A stretch of 53,609 nt of DNA from Thermoanaerobaculales bacterium (GTDB lineage Bacteria > Acidobacteriota > Thermoanaerobaculia > Thermoanaerobaculales > Sulfomarinibacteraceae), in the NCBI GenBank assembly GCA_021107705.1, contig JAIOSJ010000317.1, positions 1 to 53,609 on the forward strand. The letters run 5' to 3'. The position numbers and the translations under genes are program-made. The notes below the pieces were generated by a model, which saw only the letters and a list, made by a program, of their open reading frames with translations, was not told the origin of the DNA and ran no database searches. Position 1 is the first letter of the stretch; the number at the start of each line of letters is the position of its first letter. This document shows, piece by piece, positions 1-53,609 of this stretch.

Positions 1-50
1 TGTACTTATGGGATTCATGATCGGTAGCGGCCGGCACCAGGAGTTATATT

Positions 51-1313
51 TTGGATCGTGACATCATAACGGTGGCGCTGTGTCTGTTGGGCTCCAGTTT
101 CTTCTCCGCTTCCGAGACTGCGCTTACGTCTCTGCCGATGACGCGCCTCGAGAGCCTCAGAACCAGCACCCGCAGCCTGACCCGGGCGGGGCTTGACCGC
201 TGGGCGGAAGCCCCCCAAAAATTCCTCATTACGATCTTGGTCGGAAATAATTTGGTCAACGTCGTCGCCTCGGCGCTAGCTTCACGAATCGCCTTTCGAA
301 TTACTGGCGAGGGAGGACTGGCGCTCGCTATCGGCGTCATGACCCTTGCAATTCTCGTATTCGGTGAGATCACTCCGAAAACCCTTGCGCAGAATCATGC
401 TGAGTGGATTTCCCTCAAGGTCGTACCGATCCTCTTTATTCTCGATCTTGTTCTGACCCCGGTCAACACCGTCCTGGGCCTGTGTACCCGCCTGCTTTCT
501 CGCAGCGGGAGACCCGAGCTGCCGGTCACCGAACAGGATCTGCTCTTGATGTTGCAACTCGCCCATCGCCATTCTCAGCTGCCGCCCGACGTTCGCTACA
601 TGATCGAATCCGTTCTTCGTTTCCAGCAGACGATCGCACGCGAAATCATGGTTCCCCGGCCGCAGATCATCACTCTTGACCGGAGCTGGAGCCTCGAAGA
701 GACCCTCGATGCGGTCGTGAAGGCAGGCCACAGCCGGTTCCCACTGGTCGATGGTTCACCCGACAACATCCTCGGCCTGATTCACGCCAAGACTCTGCTT
801 GACCACGAACCCCAACGGCATTGGACAGGGCTTGCCGTCCCGGTCCTCTTCATCCCGGAGACAAAGGCGCTGCCGGACCTTCTCCACGAACTCCGTACCA
901 CCGGAAACCACCTGGCCGTGGTTCTTGATGAGTTTGGCGGTTGCGCCGGTATCGTTACCCTCGAGGACGCGATCGAATTGCTGGTCGGTGAGATCAAGGA
1001 CGAATTCGACCGTGATCGCACCGCCGAGATTCTCTCCGTCGATGGAGGTTGGTCGGTTGCCGGTCACCTGTCATTGCGTCGCCTTGAGACGATCCTTCAT
1101 CGAACCCTCCTGCATGTGGAGGAGGTGGACTCCGTGGGGGGACTGGTTGCCAGTCTGAATGAGGAAGAAGTCACTGTCGGCACGGAGATCCTCTGGGAGC
1201 AACTTCGCATCAGAGTTACGGAGGTTCATGACAACAGGCCCATCCGCTTGCTTGTAGAGGAGGATGACGAACACGTTGGGGATCCTAACCTTGAGAAAAA
1301 CTCAAAGAGATAG
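51..1313 (+). CDS. Hemolysin-family/CNNM (DUF21)-CBS-CorC_HlyC transporter-associated protein
   Basis: N-terminal FFSASETAL and ILVGNNLVN, FGEITPK (DUF21); CBS pair (REIMVPR, HSRFP, VLDEFGG..GIVTLED..E.LVGEI.DEFD); CorC-type C-terminus. TTG start. Confidence 0.93.
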   Translation: MDRDIITVALCLLGSSFFSASETALTSLPMTRLESLRTSTRSLTRAGLDRWAEAPQKFLITILVGNNLVNVVASALASRIAFRITGEGGLALAIGVMTLAILVFGEITPKTLAQNHAEWISLKVVPILFILDLVLTPVNTVLGLCTRLLSRSGRPELPVTEQDLLLMLQLAHRHSQLPPDVRYMIESVLRFQQTIAREIMVPRPQIITLDRSWSLEETLDAVVKAGHSRFPLVDGSPDNILGLIHAKTLLDHEPQRHWTGLAVPVLFIPETKALPDLLHELRTTGNHLAVVLDEFGGCAGIVTLEDAIELLVGEIKDEFDRDRTAEILSVDGGWSVAGHLSLRRLETILHRTLLHVEEVDSVGGLVASLNEEEVTVGTEILWEQLRIRVTEVHDNRPIRLLVEEDDEHVGDPNLEKNSKR

Positions 1314-1314
1314 C

Positions 1315-1344
1315 CACAAGAAAGCACAATAAAGTACAGAATGA
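1315..1344. repeat. Degenerate 10-bp tandem repeat (CACAAGAAAG/CACAATAAAG/TACAGAATGA)
   Basis: Three 10-nt units directly after the TAG of the upstream gene; same type as (CACAAAAAGG)x3 at 32354-32383. Confidence 0.6.
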
Positions 1345-1376
1345 AGGCAGGTCTCTTGCAAAGACAACAGAGGACC

Positions 1377-1496
1377 CAGCGCGGCCATTTCTGATCGAGT
1401 CTTCCTGGTCGCCGAGCCGATATAGGGAAGCAGCACGACGTCTTTTCTGTCCAGAAGGTCGGCGTGGACCTTGGGTTCCCACTCAAAAACGTCAAT
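1377..1496 (-). pseudogene. C-terminal fragment of a D-isomer 2-hydroxyacid dehydrogenase (glyoxylate reductase/D-glycerate dehydrogenase type)
   Basis: Translation DVFEWEPKVHADLLDRKDVVLLPYIGSATRKTRSEMA matches the family C-terminal DVFxxEP...VVLLPHIGSATxxTR motif; the catalytic His is Tyr and the rest of the gene is absent. Confidence 0.8.
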
Positions 1497-2242
1497 CAAA
1501 CCCCGTGCAACAGACGGTCTCCGAGAACCGTGGGCAGGCCGGCCCGCACAATCCGACGCCTGGCTCGCTCCACCGGATAAGAAACCCGATAGTGATGGAT
1601 TCTCCGACTCTTGGTGTCAAAGAGACAGTATGCAGCGCGGTAATTTCGGTCTCGCGGCTGCCCAACCGAACCGGGGTTCACCAGATATTTCACACCATCT
1701 TCCAGATCGATGACCTGATTGTCGCCAACCAGCAGACGAACCTCCATGCTACCGTCCTCACGCAGGGCAAAGAGAGAAGCGACGTGCGTGTGACCGAAAA
1801 AGATCACGGGCGTGGACAACACGTCGAAGGCCGGCCGAGCCTCATGGCCGGAGAAAATATATTCATCCTCGTCCACCGGCGATCCATGGCAGATTCCCAC
1901 CACCTCATCGACCATCCGCGGTCCCTCAGGAAGGTCCCTGAGATATCGATGATTGCGGTCATCCAGATGCTCCGCCGTCCAGTGGGCGGCACGCAGGGCA
2001 TGGCGGTTAAAGTAGAGCCCGTCATCGAGCCCGGCGGCGACGCGATCGTGGTTCCCCCGAATAGTGATCGCGGGTGGGCTCAAAGACCTCAGCCAATCCA
2101 AAACCTGATTGGGCGAGGCGCCATATCCCACCGCATCCCCGAGAAACAGCACACGATCATAGCGTTTGCGTCGAATATGATTCAGAATGGCGGAGAGGGC
2201 TTCCCAATTGCCATGAATGTCCGTAAGAATCAGGTAGCGCAC
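1496..2242 (-). CDS. Metallophosphoesterase (calcineurin-like, YfcE/MJ0912 type)
   Basis: DIHGN, GDAVGYG, GNHD, HGSP, GHTH and NPGSVGQPRD motifs. Confidence 0.93.
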   Translation of the reverse strand: MRYLILTDIHGNWEALSAILNHIRRKRYDRVLFLGDAVGYGASPNQVLDWLRSLSPPAITIRGNHDRVAAGLDDGLYFNRHALRAAHWTAEHLDDRNHRYLRDLPEGPRMVDEVVGICHGSPVDEDEYIFSGHEARPAFDVLSTPVIFFGHTHVASLFALREDGSMEVRLLVGDNQVIDLEDGVKYLVNPGSVGQPRDRNYRAAYCLFDTKSRRIHHYRVSYPVERARRRIVRAGLPTVLGDRLLHGV

Positions 2243-2772
2243 GCCACCTCCCGTATTTGGTCCATGACACGATCGGTCGCTTCTTCCACGCTCTCCTGCC
2301 CGGAAAGAAACACCGTGATGTCGGCCTGTCGGTAAGTTCCGACACGAGTCTCATAAAGAGTCCGAGCCTGAGGGAGATCTCGAAAGAGCGGTCGCTGACG
2401 GGTCTTCGTCCCTTGAAGTCGCCGAGCAAGTACATCCCACGCGACATCTAGGAATACCGTCAGACCTCCACGTCCTTCAATGACCTTGCGGTTTGTCGCA
2501 TCCATAAAGAGCCCGCCCCCGCCGGCAAATACTCCCGCTCCTCGACCGGCCAACTCGCTGAAGGTCTCGCGTTCAAGCTCGCGAAAGCCCTTTTCCCCTC
2601 GGGTCAGGAAGATCTTGTGTATCGACATCCCCTCCCGGCTTTCTATGGTCAGGTCCACGTCATAGAAATACGTGTTGAGCCGCTCGGCCAATCCGACGCC
2701 AACCGCGCTTTTTCCGCAACCCATAAAACCTATGAGAAAAACCCCGCCCATCTGGGAATTGTAGACCATCAC
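2230..2772 (-). CDS. aroK: Shikimate kinase
   Basis: GFMGCGKS Walker A, GEKGFRELE, GGG and RPL motifs; the true start may be the ATG at 2751. Confidence 0.92.
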   Translation of the reverse strand: MMVYNSQMGGVFLIGFMGCGKSAVGVGLAERLNTYFYDVDLTIESREGMSIHKIFLTRGEKGFRELERETFSELAGRGAGVFAGGGGLFMDATNRKVIEGRGGLTVFLDVAWDVLARRLQGTKTRQRPLFRDLPQARTLYETRVGTYRQADITVFLSGQESVEEATDRVMDQIREVACAT

Positions 2773-2804
2773 AGATTTTCGCTGAAGGCCCGGCCGGACC
2801 TCGC

Positions 2805-4151
2805 TCAGGCACCTACTAAGAACCGTTCCATAAAATGAGTGTCAATCCTACCCGCCGTGAAATCTGGGTCGTCCAGAATTCGCAGGTGGAGGGGAATCGA
2901 AGTCTTGATCCCGTCCACCCTCATGCTCTCCAGGGCACGGCGGCTACGAATCAATGCCTCCTCACGGTCCCGTCCGTAAACGAGCACCTTAGCCAAGAGG
3001 CTGTCGTAAAAGGGCGGCACCCGATAACCCGCGTAGATGTGCGTATCAACCCGAACTCCCGGCCCCCCCGGCAGGACGAGGCCCTCAATGAGACCGGGCG
3101 AGGGGGCGAAGGTCTCCGGATCTTCGGCATTGACTCGGAATTCGAAAACATGACCTTGGGGTCGGATCTGACGCCTCTTGGAAAGCGACATCGGTTCCCC
3201 GAACCCAATTCTCAACTGCTCCTTGACCAGATCGATCCCGGTCACCATTTCGGTCACCGGATGCTCCACTTGAATTCTAGTATTCATCTCCATGAAGGTG
3301 AACGACCCGTCTCCGTTCAGGAGAAATTCGATCGTTCCGGCGTTCAGATATTTGGCCGCACGGGTCGCCAAAAGGGCAGCTCGACCCATCTCAGCCCTTA
3401 AGTCGGAATTCAGAGCTGGAGACGGGCTCTCCTCAATCAGTTTCTGATGCCGTCTCTGAATGGAGCATTCCCGCTCTCCGAGTTGGACAACCCGCCCCGA
3501 GGAATCGGCCAGGACCTGGAATTCGATATGGCGGGGATTGACCAGGTATTTCTCCATGTAGAGGCTTGAGTCGCCAAAGGCATTCTCGGCCTCGTTCCGG
3601 GCGGTATCGAAGGCATTGGCCAGCTGATCCTCGGCCAACGCAAGCCTCATTCCTCGCCCGCCACCACCTGATGAGGCCTTCAGAATGACCGGGTATCCTA
3701 TGGCCTTTGCCAAGTTGAGAGCCTCGTTCTTGCTTTTCAAGGGCCCGTCGGAACCCGGCAAAACCGGCACCTCGGCCTCAACCATCGTCGTGCGGGCCTG
3801 AGATTTGTTGCCCATCAAACGAATGGCCTTAGGGGAGGGACCGATGAAAACCATGCCGCAGTCACGCACGATCTCGGCAAAGTGGGCGTTCTCCGCAAGA
3901 AAACCGTACCCTGGATGAATGGCGTCGGACCCGGTAATCTCAGCGGCGGCAATCACGCCGGAAACGTTGAGATAACTGTCTGCCGGATACGGGCCACCGA
4001 TACACACTGACTGGTCTGCCAACCGAACATGCAGACAATCGCGATCCGCATCGGAGTGGACTGCCACCGTCGAAATTCCGAGTTCACGGCAGGCGGCGAT
4101 GATGCGCACGGCAATTTCGCCGCGATTGGCGATGAGAACTTTAGAAAACAT
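2805..4151 (-). CDS. accC: Acetyl-CoA carboxylase biotin carboxylase subunit
   Basis: [55 protein letters not shown]. Confidence 0.98.
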
Positions 4152-4211
4152 GATCGGCTCCGCTTGCGGCCCAGAGGCTCGTCGAGAAGATCTCAGGGGA
4201 AGACAAAGTCG

Positions 4212-4688
4212 TCACACCGGACGAATCGAAAACAGTGGTTGCCCGTATTCGACGGGCTCCGCGTTTTCCGGGAAGACCTTGACGATGGTCCCGTCCACCT
4301 CAGACTGGATCTCATTCATCAGTTTCATCGCTTCGACGATGCACAAAACCTGGCCCTCTCGAACCAGGTCACCAACCCTGACGTAGGGGTCGGCATCAGG
4401 GTTCGGAGCGCGATAGAAGGTCCCAACGATTGGTGACGGCAGGACCTGAAGACCATCTTCAACCTCCGGAACGGCCGCAGCCGCTCCCCCAATAGCCTGG
4501 GCATCGGGCTCCGCCATCGCTGCAACGGCGATAGCCTGATGATCGGTCGAAGCAGGAACCGAGATCACCTGCGCCTGCGGGCGACCTTCAATCTGGACAC
4601 GCCCACCAGCGTGTTCAATCTCCACCCGGGCCACCCCGGATGAACCGACCAGCTGGATCAGTTCACAGATCTCTTCAAATTTCAGCAT
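4212..4688 (-). CDS. accB: Biotin carboxyl carrier protein
   Basis: SPIVGTFY and EAMKLMNE biotinylation motif; upstream of accC. Confidence 0.98.
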   Translation of the reverse strand: MLKFEEICELIQLVGSSGVARVEIEHAGGRVQIEGRPQAQVISVPASTDHQAIAVAAMAEPDAQAIGGAAAAVPEVEDGLQVLPSPIVGTFYRAPNPDADPYVRVGDLVREGQVLCIVEAMKLMNEIQSEVDGTIVKVFPENAEPVEYGQPLFSIRPV

Positions 4689-4716
4689 GTTTCACCCTAT
4701 TCATCTTAGGTATTTA

Positions 4717-5070
4717 TCAGACGAACTCGGAATACAAACGTTCGCCGGTGAGGCGACTTTGGAAGCAGGCCTTCCCGGTTACGGCATCACAATCCAACAA
4801 GAGAACGAGGAAATAGCCACCGGACATCGTCGTCAGGACGATCTGTGCCTTCTCCGTCGTCACCGAAAACTGCCGCATTGCACCATGATCCAATTCCCTG
4901 CCGGCAGCATTGATCTCTCCGATCATTGCCGCCAACTCAGCACCCAAGGTTTCCAACTCCGGCGTGAAGGGATAAACAACGACTGGGATGCCGTCAGGAT
5001 CCACAATCGCAGCAACCGTCGCGCCGGGGCAACACTCCAACAAGTCTCTGACGGAATCGTCAAAATTCAC
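4717..5070 (-). CDS. Roadblock/LC7-domain protein (MglB/MglC-like)
   Basis: 117 aa with the AAIVDPDGIPV roadblock signature; located between the pil cluster and accB. Confidence 0.8.
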   Translation of the reverse strand: MNFDDSVRDLLECCPGATVAAIVDPDGIPVVVYPFTPELETLGAELAAMIGEINAAGRELDHGAMRQFSVTTEKAQIVLTTMSGGYFLVLLLDCDAVTGKACFQSRLTGERLYSEFV

Positions 5071-6346
5071 GGCGACCTCCGTTCCGAGGCCAGTCTAACG
5101 GCTTCCATCCAACTCCGCAATCGAGCGATCCTTGCGGTGGATCCAGCAGAGAAGGAAACCCCCTCTGTTTCACTTTCAGGCTCATCCGAAGCCTGAGGAA
5201 GAATATCGGCGCTGCTTACGAGAGCGGCCAGGAGGCTGCGCGCCTCATTGTCACGCGGATTCTTTTCGAGAAGGGCCATCAACATCTTCTCAGCCATCGC
5301 CATTTCACCCTGATCGATGGCGAGACGAGCTAATGTCACGGTGGGTAGAGGCTCGATCTCATCCATGGCGCCTTGATCGGGGGCCTCGCCCGATACATCA
5401 TCACCGTCGCCCAAAGGTGGCGCCTCAAGCCCACCCAACACCATGACTCCTTGGTCCGGCCCTCCGCCTCGGCAACAACTTCCGGAAGATCCTCTTCTTC
5501 CCGGCTTGGCACGACATCGATTTCTTCGGCAGGAAAATCTTCGATGGGCAGCTCGGCAGGTAAAGGCTCCTCGGTCGATCCCTCGGTTGCTACTTCCTCC
5601 ACTACCCTCAGAACCGATTCCATAATCTCGTCTGAGGGGGAATCCAAAACGGACTCTGACGGCTCCTGAACCGGTGACGGCGCGAAGACGTCCTCGCCCA
5701 GCTCAAACACGCCGGTGTTACCGCTCGGGGTCACAGCGAAGGGATCGTCGTCGGAAAGAGCAAAAACCTCACGCGAGAACACAGCCGAGAAATCGGCCGG
5801 TTCGGAACCAGCTTGGTCGGCAAAAAAAGATCCTGATTCCGGGACATCGAAAACCTGGGTGATCTCGTCGCTCGCCGTTAACTCTGCTCCTACCATTACG
5901 GAGTCCACGGACGGTGCCACGGGCTCGGCTTCATCGGGTTCCCCGACCAGGCGGAGTTCCATCTGAGAGATCTTGAAATCAAGATCGGGATCTCGCGGAG
6001 AGAGAGCGCGCGCCAACTTGAATGCCTTGACGGCCCGGACCCAGTCGCGCTCGATCTCCGCAGTCTCACCGATCAGACGAGCAGCGACGGCGTTTTCCGG
6101 ATCCAATTCCAGGGCGTGAGCGAAGGACTGTTCGGCCTTACCGTACTCGGCGGTCGCCATTCGGACCCGACCGAGGGAGACCCAAGCCGCTACATAGCGG
6201 GGATGATGTTCCAACCCGGCTTGAAGAACGCCCTCCGCACCAGCCAGATCATTCTCCTTCCGGAGAAGCTCACCGAGCTGAAAGAAACGCCTCGAACCGG
6301 GCTCTTCCCGGAGCAGCGTACGGAGTTCGTCGATGCGTGGGTCCAT
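5067..6346 (-). pseudogene. TPR protein with acidic linker, split by an apparent 1-nt frameshift near 5460-5462
   Basis: ORF 5336-6346 carries the N-terminal TPRs and acidic linker; ORF 5067-5444 carries the C-terminal PTVTLARLAIDQG TPR-like motif. Adding one G to the GGG run joins them (EAEG-PDQGVM, echoing downstream GEA-PDQGAM). May be a sequencing error. Confidence 0.75.
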
Positions 6347-6353
6347 GCTGAAT

Positions 6354-6393
6354 AATTGACGCGACCGGTTCTCGAGAACCGGCCGCGTGAATT
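6354..6393. other. 40-bp near-perfect palindrome (stem-loop) in the intergenic gap
   Basis: AATTGACGCGACCGGTTCTC / GAGAACCGGCCGCGTGAATT; arms 18/20 complementary. Confidence 0.7.
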
Positions 6394-6395
6394 AA

Positions 6396-9300
6396 CTATG
6401 GTTGTTCCTGGCCTTGAAGGTTGATCAGTACCGGTGTGTTGGCGATGTCATTTGAATTGATGGTCAACAGACCGGTCTGTAGGCCTCCATCATCAACCGT
6501 TGGGCAGAACTGCAGCTCGATAATCGCGTTCTGGGCCGGGGAGATGACCGTCGGCAGCGGCGCCGTCACGATGCTGAACGGCGCATCCGCCACGATGCTT
6601 CCGAGTTCAAGATCCGCATCACCATTGTTCGAAATCGTCAATGACTGGTTGGGAGAACAATTCCCGGCTGCAGTGAGCGGGAAGGTCCAGGTGTCACCGT
6701 GCCCGAATGGCGCAGTCTGGATCAGCGGCTCCTGTAACTCGATACCAAAAAGCGACACGGTCGTCGGGCTGTTCGGGTCGTTGCTCACGAAAACTGCCTC
6801 ACCGTTGTAGATCTGGTTTTCTATATCTGGGCAGAAATGAACCACGAGCGAAGTGTCCGTACCGAATGAGGGAACCGTCATGGCGCCACTCACTTGGCTC
6901 GATGCCCCCGCGTCAAAGAAGAACCGTCCCAGCAAGGTGACGGATTGTACTTCGAGGGTCCCCTGGCCAAGATTCTGTACCAGCATGACTTGACCTGCGG
7001 AACAGGTTCCGGCAGGCGTGTCAGGGAAGACCGGTGGCACAACATTGATGGAAGGCGCCACCACACAGGTCGGATCCTCCGGCTCGTAGACCAATCCTCC
7101 GGGAAGGGTTTCCCTACATTCGCCCGGCAAATTGATGACGGTGACATCGACTAGTGTCGGGGTCTCGCGAATCCCGGTAAGCCCATCGTCGGTCACGCAG
7201 GAAGAGGTATCCCACACCAGACCGAAATCGTTCGGCGCTGGAATCTGGCTCACTTCAATTGTCCCGGAGTCGATCACGGTAACAAAATCCGATGCAATTC
7301 GGAAGTTGTTAATCTCTACAAGGAGTTCAGGATTAAAGAACTCACCCCGAATGACAATATCGTCTGGACTGACGCTGTCTCCATCGTCCCCTTCCTGTAC
7401 GAAGATGGGCTCAACGCCGTATATGAAGGGATTGCTTCCCAGATAGGTAAAGGTGCCACCTTCCGCGACAGCCTGACTCTCCACATCGGTCATTCTGAAG
7501 AAGCCGTCGATATTGGTGCAGCTAATTGGAGCGTCGACCGGGAAGCGAACCAGGAGTTCGGTACCGGAGACCGTCACGACCTCAAGCCGGATCGAGCCAA
7601 GCCCACCACCGCCCGCGGTTCCCGGTACGAAATCAACCATGAGCGGATCTTCGAAGCCCGAGCCATAGATGATGATCTGGGTTCCGGCACCGCCCTCGAC
7701 CGGTGTGTTTCCGGTGATGAAGAGGTTGTCTCCGTAGGTGAAGGTCACCGAATTGGAAACCTTGCCCGACAACACGTTACGGACCACGACATCGACGGCC
7801 AACGGCGGGGTTGCCCCCTGCTGGCTGTAGTCGGGCGTGACGCAGATGATGGTGTCCTGGTCTTCCAGACTCTGGTCGTCGTTGACCTCGACATTGATGG
7901 CCTCGAGAACGCCAAAGGTCACCTGGGCCGGGGCCTGGAATCCGCTACCGAATATGGTCACCTGGCTACCGCCGTCAATCGGACCGGCGATCGGCGCCAG
8001 GGCCGTGATTGAAGGTGTCGGTTCGTCGGCGAGGACGATGAAGGCGTTGGCCCGGGAAATGTCGAACTGGTTGTTTCCGAGGGCATCGCCGCCGTTCGAA
8101 TCCGAATGATAGGTGCGAATACTGATTGTGACGCTCTGGTCGTCCGGCAGAGGCGTGATACTGAAGCGCGGCGTCATGACCTGAATCTGGGTTCCGTCAA
8201 CCGAGACCGATTGCACCACACCTTCTACATCGCCGAATTTGACGAACTCGACCGCCGGCGCGGTATCGAGAACCGTCACGCCGTCCGTGCCGATCAATTG
8301 AGCACGGAAATCGCGCCCCAGAATCGTTATGGTTTCTCCTCCCGAAGAGGCGCCGTAATCCGGCAGAGCCAGGTAGAAGCTCGGCGCCAGCAACTTCCAG
8401 ATCGGTTCCGGCGGAACATCTGGAGGCAGGAAGGTAAAGGCCGAAGGCACCGTCGTCACCTGGGCGTTGGCGGTGTCTGCGGCAACGGTGACTGTGAGGT
8501 CAATCGTGACCCCTATGGGCTGGTTATTGCCATCCACCGGACGCAGGCCCGGTGGGATATGGGGAGTTTCTACGACAATGGAACCATCACCGGAGGTCGG
8601 CAGGCTTTCGGTGACGCTCTGGGTTATTCCTTCGAAAGCCTGTCCGCCGAGATTGAACACAACCACCGCCTGGGCCTTGATCGCGCGCCCGGTCAAGGTG
8701 ATGAGTTCACCGCCCTCAAAACTTCCGGAATTCGGGTCGACCGGCTGGTAAATCAGGAATTCAGCCTCAGCCAGGTAGGTGAAGGCCTCCGGCAACTGTG
8801 CCTGCTGCTGGCCGGCAGTATCGACGCCACCACGAAGGACGAGGGTTGCCTCGTGGCTAACAGTGAAATCGACATCGGTGACATGTGGGGTGCGAATTGT
8901 GACTGAACCGGCGGCCGAAAGCGGGTTGCTTTCTTCCACCGAGTCGACCACTGCGGGGAACGTCGTTCCGTTGACTATGAAATCAACCTCGACCGGCGCG
9001 ATCAGGCCCTTGGCGCTGATCAGCACCTGTTCACCGCCATCATAGGCGCCTCGATTTGGCAGGAGGGGAGGCACGATCTGCAAGGCGTCGGATTGATCCC
9101 GTTCCTTGTATTGAACCGCGGTTTGCCGGCTCGCAGTGTTGACCTTGGCCTGAACGACATAGGCCCCTGCGGTCTGCGCCACCAGGCTCGTGCTGACCTG
9201 GCCGCCCGAGGTCGCCAGTCGATAGGAGTAATTTCCAACGGTTCCCAGGCCGTACACAGCATCGTCGGAAGGACCACCGACAATGATATCGACCGTCGTC

Positions 9301-9515
9301 CCATCCGGTGCAGCACTCCCATCCTTGGTCACGCTGGCCGTAATCTGGACCACGGACCCCACAAAGGGATTTGGGTCGGACGCATTAAGCGCCGTGATCG
9401 ACCACGTCGCCGGCGTCACACCCGAACCCGGATCCTGTGGCCGGGAACTATCGCCCGAACAGCCTGCGGCCATCACGACCGCCAAGATTGCAATTCCGCT
9501 GAGGAACTTATTCAT
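6396..9515 (-). CDS. Large lipoprotein with multiple IPT/TIG Ig-like domains and two C-terminal ASH/choice-of-anchor-D-like domains
   Basis: Lipobox MAAGC; repeated P..G...GGE.ITI.G..F units; C-terminal LTISNNGDADL...FCP...G.L.I.SND units. Confidence 0.85.
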   Translation of the reverse strand: MNKFLSGIAILAVVMAAGCSGDSSRPQDPGSGVTPATWSITALNASDPNPFVGSVVQITASVTKDGSAAPDGTTVDIIVGGPSDDAVYGLGTVGNYSYRLATSGGQVSTSLVAQTAGAYVVQAKVNTASRQTAVQYKERDQSDALQIVPPLLPNRGAYDGGEQVLISAKGLIAPVEVDFIVNGTTFPAVVDSVEESNPLSAAGSVTIRTPHVTDVDFTVSHEATLVLRGGVDTAGQQQAQLPEAFTYLAEAEFLIYQPVDPNSGSFEGGELITLTGRAIKAQAVVVFNLGGQAFEGITQSVTESLPTSGDGSIVVETPHIPPGLRPVDGNNQPIGVTIDLTVTVAADTANAQVTTVPSAFTFLPPDVPPEPIWKLLAPSFYLALPDYGASSGGETITILGRDFRAQLIGTDGVTVLDTAPAVEFVKFGDVEGVVQSVSVDGTQIQVMTPRFSITPLPDDQSVTISIRTYHSDSNGGDALGNNQFDISRANAFIVLADEPTPSITALAPIAGPIDGGSQVTIFGSGFQAPAQVTFGVLEAINVEVNDDQSLEDQDTIICVTPDYSQQGATPPLAVDVVVRNVLSGKVSNSVTFTYGDNLFITGNTPVEGGAGTQIIIYGSGFEDPLMVDFVPGTAGGGGLGSIRLEVVTVSGTELLVRFPVDAPISCTNIDGFFRMTDVESQAVAEGGTFTYLGSNPFIYGVEPIFVQEGDDGDSVSPDDIVIRGEFFNPELLVEINNFRIASDFVTVIDSGTIEVSQIPAPNDFGLVWDTSSCVTDDGLTGIRETPTLVDVTVINLPGECRETLPGGLVYEPEDPTCVVAPSINVVPPVFPDTPAGTCSAGQVMLVQNLGQGTLEVQSVTLLGRFFFDAGASSQVSGAMTVPSFGTDTSLVVHFCPDIENQIYNGEAVFVSNDPNSPTTVSLFGIELQEPLIQTAPFGHGDTWTFPLTAAGNCSPNQSLTISNNGDADLELGSIVADAPFSIVTAPLPTVISPAQNAIIELQFCPTVDDGGLQTGLLTINSNDIANTPVLINLQGQEQP

Positions 9516-9531
9516 GGCTCACAACCCCCGA

Positions 9532-10092
9532 TCAGTTACAGGAGAACCGGAATTCGACCGAGGTCGGCTCCGTGGCAACGGTCTTGCCCGAAACGGTCCG
9601 TCCGTAGATCACCAAACGCAAACTTTCTCGAATGATGGCATTGCCCGTTTCGGGATCGACACCACCATTCTCCGGAAAGAGATAATTAAAGGGAGGATCA
9701 TCGAGGAATTCCACCGGATAGACCCGGTAATTCTCTAGAATCGTCAACCCGCCCGCCTCGACGAATACACCGACATTGGTCTGCCAGCTCGGAGAAACAG
9801 TGGTCCCACCATCGATTCTGGAGGGAGTAATCTCCCAGGTTCGTAGATTTACGTCCTGATTTGACGATAAATTGGTTCCGGGACTCTTGGGTTTGCTCTC
9901 GATTTCCATCTTCACGATGGTCAGGTCGGCACCGCTGTTGGCGGTGCATACGTTGACCTCGGGGTTGTGTTCCTTCACCTCGACGGTGAGAAAGACAACT
10001 GCTTCGGTATTGTCCAATGACGATGAGCCACCGCAACCGGCGGAGAGTACCAGGAGACCGGCGAGGGCGCCGAGTGTGAGCAGGCGATGCAT
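9532..10092 (-). CDS. Hypothetical lipoprotein
   Basis: Lipobox LSAGC, strong RBS (GGAGGAG), beta-rich, directly downstream of pilQ. Confidence 0.8.
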   Translation of the reverse strand: MHRLLTLGALAGLLVLSAGCGGSSSLDNTEAVVFLTVEVKEHNPEVNVCTANSGADLTIVKMEIESKPKSPGTNLSSNQDVNLRTWEITPSRIDGGTTVSPSWQTNVGVFVEAGGLTILENYRVYPVEFLDDPPFNYLFPENGGVDPETGNAIIRESLRLVIYGRTVSGKTVATEPTSVEFRFSCN

Positions 10093-10104
10093 GCTTCTCC
10101 TCCC

Positions 10105-12561
10105 TCAGTATTTCACGATTCGCGGCGTGATGAAGATGAGGAGTTCATCATGCCGAAGGTTATTCGCCTTTTGGCGGAAAAGATGGCCGAGGACCGGAAT
10201 TCTCCACAATCCCGGCACGCGGTTTTCTTGCTGCTGATCATCGATTTGGTAGATCCCTCCGATGACGGTTGTACCACCATCGCGGACAAGCAACTCAGTC
10301 TGAGCGTCCCGCGTCTGGATCGGAGCGTTGTTGCCTCCGGTGATCTGACCCGCCTGCAGCGGCTGCTGCTTACGAATATCGATCTCCAGATTAACGGTGC
10401 CTTCAGCGGTGATCTGGGGCGTAACCTCGAGCTTCAGGGTCGCGTCAACATACGTCACGGTAACGGTGTTGTTGGCGATGGTCTGTACCGGAATCTGCAG
10501 TCCGGAACGGATAGAAGCTGTCTTGAGGTTCTGCGTAGTCACCCGAGGAGTACTGACGATCTTGGCATCGCCTTGGCTTTCGGCTGCGGCCAGCAAAAAG
10601 TCGAGGTTGAAGGTGTTCAGAATGTCGGCAAAGGTGAAGGCAAGAAGCGCGTTCTGGCCGGCGCCCTGGAGATTGACAGCACCGTCTGCGGTCACTGAAT
10701 TCGGAAAACGGAGGCCGGTATCATTCCCATGCTCGGCATCCATCACGCCGGAGAATCCCCAGCTCACACCGAGTTCCTGGGAAAATGACCGGGTTGTTTC
10801 AACGATCCGACCCTCGATCAACACCTGCGGTGTCGGTTGGTCAAGCGTCTCGATCAGACGAAGAATGCCCTCGACTCGATCGATGGTGTCACGAATGATC
10901 AGCGTGTTGGTCCGATCGTCCACCACAACCGATCCACGCTCGGACATCAAATAGGAGTCCCCGGAAAGCAAAGATTTAACGTCCTGCGACTTCGCGTAGG
11001 ACACGGGTTTGACCACAGTTTTCAACGGTAGGGCCGTTTCCTGCTCCGCGAGATACCGAGCGCGTTCGTTTTTCTCGGCAATGAGCTTTCTCACCGTAGA
11101 GACCCGCAGTACGCTGTTCTCAAGCAGGTAGTCAAGACCGTTGATGCGCAAGATCAAGTCCAACGCCTGATCCCACGGCACATCCCGAAGCTCAACGGTG
11201 ACCGAACCTTGTACCTCTGGGTCGATCACAATGTTCAGCCGAGTCAAGGCCGAAAAGGTCTTGAGAACGTCCTTGATGTCGGCATCCTTGAGGGTCAAGC
11301 TGATGGGATCACCGGTGAACTGGACCTCATCGGTATCGACCTCGGTCGACTCGTAGGTGTTCGATCCCGACGCCACGTCGAATTCTTGAGCGGCCGCCGC
11401 TTCCTCGATCAGTTGAGATGGGTCAGCAACCCAGGGATTACGTTCCGGTAATTCCACGGCCTCTTCGAAAATGGCTGTGACCTGTGATGGACCTGGGATC
11501 TCCGCCGCCACCGGCACATTGTCCGGGAACTCGAAAATACTCGAATCCAGCGAGTCCGCGGTCCTTTCCGAAGGGTCGGAATCCGGAATATTGGTGATGA
11601 CCGGAATCTCCCCAGTAACAACCGAAACCTGGCTGGCTGCGTTGATATTGGTAATTGTCGGGCTACCCGAAGGCGGTTGGTTCGCTACCGAAGCGCCGCT
11701 GGTGCTTCCCACATACAACAACGCACCATCGGCGGTTGATTTCAGTTCGAAGTCCGCAGGGCCCTCAAGATCGACAACCAATCTGGTGACCGGAATCGGG
11801 CGGGCCTGATGCTGCGCCACCCGAACCTGGCGAACCAGGGTTGAATGGACAGGGTAGACATAGCGCTCAACCCTATTGACGACACCTTCGAGATCGACGA
11901 CGAGACGATCTGGAGAAGGCAACGTAAAGGAACGCCCCTGGAGAGCGGCCCCACCGATGAGTCTCACCACAGCGCCTTCACCGCTGCGAGTCACCTCCAC
12001 CGCCGTTAGGTCGGCAGATTGGGCGACGGCGGCTTCTGCGTGAGCCGGCTCGACCCGCTCCCGAGCGACAACCGCCGGAAGCTCCGCCAGGTCCGTCGGC
12101 GCCGGTTCAACGACGACCCCTACGGCCTGAGGTGCTCCGCTTTCCGAAACACTGAGGTCCAGAAAGGCGAATCGAAGTGTGATTCCCTGGTCAGTTGCAG
12201 CCAAATCGAGCCGGGCCGGCTCGGCGAGTCGCACCAAGAGGCGGGAGTGGTGCTTACCGAACTCTTCGACATGACTCAATTCTGCGGCCTCGATCCCGAT
12301 TGCGGGATCACTCAGCATCGCCAGCGAATCACTCCAAGTGGCCTCGGGCATCTCGACAATCCACACGCCGGGCTGCGGCGAATAGTGAACCGTCTCCAAA
12401 CCATCGGTAGCCCAGAGGTGGATGATCGGACCCTGGCTTCCACTTTCGGCAACCATATCCCGGACAACCGGGACAGGATCTGCCGAAGAGACGCCGGAAC
12501 CGATCCCCAGCACCACGAGTCCGACCGCGACCACCAGGATGCGGACGTTCTTGCTCATCAT
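10105..12561 (-). CDS. pilQ: Type IVa pilus secretin with AMIN domains
   Basis: Signal peptide, AMIN-like PDRLVVDL, ISLTLKDADIKDVL, VPWDQAL, QVLIEGRIVE, DGGTTVIGGI and ELLIFITPRI. Start at 12561 preferred over 12579. Confidence 0.96.
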   Translation of the reverse strand: MMSKNVRILVVAVGLVVLGIGSGVSSADPVPVVRDMVAESGSQGPIIHLWATDGLETVHYSPQPGVWIVEMPEATWSDSLAMLSDPAIGIEAAELSHVEEFGKHHSRLLVRLAEPARLDLAATDQGITLRFAFLDLSVSESGAPQAVGVVVEPAPTDLAELPAVVARERVEPAHAEAAVAQSADLTAVEVTRSGEGAVVRLIGGAALQGRSFTLPSPDRLVVDLEGVVNRVERYVYPVHSTLVRQVRVAQHQARPIPVTRLVVDLEGPADFELKSTADGALLYVGSTSGASVANQPPSGSPTITNINAASQVSVVTGEIPVITNIPDSDPSERTADSLDSSIFEFPDNVPVAAEIPGPSQVTAIFEEAVELPERNPWVADPSQLIEEAAAAQEFDVASGSNTYESTEVDTDEVQFTGDPISLTLKDADIKDVLKTFSALTRLNIVIDPEVQGSVTVELRDVPWDQALDLILRINGLDYLLENSVLRVSTVRKLIAEKNERARYLAEQETALPLKTVVKPVSYAKSQDVKSLLSGDSYLMSERGSVVVDDRTNTLIIRDTIDRVEGILRLIETLDQPTPQVLIEGRIVETTRSFSQELGVSWGFSGVMDAEHGNDTGLRFPNSVTADGAVNLQGAGQNALLAFTFADILNTFNLDFLLAAAESQGDAKIVSTPRVTTQNLKTASIRSGLQIPVQTIANNTVTVTYVDATLKLEVTPQITAEGTVNLEIDIRKQQPLQAGQITGGNNAPIQTRDAQTELLVRDGGTTVIGGIYQIDDQQQENRVPGLWRIPVLGHLFRQKANNLRHDELLIFITPRIVKY

Positions 12562-12590
12562 GCCATCCCCCAATTCCATCCTTACTCCAC

Positions 12591-13118
12591 CTAATCCGAA
12601 AGCTTCCGAACGACCTCTTCATAGGGCCGCACTTGCTTTGGATCATTTACTTGTTGACGGAAAACCACCCTGTCCAGCTGAATTTCTTTAACTTCACCAT
12701 TGAAGAGAGCCGTACCGGGGCGAATGATATACGAAATGTTGTCACGACCCAGAACAAAGGCCAGAATTCCGGTCGGTGCTTCGATGATCCCTTCGAGGAC
12801 CAACTCTTCGACCATCATTCCCGGAAGACCTGGCGGACGAACCCGCGCGGCTTCATCGTCCTCAGCTTCAAGACCCAGTAGGAGAGAGCGGAAGGGGTCT
12901 CTCCGGCCAGTCGGGTCATACCCTGCAAACTCACCCTGTCGCACTTCCCGGTCACCACGCAGGATCTGATCGATACGGGAAACATCGACTTTTTCAGCCT
13001 CTTGGAGCACCTCGGCGTCATCGAGAATGTTTTCTTCTTCCTGAGCCATCGCCACCGGCGCAAGGACCAAGAGAAACGCGACCGCCAAGCACCACGGACC
13101 GAACGTCTTTTTCATCAT
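12591..13118 (-). CDS. pilP: Type IVa pilus assembly protein PilP-like
   Basis: YDPTGRRDPF motif and C-terminal HR-domain pattern (LEGII...G.VKEI); located between pilO and pilQ. Confidence 0.8.
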   Translation of the reverse strand: MMKKTFGPWCLAVAFLLVLAPVAMAQEEENILDDAEVLQEAEKVDVSRIDQILRGDREVRQGEFAGYDPTGRRDPFRSLLLGLEAEDDEAARVRPPGLPGMMVEELVLEGIIEAPTGILAFVLGRDNISYIIRPGTALFNGEVKEIQLDRVVFRQQVNDPKQVRPYEEVVRKLSD

Positions 13119-13690
13119 GGCGTCCCCCCCGTATCTTCCTTGTAAATGAAGGTTCGCTGGGTGAAGGATGCCTTGATGGTGTAGGAACCGCCCTTTTTGG
13201 ACATCGGTTTGACGCTCAGCTCATCGACGTTGATGATCCGGGAGAAGCGACTCAAACGATCGAAGAAGCGGCCCAATTCGTGGTAGGTCCCGTCAAGCTC
13301 GACCTTGATCGGCCATTCGTAATAATAATCACGGTCCTCAAAAGCGCCGGGAATAAACCGAACGAGCCTGAAGGAACCGAGTTCATTCAGTTGTTTGAGG
13401 CGCTTGATCAAGGTCGGCGTCTCTTTCTCAGTCGGCAAGATCCTCGTCAGACGATCCAGTTCCAGTCGGTAGTTTCGAATCTCTTCCTCAAGCTTGGGAA
13501 GATCGGCCTTGGCCTGGCGGCCCTTTTCGATTTCTCGCTCCAGACCGTCAATCTTTCCCTGCAGGTCAACGATTTTGGTCTGCATTTCCTTGAAGAAGTA
13601 CGTATGCATCACGAAGAAAATCACAACACCGAGGACCACGCCGACAATGAGCGGCACGTACCAGGGCTTGTCGTTGAGATCGATCGCCAT
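13115..13690 (-). CDS. pilO: Type IVa pilus assembly protein PilO
   Basis: Single TM, coiled coil, LPTEKE and GTYHELGRFFDRLSRFSRIINV. Confidence 0.93.
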   Translation of the reverse strand: MAIDLNDKPWYVPLIVGVVLGVVIFFVMHTYFFKEMQTKIVDLQGKIDGLEREIEKGRQAKADLPKLEEEIRNYRLELDRLTRILPTEKETPTLIKRLKQLNELGSFRLVRFIPGAFEDRDYYYEWPIKVELDGTYHELGRFFDRLSRFSRIINVDELSVKPMSKKGGSYTIKASFTQRTFIYKEDTGGTP

Positions 13691-13711
13691 GGTCTCTGTT
13701 CCCTCCCGTCC

Positions 13712-14311
13712 TCAGCTCGCGGTCGCACCCTGAACGGATGCGATCCCAGAAGGCGAATAGGTGAAATTACACTCGAGTTTGAAACTGAAGGAGTCTTGCT
13801 TGGCACGCTGCATGTTCACCAAGGTCGGCTCCGCAAAAAAGGGCGATGCGTGAAGGTTCGAAATATAGGTAGCGATCGCATTCTCGTCGAGCGCCATTCC
13901 ATTCAATGTCAGATGTGTGCCCTTGAAGGTCAACGACGTAAACCAAACCAGATCCGGAAGCGTCTTGGAGATTTCATCCAGGATCCGAACCGGCCCCTGT
14001 TGCTTCTCTTTGAGTTGGCGAATGGTGTCGATCTTGGTCCGAAGCTGCTCCCGCTTGGTTTCGAGTTCCACGACCTTGTCGATGTACTGCTGCAGATCAT
14101 CCCGCTCAGCGCGACGCACCGCCTCAGTTGCTCTCAAGCTGTTGACTTCACTGTTGAGCAGAAACCATCGAGCACCGGTGACCAGCAGCGCAACCGCCAA
14201 CACCGCCAGAAGAATGATGTCGCCTTGCTTGGCGCCGAGTGAGATCCCGGGCCCTTTTCGTCTGGTTGCGGCGACTGTAGGCTCATCGGAAATTAGGTTG
14301 ATTTTGATCAT
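13712..14311 (-). CDS. pilN: Type IVa pilus assembly protein PilN
   Basis: MIKINL PilM-binding motif, TM, coiled coil, LPDLVW. Confidence 0.92.
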   Translation of the reverse strand: MIKINLISDEPTVAATRRKGPGISLGAKQGDIILLAVLAVALLVTGARWFLLNSEVNSLRATEAVRRAERDDLQQYIDKVVELETKREQLRTKIDTIRQLKEKQQGPVRILDEISKTLPDLVWFTSLTFKGTHLTLNGMALDENAIATYISNLHASPFFAEPTLVNMQRAKQDSFSFKLECNFTYSPSGIASVQGATAS

Positions 14312-14315
14312 TTCC

Positions 14316-15368
14316 TTAATCTCCGACTGTCCGGACCGCCAGGCCGACAGCCACCGTCATGGCAGAGGCATTCCGGCTGATCCACTCGGGATCAAAGTCC
14401 GACTCGCTGTAACGAATGTTTCGAAATGGATTCAGAATCTCAACATCGGCCTGAAATCGCTCCTTGATGACTTCGTCCAGGTTCACGGTCTTCGAAGCGC
14501 CCCCGGAGAGCACGATCCGCTCGACCCGATCCACCGCCGAGGTCGCCAAGAAAAATTTGATGGTCTTGTCCAACTCGGAGGCGAGGTCCTCGGAAACACT
14601 GTTCAAAACCCCAAGAACCTGCTGGAGACTGTGGTCTTCGACTCGATCGCCGAGCTTCAGTCGCTCGGCATCCTCGCGCGGGAGATTGAGTTCCCTTTGA
14701 ATGGCCTCGGTGTATTGATTGCCGGCGAACGCAACATCCCGCCAGAAAATAGAGGCGCCATTGTGCAAAATGCTGATGTTCATCACCGAGGCGCCGATGT
14801 TCACCAGCGCGATGGTCTCCGGGTCGAGACCATAATTGATCTCGAAGGCATTCTGAACCGCAAATACATCGACATCGACAAGCACCGGTTGCCGACCGGC
14901 CTGAACGATCACCGAGGTGTAATCGGCGATACGATCGTTCTTCACAGCCACCAGCAGGACATCCATGTTTTCGCCGCCCCCGCCGTCGTCGAGAATCTGA
15001 TAGTCAAGATTCACATCATTGATGTCGAAAGGGATGTACTGCTCGGCCTCCCACTGGATGCTCTCCGCCAGCTCTTCTTGACTCATGGTCGGCAACTCGA
15101 TCTTCTTGATGATCACGGAGTGGCCCGAGAGAGATCCCCCAAAGTTCTGATTCTGGACTCCGTTCTCGGAGATCAATCGGGAAACCGCCTCCACAACCAG
15201 CGAGGAGTCCATGATCGCTCCGTCCACGATGGCCTCGGGAGAAAGCTCTGCGATGGCCGCGTGCTGGAGCTGAAATTCTCCGTTCTTCAGTGGCTTGAGT
15301 TCCACAAGCTTCACTGCAGACGTTCCCACATCGCAGCCGACAACCTGTTTTTTACGTTTTCCAAACAC
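14316..15368 (-). CDS. pilM: Type IVa pilus assembly protein PilM
   Basis: VGCDVGTSAVKLVEL, WEAEQYIPF, VNIGA and LSGG actin-like motifs; GTG start. Confidence 0.96.
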   Translation of the reverse strand: MFGKRKKQVVGCDVGTSAVKLVELKPLKNGEFQLQHAAIAELSPEAIVDGAIMDSSLVVEAVSRLISENGVQNQNFGGSLSGHSVIIKKIELPTMSQEELAESIQWEAEQYIPFDINDVNLDYQILDDGGGGENMDVLLVAVKNDRIADYTSVIVQAGRQPVLVDVDVFAVQNAFEINYGLDPETIALVNIGASVMNISILHNGASIFWRDVAFAGNQYTEAIQRELNLPREDAERLKLGDRVEDHSLQQVLGVLNSVSEDLASELDKTIKFFLATSAVDRVERIVLSGGASKTVNLDEVIKERFQADVEILNPFRNIRYSESDFDPEWISRNASAMTVAVGLAVRTVGD

Positions 15369-15425
15369 GGTTTAAACCCTCACTCCGACGGTTTCGTAAT
15401 AGTAGACCATGTCTCCTCTGAATCG

Positions 15426-15454
15426 AGGCTACCAAGGGTCTCTACTACTGTCAA
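15426..15454 (-). promoter_or_regulatory. Putative sigma70 promoter of the pilMNOPQ operon
   Basis: Minus strand TTGACA-N17-TAGCCT with an extended TG, about 60 nt upstream of pilM. Confidence 0.65.
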
Positions 15455-15532
15455 GAACTTGTACTCCAGCAATATAGCTCTTGTGCGGTCCGTCACAACC
15501 CGCCCACGATGTCATTCGGCGGTCGGGCACGA

Positions 15533-15564
15533 CAAAACGCCGCGAGTCCGGAAGGTCGCGGTGC
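15533..15564 (-). terminator. Probable intrinsic terminator of rpmB
   Basis: Minus strand CCGCGA-loop-TCGCGG stem followed by CGTTTTGT. Confidence 0.55.
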
Positions 15565-15586
15565 ACAGGAAATCTGAAATGTGGGT

Positions 15587-15773
15587 CCAGCCGTAATATC
15601 CCACCGAGCTTCGTAACGAAGGCGACAAAGAGTAGTTAGATATTGCGTTTTTCGGAAATCGGGCGACATAGTCGCAGGATCACTCCGTCGAGGAGAACGA
15701 TGTGCGAAAAGTACAACAGATGACTGCCAGGAGCCACCCGCAGTAGACAACTGGTGAGATTATGTGGGGCTAG
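15587..15773. mobile_element. MITE-like dispersed repeat, family A, copy 1
   Basis: Colinear similarity over about 160 bp with 25636-25817; imperfect terminal inverted repeats (..CCCACC / GGTGAGA..GGGCTAG); terminal CTAG overlaps the rpmB stop codon. Confidence 0.8.
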
Positions 15774-15967
15774 ATTCGCGGGGCTTTAATGACGTTTCCC
15801 GACCGAATGCAACGGGTGCAAGCCTTCACGTACTTGGGCGCACCGTCAATCATTGCACGTACGCGCTGCAGATTGGGCAACCACCGCCGCTTGGAGAGGT
15901 TGTGAGCGTGGGAAATTTTGTGGCCCGTGATCGGACCCTTGCCGCAGATATCACATCGCTGCGCCAT
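15770..15967 (-). CDS. rpmB: 50S ribosomal protein L28 (Zn-ribbon type)
   Basis: MAQRCDICGK..GHKISHAHNLSKRRWLPNLQ..CTRCIRSG; RBS GAGGAGG before the ATG at 15967. Confidence 0.97.
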   Translation of the reverse strand: MAQRCDICGKGPITGHKISHAHNLSKRRWLPNLQRVRAMIDGAPKYVKACTRCIRSGNVIKAPRI

Positions 15968-16085
15968 GGTAGTCGTCCTCCTCAGCCCCGAAACCGGGGC
16001 CAGCTTTAATACCACAGACGTGACGAGGAGTCAAAGAAACAGGGCCAAAAAATCGCGATTCTCCATCTATTGTGACAACTGAGCG

Positions 16086-18287
16086 TCAGGTGCGACTCCG
16101 CCCGATGCGACGCTCCACCCCGATCATTCCCTTCAAGGTGTCGAGATGATCCATGATCCGTTTGAGATGATCCGCGTCCTTGACGACCACGGTCACGGAG
16201 GCACAACCGGTCTCCCTCTCGGTATCCGTCCGAAGCTGGCAGGAAACGATATCCGACCCTTCAGCGGTAACCGTATGAGAAATCGAAGTGAGCATTCCGG
16301 AGCTGTCACGGAAGACCATGTCGAGTTCAACGTGAGAACGCGCCCTGTCCCCGCTCCCCACCGAGGCGGCCCAGCAGACCTCGATCTCCCTTTCCGGGTG
16401 ATAGAGCAGGTTCTTCACGTTCGGACACGATCGTGCATGGACGGCGACACCCTTCCCTCGGGTGACGTACCCGACGATGTCCTCACCCCGAACGGGAGTA
16501 CAACACTGGGCAACATAGACCAGAAAACCGGAGTCGCCGGTTACCTCGAGGGCGCCACTAATGCTCTCGCCGGCCCCGCTCGAAGCAACCCGGCCTTTAT
16601 CGGGAGGTTGGAGTTCATCCTCCGTCGGCTCTTCCCCGGGAACAATCTGAAGGGCGATCACCTGGGCCGAAAGGCGACCAAAACCCAGGGCGGCGAAGAG
16701 ATCCTCTTCGCGCGACAATCCATGGCCGGTGAGGGCGGCTTTCATTTCATCAGAGCCCAACACCCGTTTCAGTCCGGCACCCTGCCTCCGCACTTCCTTC
16801 TCCAGCAACTTTCGGCCGATTTCGACGGCGCGAACCTTTTCTTCTCGTTTGAGAAAGGACCTGATTTTCGACCGCGCCTTGTTGGTCCCCACCAGGCTCA
16901 GCCAATCGTGGTGAGGAGATTGTTGATTTGAGGTAGAGATATCGACGATGTCGCCATTCTTCAAGGGGGTCTTCAGTGGAACCCAACGACCATTCACCCG
17001 CCCACCGACACAGTGGTGTCCAACCTCGGTGTGGATGCGGTAAGCGAAGTCCAAGATCGTTGCCTCCCGGGGAAAAGACAGGACGTCACCCTTCGGCGTA
17101 AAGGCATAGACCTCGTCAGGATAGAGGTCAACCTTGAGAGAATCCAGGAACTCCCTCGGAGAACTCCCGCGGGAATTGTCGAGCAGGCTCCTCAGCCAGG
17201 AAATCCGCGAATCATCACTCGACGATTCGGAACCGTTTTCCTTGTAACTCCAATGCGCCGCGATGCCGAACTCCGCTATCTTGTGCATATCCATGGTGCG
17301 GATCTGAATCTCGAAAGGATGCGCCTCGGGACCGAGCACCGTGGTGTGCAGGCTCTGGTATGCGTTCGGTTTCGGAATTGCTATGTAATCTTTGATGCGG
17401 CCGGGCACCGGCGACCACTGTTGGTGGATCAACCCGAGAGCCGCGTAACACTCGGCAACCGAATCGACGATGATACGGAAGGCCAGAAAGTCAAACACGT
17501 TTGAAACGTCAATCCCCTGCGCCTTGAGTTTTCGATAGATGGAATAGTGGTGTTTGATCCTGCCCCGGATCTCCCCACTCAGCCCTTGTTCCTGGAGCAG
17601 AAAGGAAATCTCCTCCTGGAGTTTTGAGTACCAGCGCTCGGCCGCCGCGGCCCGTTCTTCAATCTCCGACTCGATCCGCTCGGCAGCTCGGGGATGAAGA
17701 TACTTGAAGCACAAATCCTCCAGCTCTCCCTTGATGCTTCCGATTCCAAGACGATTGGCGATCGGGGCGTAGATCTCCAACGTCTCCCGCGCGATGGCGA
17801 CCTGGCGTTCGGGCCTGAGGAAGCCCAGCGTACGCATGTTGTGGAGCCGGTCGGCCAACTTGACCAAGATGACCCGAACGTCATCAATGGAGGCAAAGAG
17901 CAATCGGCGAAAATTCTCGGCCTCGGTCTCTTCGCGCGTTGTATAGGAACTCTCATAGCTCGAGATCTTCGTAAGAGCAACCACCAACCGCGTCACATCA
18001 GAACCGAACTCGTCCTTCATCTCCTCTTCGGTGGCATCTGTGTCTTCGAGAATGTCATGGAGAAGTCCGGCTGCGATAGCAACCTCATCCAGCTCCATCT
18101 GCGCGAGGATCCAGGCCACGGTAAGGGGATGCACCAGGTAGGCCTCGCCCGATAAGCGAACCTGACCCTGATGCCTGGTGGCGGCAAAGACATAGGCGTG
18201 GCGGAGAAGATCCTCATCCATCTCCGGGCGATATTGCTCCACCCTGCTGACGATATCTTCAATACGAACCTTCGCTTCCGGACCCAT
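16086..18287 (-). CDS. rel: Bifunctional (p)ppGpp synthetase/hydrolase (long RSH)
   Basis: HD domain (H.GQ.R.SGE.Y..HP, LLHDILED), synthetase (KPNAYQSLHT, EIQIRT), TGS (FTPKG, DFAY.IHTEVG), CC motif and ACT domain. Confidence 0.97.
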   Translation of the reverse strand: MGPEAKVRIEDIVSRVEQYRPEMDEDLLRHAYVFAATRHQGQVRLSGEAYLVHPLTVAWILAQMELDEVAIAAGLLHDILEDTDATEEEMKDEFGSDVTRLVVALTKISSYESSYTTREETEAENFRRLLFASIDDVRVILVKLADRLHNMRTLGFLRPERQVAIARETLEIYAPIANRLGIGSIKGELEDLCFKYLHPRAAERIESEIEERAAAAERWYSKLQEEISFLLQEQGLSGEIRGRIKHHYSIYRKLKAQGIDVSNVFDFLAFRIIVDSVAECYAALGLIHQQWSPVPGRIKDYIAIPKPNAYQSLHTTVLGPEAHPFEIQIRTMDMHKIAEFGIAAHWSYKENGSESSSDDSRISWLRSLLDNSRGSSPREFLDSLKVDLYPDEVYAFTPKGDVLSFPREATILDFAYRIHTEVGHHCVGGRVNGRWVPLKTPLKNGDIVDISTSNQQSPHHDWLSLVGTNKARSKIRSFLKREEKVRAVEIGRKLLEKEVRRQGAGLKRVLGSDEMKAALTGHGLSREEDLFAALGFGRLSAQVIALQIVPGEEPTEDELQPPDKGRVASSGAGESISGALEVTGDSGFLVYVAQCCTPVRGEDIVGYVTRGKGVAVHARSCPNVKNLLYHPEREIEVCWAASVGSGDRARSHVELDMVFRDSSGMLTSISHTVTAEGSDIVSCQLRTDTERETGCASVTVVVKDADHLKRIMDHLDTLKGMIGVERRIGRSRT

Positions 18288-18372
18288 CTAACTATTGTAT
18301 TCGCCAGGTCAAGGGGGAGAAAGGCGTCCGCAGGGAGAGACAAAGAAGGACCCGGTCAGGAGTGACGCACAC

Positions 18373-18400
18373 AAAAACGCCCCGGACGAAGCCCGGGGCG
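18373..18400 (-). terminator. Intrinsic terminator after secF
   Basis: CGCCCCGG-N7-CCGGGGCG stem followed by TTTTT on the minus strand. Confidence 0.8.
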
Positions 18401-18423
18401 CAGCGATAACACTCGAATTCTGA

Positions 18424-19593
18424 TCAGCGGCGGCGTTTCCGACGACGCCTCGCCACGATCATCTTGTTGATCGCCAAGGCAACAGGCGAAGCAACAAAGA
18501 TCGACGAGTAGGTTCCGACGATAATGCCGATCAGCAAGACAAAGGCAAAGGTGTTGATCACGTCCCCACCGAAGAGATAGAGGGACAACACCACCATCAG
18601 CGTGGTGCCCGAGGTGATGAAGGTTCGGGACAACGTCTGGTTGATCGAGCCGTCCATCAGTTTTTCCAAATCCTCACCCCGGCGCAGGCGGAGGTTCTCC
18701 CGAACCCGGTCGAAAACCACTACGGTGTCATTCACCGAATATCCCACAAGGGTCAACAGAGCGGCGATCGTCGGCAGATTGATCTCTCGATGAGACAGGG
18801 CGAGAGCCGCCAAGGTGATCAAGACGTCATGAAACAAGGCTGCGACCGCCCCGATGCCATAAGGCAACTGGAAGCGAAGCCAGATGTAAGCCAACATACC
18901 GATGAGCGAGAAAAGGATGGCCAGTTTGGCCTTGCTCTGCAAATCGGCGCCCACCGTCGGCCCAACGCTCTCCGCACCGAGAAGGGCAAAATCGCCAACC
19001 CCGGAGATCTCCTTGATGAGATTCACGGTCTGCGGGTTCAGTCCCTCGACATCGTCGACTTCGTCAAGCGTCATGAACATGCCCTGCTTCTTGCGGTACT
19101 CCAGCACCAAACCGGCCTGAGTCCGGTAATACTCCGACAGACTCTCGAGGTCGCCGAGCACACCCTCGGGATCAGCCTCCGCCAACCGAGCCGTGAGTTC
19201 GGCCGAGCCCTGGGTATTCAAGTCGAAACGCCCCTCGAGACCCTGGTCATACTCTGTGTGAAGGCCGTCGAGGATGGGTTTGGTGAAATCACCCTCAAGA
19301 CCGCCGGGGTTCTCCAACCGAATCAGAACCTCATGCTTTTCGACCTCGTCGAAGCTCTGAATCTCCGGCGTTCCACCACTGATTTCGGACACCGCCCTGC
19401 GAAGACGATCCAGATCGGGCGCCTCGCGAAACTTCACCGTAACCTGGGTGCCGCCGACAAAGTCGATGCCCAGGTTGAGGCCAGGGCCAAAGAACATATA
19501 TGCCAAACCTGCCAGGATGATCAGGCCCGAAAAACTGAGGGCGATCTTCCTGTAGGAAAGGAACGGGATGTGAGTCTCTCCAATAATACGCAT
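18424..19593 (-). CDS. secF: Protein translocase subunit SecF, with an HhH-like insertion in the periplasmic domain
   Basis: LGIDFVGG, ESVGPTVG, ALFHD, GYSVNDTVVVFDRVRE, SINQTLSRT and GTYSSIF; ATG at 19593 with RBS GAGGA. Confidence 0.96.
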   Translation of the reverse strand: MRIIGETHIPFLSYRKIALSFSGLIILAGLAYMFFGPGLNLGIDFVGGTQVTVKFREAPDLDRLRRAVSEISGGTPEIQSFDEVEKHEVLIRLENPGGLEGDFTKPILDGLHTEYDQGLEGRFDLNTQGSAELTARLAEADPEGVLGDLESLSEYYRTQAGLVLEYRKKQGMFMTLDEVDDVEGLNPQTVNLIKEISGVGDFALLGAESVGPTVGADLQSKAKLAILFSLIGMLAYIWLRFQLPYGIGAVAALFHDVLITLAALALSHREINLPTIAALLTLVGYSVNDTVVVFDRVRENLRLRRGEDLEKLMDGSINQTLSRTFITSGTTLMVVLSLYLFGGDVINTFAFVLLIGIIVGTYSSIFVASPVALAINKMIVARRRRKRRR

Positions 19594-19604
19594 AATTTCC
19601 TCGC

Positions 19605-21151
19605 TCACACACTCAGGGTCTGCACGCGGTCCTGGCCCCGCATTATCACCATGTACATCGTTCGCGATACGAACACTGCGGTGAACATACTGGCCAGAAT
19701 GCCGATCGAAAGAGTCACGGCAAAGCCCTTGACCGGGCCGGTGCCGAACTGGAAGAGAAAGAGAGCCGCAATCAGGGTCGTCAGATTGGCGTCAAGGATA
19801 GTCCCGAACGCACGCCCGAATCCTGTGTCAATGGCCGCCCGCACGGTCTTACCGACGCGCAGCTCCTCACGAATGCGTTCAAAGACCAGCACGTTGGCGT
19901 CAACCGCCATGCCGATCGTCAGAATCACACCGGCAATGCCCGGGAGGGTCAGGGTGGCGCCGAAATAGGCCATGGCGCCCATGAGAATCAGCAGATTGAG
20001 CGCCAGGGCCACCACGGCGTTGATGCCGCTCGCGCGGTAATAAAAGACCATGAAAAGCATGACGAGCGCCATTCCGGCAATTGCCGCCCTGACGCCTCGC
20101 ACCACGGAATCGTGTCCAAGGGAAGGCCCGACGGTCCGCTCCTCAAGATAGATCAAGGAGGCCGGAAGAGCACCGGCCCGCAAGATCAAGGACAGATCCT
20201 CAGCCTCGTCGATTGTGTAATTGCCCTCGATCACTCCCGAGTCGGTGATGCGGGCTCGAATGACCGGCGCCGACATGACCCTTCCGTCCAGAATGATGGC
20301 CATCGGCGTCCCGATGTGACTCTCGGTGAAGGCGCCGAACTTGTCGGCCGCCGCCGGAATGAGGTCGAAGCGTACGTTCGCCTGCCCGTACTCATCCTGG
20401 CTGCGACGTGCCGTCCGCAGTTCCCGACCGGTCACAACCGCCACCTTCTTCACGAGGTAGTAATCGCGGCCGATGACCTGGCCCTCAGCGCCCCTGCGAT
20501 CACCCGGAAGCACCTCGGCGCCGGCCGGGGCAGAACCCCCAACCGCCTGCAGAAGACCGGTCCGGTCCGGCGCCGGACCACCCAGAACTTCTTTGAACTC
20601 GAGGAAGGCGGTCTTGGAGATAATATCCTTCACCCGCTCAGGATCATCGACGCCGGGCAGCTGGACCAGGATGCGGTCACCTTCAATGCCTTGGCGAGAG
20701 ATCCTCGGCTCGGCAACACCGAATTGATCGACTCGATTGTTGATTGTTTCCAACCCCTTCCGAACCGCTTGGTCCCGAATGAGCTTTTCGGTATTGGGCT
20801 TGAAGGCGAAGGTCCAGGCGTCCGCCCCACGCCGCAGGTCATACTCACCAAAATAATCGTAGGCGACCTCTTCCAGAAGGACTCGGTCGGTATCGACCAA
20901 GACCTGAACGATGATGCTCAGGCTCTCCGGATCTTCAGGTCCTTTTCAACGGCGAGTGAATCCAACCGAAGGGCTGAGTCGTCAAGTTCAGCCTTGATCG
21001 CGTCGTCGGTCTGTACCTGAAGTACCAGATGGACGCCGCCACTTAGATCGAGACCGTAGTTGATTTTTTCGCCCGGGGGATACATCGACCACGCCGACAG
21101 GCCAACCACGACCACGATGAGCACGATTCTCCACAAAATTTTCTTTTCCAC
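19605..21151 (-). pseudogene. secD: Protein translocase subunit SecD, split by a frameshift near 20920-20940
   Basis: N-terminal part (GTG 21151; TM1, GLDLSGG) ends at TGA 20918; the remainder (RVDQFGVAEP, QLPG, GPSLG, GMAVDANVL, GPVKGFA) continues in another frame. May be a sequence error. Confidence 0.9.
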
Positions 21152-21230
21152 TCTCGCCTCCGTTGGGAAACCACTCCAAGCGTTCCGGCCCATGGCCGAA
21201 CGCTAAACCTCTATCTTCCCGAAACGCGCC

Positions 21231-21530
21231 CTATGGCGCGCCTTCGCCATCGACCATTCCGGTCACAGCTCCTTTGCTGACCCTGATCTTGGTGTTCTCC
21301 GACACCTTGACCATCACCGTGTCGGTCTCGACGTTCGTCACCGTCCCGTGAATCCCGCCTGAGGTCACAACCCGGTCACCCTTCTTGAGGGCCGCCACCA
21401 TTGCATCTTTTTTCTTCTGTTGTTTCTTAGCCGGAAGAATGACGATGAAATAAAACACCGCCAGCACCATCAACAACGGCAACATCATGCCGAAAGGACT
21501 TCCCGCCGCAGCTTCTCCTCCCATAATCAC
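21231..21530 (-). CDS. yajC: Preprotein translocase subunit YajC
   Basis: FYFIVILP..KQQKK, LKKGDRVVTSGGIHG; tgt-yajC-secD-secF synteny. Confidence 0.95.
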   Translation of the reverse strand: MIMGGEAAAGSPFGMMLPLLMVLAVFYFIVILPAKKQQKKKDAMVAALKKGDRVVTSGGIHGTVTNVETDTVMVKVSENTKIRVSKGAVTGMVDGEGAP

Positions 21531-21548
21531 CTCACTCTTGAAAAATGC

Positions 21549-22691
21549 TCAAATCACTCCCCGCTGCAGAGAGATGAGCTTTCGGTCCCGAAACTCGCCG
21601 TAGCGGCCCGCAATGATAGCCTCCCGAGCCTCTCGCATCAAGGTCAAGAAAAAATGGAGATTGTGAACCGTCAACAGAACAACCGATGTGGCCTCCCTGG
21701 AGATGAAGAGATGGCGCAGCGCCGCACGGGAATATCGTCCACAGGTAGGACAGGAACAAGAAGCGTCCAAGGGTCCGTTATCCTCCGTCCAACGCGCATT
21801 CTTGATCACCAGATCACCCATCGACGTAAAGACCTTGCCGGTCCGGGCCGAACGGGTCGGAAGCACACAGTCGAAGAGATCGACCCCGCACCCAACAGCC
21901 TGCAGGAGATCTTCAGCATATCCGACGCCCATGAGATAGCGGGGACGATCCACCGGCAGCATTGGGGCTGAAAAGGCAACGGCTTTATGGAGGAGTTCCG
22001 ACGGTTCCCCGACCGCCAGCCCGCCGATCGCATATCCGTCGAACGGCCACGAAGCCAGTTCTTCGGTGCACCTGCGCCGGACTTCCTCTTTCAACCCACC
22101 CTGCTGAATGGCAAAGAGGCCTCCGGCCCAGCCCTCGTCCGCCTTCCGCATCGCCTCCGCCTCGTCCAGGGATCGCCGCGCCCAACGGACACTCCGATCG
22201 ACTGAGGGGTCGATCGCAGAATCATCGGCCGGATAGGGCAGACATTCGTCAAGGACCATGGCGACATCCACCCCGAAAGCTGCCTGAGCCTGAACTACCG
22301 ACTCGGGCGTGAGCCGGTGTTCGCTTCCGTCGATGTGGGATCTGAAAACCACACCTTCTTCGGTCAACCGCCGGCGAGCCGCCAGCGAAAAGACCTGATA
22401 GCCGCCGGAGTCGGTGAGAATCGGTCCGTCCCACGCCATGAGGTGATGCAACCCACCCATCTTTCGAAGCCGATCCACGCCAGGACGCAGCAAGAGATGG
22501 TAGGTGTTGGCCAGAACCATTTCCGGCGCCAGCCGTTCGAGTTCCCACGCCGCAACACCCTTCACCGTGCCGCAGGTGCCGACGGGCATGAAGGCCGGAG
22601 TCCTGACTTCGCCATGAGGCGTCCCTAACACAGCGGCTCGAGCAGCCGAGCCGGGATCGCGGTGGGAAACGGAGAAAGGGAGGAGAGACAT
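21549..22691 (-). CDS. tgt: tRNA-guanine(34) transglycosylase
   Basis: TPAFMPVGT, NTYHL, TDSGGYQVFSL, YLMGVG, DLFDCVLPTR and the CSCPTC..H Zn site. Confidence 0.97.
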   Translation of the reverse strand: MSLLPFSVSHRDPGSAARAAVLGTPHGEVRTPAFMPVGTCGTVKGVAAWELERLAPEMVLANTYHLLLRPGVDRLRKMGGLHHLMAWDGPILTDSGGYQVFSLAARRRLTEEGVVFRSHIDGSEHRLTPESVVQAQAAFGVDVAMVLDECLPYPADDSAIDPSVDRSVRWARRSLDEAEAMRKADEGWAGGLFAIQQGGLKEEVRRRCTEELASWPFDGYAIGGLAVGEPSELLHKAVAFSAPMLPVDRPRYLMGVGYAEDLLQAVGCGVDLFDCVLPTRSARTGKVFTSMGDLVIKNARWTEDNGPLDASCSCPTCGRYSRAALRHLFISREATSVVLLTVHNLHFFLTLMREAREAIIAGRYGEFRDRKLISLQRGVI

Positions 22692-22747
22692 GGATCAGAA
22701 GCCTACGCTTCGACTGCTTCGAAAAGGCGAAATAGATTCTCTGCGAA

Positions 22748-22775
22748 AAACCGGAACTCGAAACTCAAAACTGCA
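22748..22775. repeat. Short heptamer tandem repeat (AACTCRA-like x4)
   Basis: AAACCGG AACTCGA AACTCAA AACTGCA in the gap between the lolA-like gene and tgt. Confidence 0.55.
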
Positions 22776-22808
22776 GGCCGGGAAAGACATTCGAGAACAC
22801 CGGCTTTC

Positions 22809-23525
22809 TTACTCGGGAACATCAATCCTCTCGATCCGAATATCATCATCCAATTCGAGTTCGAAGACCGAGGTGTCAAGGTCCACATCGATCTCCATGG
22901 ATCGGAACTCGTACCGGGTGGTGTCTCCGTCCGCTTCGATGTACTCCACAGCCACAGGTAGAAACAGCTCTCGGTCAACCTCCAGACGCAAGGTCTCCAA
23001 CCTCCGCCGCAGCGTACGATGAATCGGGGTCAAGGTGAGCCTATAAGGTTCTCCCCCCCCTTGATCCGACAAGGTCATGCGGAATTGCGCCTGCAATTCG
23101 TCAAGCGGCTGCGTGCCTGCCAAAACACGAACGAAACGACGGTGTTTTCGCGGGATCTTGACCTGTTGGGCCACCCCTTCCTCGGGATGCAAAGTCGTGA
23201 GGATGTCGCCAGCGAAAACCACAACCATCGGGGTCGGTTCCCGATAATCCCACCGAACCTGGTCGGGAGTCATAAAGAGGAACTCACCGTTCGAAATCAC
23301 AGTGTCGAGAAGGAGGCTTGAGGTCTTCTCCAACGTAAAATCGGCCCGAAGAGTCTGGAGGGCCCTTTGGCGTTGAACAACGAGATCGACCAAGGCCCGA
23401 ACCTTGGCACCCCCTCTCAGACTTTCCAGAGCCTCCGGAGTCACTGGGTCAGCCCAAAGATTCGGCCCGGAACACCATGTAAATACGAGAGTTAACGTGA
23501 CAGAAAGGAGAAAATATCGACGCAC
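22809..23525 (-). CDS. LolA-like outer-membrane lipoprotein carrier protein
   Basis: Signal peptide; TLRADF..., G.F....PDQVRWDY..P, and LP..VEY.EADGDTTRYEF pattern. Confidence 0.8.
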   Translation of the reverse strand: MRRYFLLSVTLTLVFTWCSGPNLWADPVTPEALESLRGGAKVRALVDLVVQRQRALQTLRADFTLEKTSSLLLDTVISNGEFLFMTPDQVRWDYREPTPMVVVFAGDILTTLHPEEGVAQQVKIPRKHRRFVRVLAGTQPLDELQAQFRMTLSDQGGGEPYRLTLTPIHRTLRRRLETLRLEVDRELFLPVAVEYIEADGDTTRYEFRSMEIDVDLDTSVFELELDDDIRIERIDVPE

Positions 23526-23673
23526 GGGGGGTACTCTACCACAGCATCCTTCCGTGCTCGCTGATCCGCTCCGTCACCAACTCTCGGGGGAAGGCCTCGA
23601 ACACCGGCCATCTCCTTCCCGGGCCTTTCTCCTCATAATACTGTTGCGGGTTACAATTGCGGTGGAGGCCACC

Positions 23674-23982
23674 ATGAGTGAAAAGCCCAAACCCCCCAAT
23701 CAACCCCATCTGACCATCGAACCAACGGTCTCAATGGGCCAGTACACCAACTTCGTGAGCATCGCCCACAACTACACAGAGGTTCTGTTCGATTTCGGCA
23801 GAACTCTCCCGGGTCGTAAGGACATTCCCGTTGTGTCTCGACTGATCATGACCCCTTTTCACGCCAAACAACTGCTCAAGGCCCTGAAGCACAATATCGA
23901 ACTCTACGAACGAAAATTCGGGAAACTGACCGACCCTCCCCCGGATGTAGGATCCTTTGCGGGAGACGCGAACGCCAACTGA
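23674..23982 (+). CDS. DUF3467 family protein
   Basis: GQYTNF..I.H..TE..FDFG, VVSRLIMTP.HAK.L..AL..NI..YE.KFG; RBS GGAGG. Confidence 0.88.
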   Translation: MSEKPKPPNQPHLTIEPTVSMGQYTNFVSIAHNYTEVLFDFGRTLPGRKDIPVVSRLIMTPFHAKQLLKALKHNIELYERKFGKLTDPPPDVGSFAGDANAN

Positions 23983-24066
23983 TGAAGCGGCAGACCCCGA
24001 AAGGCCCGCCCCTCCACTGTTTTGCCGGCCCGCACTTCTTACCGGCTGTCTACCGGAGCCAGCTGG

Positions 24067-25563
24067 CTAGTCCTCCAGTTTAAGAATCAGCAAAATGGGC
24101 TGCTGCGCCCGCGGTCGCTGAACGTAGAGCTTCAGGAACCCTTTCTCTCCGATTTTCTCGACCTCGGCAAGCAGATCCTCAGGTCTTTTCACCGGCCGGC
24201 CGTTTGCCTCAAGGATTAAATCCCCGCGCGTCAGACCCTCTTCACCTGCCGGCGAATCCGCCCTGACCCGGGTGATCAGCAATCCCTCGACAGCACCTTC
24301 AATTCGGTACATCTGCCGCGTCCGAGAATCGAGGGTGGTCACCGAGAGCCCAACCCTCTCCGAGACAAAGTCCACACCATCCTCATCTTGCGACGCATCT
24401 TCGCCCTGAGCGGACTGACCGTCTCTCTCCCCAAGGGTCACCTTAATGCGGCTCTTCTTTCCGTCACGAATCACCTCCAGATCAACCTCGGTTCCCGGAG
24501 GATCGGCCGAAATGGTGTCGATCAGAGTGCGAGTGTTCTCGATGGCCACACCGTCCACCTTGATGATGACGTCGCCATGGTTCATGCCTGCCCTCTCCGC
24601 CGGACTTTTTGGAGTCACGGAGATCACCAGGGCGCCCATGCGGGAGTCGAGACCAAAGGCGCCCTGGGCTTTCTGGTCGATATTGTCGATCGATACACCG
24701 AGGTAGCCTCGAACCACCCGACCATGCTCCCGCAACTGAACCAGAATCTTCGCCGCCGTCTTCACCGGAACCGCAAAACCCAGATTTTGCGCACGGGCGT
24801 TAATCGCGGAGTTGATTCCAATGACCTCACCCCGCAAATTGACCAACGGGCCGCCTGAGTTGCCGAAATTGATCGCCGCATCGGTTTGGATGTAGTTTTC
24901 AAAGGAGCGATCAGAAAGACCCAGGGCTCTTCCCTTGGCGGATACCACACCTACCGTAATGGTGTGGTCCATGTCCATTGGGTTCCCGACCGCCATCACC
25001 CACTCACCTACCCGCAGGGCATCGGAATCACCGATCGGGAGGAATGGAAATTTCCTCTCACCGTCCTTCACCCGCAACAGAGCGAGATCAGTGGCCGGAT
25101 CGGTCCCCACGACCTCCGCCGGATAGGACGAACCATCCACCAACTCGACCTTGATCGTGTCGGCATCTTCAATGACGTGATTGTTGGTCAGAAGTTCACC
25201 ACCTTCGGTGATGAAAAACCCCGAGCCCTCTGATCGCCGGGCTTGAGGCTGGTCCTCCTCATGATTCGGTCCAGGTCCAAAGAAGAAATGGAACCGATCC
25301 TGAGGCATTGAACCTCGCTCGGATCTACTTCGATACTCGGTGACGCGAACCGAGACCACAGACGGAATTACGCGATCGGCAAGAGCCACAAAATCCGGCG
25401 CCAGGAAGTTCACGGCTGCCGGAACAGGATTTCGAACTTCCTCCGGTCGATCTGCTCCCACCGACTGGGTCAGATCCAGACCCCCGGAGAGGACCATTCC
25501 AAATACCACAGCAGCCGCCACGACTACCGCGAGAGAAATCATGCTCTGTCTTTGCGTTTTCAC
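24067..25563 (-). CDS. HtrA/DegP-DegQ family serine protease with two PDZ domains
   Basis: GSGF, TNNHV, DLALL, IQTDAAINFGNSGGPL and two PDZ domains; start near 25563 after GGAGG. Confidence 0.95.
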   Translation of the reverse strand: MKTQRQSMISLAVVVAAAVVFGMVLSGGLDLTQSVGADRPEEVRNPVPAAVNFLAPDFVALADRVIPSVVSVRVTEYRSRSERGSMPQDRFHFFFGPGPNHEEDQPQARRSEGSGFFITEGGELLTNNHVIEDADTIKVELVDGSSYPAEVVGTDPATDLALLRVKDGERKFPFLPIGDSDALRVGEWVMAVGNPMDMDHTITVGVVSAKGRALGLSDRSFENYIQTDAAINFGNSGGPLVNLRGEVIGINSAINARAQNLGFAVPVKTAAKILVQLREHGRVVRGYLGVSIDNIDQKAQGAFGLDSRMGALVISVTPKSPAERAGMNHGDVIIKVDGVAIENTRTLIDTISADPPGTEVDLEVIRDGKKSRIKVTLGERDGQSAQGEDASQDEDGVDFVSERVGLSVTTLDSRTRQMYRIEGAVEGLLITRVRADSPAGEEGLTRGDLILEANGRPVKRPEDLLAEVEKIGEKGFLKLYVQRPRAQQPILLILKLED

Positions 25564-25606
25564 CAATTGCCTCCACAGCCCTTCAGGGCTCACCCCAAGT
25601 AAACCT

Positions 25607-25622
25607 AGCAATCAACGTGCCA
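25607..25622 (-). promoter_or_regulatory. Sigma54 (-24/-12) promoter of the HtrA gene
   Basis: Minus strand TGGCACGTTGATTGCT, an exact match to TGGCACG-N4-TTGCW, about 45 nt upstream of the start. Confidence 0.8.
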
Positions 25623-25635
25623 TATTCCGCTGGAG

Positions 25636-25817
25636 GCCCGCACTTCTCACCAGGTTTCGTAGCGAGGGCTGCGAAGGGTCGTTAGATGTTGGGTTTCTCG
25701 GGAATCGGGCGACGCAGTCGTAGCAGCGCTCCGTCGAGGAGAACGATTTGCGAAAAGCACGACAGATGGCTGACATGCGCCGCCCGCAGCAGACAGCTGG
25801 TGAGAAACGCGGGCTAA
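25636..25817. mobile_element. MITE-like dispersed repeat, family A, copy 2
   Basis: Terminal inverted repeats GCCCGCACTTCTCACCAG / CTGGTGAGAAACGCGGGC; internal sequence colinear with copy 1. Confidence 0.85.
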
Positions 25818-25860
25818 CGCTGTGGGAAAGAAAAATATGCCAAAAAGGCGCATATTCATC

Positions 25861-26985
25861 TCAAGAGGACGTGTTCACCGCCACGCAAACCCGGTCTTTC
25901 CCGGTTTCTTTCGCCTGGTACATCGCCTGATCAGCGGCCCGCATAAGGAGGTTCTTCTTCAGGTCGGTGGACCCCTGGCGGGCGAGATGGATCGGGTAGA
26001 CGGCGGCGCCGACCGACACCGTCAAGGCCGAACGGAGACTCACCGGCCCATCAGCCCACGAAAAGGTTCCGTGCAGAAAAGTGGCCCCACGAAGGGCGCG
26101 GCAGATGCCCTCCCCGACCTCGGCCGCAGCATCGACATCAAAGCCGGGCAAGATCACGACAAATTCATCGCCTCCATAGCGAGCGATGGTCGCTTCGGAC
26201 GCCGTCACGGTCTGCGACAAGAGGTAGGCGAACTCCTTCAAAACCTGAGAGCCGGCCAGGTGCCCCAGAGTATCGTTCACACCCTTGAAGTTGTCGAGGT
26301 CGAGAAAAAGCAGGGCAACTGTTCCTCCGGTAACATCGGCGCGCACCAGTTCCTCGGTGAGTCGATGATGGAAGAAGCGGTCGTTGTGGAGACCGGAGAG
26401 ATCATCACGCCGCGCCATCTCCCCAGCACGCCGCGCATCGAGGAGATTTTCGAGAAAAGCGGACGTGTAACTCCCGAAAACCTCCAGAATTCCAACGTCG
26501 ATCAACGAGTAATTCTCCTCTTTTCTGTTGATCAGCTCGAGAACCCCACACACCGTCTGCTCAATGCGAATGGGCACGGCAACGGCACCCGTCGTCTTGA
26601 AATTCAACGCGGTATCGAAACGACCGTCAAAGTGCGCGTCGTGGGCCGGGTCGGCCAGAAGGTATGGCTCGCCGGTACGGTAAACCTGACCGACGACACC
26701 TTGGTCGGAACACAGCTTCTGACCCAGGAGCGCCTCGGCGGCAGGCCCGAAAGACGCCAAAAAGAAAAGATCGGTCCCCCCCGTGGCATCCATACTCACC
26801 TGAGGTCGATCCATAAGAATAGACCCGGCCGCTGACGGCACAAAGGCGTTGGCCTTGCTCAGAATCTCGACCAGGAAGGGCCCAAGGTCTAGACGAGGCA
26901 GGGAAAAAGCCGTATACCTTCGCCTTTCCAGATGAGGTTCCAGCTTGTCATGGGGAAGAGTCTGCACAGACACGGGCTTATCCAT
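25861..26985 (-). CDS. GAF-GGDEF diguanylate cyclase
   Basis: GAF (GVVGQV..TGE, D.RFD, VPI, GVLELIN), then DDLSGLHN, DLDNFKGVNDTLGHLAGS, RYGGDEF and ADQAMYQAKETGK. Confidence 0.94.
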   Translation of the reverse strand: MDKPVSVQTLPHDKLEPHLERRRYTAFSLPRLDLGPFLVEILSKANAFVPSAAGSILMDRPQVSMDATGGTDLFFLASFGPAAEALLGQKLCSDQGVVGQVYRTGEPYLLADPAHDAHFDGRFDTALNFKTTGAVAVPIRIEQTVCGVLELINRKEENYSLIDVGILEVFGSYTSAFLENLLDARRAGEMARRDDLSGLHNDRFFHHRLTEELVRADVTGGTVALLFLDLDNFKGVNDTLGHLAGSQVLKEFAYLLSQTVTASEATIARYGGDEFVVILPGFDVDAAAEVGEGICRALRGATFLHGTFSWADGPVSLRSALTVSVGAAVYPIHLARQGSTDLKKNLLMRAADQAMYQAKETGKDRVCVAVNTSS

Positions 26986-26994
26986 TCAGCCATT

Positions 26995-28659
26995 CTACCG
27001 AAGTAATTGGCGAATGCGCTCCTCCAGATCGCCAACCGTGTCGGTGTGATCGGCCCGGCCCGGCGCGAACCGGACACCTTCCAGCCCTTTTCGAATCGAT
27101 ACCATCTCGGCTTCAACCTCTTGGCTGCGCTCCTCAACCGCCAGATCGAGCCACCATTGTTCCAGCGCGACCTGAAGTTGGCGCGCACGATCAGCCGGGG
27201 ACTGGCCGTGCCGACGGGGAGGTATCACCGCCGACCTGCGCCGAAAAACCAGCATCGCAACCAATCCGCCTCCCAGCAGACCAACAAGAAGAGCGCCGAA
27301 TACCAGAGCCCAAACAGGCCCGGCGCCTCCGCCGTTCAGAGAACGGCCGACAGCGGAAGACCCCGAATCATCAGCCGACGCCGAGCCCGGCATTTCATCA
27401 GGCAGGACCGTCGGTGTGGGGGTTGGAGGCGGTGGTTTGACTTCGAGGCTCAAGGGGCCAAGCGTTCGATAGCGATACTGCCCGGAGCCGGTATCAAACA
27501 CCGCCAACTCAACCGGTACCAGGGTCATTTCTCCCCACCGCCGGGGCACGACCGTCGTGCGCCAGATCCTCAAACCGTGGATTCCGCTCCCGTCCACCGT
27601 GACGCTGCTCTCTTCCTCGGGGGGATAAGTCGTACAGTCCTCACACGAAGGCCAAAGCGCCGGCGCCTTCACCAAAGGAAGATTGCCTCGACCCTCCAGA
27701 GTGATGCTGACCACCGTCGATGAGCCAAACTCAATCTGTTGAGGGGTCATGGAGACCGAGTAGGCCAGGTCTCCGACCGCTCCCGAAAAGCCCCGAGGAG
27801 GTGCAAGTCGAGGTGTGACCCGGGCCTTCAATTCCTCGGTCGATCTCTCGATCACCGTCGGCGGCACAAAAGCGGAACGACCTCGGAAGCCGATGCGCGC
27901 CCCAACCGCCGGAATGGTCAGGGTCTGGGCCTTCAGTGGTATCAAGGCAAAACGCGCGACCTGAAACCGGTTGAAGACCTCGCCTCCGACCTCAACCTGT
28001 TCGGCTTCGGCTTGATCCGGCATTTCAATCGGCTGAACCCACCATCCCGGATATTCGGGCTGTTTGACCCACTCGAAACCATTAATCAACCCGCCCGTGG
28101 TATCCAAAACTACCGACGCAATAACCGGTTGACCCTCGGCGATCTGCTTTCTGCTGAGGAAGTGGCGCAAGACCACCTTGGCGGTCTGCGCCGGACGACG
28201 AGAGCTTCCAAATATGTCGCCGAAGGGATCGGAAATTCCGAATGAAGTTCTCCGTCTCGGGCGCCGGACCTGAATCGTTCCGGGCACAACCGCGGCCGTC
28301 ACCACACCCCCGGACAGACTGTGCTCGCCCACCCTGACCGTAATCGGCCCCGCAGCCGCTTTGCCGACGCCCAGGGGGCGAAGAATCCAACTCAGACTCA
28401 ACGCCGAGGAGGAGCGACCATTCACGAAGCTGAACTGGGTTTCGCTCGATGGACCCTGGACCACCTCAAAGTTCACCATCTCACCCAGGTCGACGGTCGG
28501 CTTGGCGCCCCCAGGCTCAATCACCCGCACTGTCAGACGAGTGAGATCTTCCGTTCCCAATTTCGCCGGATCGAGACTGACCTCCAACGTCGGCACATCG
28601 CTTGCGGCAACGCCAACCGCCCAAGCCATGAAAGCGACCATCAGAACGAAGGGTCTCAC
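26995..28659 (-). CDS. BatD-family protein
   Basis: Signal peptide, QFSFVNG, FSGAVG, LEGRGNL and a C-terminal TM; last structural gene of the MoxR/VWA operon. Confidence 0.85.
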   Translation of the reverse strand: MRPFVLMVAFMAWAVGVAASDVPTLEVSLDPAKLGTEDLTRLTVRVIEPGGAKPTVDLGEMVNFEVVQGPSSETQFSFVNGRSSSALSLSWILRPLGVGKAAAGPITVRVGEHSLSGGVVTAAVVPGTIQVRRPRRRTSFGISDPFGDIFGSSRRPAQTAKVVLRHFLSRKQIAEGQPVIASVVLDTTGGLINGFEWVKQPEYPGWWVQPIEMPDQAEAEQVEVGGEVFNRFQVARFALIPLKAQTLTIPAVGARIGFRGRSAFVPPTVIERSTEELKARVTPRLAPPRGFSGAVGDLAYSVSMTPQQIEFGSSTVVSITLEGRGNLPLVKAPALWPSCEDCTTYPPEEESSVTVDGSGIHGLRIWRTTVVPRRWGEMTLVPVELAVFDTGSGQYRYRTLGPLSLEVKPPPPTPTPTVLPDEMPGSASADDSGSSAVGRSLNGGGAGPVWALVFGALLVGLLGGGLVAMLVFRRRSAVIPPRRHGQSPADRARQLQVALEQWWLDLAVEERSQEVEAEMVSIRKGLEGVRFAPGRADHTDTVGDLEERIRQLLR

Positions 28660-30446
28660 CAGTCCTTCTCCACGGTCCCCGTCTCGGGCGCCGGTGTGCG
28701 CATCGCCTCGCGCGCATCAGCCTCGGCCCGGTCCAACGCCTCGAAAAGACCCCCGTTGGGTTCGGGTGTCGGGGTCGGCGGGGGTTGTTGGGCCTGTCCA
28801 TCCGGCGATGGCGTGGGGGTCGGTTGGGGGCCGTTCTGCTGTTCTTCTTGCTCCTGTTGCTCCTCGTCCTCGTCTTCCTTCTCGTCCTGGTCCTTTTCCT
28901 GTTCCTGCTCCTGTTCTTCTTGTTCCTCCAACAGCCTGAGAGCCAGTTCGTAGTTGCGCTTGGTTCCCGGGTCGGAGGGGTCCGCCAATAGAGCCCTGCG
29001 TAGGGCCTGAACCGCCGCCTCTGCCTGTTGACCTGCCAGAGCCGCCGTACCGACGTTGTAGGCGGCGCCGGCAACCCCACCGCGTTCCGCGGCTTCGAGG
29101 ATCGGCCCAGCCATGTCCCCGGCGCCGGCGGCAGCCAGCGAGGTTCCGAGGTCGAAGAGACGCACAGGATCTTCAGGCGCCAGTATCGCCGCGCCGGCAA
29201 AGCTCTCGACCGATGCCTCGAGGTCCTCTGAGTGCCACTGGGAAACACCGCGGCGGGCCAACCGCCGACTCCCTCCCGGAATCAGGCGTTGCCACCAAGG
29301 GATCTTCAACTCGGGCGGAGGTTCGGCCGGCGCCCCAGGGGCCACTGAACCAGGCACGGCCGCAGGCGCCGGTGCGCCAGGGGCCGGCCCCGCGTGTTGC
29401 GCCATTGCAGGCGCCGTGAGACCAAAGACAATCACCCCGGCCGCCACAAGCACGGTGCGACGACGCCATGGAGACAGCAGAAAACCGAGCAAAAGGCACA
29501 CGGCGCTCAGACCCAAGAAAATCGGGAATCGCTCAATTCTGCGGGGTACCCGGCGGGTCTCCATCTCTCGCGTCCGAAGACGTTCAACCGCTTCGACGAG
29601 TTGCTGCTCTGCACCGACCGAATCCGCTATGATGACCTCCCCCTCGACAATCTCAGTCATCCCCCTCAGGGTTTCGGCTTCGGCATGCGTCACCACCGGT
29701 TGCCCGTCCTTGTCTCTCTTGTAATGCATCGCGCCGGAAGCGTCCACCTCCGGAATCGGCCCACCCTGCTCGGTCCCGACAACCACGCCCAACATGGACA
29801 CGCCGGCGGCCTTCAATGTCTCGGCGGCCGCCTGCGGATTCCCCTGGAGGTTTTCGCCGTCGGTGAAGAACACTGCAACCCGGCCATCGCCCTCCTCCGG
29901 CAGCAGTCTGAGAGCCGCCGTCACCGCCGCCTCGAGATTCGAGCCGGGCCGACCCACCATTCCCGGTTCGACGCCCTCAAGGAACGTGGCCGCCGCATGG
30001 ACATCCGTGGTCAGCGGCACCAGGGCATAGGCCTCACCCGAATAGACCACGACACCGATCCTGTTGCCGGCCAAACCGGGAAGGGACCGCCGCACGATCT
30101 GCAGGGCGGCGGCCAACCGATTCGGCCGGACGTCCGGGCAACGCATCGAGTCCGAGACATCAAGCGCAAATACAAGGTCACGGGTACGAACGGAGACTTC
30201 CGAGGGGAGTTCTCCCCACTGAGGCCGGGCCAGGGCCAGTACAAGCCAGAAAGCCGCCGCACTCCACATCAACAGACGCCACAGACCGGTGGAAGGCGTA
30301 CCACCCATCAGGCGATTCCAGACCGCCGGCGAGGCCAGCCGGCGCTGCTGATCAAGACGCCGCCGGTGGCGCAACAACACTGACAGACCGACAACGACCG
30401 GCACAAGGAGGAACCATAACCGAGCAGGCTCGGCAAAATTTACCAT
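28656..30446 (-). CDS. BatB-BatC-like fusion: VWA domain + TM + TPR + E/Q-rich tail
   Basis: ALARPQWG, LDVSDSM (MIDAS), PLTTD and TDGE; TPR AYNVG..NYELAL; poly-E/Q tract and terminal KDW. Confidence 0.88.
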   Translation of the reverse strand: MVNFAEPARLWFLLVPVVVGLSVLLRHRRRLDQQRRLASPAVWNRLMGGTPSTGLWRLLMWSAAAFWLVLALARPQWGELPSEVSVRTRDLVFALDVSDSMRCPDVRPNRLAAALQIVRRSLPGLAGNRIGVVVYSGEAYALVPLTTDVHAAATFLEGVEPGMVGRPGSNLEAAVTAALRLLPEEGDGRVAVFFTDGENLQGNPQAAAETLKAAGVSMLGVVVGTEQGGPIPEVDASGAMHYKRDKDGQPVVTHAEAETLRGMTEIVEGEVIIADSVGAEQQLVEAVERLRTREMETRRVPRRIERFPIFLGLSAVCLLLGFLLSPWRRRTVLVAAGVIVFGLTAPAMAQHAGPAPGAPAPAAVPGSVAPGAPAEPPPELKIPWWQRLIPGGSRRLARRGVSQWHSEDLEASVESFAGAAILAPEDPVRLFDLGTSLAAAGAGDMAGPILEAAERGGVAGAAYNVGTAALAGQQAEAAVQALRRALLADPSDPGTKRNYELALRLLEEQEEQEQEQEKDQDEKEDEDEEQQEQEEQQNGPQPTPTPSPDGQAQQPPPTPTPEPNGGLFEALDRAEADAREAMRTPAPETGTVEKDW

Positions 30447-31444
30447 GGTGTGCCTCCCGCCAAACTCTCGATCCCCGCCGCAGCCAGGAGCATGAAAAGG
30501 GCGACCAGCGCCCATGGTTCAAAACGCTCCCGGTAGCGAACCAATTTGGTTGATGTGAATTCAGTCGTCTCGAGAGCATCGATCTCTTCGAAGACCGCAC
30601 TCAGTGCCTTTCCGTCGCGCGCACGAAAGGAAGTCCCTCCGGTCCGCCGGGCAATCTCAGCCAGAAGTTCGGGGTTCGTTTCCACTTCGACTTCACGGAT
30701 CTCCCGTTTTTCTCTCCCCGTCCATGGGTCCCTGACGGTGACCGGCATCGGGACCTTGCCGCCTCGCCCCACCAGCACGGTGTGAACCGTCATTTCTTCA
30801 GACTGGGCGAGATCGGCCGCGGTCAGAGGGTCCAGCTGGCCCGAGTTGTTCGACCCGTCGGTGACCAGGACCACGACCTTCGAGTCAGCCTTGGACTTGC
30901 GCAGCCGGCTCACCGCAGTGCCAAGTCCCATTCCGATAGCCGTTCCGTCCGGAAGGGCGCCGATTTCAACATCACCGAGCAGGCGACCCGCAACTTCGTG
31001 ATCCAGAGTCAAGGGACATAGGGTGACGGCCGCTCCGGCGAAGACCACCAGGGCGATTCGATCGTGCGGACGCCCATCGAGAAAGGCACCGATCACATTC
31101 TTGGCCACCCCAAGGCGATCCGTCGGCCTGAAATCCAACGCGGCCATCGAACCGGACACATCCAGAACCACCGCCAAATCAACACCCTCGGCCCTCTCAA
31201 TATTGCGGGAGAGAACTTCCTGCGGCCGGGCGAGTGAGACGGCGAGGGGCACAAATGCCGCTGCGGCCAGAAAACCGGAGATCACCGTCGCACCGACCCG
31301 CAGGTCCAGTCGTCGGGGACCGGATCCTCCCGGCGCCACGGGGAACGGAAAACGCTGCCGACGCCGCCTCAGCCACCACAGTCCCGCCGCAGGAATCAAC
31401 AAGCTTGCGAGAAGCAAGAACTCGGGCACGGCGAGCCGCATCAT
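30440..31444 (-). CDS. BatA-like VWA domain protein
   Basis: LARPQ, LDVSGSMAALDF, DRIALVVF, CPLTLD, DGTAIG, TDGSNNSG and EIDALE. Confidence 0.92.
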   Translation of the reverse strand: MMRLAVPEFLLLASLLIPAAGLWWLRRRRQRFPFPVAPGGSGPRRLDLRVGATVISGFLAAAAFVPLAVSLARPQEVLSRNIERAEGVDLAVVLDVSGSMAALDFRPTDRLGVAKNVIGAFLDGRPHDRIALVVFAGAAVTLCPLTLDHEVAGRLLGDVEIGALPDGTAIGMGLGTAVSRLRKSKADSKVVVLVTDGSNNSGQLDPLTAADLAQSEEMTVHTVLVGRGGKVPMPVTVRDPWTGREKREIREVEVETNPELLAEIARRTGGTSFRARDGKALSAVFEEIDALETTEFTSTKLVRYRERFEPWALVALFMLLAAAGIESLAGGTPW

Positions 31445-32514
31445 GGTTTTCCCCCAGATTCCGGCTCGGGCATCAGGTGACGTTCAAGGTGACGTCCCAC
31501 ATCGAGCGTGGTCTCTCGGGCGGCAATCAACTCTGCGTCACCAACTCCGCGGCGCCCGAAACGAACCCCATCCGCAACCCCAGTCACACTCTGCAAACTT
31601 GCCTGGATCTCGGACGGCCAGTTCGACCTTCGGGCCAACAAGCGAAGCTCGTGCGAGGTCATTTCCGCCGCCGGCTCGCCGGTGCGTCGCTCGAGATACC
31701 GACGCACGCCCCCTGCCAGACGGTCACAGACCTCCGGCGCCGAAAGCAGGCCAACCCGCGCCCTGAGATCTTCGAGCAGCTGCTGCAATTCCTCGAACGG
31801 AGGCAATGCTCCGGCCTCCAGAACGTCGGCCCCAGCCCTCCGTCTGCGTCGCCACCACAAAGCGGCGACCGCAACCAGCGGGGCCAATAGAAGAAAGAGC
31901 GGCAGAACCCACTCCCACGGAAAACCGTGGACACCGACCGGGTCGTGCAAGGGCGCCGGCGCCCCATCGTCGTCGGCCGCCAGAACCGTCGCAACGGTGA
32001 TTGACGGTCCTTCGTTCGACAAAATTTCAAGAACCTCGCCCTCGTCGTCGCGGAGACCCGCAACAAGAATCGGTAATTCCATCGCGCCGATCTTCAGGGG
32101 TGCGAGCACAACCTCCCATGCCGGGGGTTCGGCGCCCGGCACTTCCCGCGGCGGGGTGATGATCGCCCACGAATCCTGGTCTTGCGTCTGGAGGCTCAGA
32201 TCTCCCCATAGAGAACCCTCACCGCCGCGTGCCTGAACCCGCACCGCGATCGGATCTCCGACCTCGAAAGTCTCTCCCGAGACCCTCAGTTCCAGGGCCG
32301 CGTCACTCGCCTCGCCGGCTTGGAGCACCCCGGCGCCAACAAGAAAAAATAACCACAAAAAGGCACAAAAAGGCACAAAAAGGAAGCCAATAAGATTGTT
32401 GTGGTTGCGTTGTAGCGCGACTGCCCGGCCCGCATTCTCGTACGCTGAATCTTGCAGACAGCTAAGCTGAGAGCCGATAGCTGATAGCTGAAAGCTGATA
32501 GCTTTACCTCGCAC
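31441..32514 (-). CDS. Membrane-anchored hypothetical protein of Bat operons (DUF4381-like); N-terminus contains tandem repeats
   Basis: Probable GTG start at 32514 after GGGAG, overlapping the DUF58 stop; Ig-like domain, TM, RRYLERR...AAEMTSHEL and ADGVRFG. Confidence 0.75.
   Translation of the reverse strand: MRGKAISFQLSAIGSQLSCLQDSAYENAGRAVALQRNHNNLIGFLFVPFCAFLWLFFLVGAGVLQAGEASDAALELRVSGETFEVGDPIAVRVQARGGEGSLWGDLSLQTQDQDSWAIITPPREVPGAEPPAWEVVLAPLKIGAMELPILVAGLRDDEGEVLEILSNEGPSITVATVLAADDDGAPAPLHDPVGVHGFPWEWVLPLFLLLAPLVAVAALWWRRRRRAGADVLEAGALPPFEELQQLLEDLRARVGLLSAPEVCDRLAGGVRRYLERRTGEPAAEMTSHELRLLARRSNWPSEIQASLQSVTGVADGVRFGRRGVGDAELIAARETTLDVGRHLERHLMPEPESGGKP
32354..32383. repeat. (CACAAAAAGG)x3 perfect decamer tandem repeat
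   Basis: Read directly from the sequence; encodes FVPFCAFLW on the minus strand. Confidence 0.9.
32465..32503. repeat. Heptamer tandem repeat (AGCTGAN, about 5.5 units)
   Basis: AGCTGAG AGCCGAT AGCTGAT AGCTGAA AGCTGAT AGCT; encodes AISFQLSAIGSQL on the minus strand. Confidence 0.9.
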
Positions 32515-33388
32515 GTCGCCGCTCCCGTCGCTCGAGAAGGGCCTGAATGGCCGGTAAATAGTCATCGTCGGTACGTAGATTCACGACATCGACACCGGGC
32601 ATTGCAACCCTGTCTCCACCCAGTCGGGTCCTTCCCACAGTCCATCGCCTCCCGGTCTCCGCATCGGCTACCGGCAGTGGGTCACTGTCGGCCCCGCGCT
32701 CGAGCAGAGCGTCACCCACCCTGACCACGACCACTTCGTGGCGACCCGCCAGGGCCGCCAGCGAACGCCGCGGCAGTTCGCAGGTGCGATCGACCAGAAG
32801 AATCACCACCCCGCGTCGGTGCAAGAGACGTCCAGCGGCGGCCACGGCGTCTTCAACGGCCGTGCCCCGCCCTGCGGGGGCCGCACCCAGAACCTCGCGC
32901 ACCACTCGCAGCCCATGGCGCCAGCCCGCCCGAGGAGGAATCAGAGACCGCACGCTGTCGTCGAAGAGTACTGCGCCGACTCTGTCCCGACGTGAAGCGG
33001 CGAGAGCAAACAGACTCGCGACCTCGGCAATGAGGTCATGCACCGTCATCACCTTCGAACCGAACCGCGTCGAGGCGGAGAGATCCACCAGCAGAAGAAC
33101 CGTCAGATCGCGCTCCTCGCGATAACGCTTCACGTGCAGTTGACCGGTTCGGGCCGTGACGTTCCAGGCGATCGTTCGAATGTCGTCGCCGGAGCGGTAT
33201 TCCCGCACCTCTTCGAATTCCAGACCCCGTCCCTTGAAAGCACTCTGGTAGTGGCCGGAAAGTCCCGACTCCATCGCACGTCTCGCGCGGATCTCGAGAT
33301 GACGGACCTGAGACCGCAGCTCCGAACCCGCTTGGTGAACCGGGTCAACCGGGACTGGTCGGCCCAACCACCGGGCCAGTGAACTCAC
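32504..33388 (-). CDS. DUF58 domain protein
   Basis: SAFKGRGLEFEEVREY..GDDIRTI.WNVTAR, K.YREER and DLSAS. Confidence 0.93.
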   Translation of the reverse strand: MSSLARWLGRPVPVDPVHQAGSELRSQVRHLEIRARRAMESGLSGHYQSAFKGRGLEFEEVREYRSGDDIRTIAWNVTARTGQLHVKRYREERDLTVLLLVDLSASTRFGSKVMTVHDLIAEVASLFALAASRRDRVGAVLFDDSVRSLIPPRAGWRHGLRVVREVLGAAPAGRGTAVEDAVAAAGRLLHRRGVVILLVDRTCELPRRSLAALAGRHEVVVVRVGDALLERGADSDPLPVADAETGRRWTVGRTRLGGDRVAMPGVDVVNLRTDDDYLPAIQALLERRERRRAR

Positions 33389-34368
33389 GGAACCTCCACC
33401 GCCAGCAGCAGACGTTCGATCACATCCTCGGAATCCACGCCTTCGGCCTCCGCCTCGTAGGTCAGAACCATCCGATGACGCAAGACCGACGGAGCCAGTT
33501 CCTTGACATCTTCCGGAGTCACGAAGGCGCGGCCGCGCACCAGGGCCAGAGCTCGGCTCCCTACGGCAAGCGCAATCGAGGCTCGGGGCGAAGCGCCGAA
33601 AGCGATCAGCGGGACAAGATCACCGAGGCCGACCTCGGCCGGCCGCCGCGTGGCGGAAACGAGGTTGACGATGTAGGAACGAATCCGTTCATCCAGATAG
33701 ACCTCGCGCGCCACGGCTTCGAGTTCCCCCAACTCCTCGAGAGTCGTCACCCGCTGCGGAGTCGGAAAGGCCTTCCCGAGGTGATACTCCAAAACAGTGC
33801 GCTCGTCCTCAGGGGCCGGATAGTCAACCAGAACTTTGAAAAGGAAACGATCCAGCTGTGCCTCGGGAAGGACGTACGTACCCTCCTGCTCGATCGGATT
33901 CTGCGTCGCCAGGACGACGAAGGGGTCAGGCAATTTGAAAGTCTCGCCCCCGATCGTGACCTGACGTTCTTCCATCGCCTCCAACAGAGCCGACTGAACC
34001 TTTGCGGGGGCCCGGTTGATCTCGTCGGCAAGAACCAGATTCGCAAAGACCGGTCCTCGGTGGGGAACGAACTCCGAGGTCTTGGGGTCAAAAATCTGAG
34101 TTCCCGTCACATCCGCCGGCAGCAGGTCCGGGGTGAATTGCAGACGTTGAAAATCACCCCCGACAACCCCGGCGAGCGCGCGCACCGTCAGAGTCTTTGC
34201 CAACCCCGGCACACCTTCGAGCAGAACATGACCGCGACACAAGAGAGCCACCAATACCGATTCCACGAGGTGGTCTTGGCCGACCACAACTTCCGATACC
34301 GCACGATGAATCTCACCGAGTCGTGCTGCCGCCCTGTCTACCTGCCGATCTTCCAGTCGTTGATCCAT
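33385..34368 (-). CDS. MoxR-family AAA+ ATPase
   Basis: GHVLLEGVPGLAKT, QFTPDLLPAD, LADEINRAPAKVQSALLEAM, ATQNPIEQEGTY.LPEAQLDRF and GASPRA. Confidence 0.97.
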   Translation of the reverse strand: MDQRLEDRQVDRAAARLGEIHRAVSEVVVGQDHLVESVLVALLCRGHVLLEGVPGLAKTLTVRALAGVVGGDFQRLQFTPDLLPADVTGTQIFDPKTSEFVPHRGPVFANLVLADEINRAPAKVQSALLEAMEERQVTIGGETFKLPDPFVVLATQNPIEQEGTYVLPEAQLDRFLFKVLVDYPAPEDERTVLEYHLGKAFPTPQRVTTLEELGELEAVAREVYLDERIRSYIVNLVSATRRPAEVGLGDLVPLIAFGASPRASIALAVGSRALALVRGRAFVTPEDVKELAPSVLRHRMVLTYEAEAEGVDSEDVIERLLLAVEVP

Positions 34369-34409
34369 AACTCTCCCTCAGGGCCAGTAGGCCCAAAAGA
34401 TGCCATTAC

Positions 34410-34424
34410 GCAAACAATATGCCA
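34410..34424 (-). promoter_or_regulatory. Putative sigma54 promoter of the moxR-bat operon
   Basis: Minus strand TGGCATATTGTTTGC with correct GG/GC spacing, about 40 nt upstream of the moxR ATG. Confidence 0.7.
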
Positions 34425-34574
34425 ACAAATTCGCCTGGTTTTGCCCTTGATCCACGCCGATTCGGCCTGCCGCGCCTTTTCGGCACAACCAAGATCACCC
34501 TTTCATTTCGAAGCTCTGAGGGTTACCGCCACCAAAGACGCCAAAACTAACCCGAACCTAAATTGAGCGATTCT

Positions 34575-34975
34575 CAGCGGCGATCTGCACCAGGCTCGGC
34601 CGCGAGAAGAACGGTTGATCCGGGCCGGCGTCGAACAGCACCGCTGGCTGCCAATAGGTGACCGAGTCAACAGTGACGGCGCCGATCCTGTCGCCGTAGG
34701 CCGTAGCGGAGATCGGCCCGGGTTTGCCGATCTCCATTCGGTAGACCTTGCCCGCTGTCGTGCCCCAGTAAAGGGTATCGACGAAGCCGTCAATGTCGGC
34801 GTCGCTTCCAGACAAGGTGGTGGGAACCTGGCCGTCTACTTCGCTCTTGAAGAGAATGTGGCCGGTTTCGACATCCACGCCGTAGATATAGTAATAACCC
34901 TCGTCGTTGAGCGGCTCACGCAAGGAGCCATCGACACGATACTCACCGCTGTATTCGGTGCCGTCGACGGTGATT
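34575..34975 (-). pseudogene. Internal fragment of a PilY1-like paralogue (beta-propeller with Ca-loop)
   Basis: YIYGVDVETGHILFK..DADIDGFVDTLYWGTTAGKVYRM..LFDAGPDQPFFSRPSL aligns by eye with FLYGVDVATGEILLK..DLDFDGFAEKLYLATTAGKIYRL..LFAAEGDQPFFMRPTL of the PilY1 at 45712-49650; no credible start or signal peptide. Confidence 0.85.
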
Positions 34976-35121
34976 TTTTGGCCATTAGCATAATTGGAAT
35001 TGCGACCTGAGGGGCGCGGAGTCGTACTCGACAGTCCGTCGAGCACACCGAAGGGAGCAAACGCAACAGATTTCTGTACATCTCCGGTCGTAGTAGAAGA
35101 TTGGTGAGAAATGCTGGCTAG
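34965..35121. mobile_element. MITE-like family A, copy 3 (left end lost)
   Basis: GGGGCG..AGTCG..TCCGTCGAG..AACAGA..CGTAGTAGAAGATTGGTGAGAAATGCTGGCTAG colinear with copies 1 and 2. Confidence 0.75.
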
Positions 35122-35299
35122 TTCCCGTCCGAAAACGGCCATTTTTTCGCAATCTCGGCGTCAGGCTCTGCGGACTTCCTTGTGCGACGTACACGAGTAC
35201 GACTCCGCGGAAGTTCTTGCCTTCCTTGATCTTGCGGAAAATTCCTCGTTTTCGCCTCGGGAACTGCGCTGTCCCCATCGGGAGTTTTCGGATGGGAAC
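35121..35299. mobile_element. MITE-like element, family B
   Basis: 16-bp terminal inverted repeats GTTCCCGTCCGAAAAC / GTTTTCGGATGGGAAC (15/16) with an internal CGTAC-N5-GTACG hairpin; non-coding. Confidence 0.8.
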
Positions 35300-35314
35300 G
35301 GGCTAGGACCGGAC

Positions 35315-36391
35315 TCAGTCCGTCTCCCCTTCGACCTCTTCTACCAAGTCCTTGAACATTTCCTTGTTGATGGACTTGTCGTAGGCGGCTCGCGCGTCAA
35401 CGAAGCCGTCTTCGTAGAGCCTACGAATCGCCGTATCCATCTCCATCATGCCTTCCTTGACGCCGATCTGAATTGCCGAGACGATCTGCGAGGTCTTAGC
35501 CTCGCGAATCATCGCTCCGATCGACGACGAGCAGAAGAGGAGTTCGACCGCCGCAATCTGGCCGCCCCCGATCTTCGGCAGGAGCTGCTGGGCTATCACC
35601 GCTTGTAAGCAGTCGGCGAGCAGGAACCGTACGCCATCCTGCTCCTCCGCCGGGAAGACATTGACCATGCGGTCGATAGCCTTCACCGCGTTGTTGGTGT
35701 GCAGGGTTCCGTAGACAAGCGTCCCCTTGCCCGCTGCATCGAGCGCCATCGAGACCGTCTCCAGGTCGCGCATTTCACCCACCAGGATGACGTCGGGGTC
35801 CTCGCGGGCCGCAGCCTTGAGGGCTTCGGCGAAAGATTCAACGTGGGGGCCGATCTCCCGCTGATGAATCACGCAGTTTCGATGAGGATGGATGAACTCG
35901 ATCGGGTCCTCGAGCGTGATGATGTGATATTTGCGGCTGCTGTTGATGAAGTCGATGATAGCAGCGAGCGTCGTCGACTTGCCCGAGCCGGTCGGCCCCG
36001 TGACGAGGACGAGGCCGCTTTCGATTTCGGCAAGCTTGCGCACCTGCTGCGGTAACACCAGCTGTTCAATCGACATGATCCTCGAAGGGATGATCCGCAT
36101 CACTGCGCCGGACCCGCGATGCTGGCGAAAGAGGTTGACGCGAAAGCGTGCGACATCCCCCAGCTGGTAGGCGAAGTCCACATCGCCTTCTCGTCTAAAA
36201 TCCTCCCACCGTGCAGGAGGGGTAATGACCTTGATCATCTCCTCCCACTCCACCTCCTTGATCGTCCGATAGTGGACGCGTTCAATCTCCCCGGACACAC
36301 GAAGCATCGGCGGCCGCCCGACCGTGAGATGGAAGTCGGAGGCGCCACGATCGTTCATGAGTCGAAGGAAGCGGTCAATCTTGTTCATCAA
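35315..36391 (-). CDS. PilT/PilU-family pilus retraction ATPase
   Basis: ASDFHL, RFRVN, GPTGSGKST, TLEDPIE, QREIG, EDPDVILVGEMRD and GTLHT. Confidence 0.94.
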   Translation of the reverse strand: MMNKIDRFLRLMNDRGASDFHLTVGRPPMLRVSGEIERVHYRTIKEVEWEEMIKVITPPARWEDFRREGDVDFAYQLGDVARFRVNLFRQHRGSGAVMRIIPSRIMSIEQLVLPQQVRKLAEIESGLVLVTGPTGSGKSTTLAAIIDFINSSRKYHIITLEDPIEFIHPHRNCVIHQREIGPHVESFAEALKAAAREDPDVILVGEMRDLETVSMALDAAGKGTLVYGTLHTNNAVKAIDRMVNVFPAEEQDGVRFLLADCLQAVIAQQLLPKIGGGQIAAVELLFCSSSIGAMIREAKTSQIVSAIQIGVKEGMMEMDTAIRRLYEDGFVDARAAYDKSINKEMFKDLVEEVEGETD

Positions 36392-38895
36392 TCGACACCC
36401 CCCGGCGCACCACCGTCAAAGAAGCCAGCCGGTAGCTGATCAGCGAACTCCTTCTTCGAGATCGCAGACCTGTAGGCGACCTCGAGGGTGATCAGGTCGC
36501 GCTCGAGCAGCTCCCGCAAAGCCGCATCGTGGGTGCGCATACCAATGGTCTGGCCGATCTGCATGACTGACGGAATCTGGATGGTCTTGCCCTCTCGAAT
36601 GAGATTCACCACCGACGGTGTGTTCTTGAGGATTTCGAAACACGCGACCTGCCCGGTGATACCCTTGGCTGGCAATAGATGCTGGGCGACCGCGAACCTC
36701 AGGGTCTCGGCAAGGGAGGTTCGGATGGCGGGTCTGTCCTTCGCCGAGAAGCTCGAGATGATTCGGTCGACCACCCGGGAGGCGTTGGTCGCGTTGAGCG
36801 TGCCCAGGACGACATGACCGGTCTCGGCCGCAGTCAAGGCGAGAGAGATCGATTCGGTATCGCGCAACTCACCGATGACAATGACGTCGGGATCCTCTCT
36901 CAGCGCCGCCCGCAAAGCGCGAGCATAGGATTCGGAGTCCCTTCCGACCTCTCGCTGATTGATCAGCGAACTCTTGAAAGGGTGCACGAACTCGACCGGG
37001 TCCTCAAGAGAAATGATGTGGGCGAAACGGCTCTCGTTGAACAGATTGACGAGGGCGGCGAGGGTCGTCGACTTGCCACTTCCCGACGGACCACAGACGA
37101 GGATCAGACCCTGGTGGTAGCTGAGGACCTCCTTGAGGATTTCCGGCAATCCGAACTCCTCGAAGGTGGGAGGCTGATCCGGAATGACCCGGAAGGCGGC
37201 GTTGAGCCCACACCGGTCGAGGAAAACGTTGGCGCGATACCGACCACTGCCCGGGATGTAATGGCAAAGGTCGAGCTGATTGCGATCCTGCAGCCTCTGC
37301 TTCTGCTCGTCAGAGAGCACCTCGATGAGGAGAGCCTGGATCTGCTCAGCCGTCAGTGGCTCCGAGTTGACCCGTACGATCCTACCAGCCACCCTGACGA
37401 TCGGCGCCTGGCCCACCGTGAGATGAAGGTCCGATGCCTTCTGTTTTCGGGTCGCCCGCAGCATCGCATTGACCTTGGGCTCACCGACCTCGGCGGAGTC
37501 CTTCATGATTCTCGCTTGGATCTCGGCCTCGCCCTCGACTACCGCGGATTTCCGCGCCCTGATCTCTTTGAGCACCGAAAGGGCGCGCAACTGCACGTTT
37601 TGGTTCGGGTCGGAGTTCGCGACCTGTTTCAGCGCTTCGGCGATCTGCGGGTGGTCAAAGTGTTTGAGGGCCATCAAGACCTCAATGCGCACCTCGACCT
37701 CCTGACTCTTCAACAGCTGAGCCAGGGCCGGCAGAGCCCTGTCGTCCCCAATCTGGCCGAGGGCATCGATCGCCGCCCATCGGGCCTCCGGGTCACCAAG
37801 CAGCTCGGTCAATGCCTGCCCGGCTCGCGGATCGCCGAGCAGACCGAGGGTTTCGGCGGCGGTGATACGAAGCCACCAGTCGTCGTCCTTGAGCAGCGGG
37901 ACGATCGCCTCTACCGCCCCCGGGTGGTTGTTGGAGCCGATCAGCAGAAGAGCGGCGAACCGGACCTCCATATCCGGATCCTTGAGAAGCTCAAGGACTG
38001 AATCCACCATGTCGGTACCCAAGGCCCTCATGTTCTCAAGCGCCCGGTCGCGGGTCCACCCGGCCAGACTTTTGGAAAACTCCAAGTACCTGCGGATAAG
38101 CCGCGGCTGGTCGGGCATGCCGAGTAGAATCGACACGACCGCTGACCGCGTCGTGGCGTTACCGGACGCCATCAAGGGCAGAATGTGTTCTGCGAAGTCC
38201 GGCCCTTTGCCCTTCGCGACCTCGACGATCGCGGCGATGATCGCCTCTTGAGTCTCTTGCCGAACCCTGGAGAGGTTGGCAACCAACAAATCGATGTTGG
38301 GCTCGGCCGCGCACTGGACGATGACCCTCAGGGCCCTGTCCCGTACCTCACTGTCCTCGTGCGAGACGAGGAGTTTCCAGCGGTTGAGTGAACTTTCGGA
38401 AATCTCAAACTCAGCCAGGCGATCAAGATAACGGAGACGCGACCCGAGGTCACCCACCGAGGCCAATTTCCAAAACAACCGCTCAAGAGCCGGTGCTGGG
38501 GGACAGCTGAGCACAAACTGGTGAGCGGTGGTCCGCTGCTTGAGATCGTTCGACTCCGCGAGCCGGAGAAGGCTGCTCTCCATACCCGGGATTCGCAGAG
38601 AGAACAGCACCAATGCCGCCGCTCGGATCGCCGGATCACGTTGACCGCGGCTTTGAGCGAGAAAGAGATCGATGGTCTCTGGCGTGCGAAACGACGTGAG
38701 CAATCGGCCACAGGCCTCGCGCAAGATCCGATCCGGTCGAAAGGCCATCCACACGATGTCCGCAGGCTTCAAAGTGTCGGGGGCCGCGGAGATGATTTCG
38801 AGCAGCTCGTCCCGCTCCTGGCTGTCCGCAAAGCTGCCCCCGGAAAGTATCTTGAGCGCTTCCTTGACGGTGAGGTTCTCAAATGATGGCTTCAC
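36388..38895 (-). CDS. HEAT/PBS-lyase repeat-PilT ATPase fusion
   Basis: About 465 aa of HEAT-like repeats (LLKDPDMEVR, LLKDDDWWLRITAAETLG, AIDALGQIGD) fused to a PilT domain (ASDLHL, GPSGSGKST, EDPVE, EDPDVIVIGELRD). Confidence 0.92.
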   Translation of the reverse strand: MKPSFENLTVKEALKILSGGSFADSQERDELLEIISAAPDTLKPADIVWMAFRPDRILREACGRLLTSFRTPETIDLFLAQSRGQRDPAIRAAALVLFSLRIPGMESSLLRLAESNDLKQRTTAHQFVLSCPPAPALERLFWKLASVGDLGSRLRYLDRLAEFEISESSLNRWKLLVSHEDSEVRDRALRVIVQCAAEPNIDLLVANLSRVRQETQEAIIAAIVEVAKGKGPDFAEHILPLMASGNATTRSAVVSILLGMPDQPRLIRRYLEFSKSLAGWTRDRALENMRALGTDMVDSVLELLKDPDMEVRFAALLLIGSNNHPGAVEAIVPLLKDDDWWLRITAAETLGLLGDPRAGQALTELLGDPEARWAAIDALGQIGDDRALPALAQLLKSQEVEVRIEVLMALKHFDHPQIAEALKQVANSDPNQNVQLRALSVLKEIRARKSAVVEGEAEIQARIMKDSAEVGEPKVNAMLRATRKQKASDLHLTVGQAPIVRVAGRIVRVNSEPLTAEQIQALLIEVLSDEQKQRLQDRNQLDLCHYIPGSGRYRANVFLDRCGLNAAFRVIPDQPPTFEEFGLPEILKEVLSYHQGLILVCGPSGSGKSTTLAALVNLFNESRFAHIISLEDPVEFVHPFKSSLINQREVGRDSESYARALRAALREDPDVIVIGELRDTESISLALTAAETGHVVLGTLNATNASRVVDRIISSFSAKDRPAIRTSLAETLRFAVAQHLLPAKGITGQVACFEILKNTPSVVNLIREGKTIQIPSVMQIGQTIGMRTHDAALRELLERDLITLEVAYRSAISKKEFADQLPAGFFDGGAPGGVD

Positions 38896-38972
38896 GACGT
38901 GAGCATACCTTCACCGCTTCCGAACGGTCAAGATTCGAAGCCGGGACTCGGATTTTGGGGTAGGAGGGACAG

Positions 38973-39300
38973 ATGTACCACATTAAAGGCAAAGTGACGC
39001 TCCAAGCGCACGTTGACATTCCTGCGGGCACGTCCGAAGAAGAGTATGCCCGGAGGGGATTTTTCGGGCGTACCAGCCATCTGTACCGGAGTGAACCTCC
39101 GGGTACGGGCCCCACTCAAGTTAAGGTGCAACATCAGGGCCGGATCTCGACGATCACCTACCCGTTCAACCCGATCAATACCGTCGGCTGGAAGGGTGAT
39201 CTCACGGTGTGGCAACTCAACATCCGCGACATTCGGCCGATCTCTTCCGAACGCTACCACCTGCCGCCGACAGCCCACATCACGTTTTTGATGCAGAATG
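38973..39300 (+). pseudogene. Homogentisate 1,2-dioxygenase remnant with an internal deletion and C-terminal truncation
   Basis: Strong RBS; N-terminus (..EEE..RRGFFG..SHLY...PP) is joined directly to the mid-protein block YPFNP..VGWKGDL..W.LNIRDIRP..S.RYHLPPTAH.TF; the Fe-binding C-terminus is absent. Confidence 0.75.
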
Positions 39301-39439
39301 CGGCGCCCAATAGGGTATTCCACCCGAGGGGTGCGGATTGTACTTGATAGTTCGCAGGAAAGTGCGCATCGCCCGAGAGGGCGATCACGTCAAAGCTGTG
39401 GGGCCGCGAAGGGGCCAGCATTGGTTGGAGAGCATGCCG

Positions 39440-39510
39440 GGGCGAGAAAACGCCGCTGGGTGTGGTGCATCACCGACCACAGAAGATTGGCGGTGGGAAG
39501 TGCGGGTTAA
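39440..39510. mobile_element. End of a family A-related MITE
   Basis: AGAAGATTGGCGGTGGGAAGTGCGGGTTAA resembles the family A terminus (reverse complement CCCGCACTTCCCACC vs CCCGCACTTCTCACC); left boundary unclear. Confidence 0.55.
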
Positions 39511-39546
39511 GGTTTGCCCTGGCGAAGGCAGGGCTACAATGTATTG

Positions 39547-41454
39547 ATGCCGAAAAAACGCATCGGCCGTTACGAGATTCTCGACACCCTGGGCAAGGGC
39601 GCCATGGGAGTTGTCTATCTAGCCCGTGACCCCATGATTGATCGCAGGGTAGCTCTGAAGACCCTCCGGCTGGATGTCGACGCCGAGGTGGCCGACGAGT
39701 TTCGCGAGCGCTTCTTGCGTGAGGCAAAGGCGGCAGGGCGCCTGAACCACCCAGGAATTGTCACCGTCCATGATGTCGGCGAAGATCCAGAGACGGGCCT
39801 CGTATATATCGCGATGGAGTACGTGAAGGGCCGAGATCTCAAACAGGTGCTTGCCTCTGAAGAACGTCTCCGTCCTTCAGAGGCAGCCCGTATCGTGGCG
39901 GAGGTGGCGTTGGCTCTGGAATACGCCCATGGGATGGGCGTCATCCATCGTGACATCAAACCCGCCAACATTATCCTCACGGCTGACGGATTCCCCAAAG
40001 TCATGGACTTCGGCGTGGCTCGTCTTGAATCGTCCAATCTCACGGTTGAGGGACAGTTCATCGGGACCCCGAACTTCATGTCACCCGAGCAGATTACCGG
40101 AAAAACAGTTGACGGCCGATCGGATCTTTTCTCCCTTGGGGTTGTGCTTTTCAATCTTCTCACCGGCAGACGTCCCTTCGTCGGTGCGAACATGCATGAG
40201 ATAACCCTCAAGATTGCTCAGGAACCGTGCCCCATCCCATCGACGATGGTGGCTGGACTGGCGCCTGCGTTCAATCCAATCCTGTTGAAATGTCTGGAAA
40301 AAGACCCCGAGCAACGCTTTCAATCCGGCACCGACATCGCGCGGGTCCTAGCGGCCCTGTCACGATCCCTTTCGCCACGATCCGAAGGGGACTCCGGCCG
40401 AACCGGGGTTGGTCACACTGACCTCGAAGGCCGGATCGCGGCGGTTTCCAAGGTTTCTCGAACGAGTTCTCCTCGCACTGCAGCCATCGCAAGACCGAAG
40501 AAAACAACACTGTCGGACCGACTTCGTAGCCTGCCCCTGCCTGAGTTTGTTCACTGGCAGGTGAACTCGAGTCGGATCTGGCCGATCATCGGCGGTTGTC
40601 TATTTTTGGGGCTGGCACCGATTCTCATCCTCGCCGCCATGGTCGATCATGGTCCCTGGCCCTCTCCTTCCGACGCAGCGATGCACGGTTTCCATGAGAC
40701 CGCCCGTTCCTACCGCCGTGCCATTCATTCCCTGGAACAGGATGATCTTCTCGCCGCCGAAAAATGCTGCTTGCGGGCGCTTCACCAGTCACCGGCCTCT
40801 CCCGGAGGACGAGCTTTGATGGCGAGGATCCGCGCCGCCCTGGATTCCGAGAAAAATATTCTCGCGACGCGAGACCGGATCGAGAAACTGGTAATGGAAG
40901 GACGTGAGTTCTACCGCCAAGGAGACTACAAAAGAGCGATCACCCTTTTTGAAGAAGTTATGGATCTCGGACCCGGGGATGAACTGGCGACCAGTTATCT
41001 CGAATTGGCCAATGAACGACTTCGCGCAATCCCGAAACAAACACCGGCCCGCACGACGAGAAGAGTGACGAAGACAACGCCGGAGCGAAGGACTCCGATC
41101 AAGGCTCAACCGACTCCGGGCCTCGTCCGAATCACCCTGCTGTTCAACTCGCCCATCAACTCGGGAAAATTCGTGGTCACAATCGACGGAGAACCGCTGA
41201 CGGAGATTCCCTTCGATTTCACGCGCAAGAATTTCCTGAAGATCAAGAGAAAGGGCACCGGTACGGTGAAACGAGCTTTGACCGTCCCAAGCGGACGCCG
41301 AACTATCGGCATAGAATTCCTCTCGCCGGACCTTGGTAAACCGGTTTCGGCCCAATTCACCGAGCAATTACTCGCAGGCAGCCAATGGTCGTTGCGAGTT
41401 GACCAACCGTCGGCAGAAGCCACCCCTTCCTTTTTCTTTGTGAAATCCAGGTAG
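39547..41454 (+). CDS. Membrane-anchored Hanks-type Ser/Thr protein kinase with extracytoplasmic TPR and beta-domain
   Basis: GKGAMGVVY, VALK, HRDIKPAN, DFG and GTPNFMSPE; TM IWPIIGG..LAAMV; TPR-like helices. Confidence 0.94.
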   Translation: MPKKRIGRYEILDTLGKGAMGVVYLARDPMIDRRVALKTLRLDVDAEVADEFRERFLREAKAAGRLNHPGIVTVHDVGEDPETGLVYIAMEYVKGRDLKQVLASEERLRPSEAARIVAEVALALEYAHGMGVIHRDIKPANIILTADGFPKVMDFGVARLESSNLTVEGQFIGTPNFMSPEQITGKTVDGRSDLFSLGVVLFNLLTGRRPFVGANMHEITLKIAQEPCPIPSTMVAGLAPAFNPILLKCLEKDPEQRFQSGTDIARVLAALSRSLSPRSEGDSGRTGVGHTDLEGRIAAVSKVSRTSSPRTAAIARPKKTTLSDRLRSLPLPEFVHWQVNSSRIWPIIGGCLFLGLAPILILAAMVDHGPWPSPSDAAMHGFHETARSYRRAIHSLEQDDLLAAEKCCLRALHQSPASPGGRALMARIRAALDSEKNILATRDRIEKLVMEGREFYRQGDYKRAITLFEEVMDLGPGDELATSYLELANERLRAIPKQTPARTTRRVTKTTPERRTPIKAQPTPGLVRITLLFNSPINSGKFVVTIDGEPLTEIPFDFTRKNFLKIKRKGTGTVKRALTVPSGRRTIGIEFLSPDLGKPVSAQFTEQLLAGSQWSLRVDQPSAEATPSFFFVKSR

Positions 41455-41455
41455 C

Positions 41456-42304
41456 GTGATGCTCCGCCGACTCAATCTTGCAACCGAATGGGACGAACTC
41501 ACAATCCTTGGAGGCTCTCGTGCCGGAGAGGGCACCCTGCTTCTCCTCCCGCAGTTGAGCCTTGCTCTCGATATCGGGAGAGCCCATCGCTCCCTGACCC
41601 CGATGTCAACGGTGTGTATCAGCCATGGACATGCCGACCACCTCGGGGGCCTTGCCTACTGGGCCAGTCAGCGCCTGCTCAATTCAATGGCCCCAGGAAC
41701 ACTCCTCGTCCCCGGGAACATCGGCGACGAAGTGGCCGACCTCCTACGGCTCCATGCCCGCCTCGAGGGCGGGAAGGCGTACGCCGTCAATCTCGTGCCG
41801 GTTGGACATGGAACGCGACATCATTTTCGCCGCGATATGAACCTGGAATTCTTCACCACCGATCACTGGGTGCCCACTCTCGGCAGCCGGCTCGTCTGGA
41901 CCCGGAGACGCCTACTGCCGGAACTCAGGAACAGTCCGTCAGAGGACCTCGCCGCGCGACGACGCCGGGGTCAGGAGATCACCTACGAGGTCGCCTCCCC
42001 TCTGCTGGCCTATGGCGCCGATACCGGACCCGGCATCTTTGCCCAGGCCGAGACTCTGGCCGCGGAGGTGGTTCTGTTGGAATGTTCTTTCTGGAACGAC
42101 GACGACCTCGATCGCGCACGCCGATTCAGCCACCTTCACCTCAGCGACATCGTCAACGCCGCGCCCCAATTGACGTGCCGCCACCTGGTTCTCCTGCACC
42201 TCTCTCGACGGAACCGGATCAAAGATGTGGAAAAGATCATGGCCGCGGAACTTGAGCCTTTGTTCGACGGCCGGCTCCACCACCTGATCGTCGATTGGGA
42301 GTAG
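41456..42304 (+). CDS. MBL-fold hydrolase, RNase Z (short form)-like
   Basis: SHGHADH, DHW, YGADT, ECSF, HLH and LLHLS motifs, plus a short arm (RRRLLPEL..RRRGQEIT). Confidence 0.8.
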   Translation: MMLRRLNLATEWDELTILGGSRAGEGTLLLLPQLSLALDIGRAHRSLTPMSTVCISHGHADHLGGLAYWASQRLLNSMAPGTLLVPGNIGDEVADLLRLHARLEGGKAYAVNLVPVGHGTRHHFRRDMNLEFFTTDHWVPTLGSRLVWTRRRLLPELRNSPSEDLAARRRRGQEITYEVASPLLAYGADTGPGIFAQAETLAAEVVLLECSFWNDDDLDRARRFSHLHLSDIVNAAPQLTCRHLVLLHLSRRNRIKDVEKIMAAELEPLFDGRLHHLIVDWE

Positions 42305-42310
42305 CCCGGC

Positions 42311-43615
42311 CTACTCCGCCGTCCCTGCCGCAACCATCACCAGCCGTTCGGGGTGAATATGCCGTCTGACGGCCCTAAGGACCTCGTCCCCGCCCAGGTT
42401 CAACAGTTGGCGAGGGAAGTCGTCCATCCTGGAGACCGATTCACCCGCGGCCAAAACCTTCACCAACTCCCGGGCAACGCCGACATTGGTGGCAAGGCCG
42501 ACCGTATAGCCTCCGGCCCATGACTGTCTCTCATCCTCGAGTTCGTCTCTCCTCGGACCTTCGGAAACATATTCCTCGATCACCGACCGGCAGAGAGCGA
42601 CGGCCCGGTCCAGATCGCCGGCCGAAACGCTCAGACTGACAACCTATGGGCCCGGCAGTTGCAGCCTTCCCGTAAAGCCGCTGTTGATTCCATAGGTGAG
42701 GCCCGCCTTGTCCCGCACGGCCACCCCAAGTCTCGAGGTCAGAGTCGACTGCCCCAAACAGGAATTCGCGAGCATCGCCGCCGGGTAATCCGAGTCCCCG
42801 AGCAAAAGTCGCCCGGGGTGACCCAGAAAAACATCCAGATTTGGTCGGTCGGGGATGTGTATTCGCGTCCCTTGAATTTCCGAAACCAGCGGCGTCGGCC
42901 ACGGCGGCAGCGCTTGACGACCCGGCCCCCAATCGTCGAAAGCCTCTGCGACGAGGGAAAACACGTCATCGGCCTCGACCTGGCCGACAATGACGCAAAC
43001 CAGGGTGGCCGCTCCGTACACCTCATGGTGGAAAATCTCAAGGTCCTCGCGGGTGAGGCGCCGTACCTCCTCCTCCCGCTCAGCAATTGACCGGCGTCGG
43101 TGAGGATGGCCCGGAACATACATCTGGCGGGTCAATTCGGCATAGGCCCGCATCGAGGTGTCTTCATTCTCATGGCGCAAGACGCCGAGAATCTGTTGGC
43201 GGACCTTCTCCAGTTCATCGGCAGGAAAGGTCGGCCGGCGAAGCACGGCCGCCAGGAGTCGAATGAGGCGCGGAAGCTCTTCCGCCAGACCCTGAAGGCT
43301 GAAGGAAATCGAGGCCGGCGCCGCGGAAGAGGAACCGACATCGAGCTGAAGACCGTGGTCCTCGAGTTCCCGCGCCAACTGCAGACGGTTCTGCCCGAGA
43401 ACACCTCGATTCAGCATGGATGCCGTCAGGCCGGGAACAGAAAACCTCCCGTCCGTCGCCACTGCCGGCCCCGCCTGAAGCATGCCGACCACCGTGACCG
43501 TAGGAGCGTGGGGATTGGGAAGAACGGCGAGTCGGCCGCCTCCCGGAAGAGAGCGCAGGTCCACCCGGTCAACGAAGCTCCCGCGATTGTGACGAACGTC
43601 AGCGATCTTCTTCAT
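42311..43615 (-). pseudogene. M16 peptidase non-catalytic partner subunit with an in-frame TAG at 42644-42646
   Basis: No HxxEH; TSRLGVAVRDKAGLTY (R/Y pair). The ORF 42311-42583 is in the same frame across GP-TAG-VVSL, suggesting TGG changed to TAG. Confidence 0.85.
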
Positions 43616-44949
43616 CCTTGACCACCGTGATCGGAATTTTCGGGCACAAACCACCCCACGGTCAGGTTGTCGTCCACGAGATGGGTTTCGCAGACCCGGG
43701 AAACGTCGGTCGCCTTCAGGCGAGCCACGCGATCCATCTCCTGAACAAACGCCCGCCAATCCCCCATGGCAACCGCCTCGGAGAGAACCGACAAGAGCTG
43801 GGACGGACTTTCCCTGCGAAAAGCGAGATCCGTACGGGTCTGGATGCGGGCCCGCGCAATCTCCTCGTTCGCCGGCAGTTCGCAGGCGAGGCGGTGTGTC
43901 TCCTCTCGAACGACCGCCTCCACCTGGGCATGGGGAATGCCCGGCGCCAAGGTTGTAAAGACCTGGAAGAGGCCGGGGTCATGCAGTTCCAGGGGCGCCG
44001 CGTGGATTCCGAGACAGAAGTTGGTCTCCACGAGCCGCTGATGGAGGCGCGAAGTCACTCCCTCGGCCAAAATCTGTCCAAGAACCAGGAGCGCCGCCAG
44101 GTCCTCGTGAAGCCCTCGCGGTATGTGCCAGCCAAAAGCAAGATGGCCCAGCTCTCCCATTTTGTGAATCGAGAATCGCCGCTCCTCTCGTTGTGGACCC
44201 TCCCGGATCTCGACCCGGGGTGGCGGCGCCGAGGCCGCCTTGGCACGACCGAAGTGCTTCGCCAACATTTGCAGTACTTCGTCTTCTCCAACGTCCCCGG
44301 TAACGATGACCGTGGCGTTGTCGGGATGATAGAACGTGTCGTAAAACCCTCTGAGTATCTCTCCGGTCATCGACTCCACATCATGCCGCAGACCGATGGT
44401 CGGATGGCGGTAGGGATGGTCGCGGTAGGCGTGGGCAAAGACCCCCTTGAGCAACAGGTCGAAGGGCTCGTTCTCTCCCCGATCCAGTTCGTTGAGCACG
44501 ACACTCCTTTCACTGGCGAGATCCTCGTCACTCAGGAGTGCCCCACCCATGCGATCGGCTTCGACCTCGGCCGCCAGCTCCAAGTGTTCGACCGGGAGGG
44601 TGGCGTAATAATTGGTGCGATCGAGCCATGTCGTAGCGTTGAACGCCGCACCCACCCGCTGCAAAACACGGGCGATTTCAGTACCATCGGCCCGATTGAA
44701 ACGTCGGGTCCCCTTGAACATCAGATGCTCCAGCATGTGGGTGGCGCCGGTGTGGCCCGCAACTTCGTTTCGGGAGCCCACGCGGTAGACCACTCCAAGG
44801 GAGGCCACCGGCGCCACCGCCGTGGGCGCCACCAGAAGCGTCAGACCGTTCTCACGATGCCGCCATTCGGCAACGCCGCCTGCCCGGTCGATCAGCTCAA
44901 ACGCCGTGCTGTGCTCGATATTCTTGTGGCGCGATCCCTTATGCGCCAT
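43612..44949 (-). CDS. M16 (pitrilysin) zinc peptidase, catalytic subunit
   Basis: VGSRNE, HMLEHLMFKGT (HxxEH), NATTWLDRTNY, ERSVVLNE and YHPDNA. Confidence 0.94.
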   Translation of the reverse strand: MAHKGSRHKNIEHSTAFELIDRAGGVAEWRHRENGLTLLVAPTAVAPVASLGVVYRVGSRNEVAGHTGATHMLEHLMFKGTRRFNRADGTEIARVLQRVGAAFNATTWLDRTNYYATLPVEHLELAAEVEADRMGGALLSDEDLASERSVVLNELDRGENEPFDLLLKGVFAHAYRDHPYRHPTIGLRHDVESMTGEILRGFYDTFYHPDNATVIVTGDVGEDEVLQMLAKHFGRAKAASAPPPRVEIREGPQREERRFSIHKMGELGHLAFGWHIPRGLHEDLAALLVLGQILAEGVTSRLHQRLVETNFCLGIHAAPLELHDPGLFQVFTTLAPGIPHAQVEAVVREETHRLACELPANEEIARARIQTRTDLAFRRESPSQLLSVLSEAVAMGDWRAFVQEMDRVARLKATDVSRVCETHLVDDNLTVGWFVPENSDHGGQG

Positions 44950-45712
44950 CTTCGGCCTGATCCTCACCCTCGCTCGCGGCGCTCTCCTCGCTTTCTGGAG
45001 CGGCAGTCTCCCGCATGACGGTCGCCTGGCCGGACAACACAACGTTGGTCGCCTCTCCGTCGACCGAAATGACCAGTGAGAAGGAGTGTGCGGCGCCCGG
45101 TTGCAGAGTCTTCGAGATGCCAACCGTGCCTTCGCCGAGGTTCTCGCCTTCAATATCTTCCGCGCGGGCCGCGATTACGACTCCGCTCAGGTCGACGACA
45201 CCATCGTTGACCACCTGCCCGGTTACCGTCACCTGATCATCAGAGACAACCCGGTTCACGTTGGTGATGCGCAGCGCCCCATCACCATCGATCACCTGCT
45301 CGGCTTCATCACCCTCGGCGGCTTCTTCTTCGACCTCGGTCACGCGGTCGTGGCGAATGTGCGCGACATCGTCATCGGTGATACTCACCACAGCGGCGGA
45401 CTCGGACGCCGGGGCAATCGCCGAGCCGAAAAAACCGCTCGTCAGCCCCGCGTCTGCGCTATCGTGCGTGGCGGCCGGCGCCTCCTCCGCAAGCAGCCCC
45501 GATGCGGCGAGGTTGACGTCGGCAGCCTCGTACTGTTGCATACGACCGTTGGAAAACTTCACGATCACCACGCCATCCCGCACAACGGCACTTTCGACGA
45601 GCAGGGATGATCCGTCCAAAAGGATCAGGTTCTGTTCGTCCGCGGCCGGGGCTGCCACAACCCAGACAACGACAATTACAAGCATCGACAGGAGCACTCG
45701 TCGGTTGAACAT
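44939..45712 (-). CDS. Secreted acidic protein with a C-terminal FxLYD-like Ig domain
   Basis: Signal peptide (APA-A), ITDDDV motif, VTGQVVNDG..LQPG..SFS. Confidence 0.7.
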   Translation of the reverse strand: MFNRRVLLSMLVIVVVWVVAAPAADEQNLILLDGSSLLVESAVVRDGVVIVKFSNGRMQQYEAADVNLAASGLLAEEAPAATHDSADAGLTSGFFGSAIAPASESAAVVSITDDDVAHIRHDRVTEVEEEAAEGDEAEQVIDGDGALRITNVNRVVSDDQVTVTGQVVNDGVVDLSGVVIAARAEDIEGENLGEGTVGISKTLQPGAAHSFSLVISVDGEATNVVLSGQATVMRETAAPESEESAASEGEDQAEDGA

Positions 45713-48700
45713 CACTCCTCCTTCCAATCGACCATGTTGACCGCCGGCAAGAAGGCCTCGACCGGTTCGGCCACCTCTAGAGTATCTGTTATCTGTAATA
45801 CATGCACCTGCCCGTCGGCGCCGAGATAGACCTCGGCAGTGCCGACGAATCCCACTGTATCCGGGAAGAGCATGTCGCGAGGGCGTTCAGGCAGCGGATT
45901 GCCGTTGACCAGGTTGAGCACGTAGGTACGCACCTCGCCGCCCCTACGACAGGCGTCTGTGGACGACTGCGAAGCACTGAAGGTTGAAAAAATCACGGTG
46001 TGATTCAAGGCGACAGCCGGAGTCACAACCTTTTCCCAGTTGCTGCGCCCCGGACGGGCCAGCTCGATGTACCAACCGGGTCCACCATCACCACCGAGCA
46101 GCGAACCGTCGGCCACCTCCGAGCCCGGAGTCAAGGCGACCAGGTCGGAGTCCGTCAACGCACCGCTCGCCGGCTCGAGAAAGGCGTAGAAACGGTGTGG
46201 CTCGGCATTCGCCTCGAGTAGGTCGTCGCGGTTTCCCGCGCCGACCAGCACGGCCAGACGCATGACGCCGGTCGCATCGTAAAACGCCGGCGCCAGGGTG
46301 GGCCGCATGAAGAACGGTTGGTCACCCTCGGCGGCGAAGAGCAATTGCGGCGACCAGCTCGTGACTCTCCCCGAAACGGGGTCCAGAACGCCTGGTGTCT
46401 CGAGGTCGAGGCGGTAGATCTTGCCCGCCGTGGTCGCCAGGTAGAGCTTCTCGGCGAAACCGTCGAAGTCGAGGTCGAGCAGCTGCACATCGGCGGGCGC
46501 CATTCCGCTGAGGGCGACCTTGAGCAGAATCTCGCCCGTTGCAACGTCAACCCCGTAGAGGAAGCTGCCGGCCGGATCCCGTGAGGCGTTTCGTAAACCT
46601 GCCGGTGACAGGCCGCCGCCAAAAAAGCTCACCATGCGGTCCTCGACCTCAGTGCCGACGACGACCCGCACAAAGGCCACTGCCGGACGAGACCAGGTCA
46701 AACCGAGATCCGGCGCGCCGTTTGCGTCCTCGTCACGCGTATCGGTGAACTCCCAACGAAAGGCGGGCCACGGCGCCGTGCAGTCGTCGGCCAGGGGCTG
46801 TGTGGCACACACCGCATCACGCCCGCCTCCAGGATCGAGCCCGGCCGCTGAAGGAACCTGCCAGGTCGAGACCACGTTGCCATCAGCGTCGTACCGAGGA
46901 TGTGCCTGGTACGCCACGCTGCCGCCGACCGTTGGATCTCCGTCCACGTAGGTGTCCGGATCAGTGACATCGAGACAGACGTAGGATCGGCCCCCTTCGC
47001 GCTGCCCCCACAGCAACACCGTTCTCCACCCGGCCTCCTCATCGACCTCGTCGACCCACACGTCGGCGACGGTCGCAGTCCCATCGACCGTCCACTGGTG
47101 TACCGGCTCGCCCGCCATGCGCGGCATATGACGCATGACGGATGTCGGCGCCCAGGCAAAAAGCTCCCGGCCCGTGCCTACATCGTAGCGGGCAGCGCCC
47201 CCCTCAAACCCGTCGGCATCCCACAGTCCACTGTCGAAGGCATGCATCAGACCGTCGTTGGCGCCGACAAAGAGCACCGATCGCCGGTGTCGATGCTTCG
47301 CGAAGAACTCCCTGTAGTCTCGATAGTTCGAGCTGAAGCAGGGCAGACAGGAGGGCGCCGCCATGCGCTCCGGCTTGCCATGGAACGGATCACCGAGCTT
47401 CTCGATACCGATCACCTCTTCGCCGCTCTCATCGCGCCAGCCATAGAGGTCCCGGGCGCGGACCTCGATCCGGCCGCCCGTAGCATCCGGGCTCTCAGAA
47501 ACCCCACGAATGAAGTCGATGACGAATCGCAGCTCTGTAAGCCTGTCCGTGCTCTCCTCCTGCGGAGTCGACGGCCAGTCTGCGAAAAGTCGGAGGCCGA
47601 GTTCGCGGCGCAGGCTAAATCGTTCGGCTGCGTTTCCCGGATATGCCAACAGCGCCCTTCCTGCGTCGGCGGCAAAGTAGATGGTCCGGGAATCACCGGC
47701 CGTGCCGAAAGGGTTCGCCACGAAGACGTCACCCCAGTCCCAACGGCGGGCCAGGGCCTCGCCCGCGTCCCAGATCGCGAGCTCAGGGTCGAGCCGGCCA
47801 TCGCCTGTGACCGCCGGCCTTCCGATGACAGGGTCGACCGGGTAGGCGCGCAGCGACCCAGACCAAATGGATCGTCCGCGCACAGGTGTGAACGACGTCA
47901 CGTAGGCCATCTGGTGGGCATCGGCACGAACCGAAGGCAGGAGCATGGCGCCAAAGCTGCGCCGGCCTTCCTCGACCCGACGTGTGACGGTACGCAACGC
48001 AGCCAACATCTCCTCCGGTTGGTCGACGAAACTCACGGCCCCTCCTGCGGCGGAGGCCACACACTGCAGGTCGGCCAGCACCTCGTCGTCAAACGCCTGC
48101 TCGTCGCCGAGCAACACGAGAAAGACCGGCACAGGGGCGAGCTCTGCGGCCCGGAGACACGCCGACACCGCCGAGTCGCAGCTGTCGCCACCGTCGGTCA
48201 TGACGACCACGAGGTTTTCGCGGCAGGCGGCAAGCGGATCCTGCCAACTGCCAACCACGTTGGAGAAGTACTCGGCGGCTTGCCGCAGGCTCTCCGCCAG
48301 CGACCGGCGGCCGCAGGCCACAACCGTTTCCGTGCCAGGCAGCGAGTGCTCTCGCCAGGCCGGCAAAAAGGCGGAACCGCCATGGGTGGGCACGTAGAAA
48401 ACCGATGCTGTCTGAGGTCCGAGATAGCTGCCGATACGCCGCCGTTGGTCCCTGGTCTCACCGGTTTCGGGATCCGGTCTCGAGCTTGCCACCAGCGGTT
48501 GACTCCAGGGTTCTTCATGCACGTAACCGCCACAATCCGAACCCGGTGCGAAAACCACGGCGCTCAGTGTGCTCGGTCCCAGCCCATCTTCCGAGGGTTC
48601 ATGATCGTGCAGTACGAAGTGTTGCACATACTCGATCTGGGTCACATGCGGTGGATCACACTCCGCACAGTCTTCGAGCGCCGCCGCCCGCCAACCCTCA

Positions 48701-49650
48701 TCGCCGGCAAAGACCTCGTAGCGTTCGAGGACGTACAAGGTTTCCGAGCCGATCTGGTGCTCACCGAGCTCGGCGAGAACCGCCTCTCGTACGAGCTCCT
48801 GCCAACCGGGCCGGGCGCCGTCGACGCCCAAAAACGGCGCGACACTCTGCCACGACATGGCGCCGGTCAAGCCCTCGACGATCCTCGTCGACGGATCGAC
48901 GGCATTGACGTCAAACGCAGGATGGTAAAAGAGCCGACCCTGGCGCCTCTGCTCGAGGTCGAGTTCGGCCCAAAAACGGGCGCGAAACGGGTTCTCTGCA
49001 TCGACGAGATACGATGCTAACCGGAGGTCGCCCGGCCACGGATCCTCAGTGGCGCCATGGTTCGTGGCGAATGGGTCGGGGTTCGCGACAAAGACCGAAC
49101 GACCGTCCTCTGCGAACCGAATCGGCAGCATGGCCCTGGGATCGGATGCCCCGGCGGCGTTGGTGGCGCCGCCCAAACGCAAGACATCGCCGGCCACGCT
49201 GCCGTCCAACATCGGCGCCTGTCCCGTCGCCACCCGATAAACGAAGCTCAGGTAGGCGATCTGTAAGTCTGCTTGCGCGAAGGTGGTGAACCCGAAGTTG
49301 ATGCCCGGCGCCTCGTCGAGTAGAGTGCTGAGAGCCTGTTTTGCCTGCTGGAGCTTGGCGCCACTCTCGAGCATCCGACGGTAATCCGCACCGAGCAAGA
49401 TCTCGAGATTGGCCGGCCCATACCACTGCTCAAGGAAATCAGCGAATCGTCCGTCATCGTCGGCGTTGGCCACGAAGATCAGGCTCGAGCTCGCCAGGTC
49501 ATGGGTCATCGAGCTACCGGAGTCGAGGATGAGCAGAAGATTCGGCTTGGCGCCCCAGCCCTGCAGCAACGCCCGATCGTCGCCGTGCACCATAGGAGCG
49601 CCGCCAAACACCAGGCAGCACGCGATCCACCAAATGGACCTGCGAATCAT
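45712..49650 (-). CDS. pilY1: PilY1/PilC-like pilus tip adhesin (VWA + beta-propeller)
   Basis: Signal peptide, PNLLLILDSGSSM and TDG VWA motifs, LGDPFH, FVGANDGLMHAFD, GRELFAW.P, VDG....ADV, TWSRP and the DLDFDG Ca loop; follows pilVWX. Confidence 0.9.
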   Translation of the reverse strand: MIRRSIWWIACCLVFGGAPMVHGDDRALLQGWGAKPNLLLILDSGSSMTHDLASSSLIFVANADDDGRFADFLEQWYGPANLEILLGADYRRMLESGAKLQQAKQALSTLLDEAPGINFGFTTFAQADLQIAYLSFVYRVATGQAPMLDGSVAGDVLRLGGATNAAGASDPRAMLPIRFAEDGRSVFVANPDPFATNHGATEDPWPGDLRLASYLVDAENPFRARFWAELDLEQRRQGRLFYHPAFDVNAVDPSTRIVEGLTGAMSWQSVAPFLGVDGARPGWQELVREAVLAELGEHQIGSETLYVLERYEVFAGDEGWRAAALEDCAECDPPHVTQIEYVQHFVLHDHEPSEDGLGPSTLSAVVFAPGSDCGGYVHEEPWSQPLVASSRPDPETGETRDQRRRIGSYLGPQTASVFYVPTHGGSAFLPAWREHSLPGTETVVACGRRSLAESLRQAAEYFSNVVGSWQDPLAACRENLVVVMTDGGDSCDSAVSACLRAAELAPVPVFLVLLGDEQAFDDEVLADLQCVASAAGGAVSFVDQPEEMLAALRTVTRRVEEGRRSFGAMLLPSVRADAHQMAYVTSFTPVRGRSIWSGSLRAYPVDPVIGRPAVTGDGRLDPELAIWDAGEALARRWDWGDVFVANPFGTAGDSRTIYFAADAGRALLAYPGNAAERFSLRRELGLRLFADWPSTPQEESTDRLTELRFVIDFIRGVSESPDATGGRIEVRARDLYGWRDESGEEVIGIEKLGDPFHGKPERMAAPSCLPCFSSNYRDYREFFAKHRHRRSVLFVGANDGLMHAFDSGLWDADGFEGGAARYDVGTGRELFAWAPTSVMRHMPRMAGEPVHQWTVDGTATVADVWVDEVDEEAGWRTVLLWGQREGGRSYVCLDVTDPDTYVDGDPTVGGSVAYQAHPRYDADGNVVSTWQVPSAAGLDPGGGRDAVCATQPLADDCTAPWPAFRWEFTDTRDEDANGAPDLGLTWSRPAVAFVRVVVGTEVEDRMVSFFGGGLSPAGLRNASRDPAGSFLYGVDVATGEILLKVALSGMAPADVQLLDLDFDGFAEKLYLATTAGKIYRLDLETPGVLDPVSGRVTSWSPQLLFAAEGDQPFFMRPTLAPAFYDATGVMRLAVLVGAGNRDDLLEANAEPHRFYAFLEPASGALTDSDLVALTPGSEVADGSLLGGDGGPGWYIELARPGRSNWEKVVTPAVALNHTVIFSTFSASQSSTDACRRGGEVRTYVLNLVNGNPLPERPRDMLFPDTVGFVGTAEVYLGADGQVHVLQITDTLEVAEPVEAFLPAVNMVDWKEE

Positions 49651-50162
49651 CGGTGTGGATCCTGAGGTTCGGACAGAGGAACCGGCCCGATGCTCATCAC
49701 CGCCGACAGCTCGCGGTGATTCTTCGAAAGCGCATGTCGAGCTTCAACATGAGTGCGGTAGAAGAGCAGACCGAGCGGCTCGGCGCCACCTCCTTGCCCA
49801 CCGCCGACCTGCGAACCAAGCTCCTGGCGGGGCGGTCCAACGAGCCGCAGGGCGCCTGTGTTGACTCGAATCGGCGTGCCCGTCGGCCGGGCGTTCGGCC
49901 CTCGACGATCGGCAACGACGAGCTCAAAAGCCCCCGTCTGTTGAATCCTGAGCCGCACACGCGCCGCCGCTACGCCACTGTCGGCGGCGTAAAACGTCTT
50001 CGCGGACCAACGCTCCAGGCCGGCGATGCGGCTGGCATACAAGCTGCGTACAATCAGACCGAAAGCGAGCATCGTCAGGATCGATATCAGAATCAACGCA
50101 ACAAACATTGCCACGCCACGCTCACCGTAGCGGTCCCGCCTATATGAGATACCGACTTTCAT
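49647..50162 (-). CDS. pilX: PilX-like minor pilin
   Basis: ERG|VAMFVALILISIL class III signal lacking Glu5, then FYAADSG; ATGA overlaps on both sides. Confidence 0.8.
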   Translation of the reverse strand: MKVGISYRRDRYGERGVAMFVALILISILTMLAFGLIVRSLYASRIAGLERWSAKTFYAADSGVAAARVRLRIQQTGAFELVVADRRGPNARPTGTPIRVNTGALRLVGPPRQELGSQVGGGQGGGAEPLGLLFYRTHVEARHALSKNHRELSAVMSIGPVPLSEPQDPHR

Positions 50163-51328
50163 CGCACCGCCGGGTGGCTGCGCACGTTGATGCGAACGGT
50201 TGTTGTCCGGTAGCGATAGTGGGGCTCGCCCGGCGCCAAATCCGGGGCATTCTCCAAAGGAGCAGGATGAGCAACCCACCCGCGATCCGGGCTCTGAGTA
50301 CGGCTCACAAGGGACAAACGAAGCTGCACGAGAGTAGCCAGCGCGCCCACCGGTGGCGATTGCGGGTTCTGTGCGCTGAGAAACCATTCGGACGGCCCGA
50401 CCTCCCCATCACCGTTGACATCACATCCGAAAGCGACCTGCAGGTTGCAGACGTTCGGCACCATTTCCTCGGCCCTCACCCTGCCGCCGGGTCTCTTCAC
50501 CCGTAGGCGATACAGGGAGGGTTTTTCGTAGTTGTTGGTAGCGACAAAAAATACCAGGTCGTCGAGAAAACCGCCCGAGACCACGTCCTGTCGATCGAGC
50601 TCGAGCCGGTCGGCCGGGTTGAGAAAGGCATAAACGCCCGCCGGGCTGTCGTCGTAACCCACCTGCATGACGCGGCCCGCGGGGCCGTTGAGAACCTCGA
50701 CGTCGCCTTCGACACGCACAACCCGGTATTGACCGTAGGACCTGCGACCGCCGTGCGCCGCCACCAGATCGAGCGGAGAGCGCAGGGCGAAGAGAAAGGG
50801 CCGATCGGCGGTCGAGGAGGGCGGGGAAAGCGTCTGCGAATCGCCGGTCCATGGCGACGTCTCGCTTACCAACACGCGGCCGGGCGAAATAAAATCGCCG
50901 GCTGCGATGTCGTAGCTCGGACTCGTCATCACTCCACGGATCCGGAGAACATCCGTGCCCGGCGCCGCACGGCGACCGGAGGTGAAGCGCCAGCTCTCAC
51001 CGCTCAGGCTGCTGACGAAGCCGTTGACGGCCGCCACGTTGTCCACCACGTCGACGGCCAGAGGCCTGAGATTGCCCACCGTGTCCGGTACGGCCAGCGG
51101 CAGACCACCGCAGCCGACCATGCGCAGCATGCGAGTGATCGAGCCGGCCGTGTGGCGAAGGTCTTCAGCGGCACTGGCGAGATCCGCCTGGATGGTCACC
51201 GTTCGCTGCAATCGGTTCAAGCCGACCAGAAACGACGCCAGGACGCCGACGAGCAGCAGCAGGGCGACGAGGGCTTCGACCAGCGAGAACCCGTGCGCCC
51301 GCGTTTGCCGCCGCAGATTCCGTCTCAT
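50159..51328 (-). CDS. pilW: PilW-like minor pilin
   Basis: HG|FSLVEALVALL class III signal, LRMVG, EEMVPNV.NLQ..FG.D.NGDG and RTTTVRINVR. Confidence 0.85.
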   Translation of the reverse strand: MRRNLRRQTRAHGFSLVEALVALLLLVGVLASFLVGLNRLQRTVTIQADLASAAEDLRHTAGSITRMLRMVGCGGLPLAVPDTVGNLRPLAVDVVDNVAAVNGFVSSLSGESWRFTSGRRAAPGTDVLRIRGVMTSPSYDIAAGDFISPGRVLVSETSPWTGDSQTLSPPSSTADRPFLFALRSPLDLVAAHGGRRSYGQYRVVRVEGDVEVLNGPAGRVMQVGYDDSPAGVYAFLNPADRLELDRQDVVSGGFLDDLVFFVATNNYEKPSLYRLRVKRPGGRVRAEEMVPNVCNLQVAFGCDVNGDGEVGPSEWFLSAQNPQSPPVGALATLVQLRLSLVSRTQSPDRGWVAHPAPLENAPDLAPGEPHYRYRTTTVRINVRSHPAVR

Positions 51329-51837
51329 TCTCTGACCTTGAGCACCACCAGCGTCACGTCACGACGACCGACCCCGGCCCCTGCGGCTGCCACACAGGTG
51401 ATGCTGATCTCTTTGAGGTTGGCCGCACCGACACCGACAGACCCGGGTGGCAGGGGCGTCGCTTCATCGACCCGCGAGCTCACGACCCTCCAGATCACCT
51501 GGTCGCCATCGACGCCGGCGCCGCCTGAGTGTGTCCCGGCGGCGAGGCGAGCATCCGTCCAGGGAAGCCCAAGCAGGTGCTCCGCGGTGTCGCGGGCACG
51601 CTGTGTCAGGCGAGCGTAATCCCAGCCCGTCGTATTGAGCCTCATCGAGTAGGAAAAAAGCGACAGGACCGCCACTGAAACCACCAGGAGGATGGCCAGC
51701 GCAACCAGAGTTTCAGGAAGTGTGACTCCCGCCTCCAGCCCTCTCGGAGGCCGGGTGTCGCGCTCTGCCGCGAACCGCTCCCGCCGGGCCTCTAAGTGGT
51801 CAAAAATCGAAGAAGTCCCCCTCGAATACGTCGCCAA
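51325..51837 (-). CDS. pilV: PilV-like minor pilin (start uncertain)
   Basis: EAG|VTLPETLVALAILL class III signal with Glu5; small; first pilin of the VWX cluster. Confidence 0.78.
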   Translation of the reverse strand: MATYSRGTSSIFDHLEARRERFAAERDTRPPRGLEAGVTLPETLVALAILLVVSVAVLSLFSYSMRLNTTGWDYARLTQRARDTAEHLLGLPWTDARLAAGTHSGGAGVDGDQVIWRVVSSRVDEATPLPPGSVGVGAANLKEISITCVAAAGAGVGRRDVTLVVLKVRE

Positions 51838-52108
51838 GCTGGCGGGTCAGCGCGGTTGAAAGGGCTGCCGTCAGCCCAGCCATGATCATGGACCCCTTGG
51901 TTCTTCCCACTAAATAACCCACGATTCCCACTCCGGCCACAGACATCATCGGGTGGTTACGGACGGTGTCCTTCCAGTCAACCGATGACGGCACGAGAGT
52001 ATCGAGAATCGCATCGGCATCAAGCCCTCGGGACCTGGCCTCTTCGTTCTGGTTTTCCTCTGCGTCATCGACAACATCATCCAGTAAATCGTTAAGAGAC
52101 GAATCCAT
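51800..52108 (-). CDS. Small protein with a DUF883-like C-terminal membrane segment
   Basis: RBS GGAGGAG; VRNHPMMSVAGVGIVGYLVGR. Confidence 0.7.
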   Translation of the reverse strand: MDSSLNDLLDDVVDDAEENQNEEARSRGLDADAILDTLVPSSVDWKDTVRNHPMMSVAGVGIVGYLVGRTKGSMIMAGLTAALSTALTRQLGDVFEGDFFDF

Positions 52109-52132
52109 GACTCCTCCCATCCCTGCCTTGTC

Positions 52133-52624
52133 TCAGTCGCGGGGGCGGGTGATATAGCCCACCAGAAAACCGGACGCAAGAGCGATCAGGACGGCTTTCC
52201 CAGGGTTCGTTCGAATATAGTCGAGTACCTGATCTCCTTTTTCCTTGAAGTCGATTTCAGCCACCCGATCCCTGACCCGCGAGTAGATCTCCCGGCTCTT
52301 CTCGGCAGCCTGTTCGTATTGGATCTTGGTCTTTTCGTAGAGGACCTCGGCCTGCTCCCGAGTCTTGGTCGCCATCGTACTCATCTTGGCCCGCGCCTCC
52401 GCCATATGACGTTTGGCGTCCTCCAGATGAATCCGCGTGCGTTCCGCCGCTTCGTGGCTTCGCGCAACGGCTTTCCCATACGCATCCTGCATCGTTCCAC
52501 CGGCGCCTTCGAGGGCCTTCTGAGCCTTGCCCAAAGCCTCTTTCACAGCGCTCATGCCGCCGTCTTGCTCGGCTGCAACTTGGTCGATCGCCGCATCCAC
52601 GGTCGGTTGTTGTTTTTTGGTCAT
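52133..52624 (-). CDS. DUF883/YqjD/ElaB-like tail-anchored protein
   Basis: RBS GGGAGG, long amphipathic helix and C-terminal YIRTNPGKAVLIALASGFLVGYITR. Confidence 0.8.
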   Translation of the reverse strand: MTKKQQPTVDAAIDQVAAEQDGGMSAVKEALGKAQKALEGAGGTMQDAYGKAVARSHEAAERTRIHLEDAKRHMAEARAKMSTMATKTREQAEVLYEKTKIQYEQAAEKSREIYSRVRDRVAEIDFKEKGDQVLDYIRTNPGKAVLIALASGFLVGYITRPRD

Positions 52625-52695
52625 GGCATTCCTCCCGGTTGTTGTCGAACGGCTCAATTCTACACGTTTTCCCGAGAGAGACCTAACCCGGCGGC

Positions 52696-52718
52696 GCCGG
52701 AACCAAAAAGGTTCCGGC
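52696..52718. promoter_or_regulatory. Perfect 9-bp inverted repeat upstream of the DUF883-pilVWXY1 unit (possible operator)
   Basis: GCCGGAACC-AAAAA-GGTTCCGGC, about 70 nt before the ATG. Confidence 0.4.
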
Positions 52719-52774
52719 TCCGCCGGGAACTGTAAGCCATTAGCAATTGCAAACGGACCCAAAAAACACAGTCC

Positions 52775-52943
52775 TCTCGCCAAGACGCCAAGATCGCGAA
52801 GAAAGGATATTTCTTGGAAACCTCTCATCCCATCTCCAGCCTTCTTCCCGCCTCTGCGGGATTCTTCCTTCCTGATCCTCTGCGCCTTTGCGAGAGAACC
52901 CTCGTCCTACTCCTCTGCGTTCCCTGCGTCTTTGCGAAAGAAA
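52775..52943. repeat. Inverted short-repeat element (CGCCAAGACGCCAAG / CTCTGCG..CTTTGCG type)
   Basis: TCTCGCCAAGACGCCAAGATCGCGAAG faces CTCTGCGCCTTTGCGAGAGA and CTCTGCGTTCCCTGCGTCTTTGCGAAAGA. Confidence 0.7.
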
Positions 52944-52961
52944 CCCCGTTTCTCCTCGACC

Positions 52962-53070
52962 GCAGGCTGGAAGCCTGCTACCACAATTTGGTCGCCCGAA
53001 ACGCTTCGCGGCAGACGGTCGGCTCGTGGGTGGTTGCCCTTGCGGCTTTCGGGCGCGATGAATCGCGCCC
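52962..53070. repeat. Two REP-like palindromes
   Basis: GCAGGCTGGAAGCCTGC(TACCACAA) at 52962 and GGGCGCGATGAATCGCGCCC at 53051. Confidence 0.7.
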
Positions 53071-53212
53071 GTGGCCGGCTCTCAGTATTATTGAGACCTA
53101 AACTGAGCGATTCTGGTTCGAGGGGAGCCGTTAGCGGTGTTTCGGGGGGTCGACGGCACGATTTTGGGCAGTCGACAGCGAGAACGGGTCTCAACGCATA
53201 TGAATGAGTTAG

Positions 53213-53609
53213 GAATTTGAGATCGGGGCGAATGCGAAGGCCATCACTACGGCCAACGAACTCAAGATCGAGTACATCGTTGGGAAGAGCTTTCGGAAGA
53301 AAGAACGGATTCGTGAGATTTTCTCTGAGCGTGGCGAGACCCCAGGGTTGGTGCACATCTTTTCTGCAACCGAGCGAGTGAACACATTCCGCTCGGGTGT
53401 ACGAAAGGACACAGGCGATCGTCGGCGATTTCCTCGTGAGGGCGCTGCACACCAGGTTGGACGACTTGGCACGCCTGCTGTGCCCGGTGATTCGTCACTT
53501 TCGCTCCGGCTTCTACTGGACCTTGATGCAGGTGGAGTACGCCACCGATGTTACGATCTTCAAGCACCACCGGATGGTGGAACACCGCGACGGGACGCAG
53601 TCGAAGAAA
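53213..53609 (+). pseudogene. Degraded remnant of an IS-like protein (family often auto-annotated as a MarR-type regulator); runs off the window end
   Basis: Two frames give ANAKAI...KIEYI..SFRKKERIREI..ERGETPGLVHIFSA and ALHTRLD..A..LCPV....YWTLMQVEYATD / IFKHHRMVEHRDG. No start codon and a frameshift near 53400; family assignment is from memory. Confidence 0.5.

Follow-up and report, generated by a model that had tools for sequence, protein, structure and literature searches.

Described PilT-family motors

PilT motors are among the strongest molecular motors known, and the specialization, targeting and coordination of the many PilT paralogs in bacteria is an open question. PilB/GspE-type extension ATPases carry N-terminal modules, MshEN and N1E, that bind machine components or c-di-GMP. 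HEAT solenoids are typically protein-binding scaffolds. The coordination of PilT and PilU itself was only modeled in 2025-2026. In the available portions of two reports (10.1101/2025.10.30.685630; PMC13584747), PilU is a PilT-dependent second retraction motor, arranged with PilT in stacked rings, and the N-terminal face of PilT is modeled facing PilU, not PilC. In M. xanthus, MXAN_6705 and MXAN_6706 are adjacent, lineage-conserved PilT paralogs, the first with a longer N-terminus, and deletion of MXAN_6706 leads to a partial S-motility defect (PMC13584747, same portion).

The window (the whole 53,609-nucleotide stretch that was analyzed) carries two adjacent PilT-family genes on the reverse strand, named here A and B. 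The core of A and the whole of B match PilT (P. aeruginosa 3JVU/3JVV, Geobacter PilT4 6OJX, Aquifex 2EWV) over its full length, and the Walker A, Asp box and Walker B motifs are present in both. In contrast to PilT, A has an additional folded N-terminal solenoid of about 465 aa and is devoid of the gamma-phosphate His and the Walker-A Thr, whereas B is devoid of the TGH element. The pilT-pilU tandem, as far as it is described in the available text of the same two reports, likewise consists of two adjacent PilT-family genes, probably acting together. It offers an idea of how A and B may work but not a family assignment, and neither of them belongs to the putative PilU clade; moreover, in the A/B pair the first gene, not the second, is extended, and the extension is an N-terminal solenoid, not a C-terminal tail. 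MXAN_6705/MXAN_6706, compared by description only, resemble A/B in being an adjacent paralog pair with an N-terminally longer first gene, but the N-terminus of MXAN_6705 is predicted to be intrinsically disordered (PMC13584747, available text), whereas the arm of A is a folded solenoid (pLDDT 92). The PilB/GspE-type ATPases share with A the superfamily core and the presence of an extra N-terminal module; however, the core of A is of the PilT subfamily, and its HEAT solenoid is unrelated to MshEN/N1E.

Architecture of genes A and B

Gene A is composed of the following parts (motif coordinates of Walker A, Asp box and Walker B were verified; the His box and Asn701 are based on column counts over 49 members):

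36388..38895 (-), gene A, HEAT-solenoid::PilT fusion, 835 aa, GTG start (open reading frame and translation, Pfam and NCBIfam)
37552..38868 (-), solenoid arm, aa 10-448, 28 helices, ~14 HEAT-type repeats (AlphaFold2 models)
37552-38043 (-), canonical PBS/alphaRep-like HEAT repeats, aa 285-448 of the arm (structure, PDB sequence and conservation by block)
37477..37551 (-), linker, aa 449-473, one short helix (pLDDT 68-80 around aa 450-470)
36442..37476 (-), PilT core, aa 474-818 (TIGR01420, Foldseek, VIA)
37066-37092 (-), Walker A, GPSGSGKST
36988-37005 (-), Asp box, EDPVEF
36859-36894 (-), Walker B, DPDVIVIGELRD
36781..36822 (-), His box, TGHVVLGTLNATNA, TGH intact
36793-36795 (-), codon of Asn701, at the second-histidine position

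The initial annotation described about 465 aa of HEAT/PBS-like repeats in front of a complete PilT domain, and Pfam, TIGR01420 and AlphaFold2 all bear this out. The T2SSE domain (Pfam) spans aa 473-742. The PilT/PilU family model TIGR01420 (NCBIfam) matches aa 475-816 over its positions 2-343 of 343 with 411.0 bits (cut-off 319.1), while the PilB model TIGR02538 gives just 113.7 bits (cut-off 675.65), which places the core in the PilT subfamily. In the PDB sequence search A matches 3jvu with E 1.2e-93. The AlphaFold2 model of the whole protein has a mean pLDDT of 85, and the two-domain PilT fold is present in it according to Foldseek (6ojx_A, E 6.9e-26, TMt 0.89; 3jvv_C, TMt 0.90; TM target-normalized) and VIA-align (core against 2ewv_A, Z 32.4, rmsd 3.0, 336 residues aligned), both run on the model of A only. 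With 473 residues preceding the core, A is not a compact motor.

The arm is recognized by the Pfam models HEAT_2 (PF13646, 124 bits, cut-off 27.7), HEAT (PF02985, 55 bits, cut-off 23.5) and HEAT_PBS (PF03130, 49.1 bits, cut-off 20.9). Folded alone in AlphaFold2, it is all-helical over aa 10-448, with a mean pLDDT of 92 and a pTM of 0.75. The best VIA-align match is the alphaRep fusion 7p0h_A (Z 18.0, rmsd 3.3, 196 residues, aa 253-465), and E. coli YibA (Z 14.4) and CpcE/F (Z 13.3) match as well, a Z around 13 being common among helical repeats by the tool's own note. In Foldseek the PP2A A subunit (PR65) is found with E of about 1e-8 to 2e-8, and alphaRep proteins in the PDB match aa 295-435 by sequence. 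The arm thus shares the repeat fold and similar size of the HEAT scaffolds (alphaRep/PBS-lyase-type, YibA, PP2A A subunit); this likeness is generic to solenoids, and, unlike A, none of these scaffolds has an ATPase attached to it. The first ~280 residues are particular to the A family: aa 1-284 are less conserved than the canonical repeats (conservation by block), and an Atlas structure search with aa 1-290 returned generic HEAT look-alikes and A's own family only. The least conserved stretch is the linker (block conservation 0.40).

Gene B and the flanking elements are:

35315..36388 (-), gene B, compact PilT paralog, 357 aa, ATG at 36388, stop at 35315-35317 (TIGR01420)
36386..36390 (-), TGATG junction, one base common to the stop of A and the ATG of B (sequence)
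35687..35737 (-), His-box region of gene B, AAGKGTLVYGTLHTNNA (motif counts over B orthologs)
35720-35728 (-), KGT in place of TGH in gene B (motif counts)
35699-35701 (-), second histidine H230 of gene B, retained (motif counts)
38896..38972 (no strand), short divergent intergenic region 5' of gene A

Gene B has no extra domain and matches TIGR01420 over profile positions 2-341 with 421.8 bits (cut-off 319.1). Its Walker A, GPTGSGKST, is canonical, as are the Asp box and Walker B. Both A and B keep an N-[LM]-I-R-[ED] stretch, which we take to be in the place of the PilT AIRNLIRE motif. The overlap of the two genes stands as initially annotated, but not as an ATGA: the real junction is TGATG, with one shared base, and suggests translational coupling of A and B. 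In relatives the two genes, by visual reading of the junctions, overlap by 4 bases or 1 base or are separated by a few bases, and [A/G]TGA overlaps are frequent. The operon promoter is presumably located in 38896..38972, across which lies a 124-aa ORF (38973-39347, +) preceded by a GGAGG box. The promoter and terminator scan returned nothing exceeding chance; its one promoter-like site here, 38931-38902 (-), compares with 1.4 expected. Four DNA runs from two studies contain the stretch or a part of it, and no RNA run is listed for it.

Spread, phylogeny and neighborhood of the pair

In genomes sampled across the phylum the arm is found in 20 of 401, in every case within an open frame of 823-947 aa, and in those sampled within the same class it is found in 181 of 401, i.e. 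in 58 of 133 genera. The best 120 database relatives of A (799-882 aa, query cover 93-100%) all contain HEAT and T2SSE. Among 1.84 billion representatives, the proteins that match the entire arm without a break have about 827-845 aa, and shorter single-stretch matches cover just a part of it. The search for a stand-alone arm gave only three short proteins (319, 375 and 254 aa), which match aa 1-290 and are all shorter than the arm; one is labeled partial by its source and another lies on a 920-base contig. The idea that a HEAT-repeat gene was joined to pilT by an assembly or gene-calling artifact is refuted by the ~830-aa frame, which recurs across hundreds of independent assemblies, the matched parts being free of stops, and by the lack of a stand-alone arm in these searches. 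The initial annotation had left room for the arm being a separate gene in relatives and for the architecture being already characterized; the former is contradicted by the frames above, and no description of a HEAT::PilT architecture was found in the literature searched. The database protein P0080 is a chimera of the front of A and the C-terminal part of B, so errors or deletions between the two genes do occur.

The coupling to a second PilT, noted first in the window, is not a local feature. B lies directly downstream of A in 43 of 46 loci (24 of 26, with L016 and L117 being the same contig, and 19 of 20 further ones drawn from the class-level genome search). In one exception, G083, B (67% identical) is found elsewhere in the genome. 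The two-gene unit is real and widespread in Acidobacteriota, which are abundant in soils and sediments. In the tree of 84 PilT domains, A (27 rows, SH-aLRT 99) and B (25 rows, SH-aLRT 100) form separate clades, whose sub-clades mirror one another. Both lie outside the putative PilU clade (SH-aLRT 99) and apart from the other PilTs. That clade unites the downstream genes of five betaproteobacterial tandem pairs and one Candidatus Binatia pair, its label being our assumption from the gene order of Pseudomonas-type pilT-pilU operons, and it is joined, with a support of 84, by the PilU-like gene that the source genome carries on another contig (L001).

Two neighboring regions of the window are relevant to the context:

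10105-15368 (-), pilM, pilN, pilO, a 175-aa ORF in the pilP position (no Pfam match) and pilQ
39514-41454 (+), Hanks-type Ser/Thr kinase with a TPR region, divergent, 620 bp upstream of the pair

The distance to pilMNOPQ, initially given as about 20 kb, measures 19.9 kb, counted from where B ends. PilY1 and PilW are also encoded in the window, and the source genome has, in addition, a PilB-PilT cluster, the PilU-like gene and a third PilT variant. In relatives, PilC and PilB come after A on the same strand (G083), while L121 has PilW in the vicinity of the pair and L125 has PilD and PilX there. In L112, B directly adjoins a chemosensory cluster (MCP, CheA-like, CheW-receiver, CheB), and in L121 and L125 it adjoins PAS histidine kinases. 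Most neighbors of the pair in relatives are housekeeping genes. BLAST with 15 neighbors from the window found none of them beside the pair in the 26 loci, and all-against-all clustering of neighbors in these loci revealed nothing conserved past close kin, the largest cluster covering 5 of 26 loci, all in two related families. The Pfam scan covered 111 of 133 candidate neighbor ORFs in 22 relatives' loci, the remainder being 18 ORFs of L123, L124 and L126 (close kin of L121/L125) and 4 long distal ORFs. There is no conserved neighbor gene other than B, and no consistent pilus neighbor outside close kin. The MoxR-DUF58-VWA-BatD genes, a 194-aa PilY1-like ORF and the Ser/Thr kinase of the window were rejected as partners because none of them recurs elsewhere.

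Control of the module by the kinase at 39514-41454 is very improbable. It is prompted by the divergent position of this gene upstream of the pair and by the presence of HEAT-kinase proteins among the Atlas structural neighbors of aa 1-290. However, their TM of 0.55-0.59 is generic between solenoids, no Pkinase domain is present in the 111 ORFs of the 22 loci, and BLAST with the kinase gave no match beside the pair in the 26 loci, which argues that it is merely a local neighbor.

A link of the pair to type IV pili is suggested by family membership and by the scattered pilus genes that lie nearby in some lineages. The alternative is a PilT-derived motor working off the type IVa pilus, its HEAT arm targeting another filament, a polarity or signaling complex, or the remodeling of proteins or nucleic acids, and we consider it unlikely. 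The heterogeneous, mostly housekeeping neighborhoods and the signaling genes abutting B in L112, L121 and L125 are in its favor, as is the departure of both His boxes from all 27 other PilT/PilU of the set; with a canonical PilT and a PilU-like protein already in the genome, together with the PilB-PilT cluster and the third PilT, the pair may indeed serve something else. On the other hand, A and B score far above the TIGR01420 cut-off over the full profile and keep the N-[LM]-I-R-[ED] stretch, A is in line with pilC and pilB in G083, and no alternative machinery is conserved next to the pair.

Complementary decay of the nucleotide sites and the proposed motor

In the available text on PilT, the TGH element acts in trans: its Thr is supplied by the neighboring packing unit and touches two residues, the Walker-A Thr and the gamma-phosphate His (10.1101/672212). 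The second histidine, H229 in P. aeruginosa PilT, corresponds to H230 of Geobacter PilT (PMC10187167; 10.1101/672212, parts available). In the former protein the H229A substitution abolishes twitching and lowers the ATPase activity, and H222A lowers twitching (PMC10187167, available part).

Both histidines of the His box (equivalents of H222 and H229) are present in 27 of 27 other PilT/PilU proteins, whereas the full two-histidine box is missing from A and from B. In the A family the TGH is invariant (T, G and H each in 49 of 49), as are the Walker A Lys, the Asp box and the GRYR Arg pair (R552, R554). The gamma-phosphate His position (701), in contrast, is occupied by N in 35 members, H in 12, S in 1 and D in 1, the Walker-A Thr is replaced by S/A in 46 of 49, and the catalytic Glu is changed to Asp in 12 of 49. 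In the case of B, the Walker-A Thr, the gamma-phosphate His (the second histidine) and the catalytic Glu are retained in all 25 proteins, while the first His is absent from 25 of 25 orthologs and the Thr of the TGH position has given way to K or R in 15 of them. The B proteins of the 19 further pairs likewise are without the first His and with the second in every case. Both proteins of the window possess the Walker A lysine, the Asp box, Walker B and the catalytic Glu. The decay is thus complementary, a point new to this analysis: the site of A itself erodes with TGH kept, and B is canonical but without TGH.

According to a possible reading of the erosion, A would be a pseudo-motor, a brake or regulator sitting on the platform or bound to B/PilT but driving no retraction, with its arm sensing a signal, and B an independent retraction ATPase. 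The gamma-phosphate His is gone in most A proteins, by at least two independent losses, the Glu and Walker-A Thr replacements point the same way, and H229A in P. aeruginosa PilT, as mentioned above, abolishes twitching. We nevertheless hold the pseudo-motor to be improbable: the invariance of the Walker A Lys, the Asp box, R552, R554 and TGH argues that nucleotide binding and ring assembly are under selection, 12 of 49 members retain the His, and an independent B leaves its linkage to A, the co-diversification and the lost TGH unexplained.

The preferred reading, to which we give about even chances, is that A and B together make up a single dedicated motor module of the PilT family, in which B is the engine and A the scaffold, and which serves as an accessory motor of the type IVa pilus. 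Such a module would be inherited as a unit. B, its own nucleotide site fully canonical, would be the catalytic engine, and A would be a PilT paralog with an eroding site that bears a rigid N-terminal HEAT solenoid of ~14 repeats. It speaks against this division of labor that Asn at the His position of A might still support hydrolysis, Walker A, the Asp box and, in the window, the Glu being intact. As hexamers, they would have six arms hanging from the N-terminal face. This face points away from the platform protein in current PilC-PilT-PilU models, so the arms could form a scaffold on the cytoplasmic side, through which the motor is recruited, positioned or regulated. The pair would most likely work at the type IVa pilus machine, where it may supply retraction in an accessory or conditional role, next to the canonical PilB/PilT. 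We infer that A and B associate physically, that the arm is a scaffold and that the target is the pilus. The predicted complex of the arm (aa 1-470) with B has a score of 0.27 (mark 0.32), which counts neither way on binding. The solenoid may be a docking arm for a partner, as the initial annotation proposed, and thereby a handle for finding the docking target of the motor, and B is the only conserved partner gene in the neighborhoods scanned. The observation behind that annotation is confirmed, and its interpretation as a whole is partly supported.

The complementary decay predicts that A and B are obligate partners, possibly as members of one mixed ring. The specific arrangement in which A and B alternate as A3B3 is tentative, with the chances against it. 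In such a ring the B-centered sites would be complete, combining the Walker-A Thr, catalytic Glu and gamma-phosphate His of B with the invariant Thr of the TGH of A, contributed by the neighboring subunit, whereas the A-centered sites would be non-catalytic, formed by the Ser/Ala, the Asn/Ser/Asp and sometimes the Asp of A together with the degenerate Lys/Arg-Gly-X of B. If true, the ring would be an ATPase of the secretion superfamily that resembles F1-ATPase in design: three of its sites would work and three would regulate, and its three HEAT arms would serve for docking or sensing. We know of no natural mixed ring described for PilT-like ATPases.

A strict coupling between the His position of A and the Thr position of B was perfect in the first 25 pairs and failed after 19 more were added: of the 44 pairs, 3 do not follow it (S with T in two of them, H with A in one). 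The main switch, i.e. the loss of the His in A and the change of Thr to Lys/Arg in B, is essentially one event on the tree. Because of the three exceptions and this single event, the coupling was dropped as proof, and the family-wide difference in constraint was kept. The loss of the His in A itself comprises the large N/S/D clade and, separately, the Ser in the genus g277.

Architecture of gene A and its junction with gene B

The window (contig C37) belongs to a draft genome of 4.3 Mb (94.8% complete), and the two genes under study are located as follows.

Gene A: 38895 to 36388, minus strand, HEAT-PilT fusion of 835 aa
Gene B: ATG at 36388, minus strand, compact PilT-family protein of 357 aa (421.8 bits)

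The presence of HEAT repeats and a complete PilT domain in one gene, as described in the initial annotation, is borne out by both profile collections. The Pfam matches comprise HEAT_2 (124 bits), HEAT, HEAT_PBS and, at aa 473-742, T2SSE; aa 475-816 match the full PilT/PilU profile TIGR01420 of NCBIfam with 411 bits, the cut-off being 319.1. Genes A and B do overlap, as had been stated, but the junction reads TGATG rather than ATGA, with one base common to the TGA stop of A and the ATG of B.

The AlphaFold2 model of the whole protein A (49-sequence family alignment) has a mean pLDDT of 85 and consists of an arm of 28 helices (aa 10-448), a linker helix of lower confidence (aa 456-464) and the PilT core (aa 474-818). 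The arm modeled by itself reaches a pLDDT of 92 and a pTM of 0.75. The core closely resembles solved PilT structures (TM 0.89 for 6ojx_A and 0.90 for 3jvv_C; Z 32.4 for 2ewv_A), and the structural matches of the arm are generic HEAT/ARM solenoids only: alphaRep (Z 18.0, rmsd 3.3 over 196 residues, arm aa 253-465), YibA (Z 14.4), CpcE/F (Z 13.3) and the PP2A A subunit (Foldseek E about 2e-8). The likeness to alphaRep extends to the sequence of the arm's C-terminal third (aa 295-435); roughly 280 residues at its N-terminal end are family-specific and less conserved.

Full-text searches on PilT together with HEAT repeats turned up no description of this architecture, whether as an ordinary PilT or otherwise. 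The closest published case is the Myxococcus xanthus paralogue pair MXAN_6705/6706, where the longer N-terminus of MXAN_6705 is, unlike the arm of A, described as disordered (PMC13584747). The A-B feature is real and conserved, and it is undescribed in the literature searched.

Spread of the fusion and conservation of the pair

Among 5.8 billion proteins, a search with a length restriction gave 2009 matches to A. The best 120 of the 2009 all contain HEAT plus T2SSE, are 799-882 aa long and show 50-77% identity (excluding the protein of the window itself, at 100%); the source organisms named among them are Vicinamibacteria, Thermoanaerobaculia or just "bacterium". In a phylum-wide sample of 401 genomes the arm alone (E <= 1e-20) was detected in 20, each time within an open frame of 823-947 aa, and in the class Thermoanaerobaculia it was detected in 181/401 genomes and 58/133 genera; one unpublished genome (G024) is counted in both tallies and two others (G466 and G541) in that of the class. 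In the class-level search the arm is frequent in families f1, f4, f5 and f6 and was not found in f2 (0/34), f10 (0/38), f11 (0/13) and f12 (0/12).

The initial annotation had allowed for an assembly fusion, with the HEAT part a separate gene in relatives; no stand-alone arm was found. Among short proteins, only three matched residues 1-290, one of which is labelled partial and another lies on a 920-base contig. Among 1.84 billion representatives, single-stretch matches over the whole arm are about 827-845 aa long and shorter ones cover just part of it, and the many multi-stretch matches are unrelated HEAT-repeat proteins. The HEAT-PilT fusion is thus real and common. One database protein of 882 aa (P0080) joins the arm and most of the A core to an insert and a B-like C-terminus; this chimera is either the outcome of a deletion or recombination that joined the two neighbouring paralogues or a mistake of the assembly.

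Of 26 loci (L016 and L117 being one contig), 24 have gene B directly 3' of A, as do 19 of another 20. B is missing from this place in two genomes of one genus (G083 and G617, the latter being locus L146) and on a short contig (L014). In G083 a B gene, 67% identical, is unlinked on contig C20, and on contig C9 (L115:5969-11534, minus strand) A is followed on the same strand by pilC (T2SSF) and pilB (MshEN+T2SSE). Judged by eye, most junctions in relatives either overlap, as [A/G]TGA or TGATG, or leave a few bases between the genes. In the proposed check of the gene neighbourhood, the A-B pairing is conserved and is the conserved unit; of 15 neighbours taken from the window, not one recurs next to it at the other loci (26 loci), and the largest neighbour cluster occurs at 5 of the 26, all in two related families.

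Divergence of catalytic residues

A maximum-likelihood phylogeny of 84 PilT domains (LG+G4, quick search in IQ-TREE) places the A cores (27 rows, SH-aLRT 99) and the B proteins (25 rows, SH-aLRT 100) in a clade each. The sub-clades of the two show mirrored branching, and both clades stand apart from the betaproteobacterial PilT clade and the presumed PilU clade. The genome also encodes a PilT adjoining PilB (contig C427) and a PilU-like gene (C263). A third non-canonical PilT, on contig C219 (L003:185-1963, minus strand), sits on a long branch; its canonical core, in which the His box is intact, is followed by a coiled-coil-like C-terminal tail of ~130 aa, a shape reminiscent of M. xanthus PilU with its reported long C-terminus.

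Active-site residues of A and B; all are invariant in a reference set of 27 other PilT/PilU sequences
Element	A	B
TGH element	T, G and H in 49/49	no His in 25/25 and 19/19; Thr is K 12, T 10, R 3 (n=25)
Walker-A Thr	S or A in 46/49	kept in 25/25
Gamma-phosphate His	N 35, H 12, S 1, D 1 (n=49); Asn701 in the window	kept in 25/25
Catalytic Glu	Asp in 12/49	kept in 25/25

A and B depart from other PilT/PilU proteins in opposite ways. According to preprint 10.1101/672212, the TGH Thr of PilT is supplied by the adjacent packing unit and, in the closed interface, touches the gamma-phosphate His and the Walker-A Thr. As A keeps the TGH element while its own site varies, and B does the opposite, the contribution of A to its neighbour appears strictly selected while its own site drifts, and the reverse applies to B. 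Such a pattern would be the expected product of an obligate A-B assembly, most simply an alternating ring, to which the residues point indirectly, and it offers a specific, testable structural hypothesis.

Among 44 pairs, the His to Asn change in A and the Thr to Lys/Arg change in B go together in 41 and three break the pattern, but on the tree this association amounts to essentially a single event. The His of A was lost independently a second time (to Ser, in genus g277), which shows that this residue is dispensable there. In P. aeruginosa PilT, as reported in PMC10187167, H229A abolished twitching and lowered ATPase activity, and H222A reduced twitching. A rival reading of A makes it a pure pseudo-motor brake.

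Candidate function and genomic surroundings

As for the function of the pair, we infer, at about even credence, that A and B constitute a two-subunit accessory type IVa pilus motor, in which B would be the engine and A a catalytically weakened partner bearing the scaffold arm. Since the N-terminal face of PilT is modeled as pointing away from PilC (PMC13584747; preprint 10.1101/2025.10.30.685630), the arms of A would extend towards the cytoplasm, where they need not collide with the pilus machine. A competing proposal is that the pair serves a non-pilus target. The surroundings of the pair in the window are listed below.

10105-15368: pilM, pilN, pilO, an unassigned ORF and pilQ
16086-18287, minus: RelA/SpoT enzyme
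25861-26985, minus: GAF-GGDEF diguanylate cyclase
26995-34368, minus: MoxR AAA+, DUF58, an unassigned ORF, two VWA genes and BatD
34558-35142, minus: 194-aa ORF, 172 nt 3' of B
38928-39347: two overlapping ORFs on opposite strands
45712-51328, minus: PilY1-like protein (1312 aa) and PilW-like minor-pilin gene

The pilM-pilQ block is 19.9 kb from the pair, in agreement with the ~20 kb initially given, and the PilY1 and PilW genes lie 7-12 kb away on the opposite side; the small ORFs between and after these two probably encode minor pilins. The genes for the diguanylate cyclase and the RelA/SpoT enzyme lie in the interval that separates the motor pair from this pilus assembly block. The genes from MoxR to BatD, just 3' of the pair, make up a Bat/aerotolerance-like operon that is a local neighbour only. 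The 194-aa ORF matches the PilY1 beta-propeller weakly (E 5.2e-5, short of the cut-off) and is not conserved beside the pair in other loci. Neither of the overlapping ORFs has a Pfam match; the 124-aa one (38973-39347, plus strand), with a GGAGG box before its start, is probably the real gene.

At 22 loci, 111 of 133 candidate neighbouring ORFs were scanned with Pfam. They are mostly housekeeping genes, with scattered pilus genes (PilC+PilB, PilW, PilD+PilX), one chemosensory cluster and PAS histidine kinases. No protein kinase was found among these 111 ORFs, which speaks against a further alternative, that the A-B module is under kinase control. At locus L112, of the same family, genes for an MCP, a CheA-like protein, a CheW-receiver protein and CheB (4505-9545, plus strand) are convergent with the pair and end 8 bases from the end of B. 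In an uncultured bacterium (L015:3577-5814, plus strand), a 745-aa open frame with two PilT domains in tandem (T2SSE twice) lies 1.4 kb upstream of an A-B pair.
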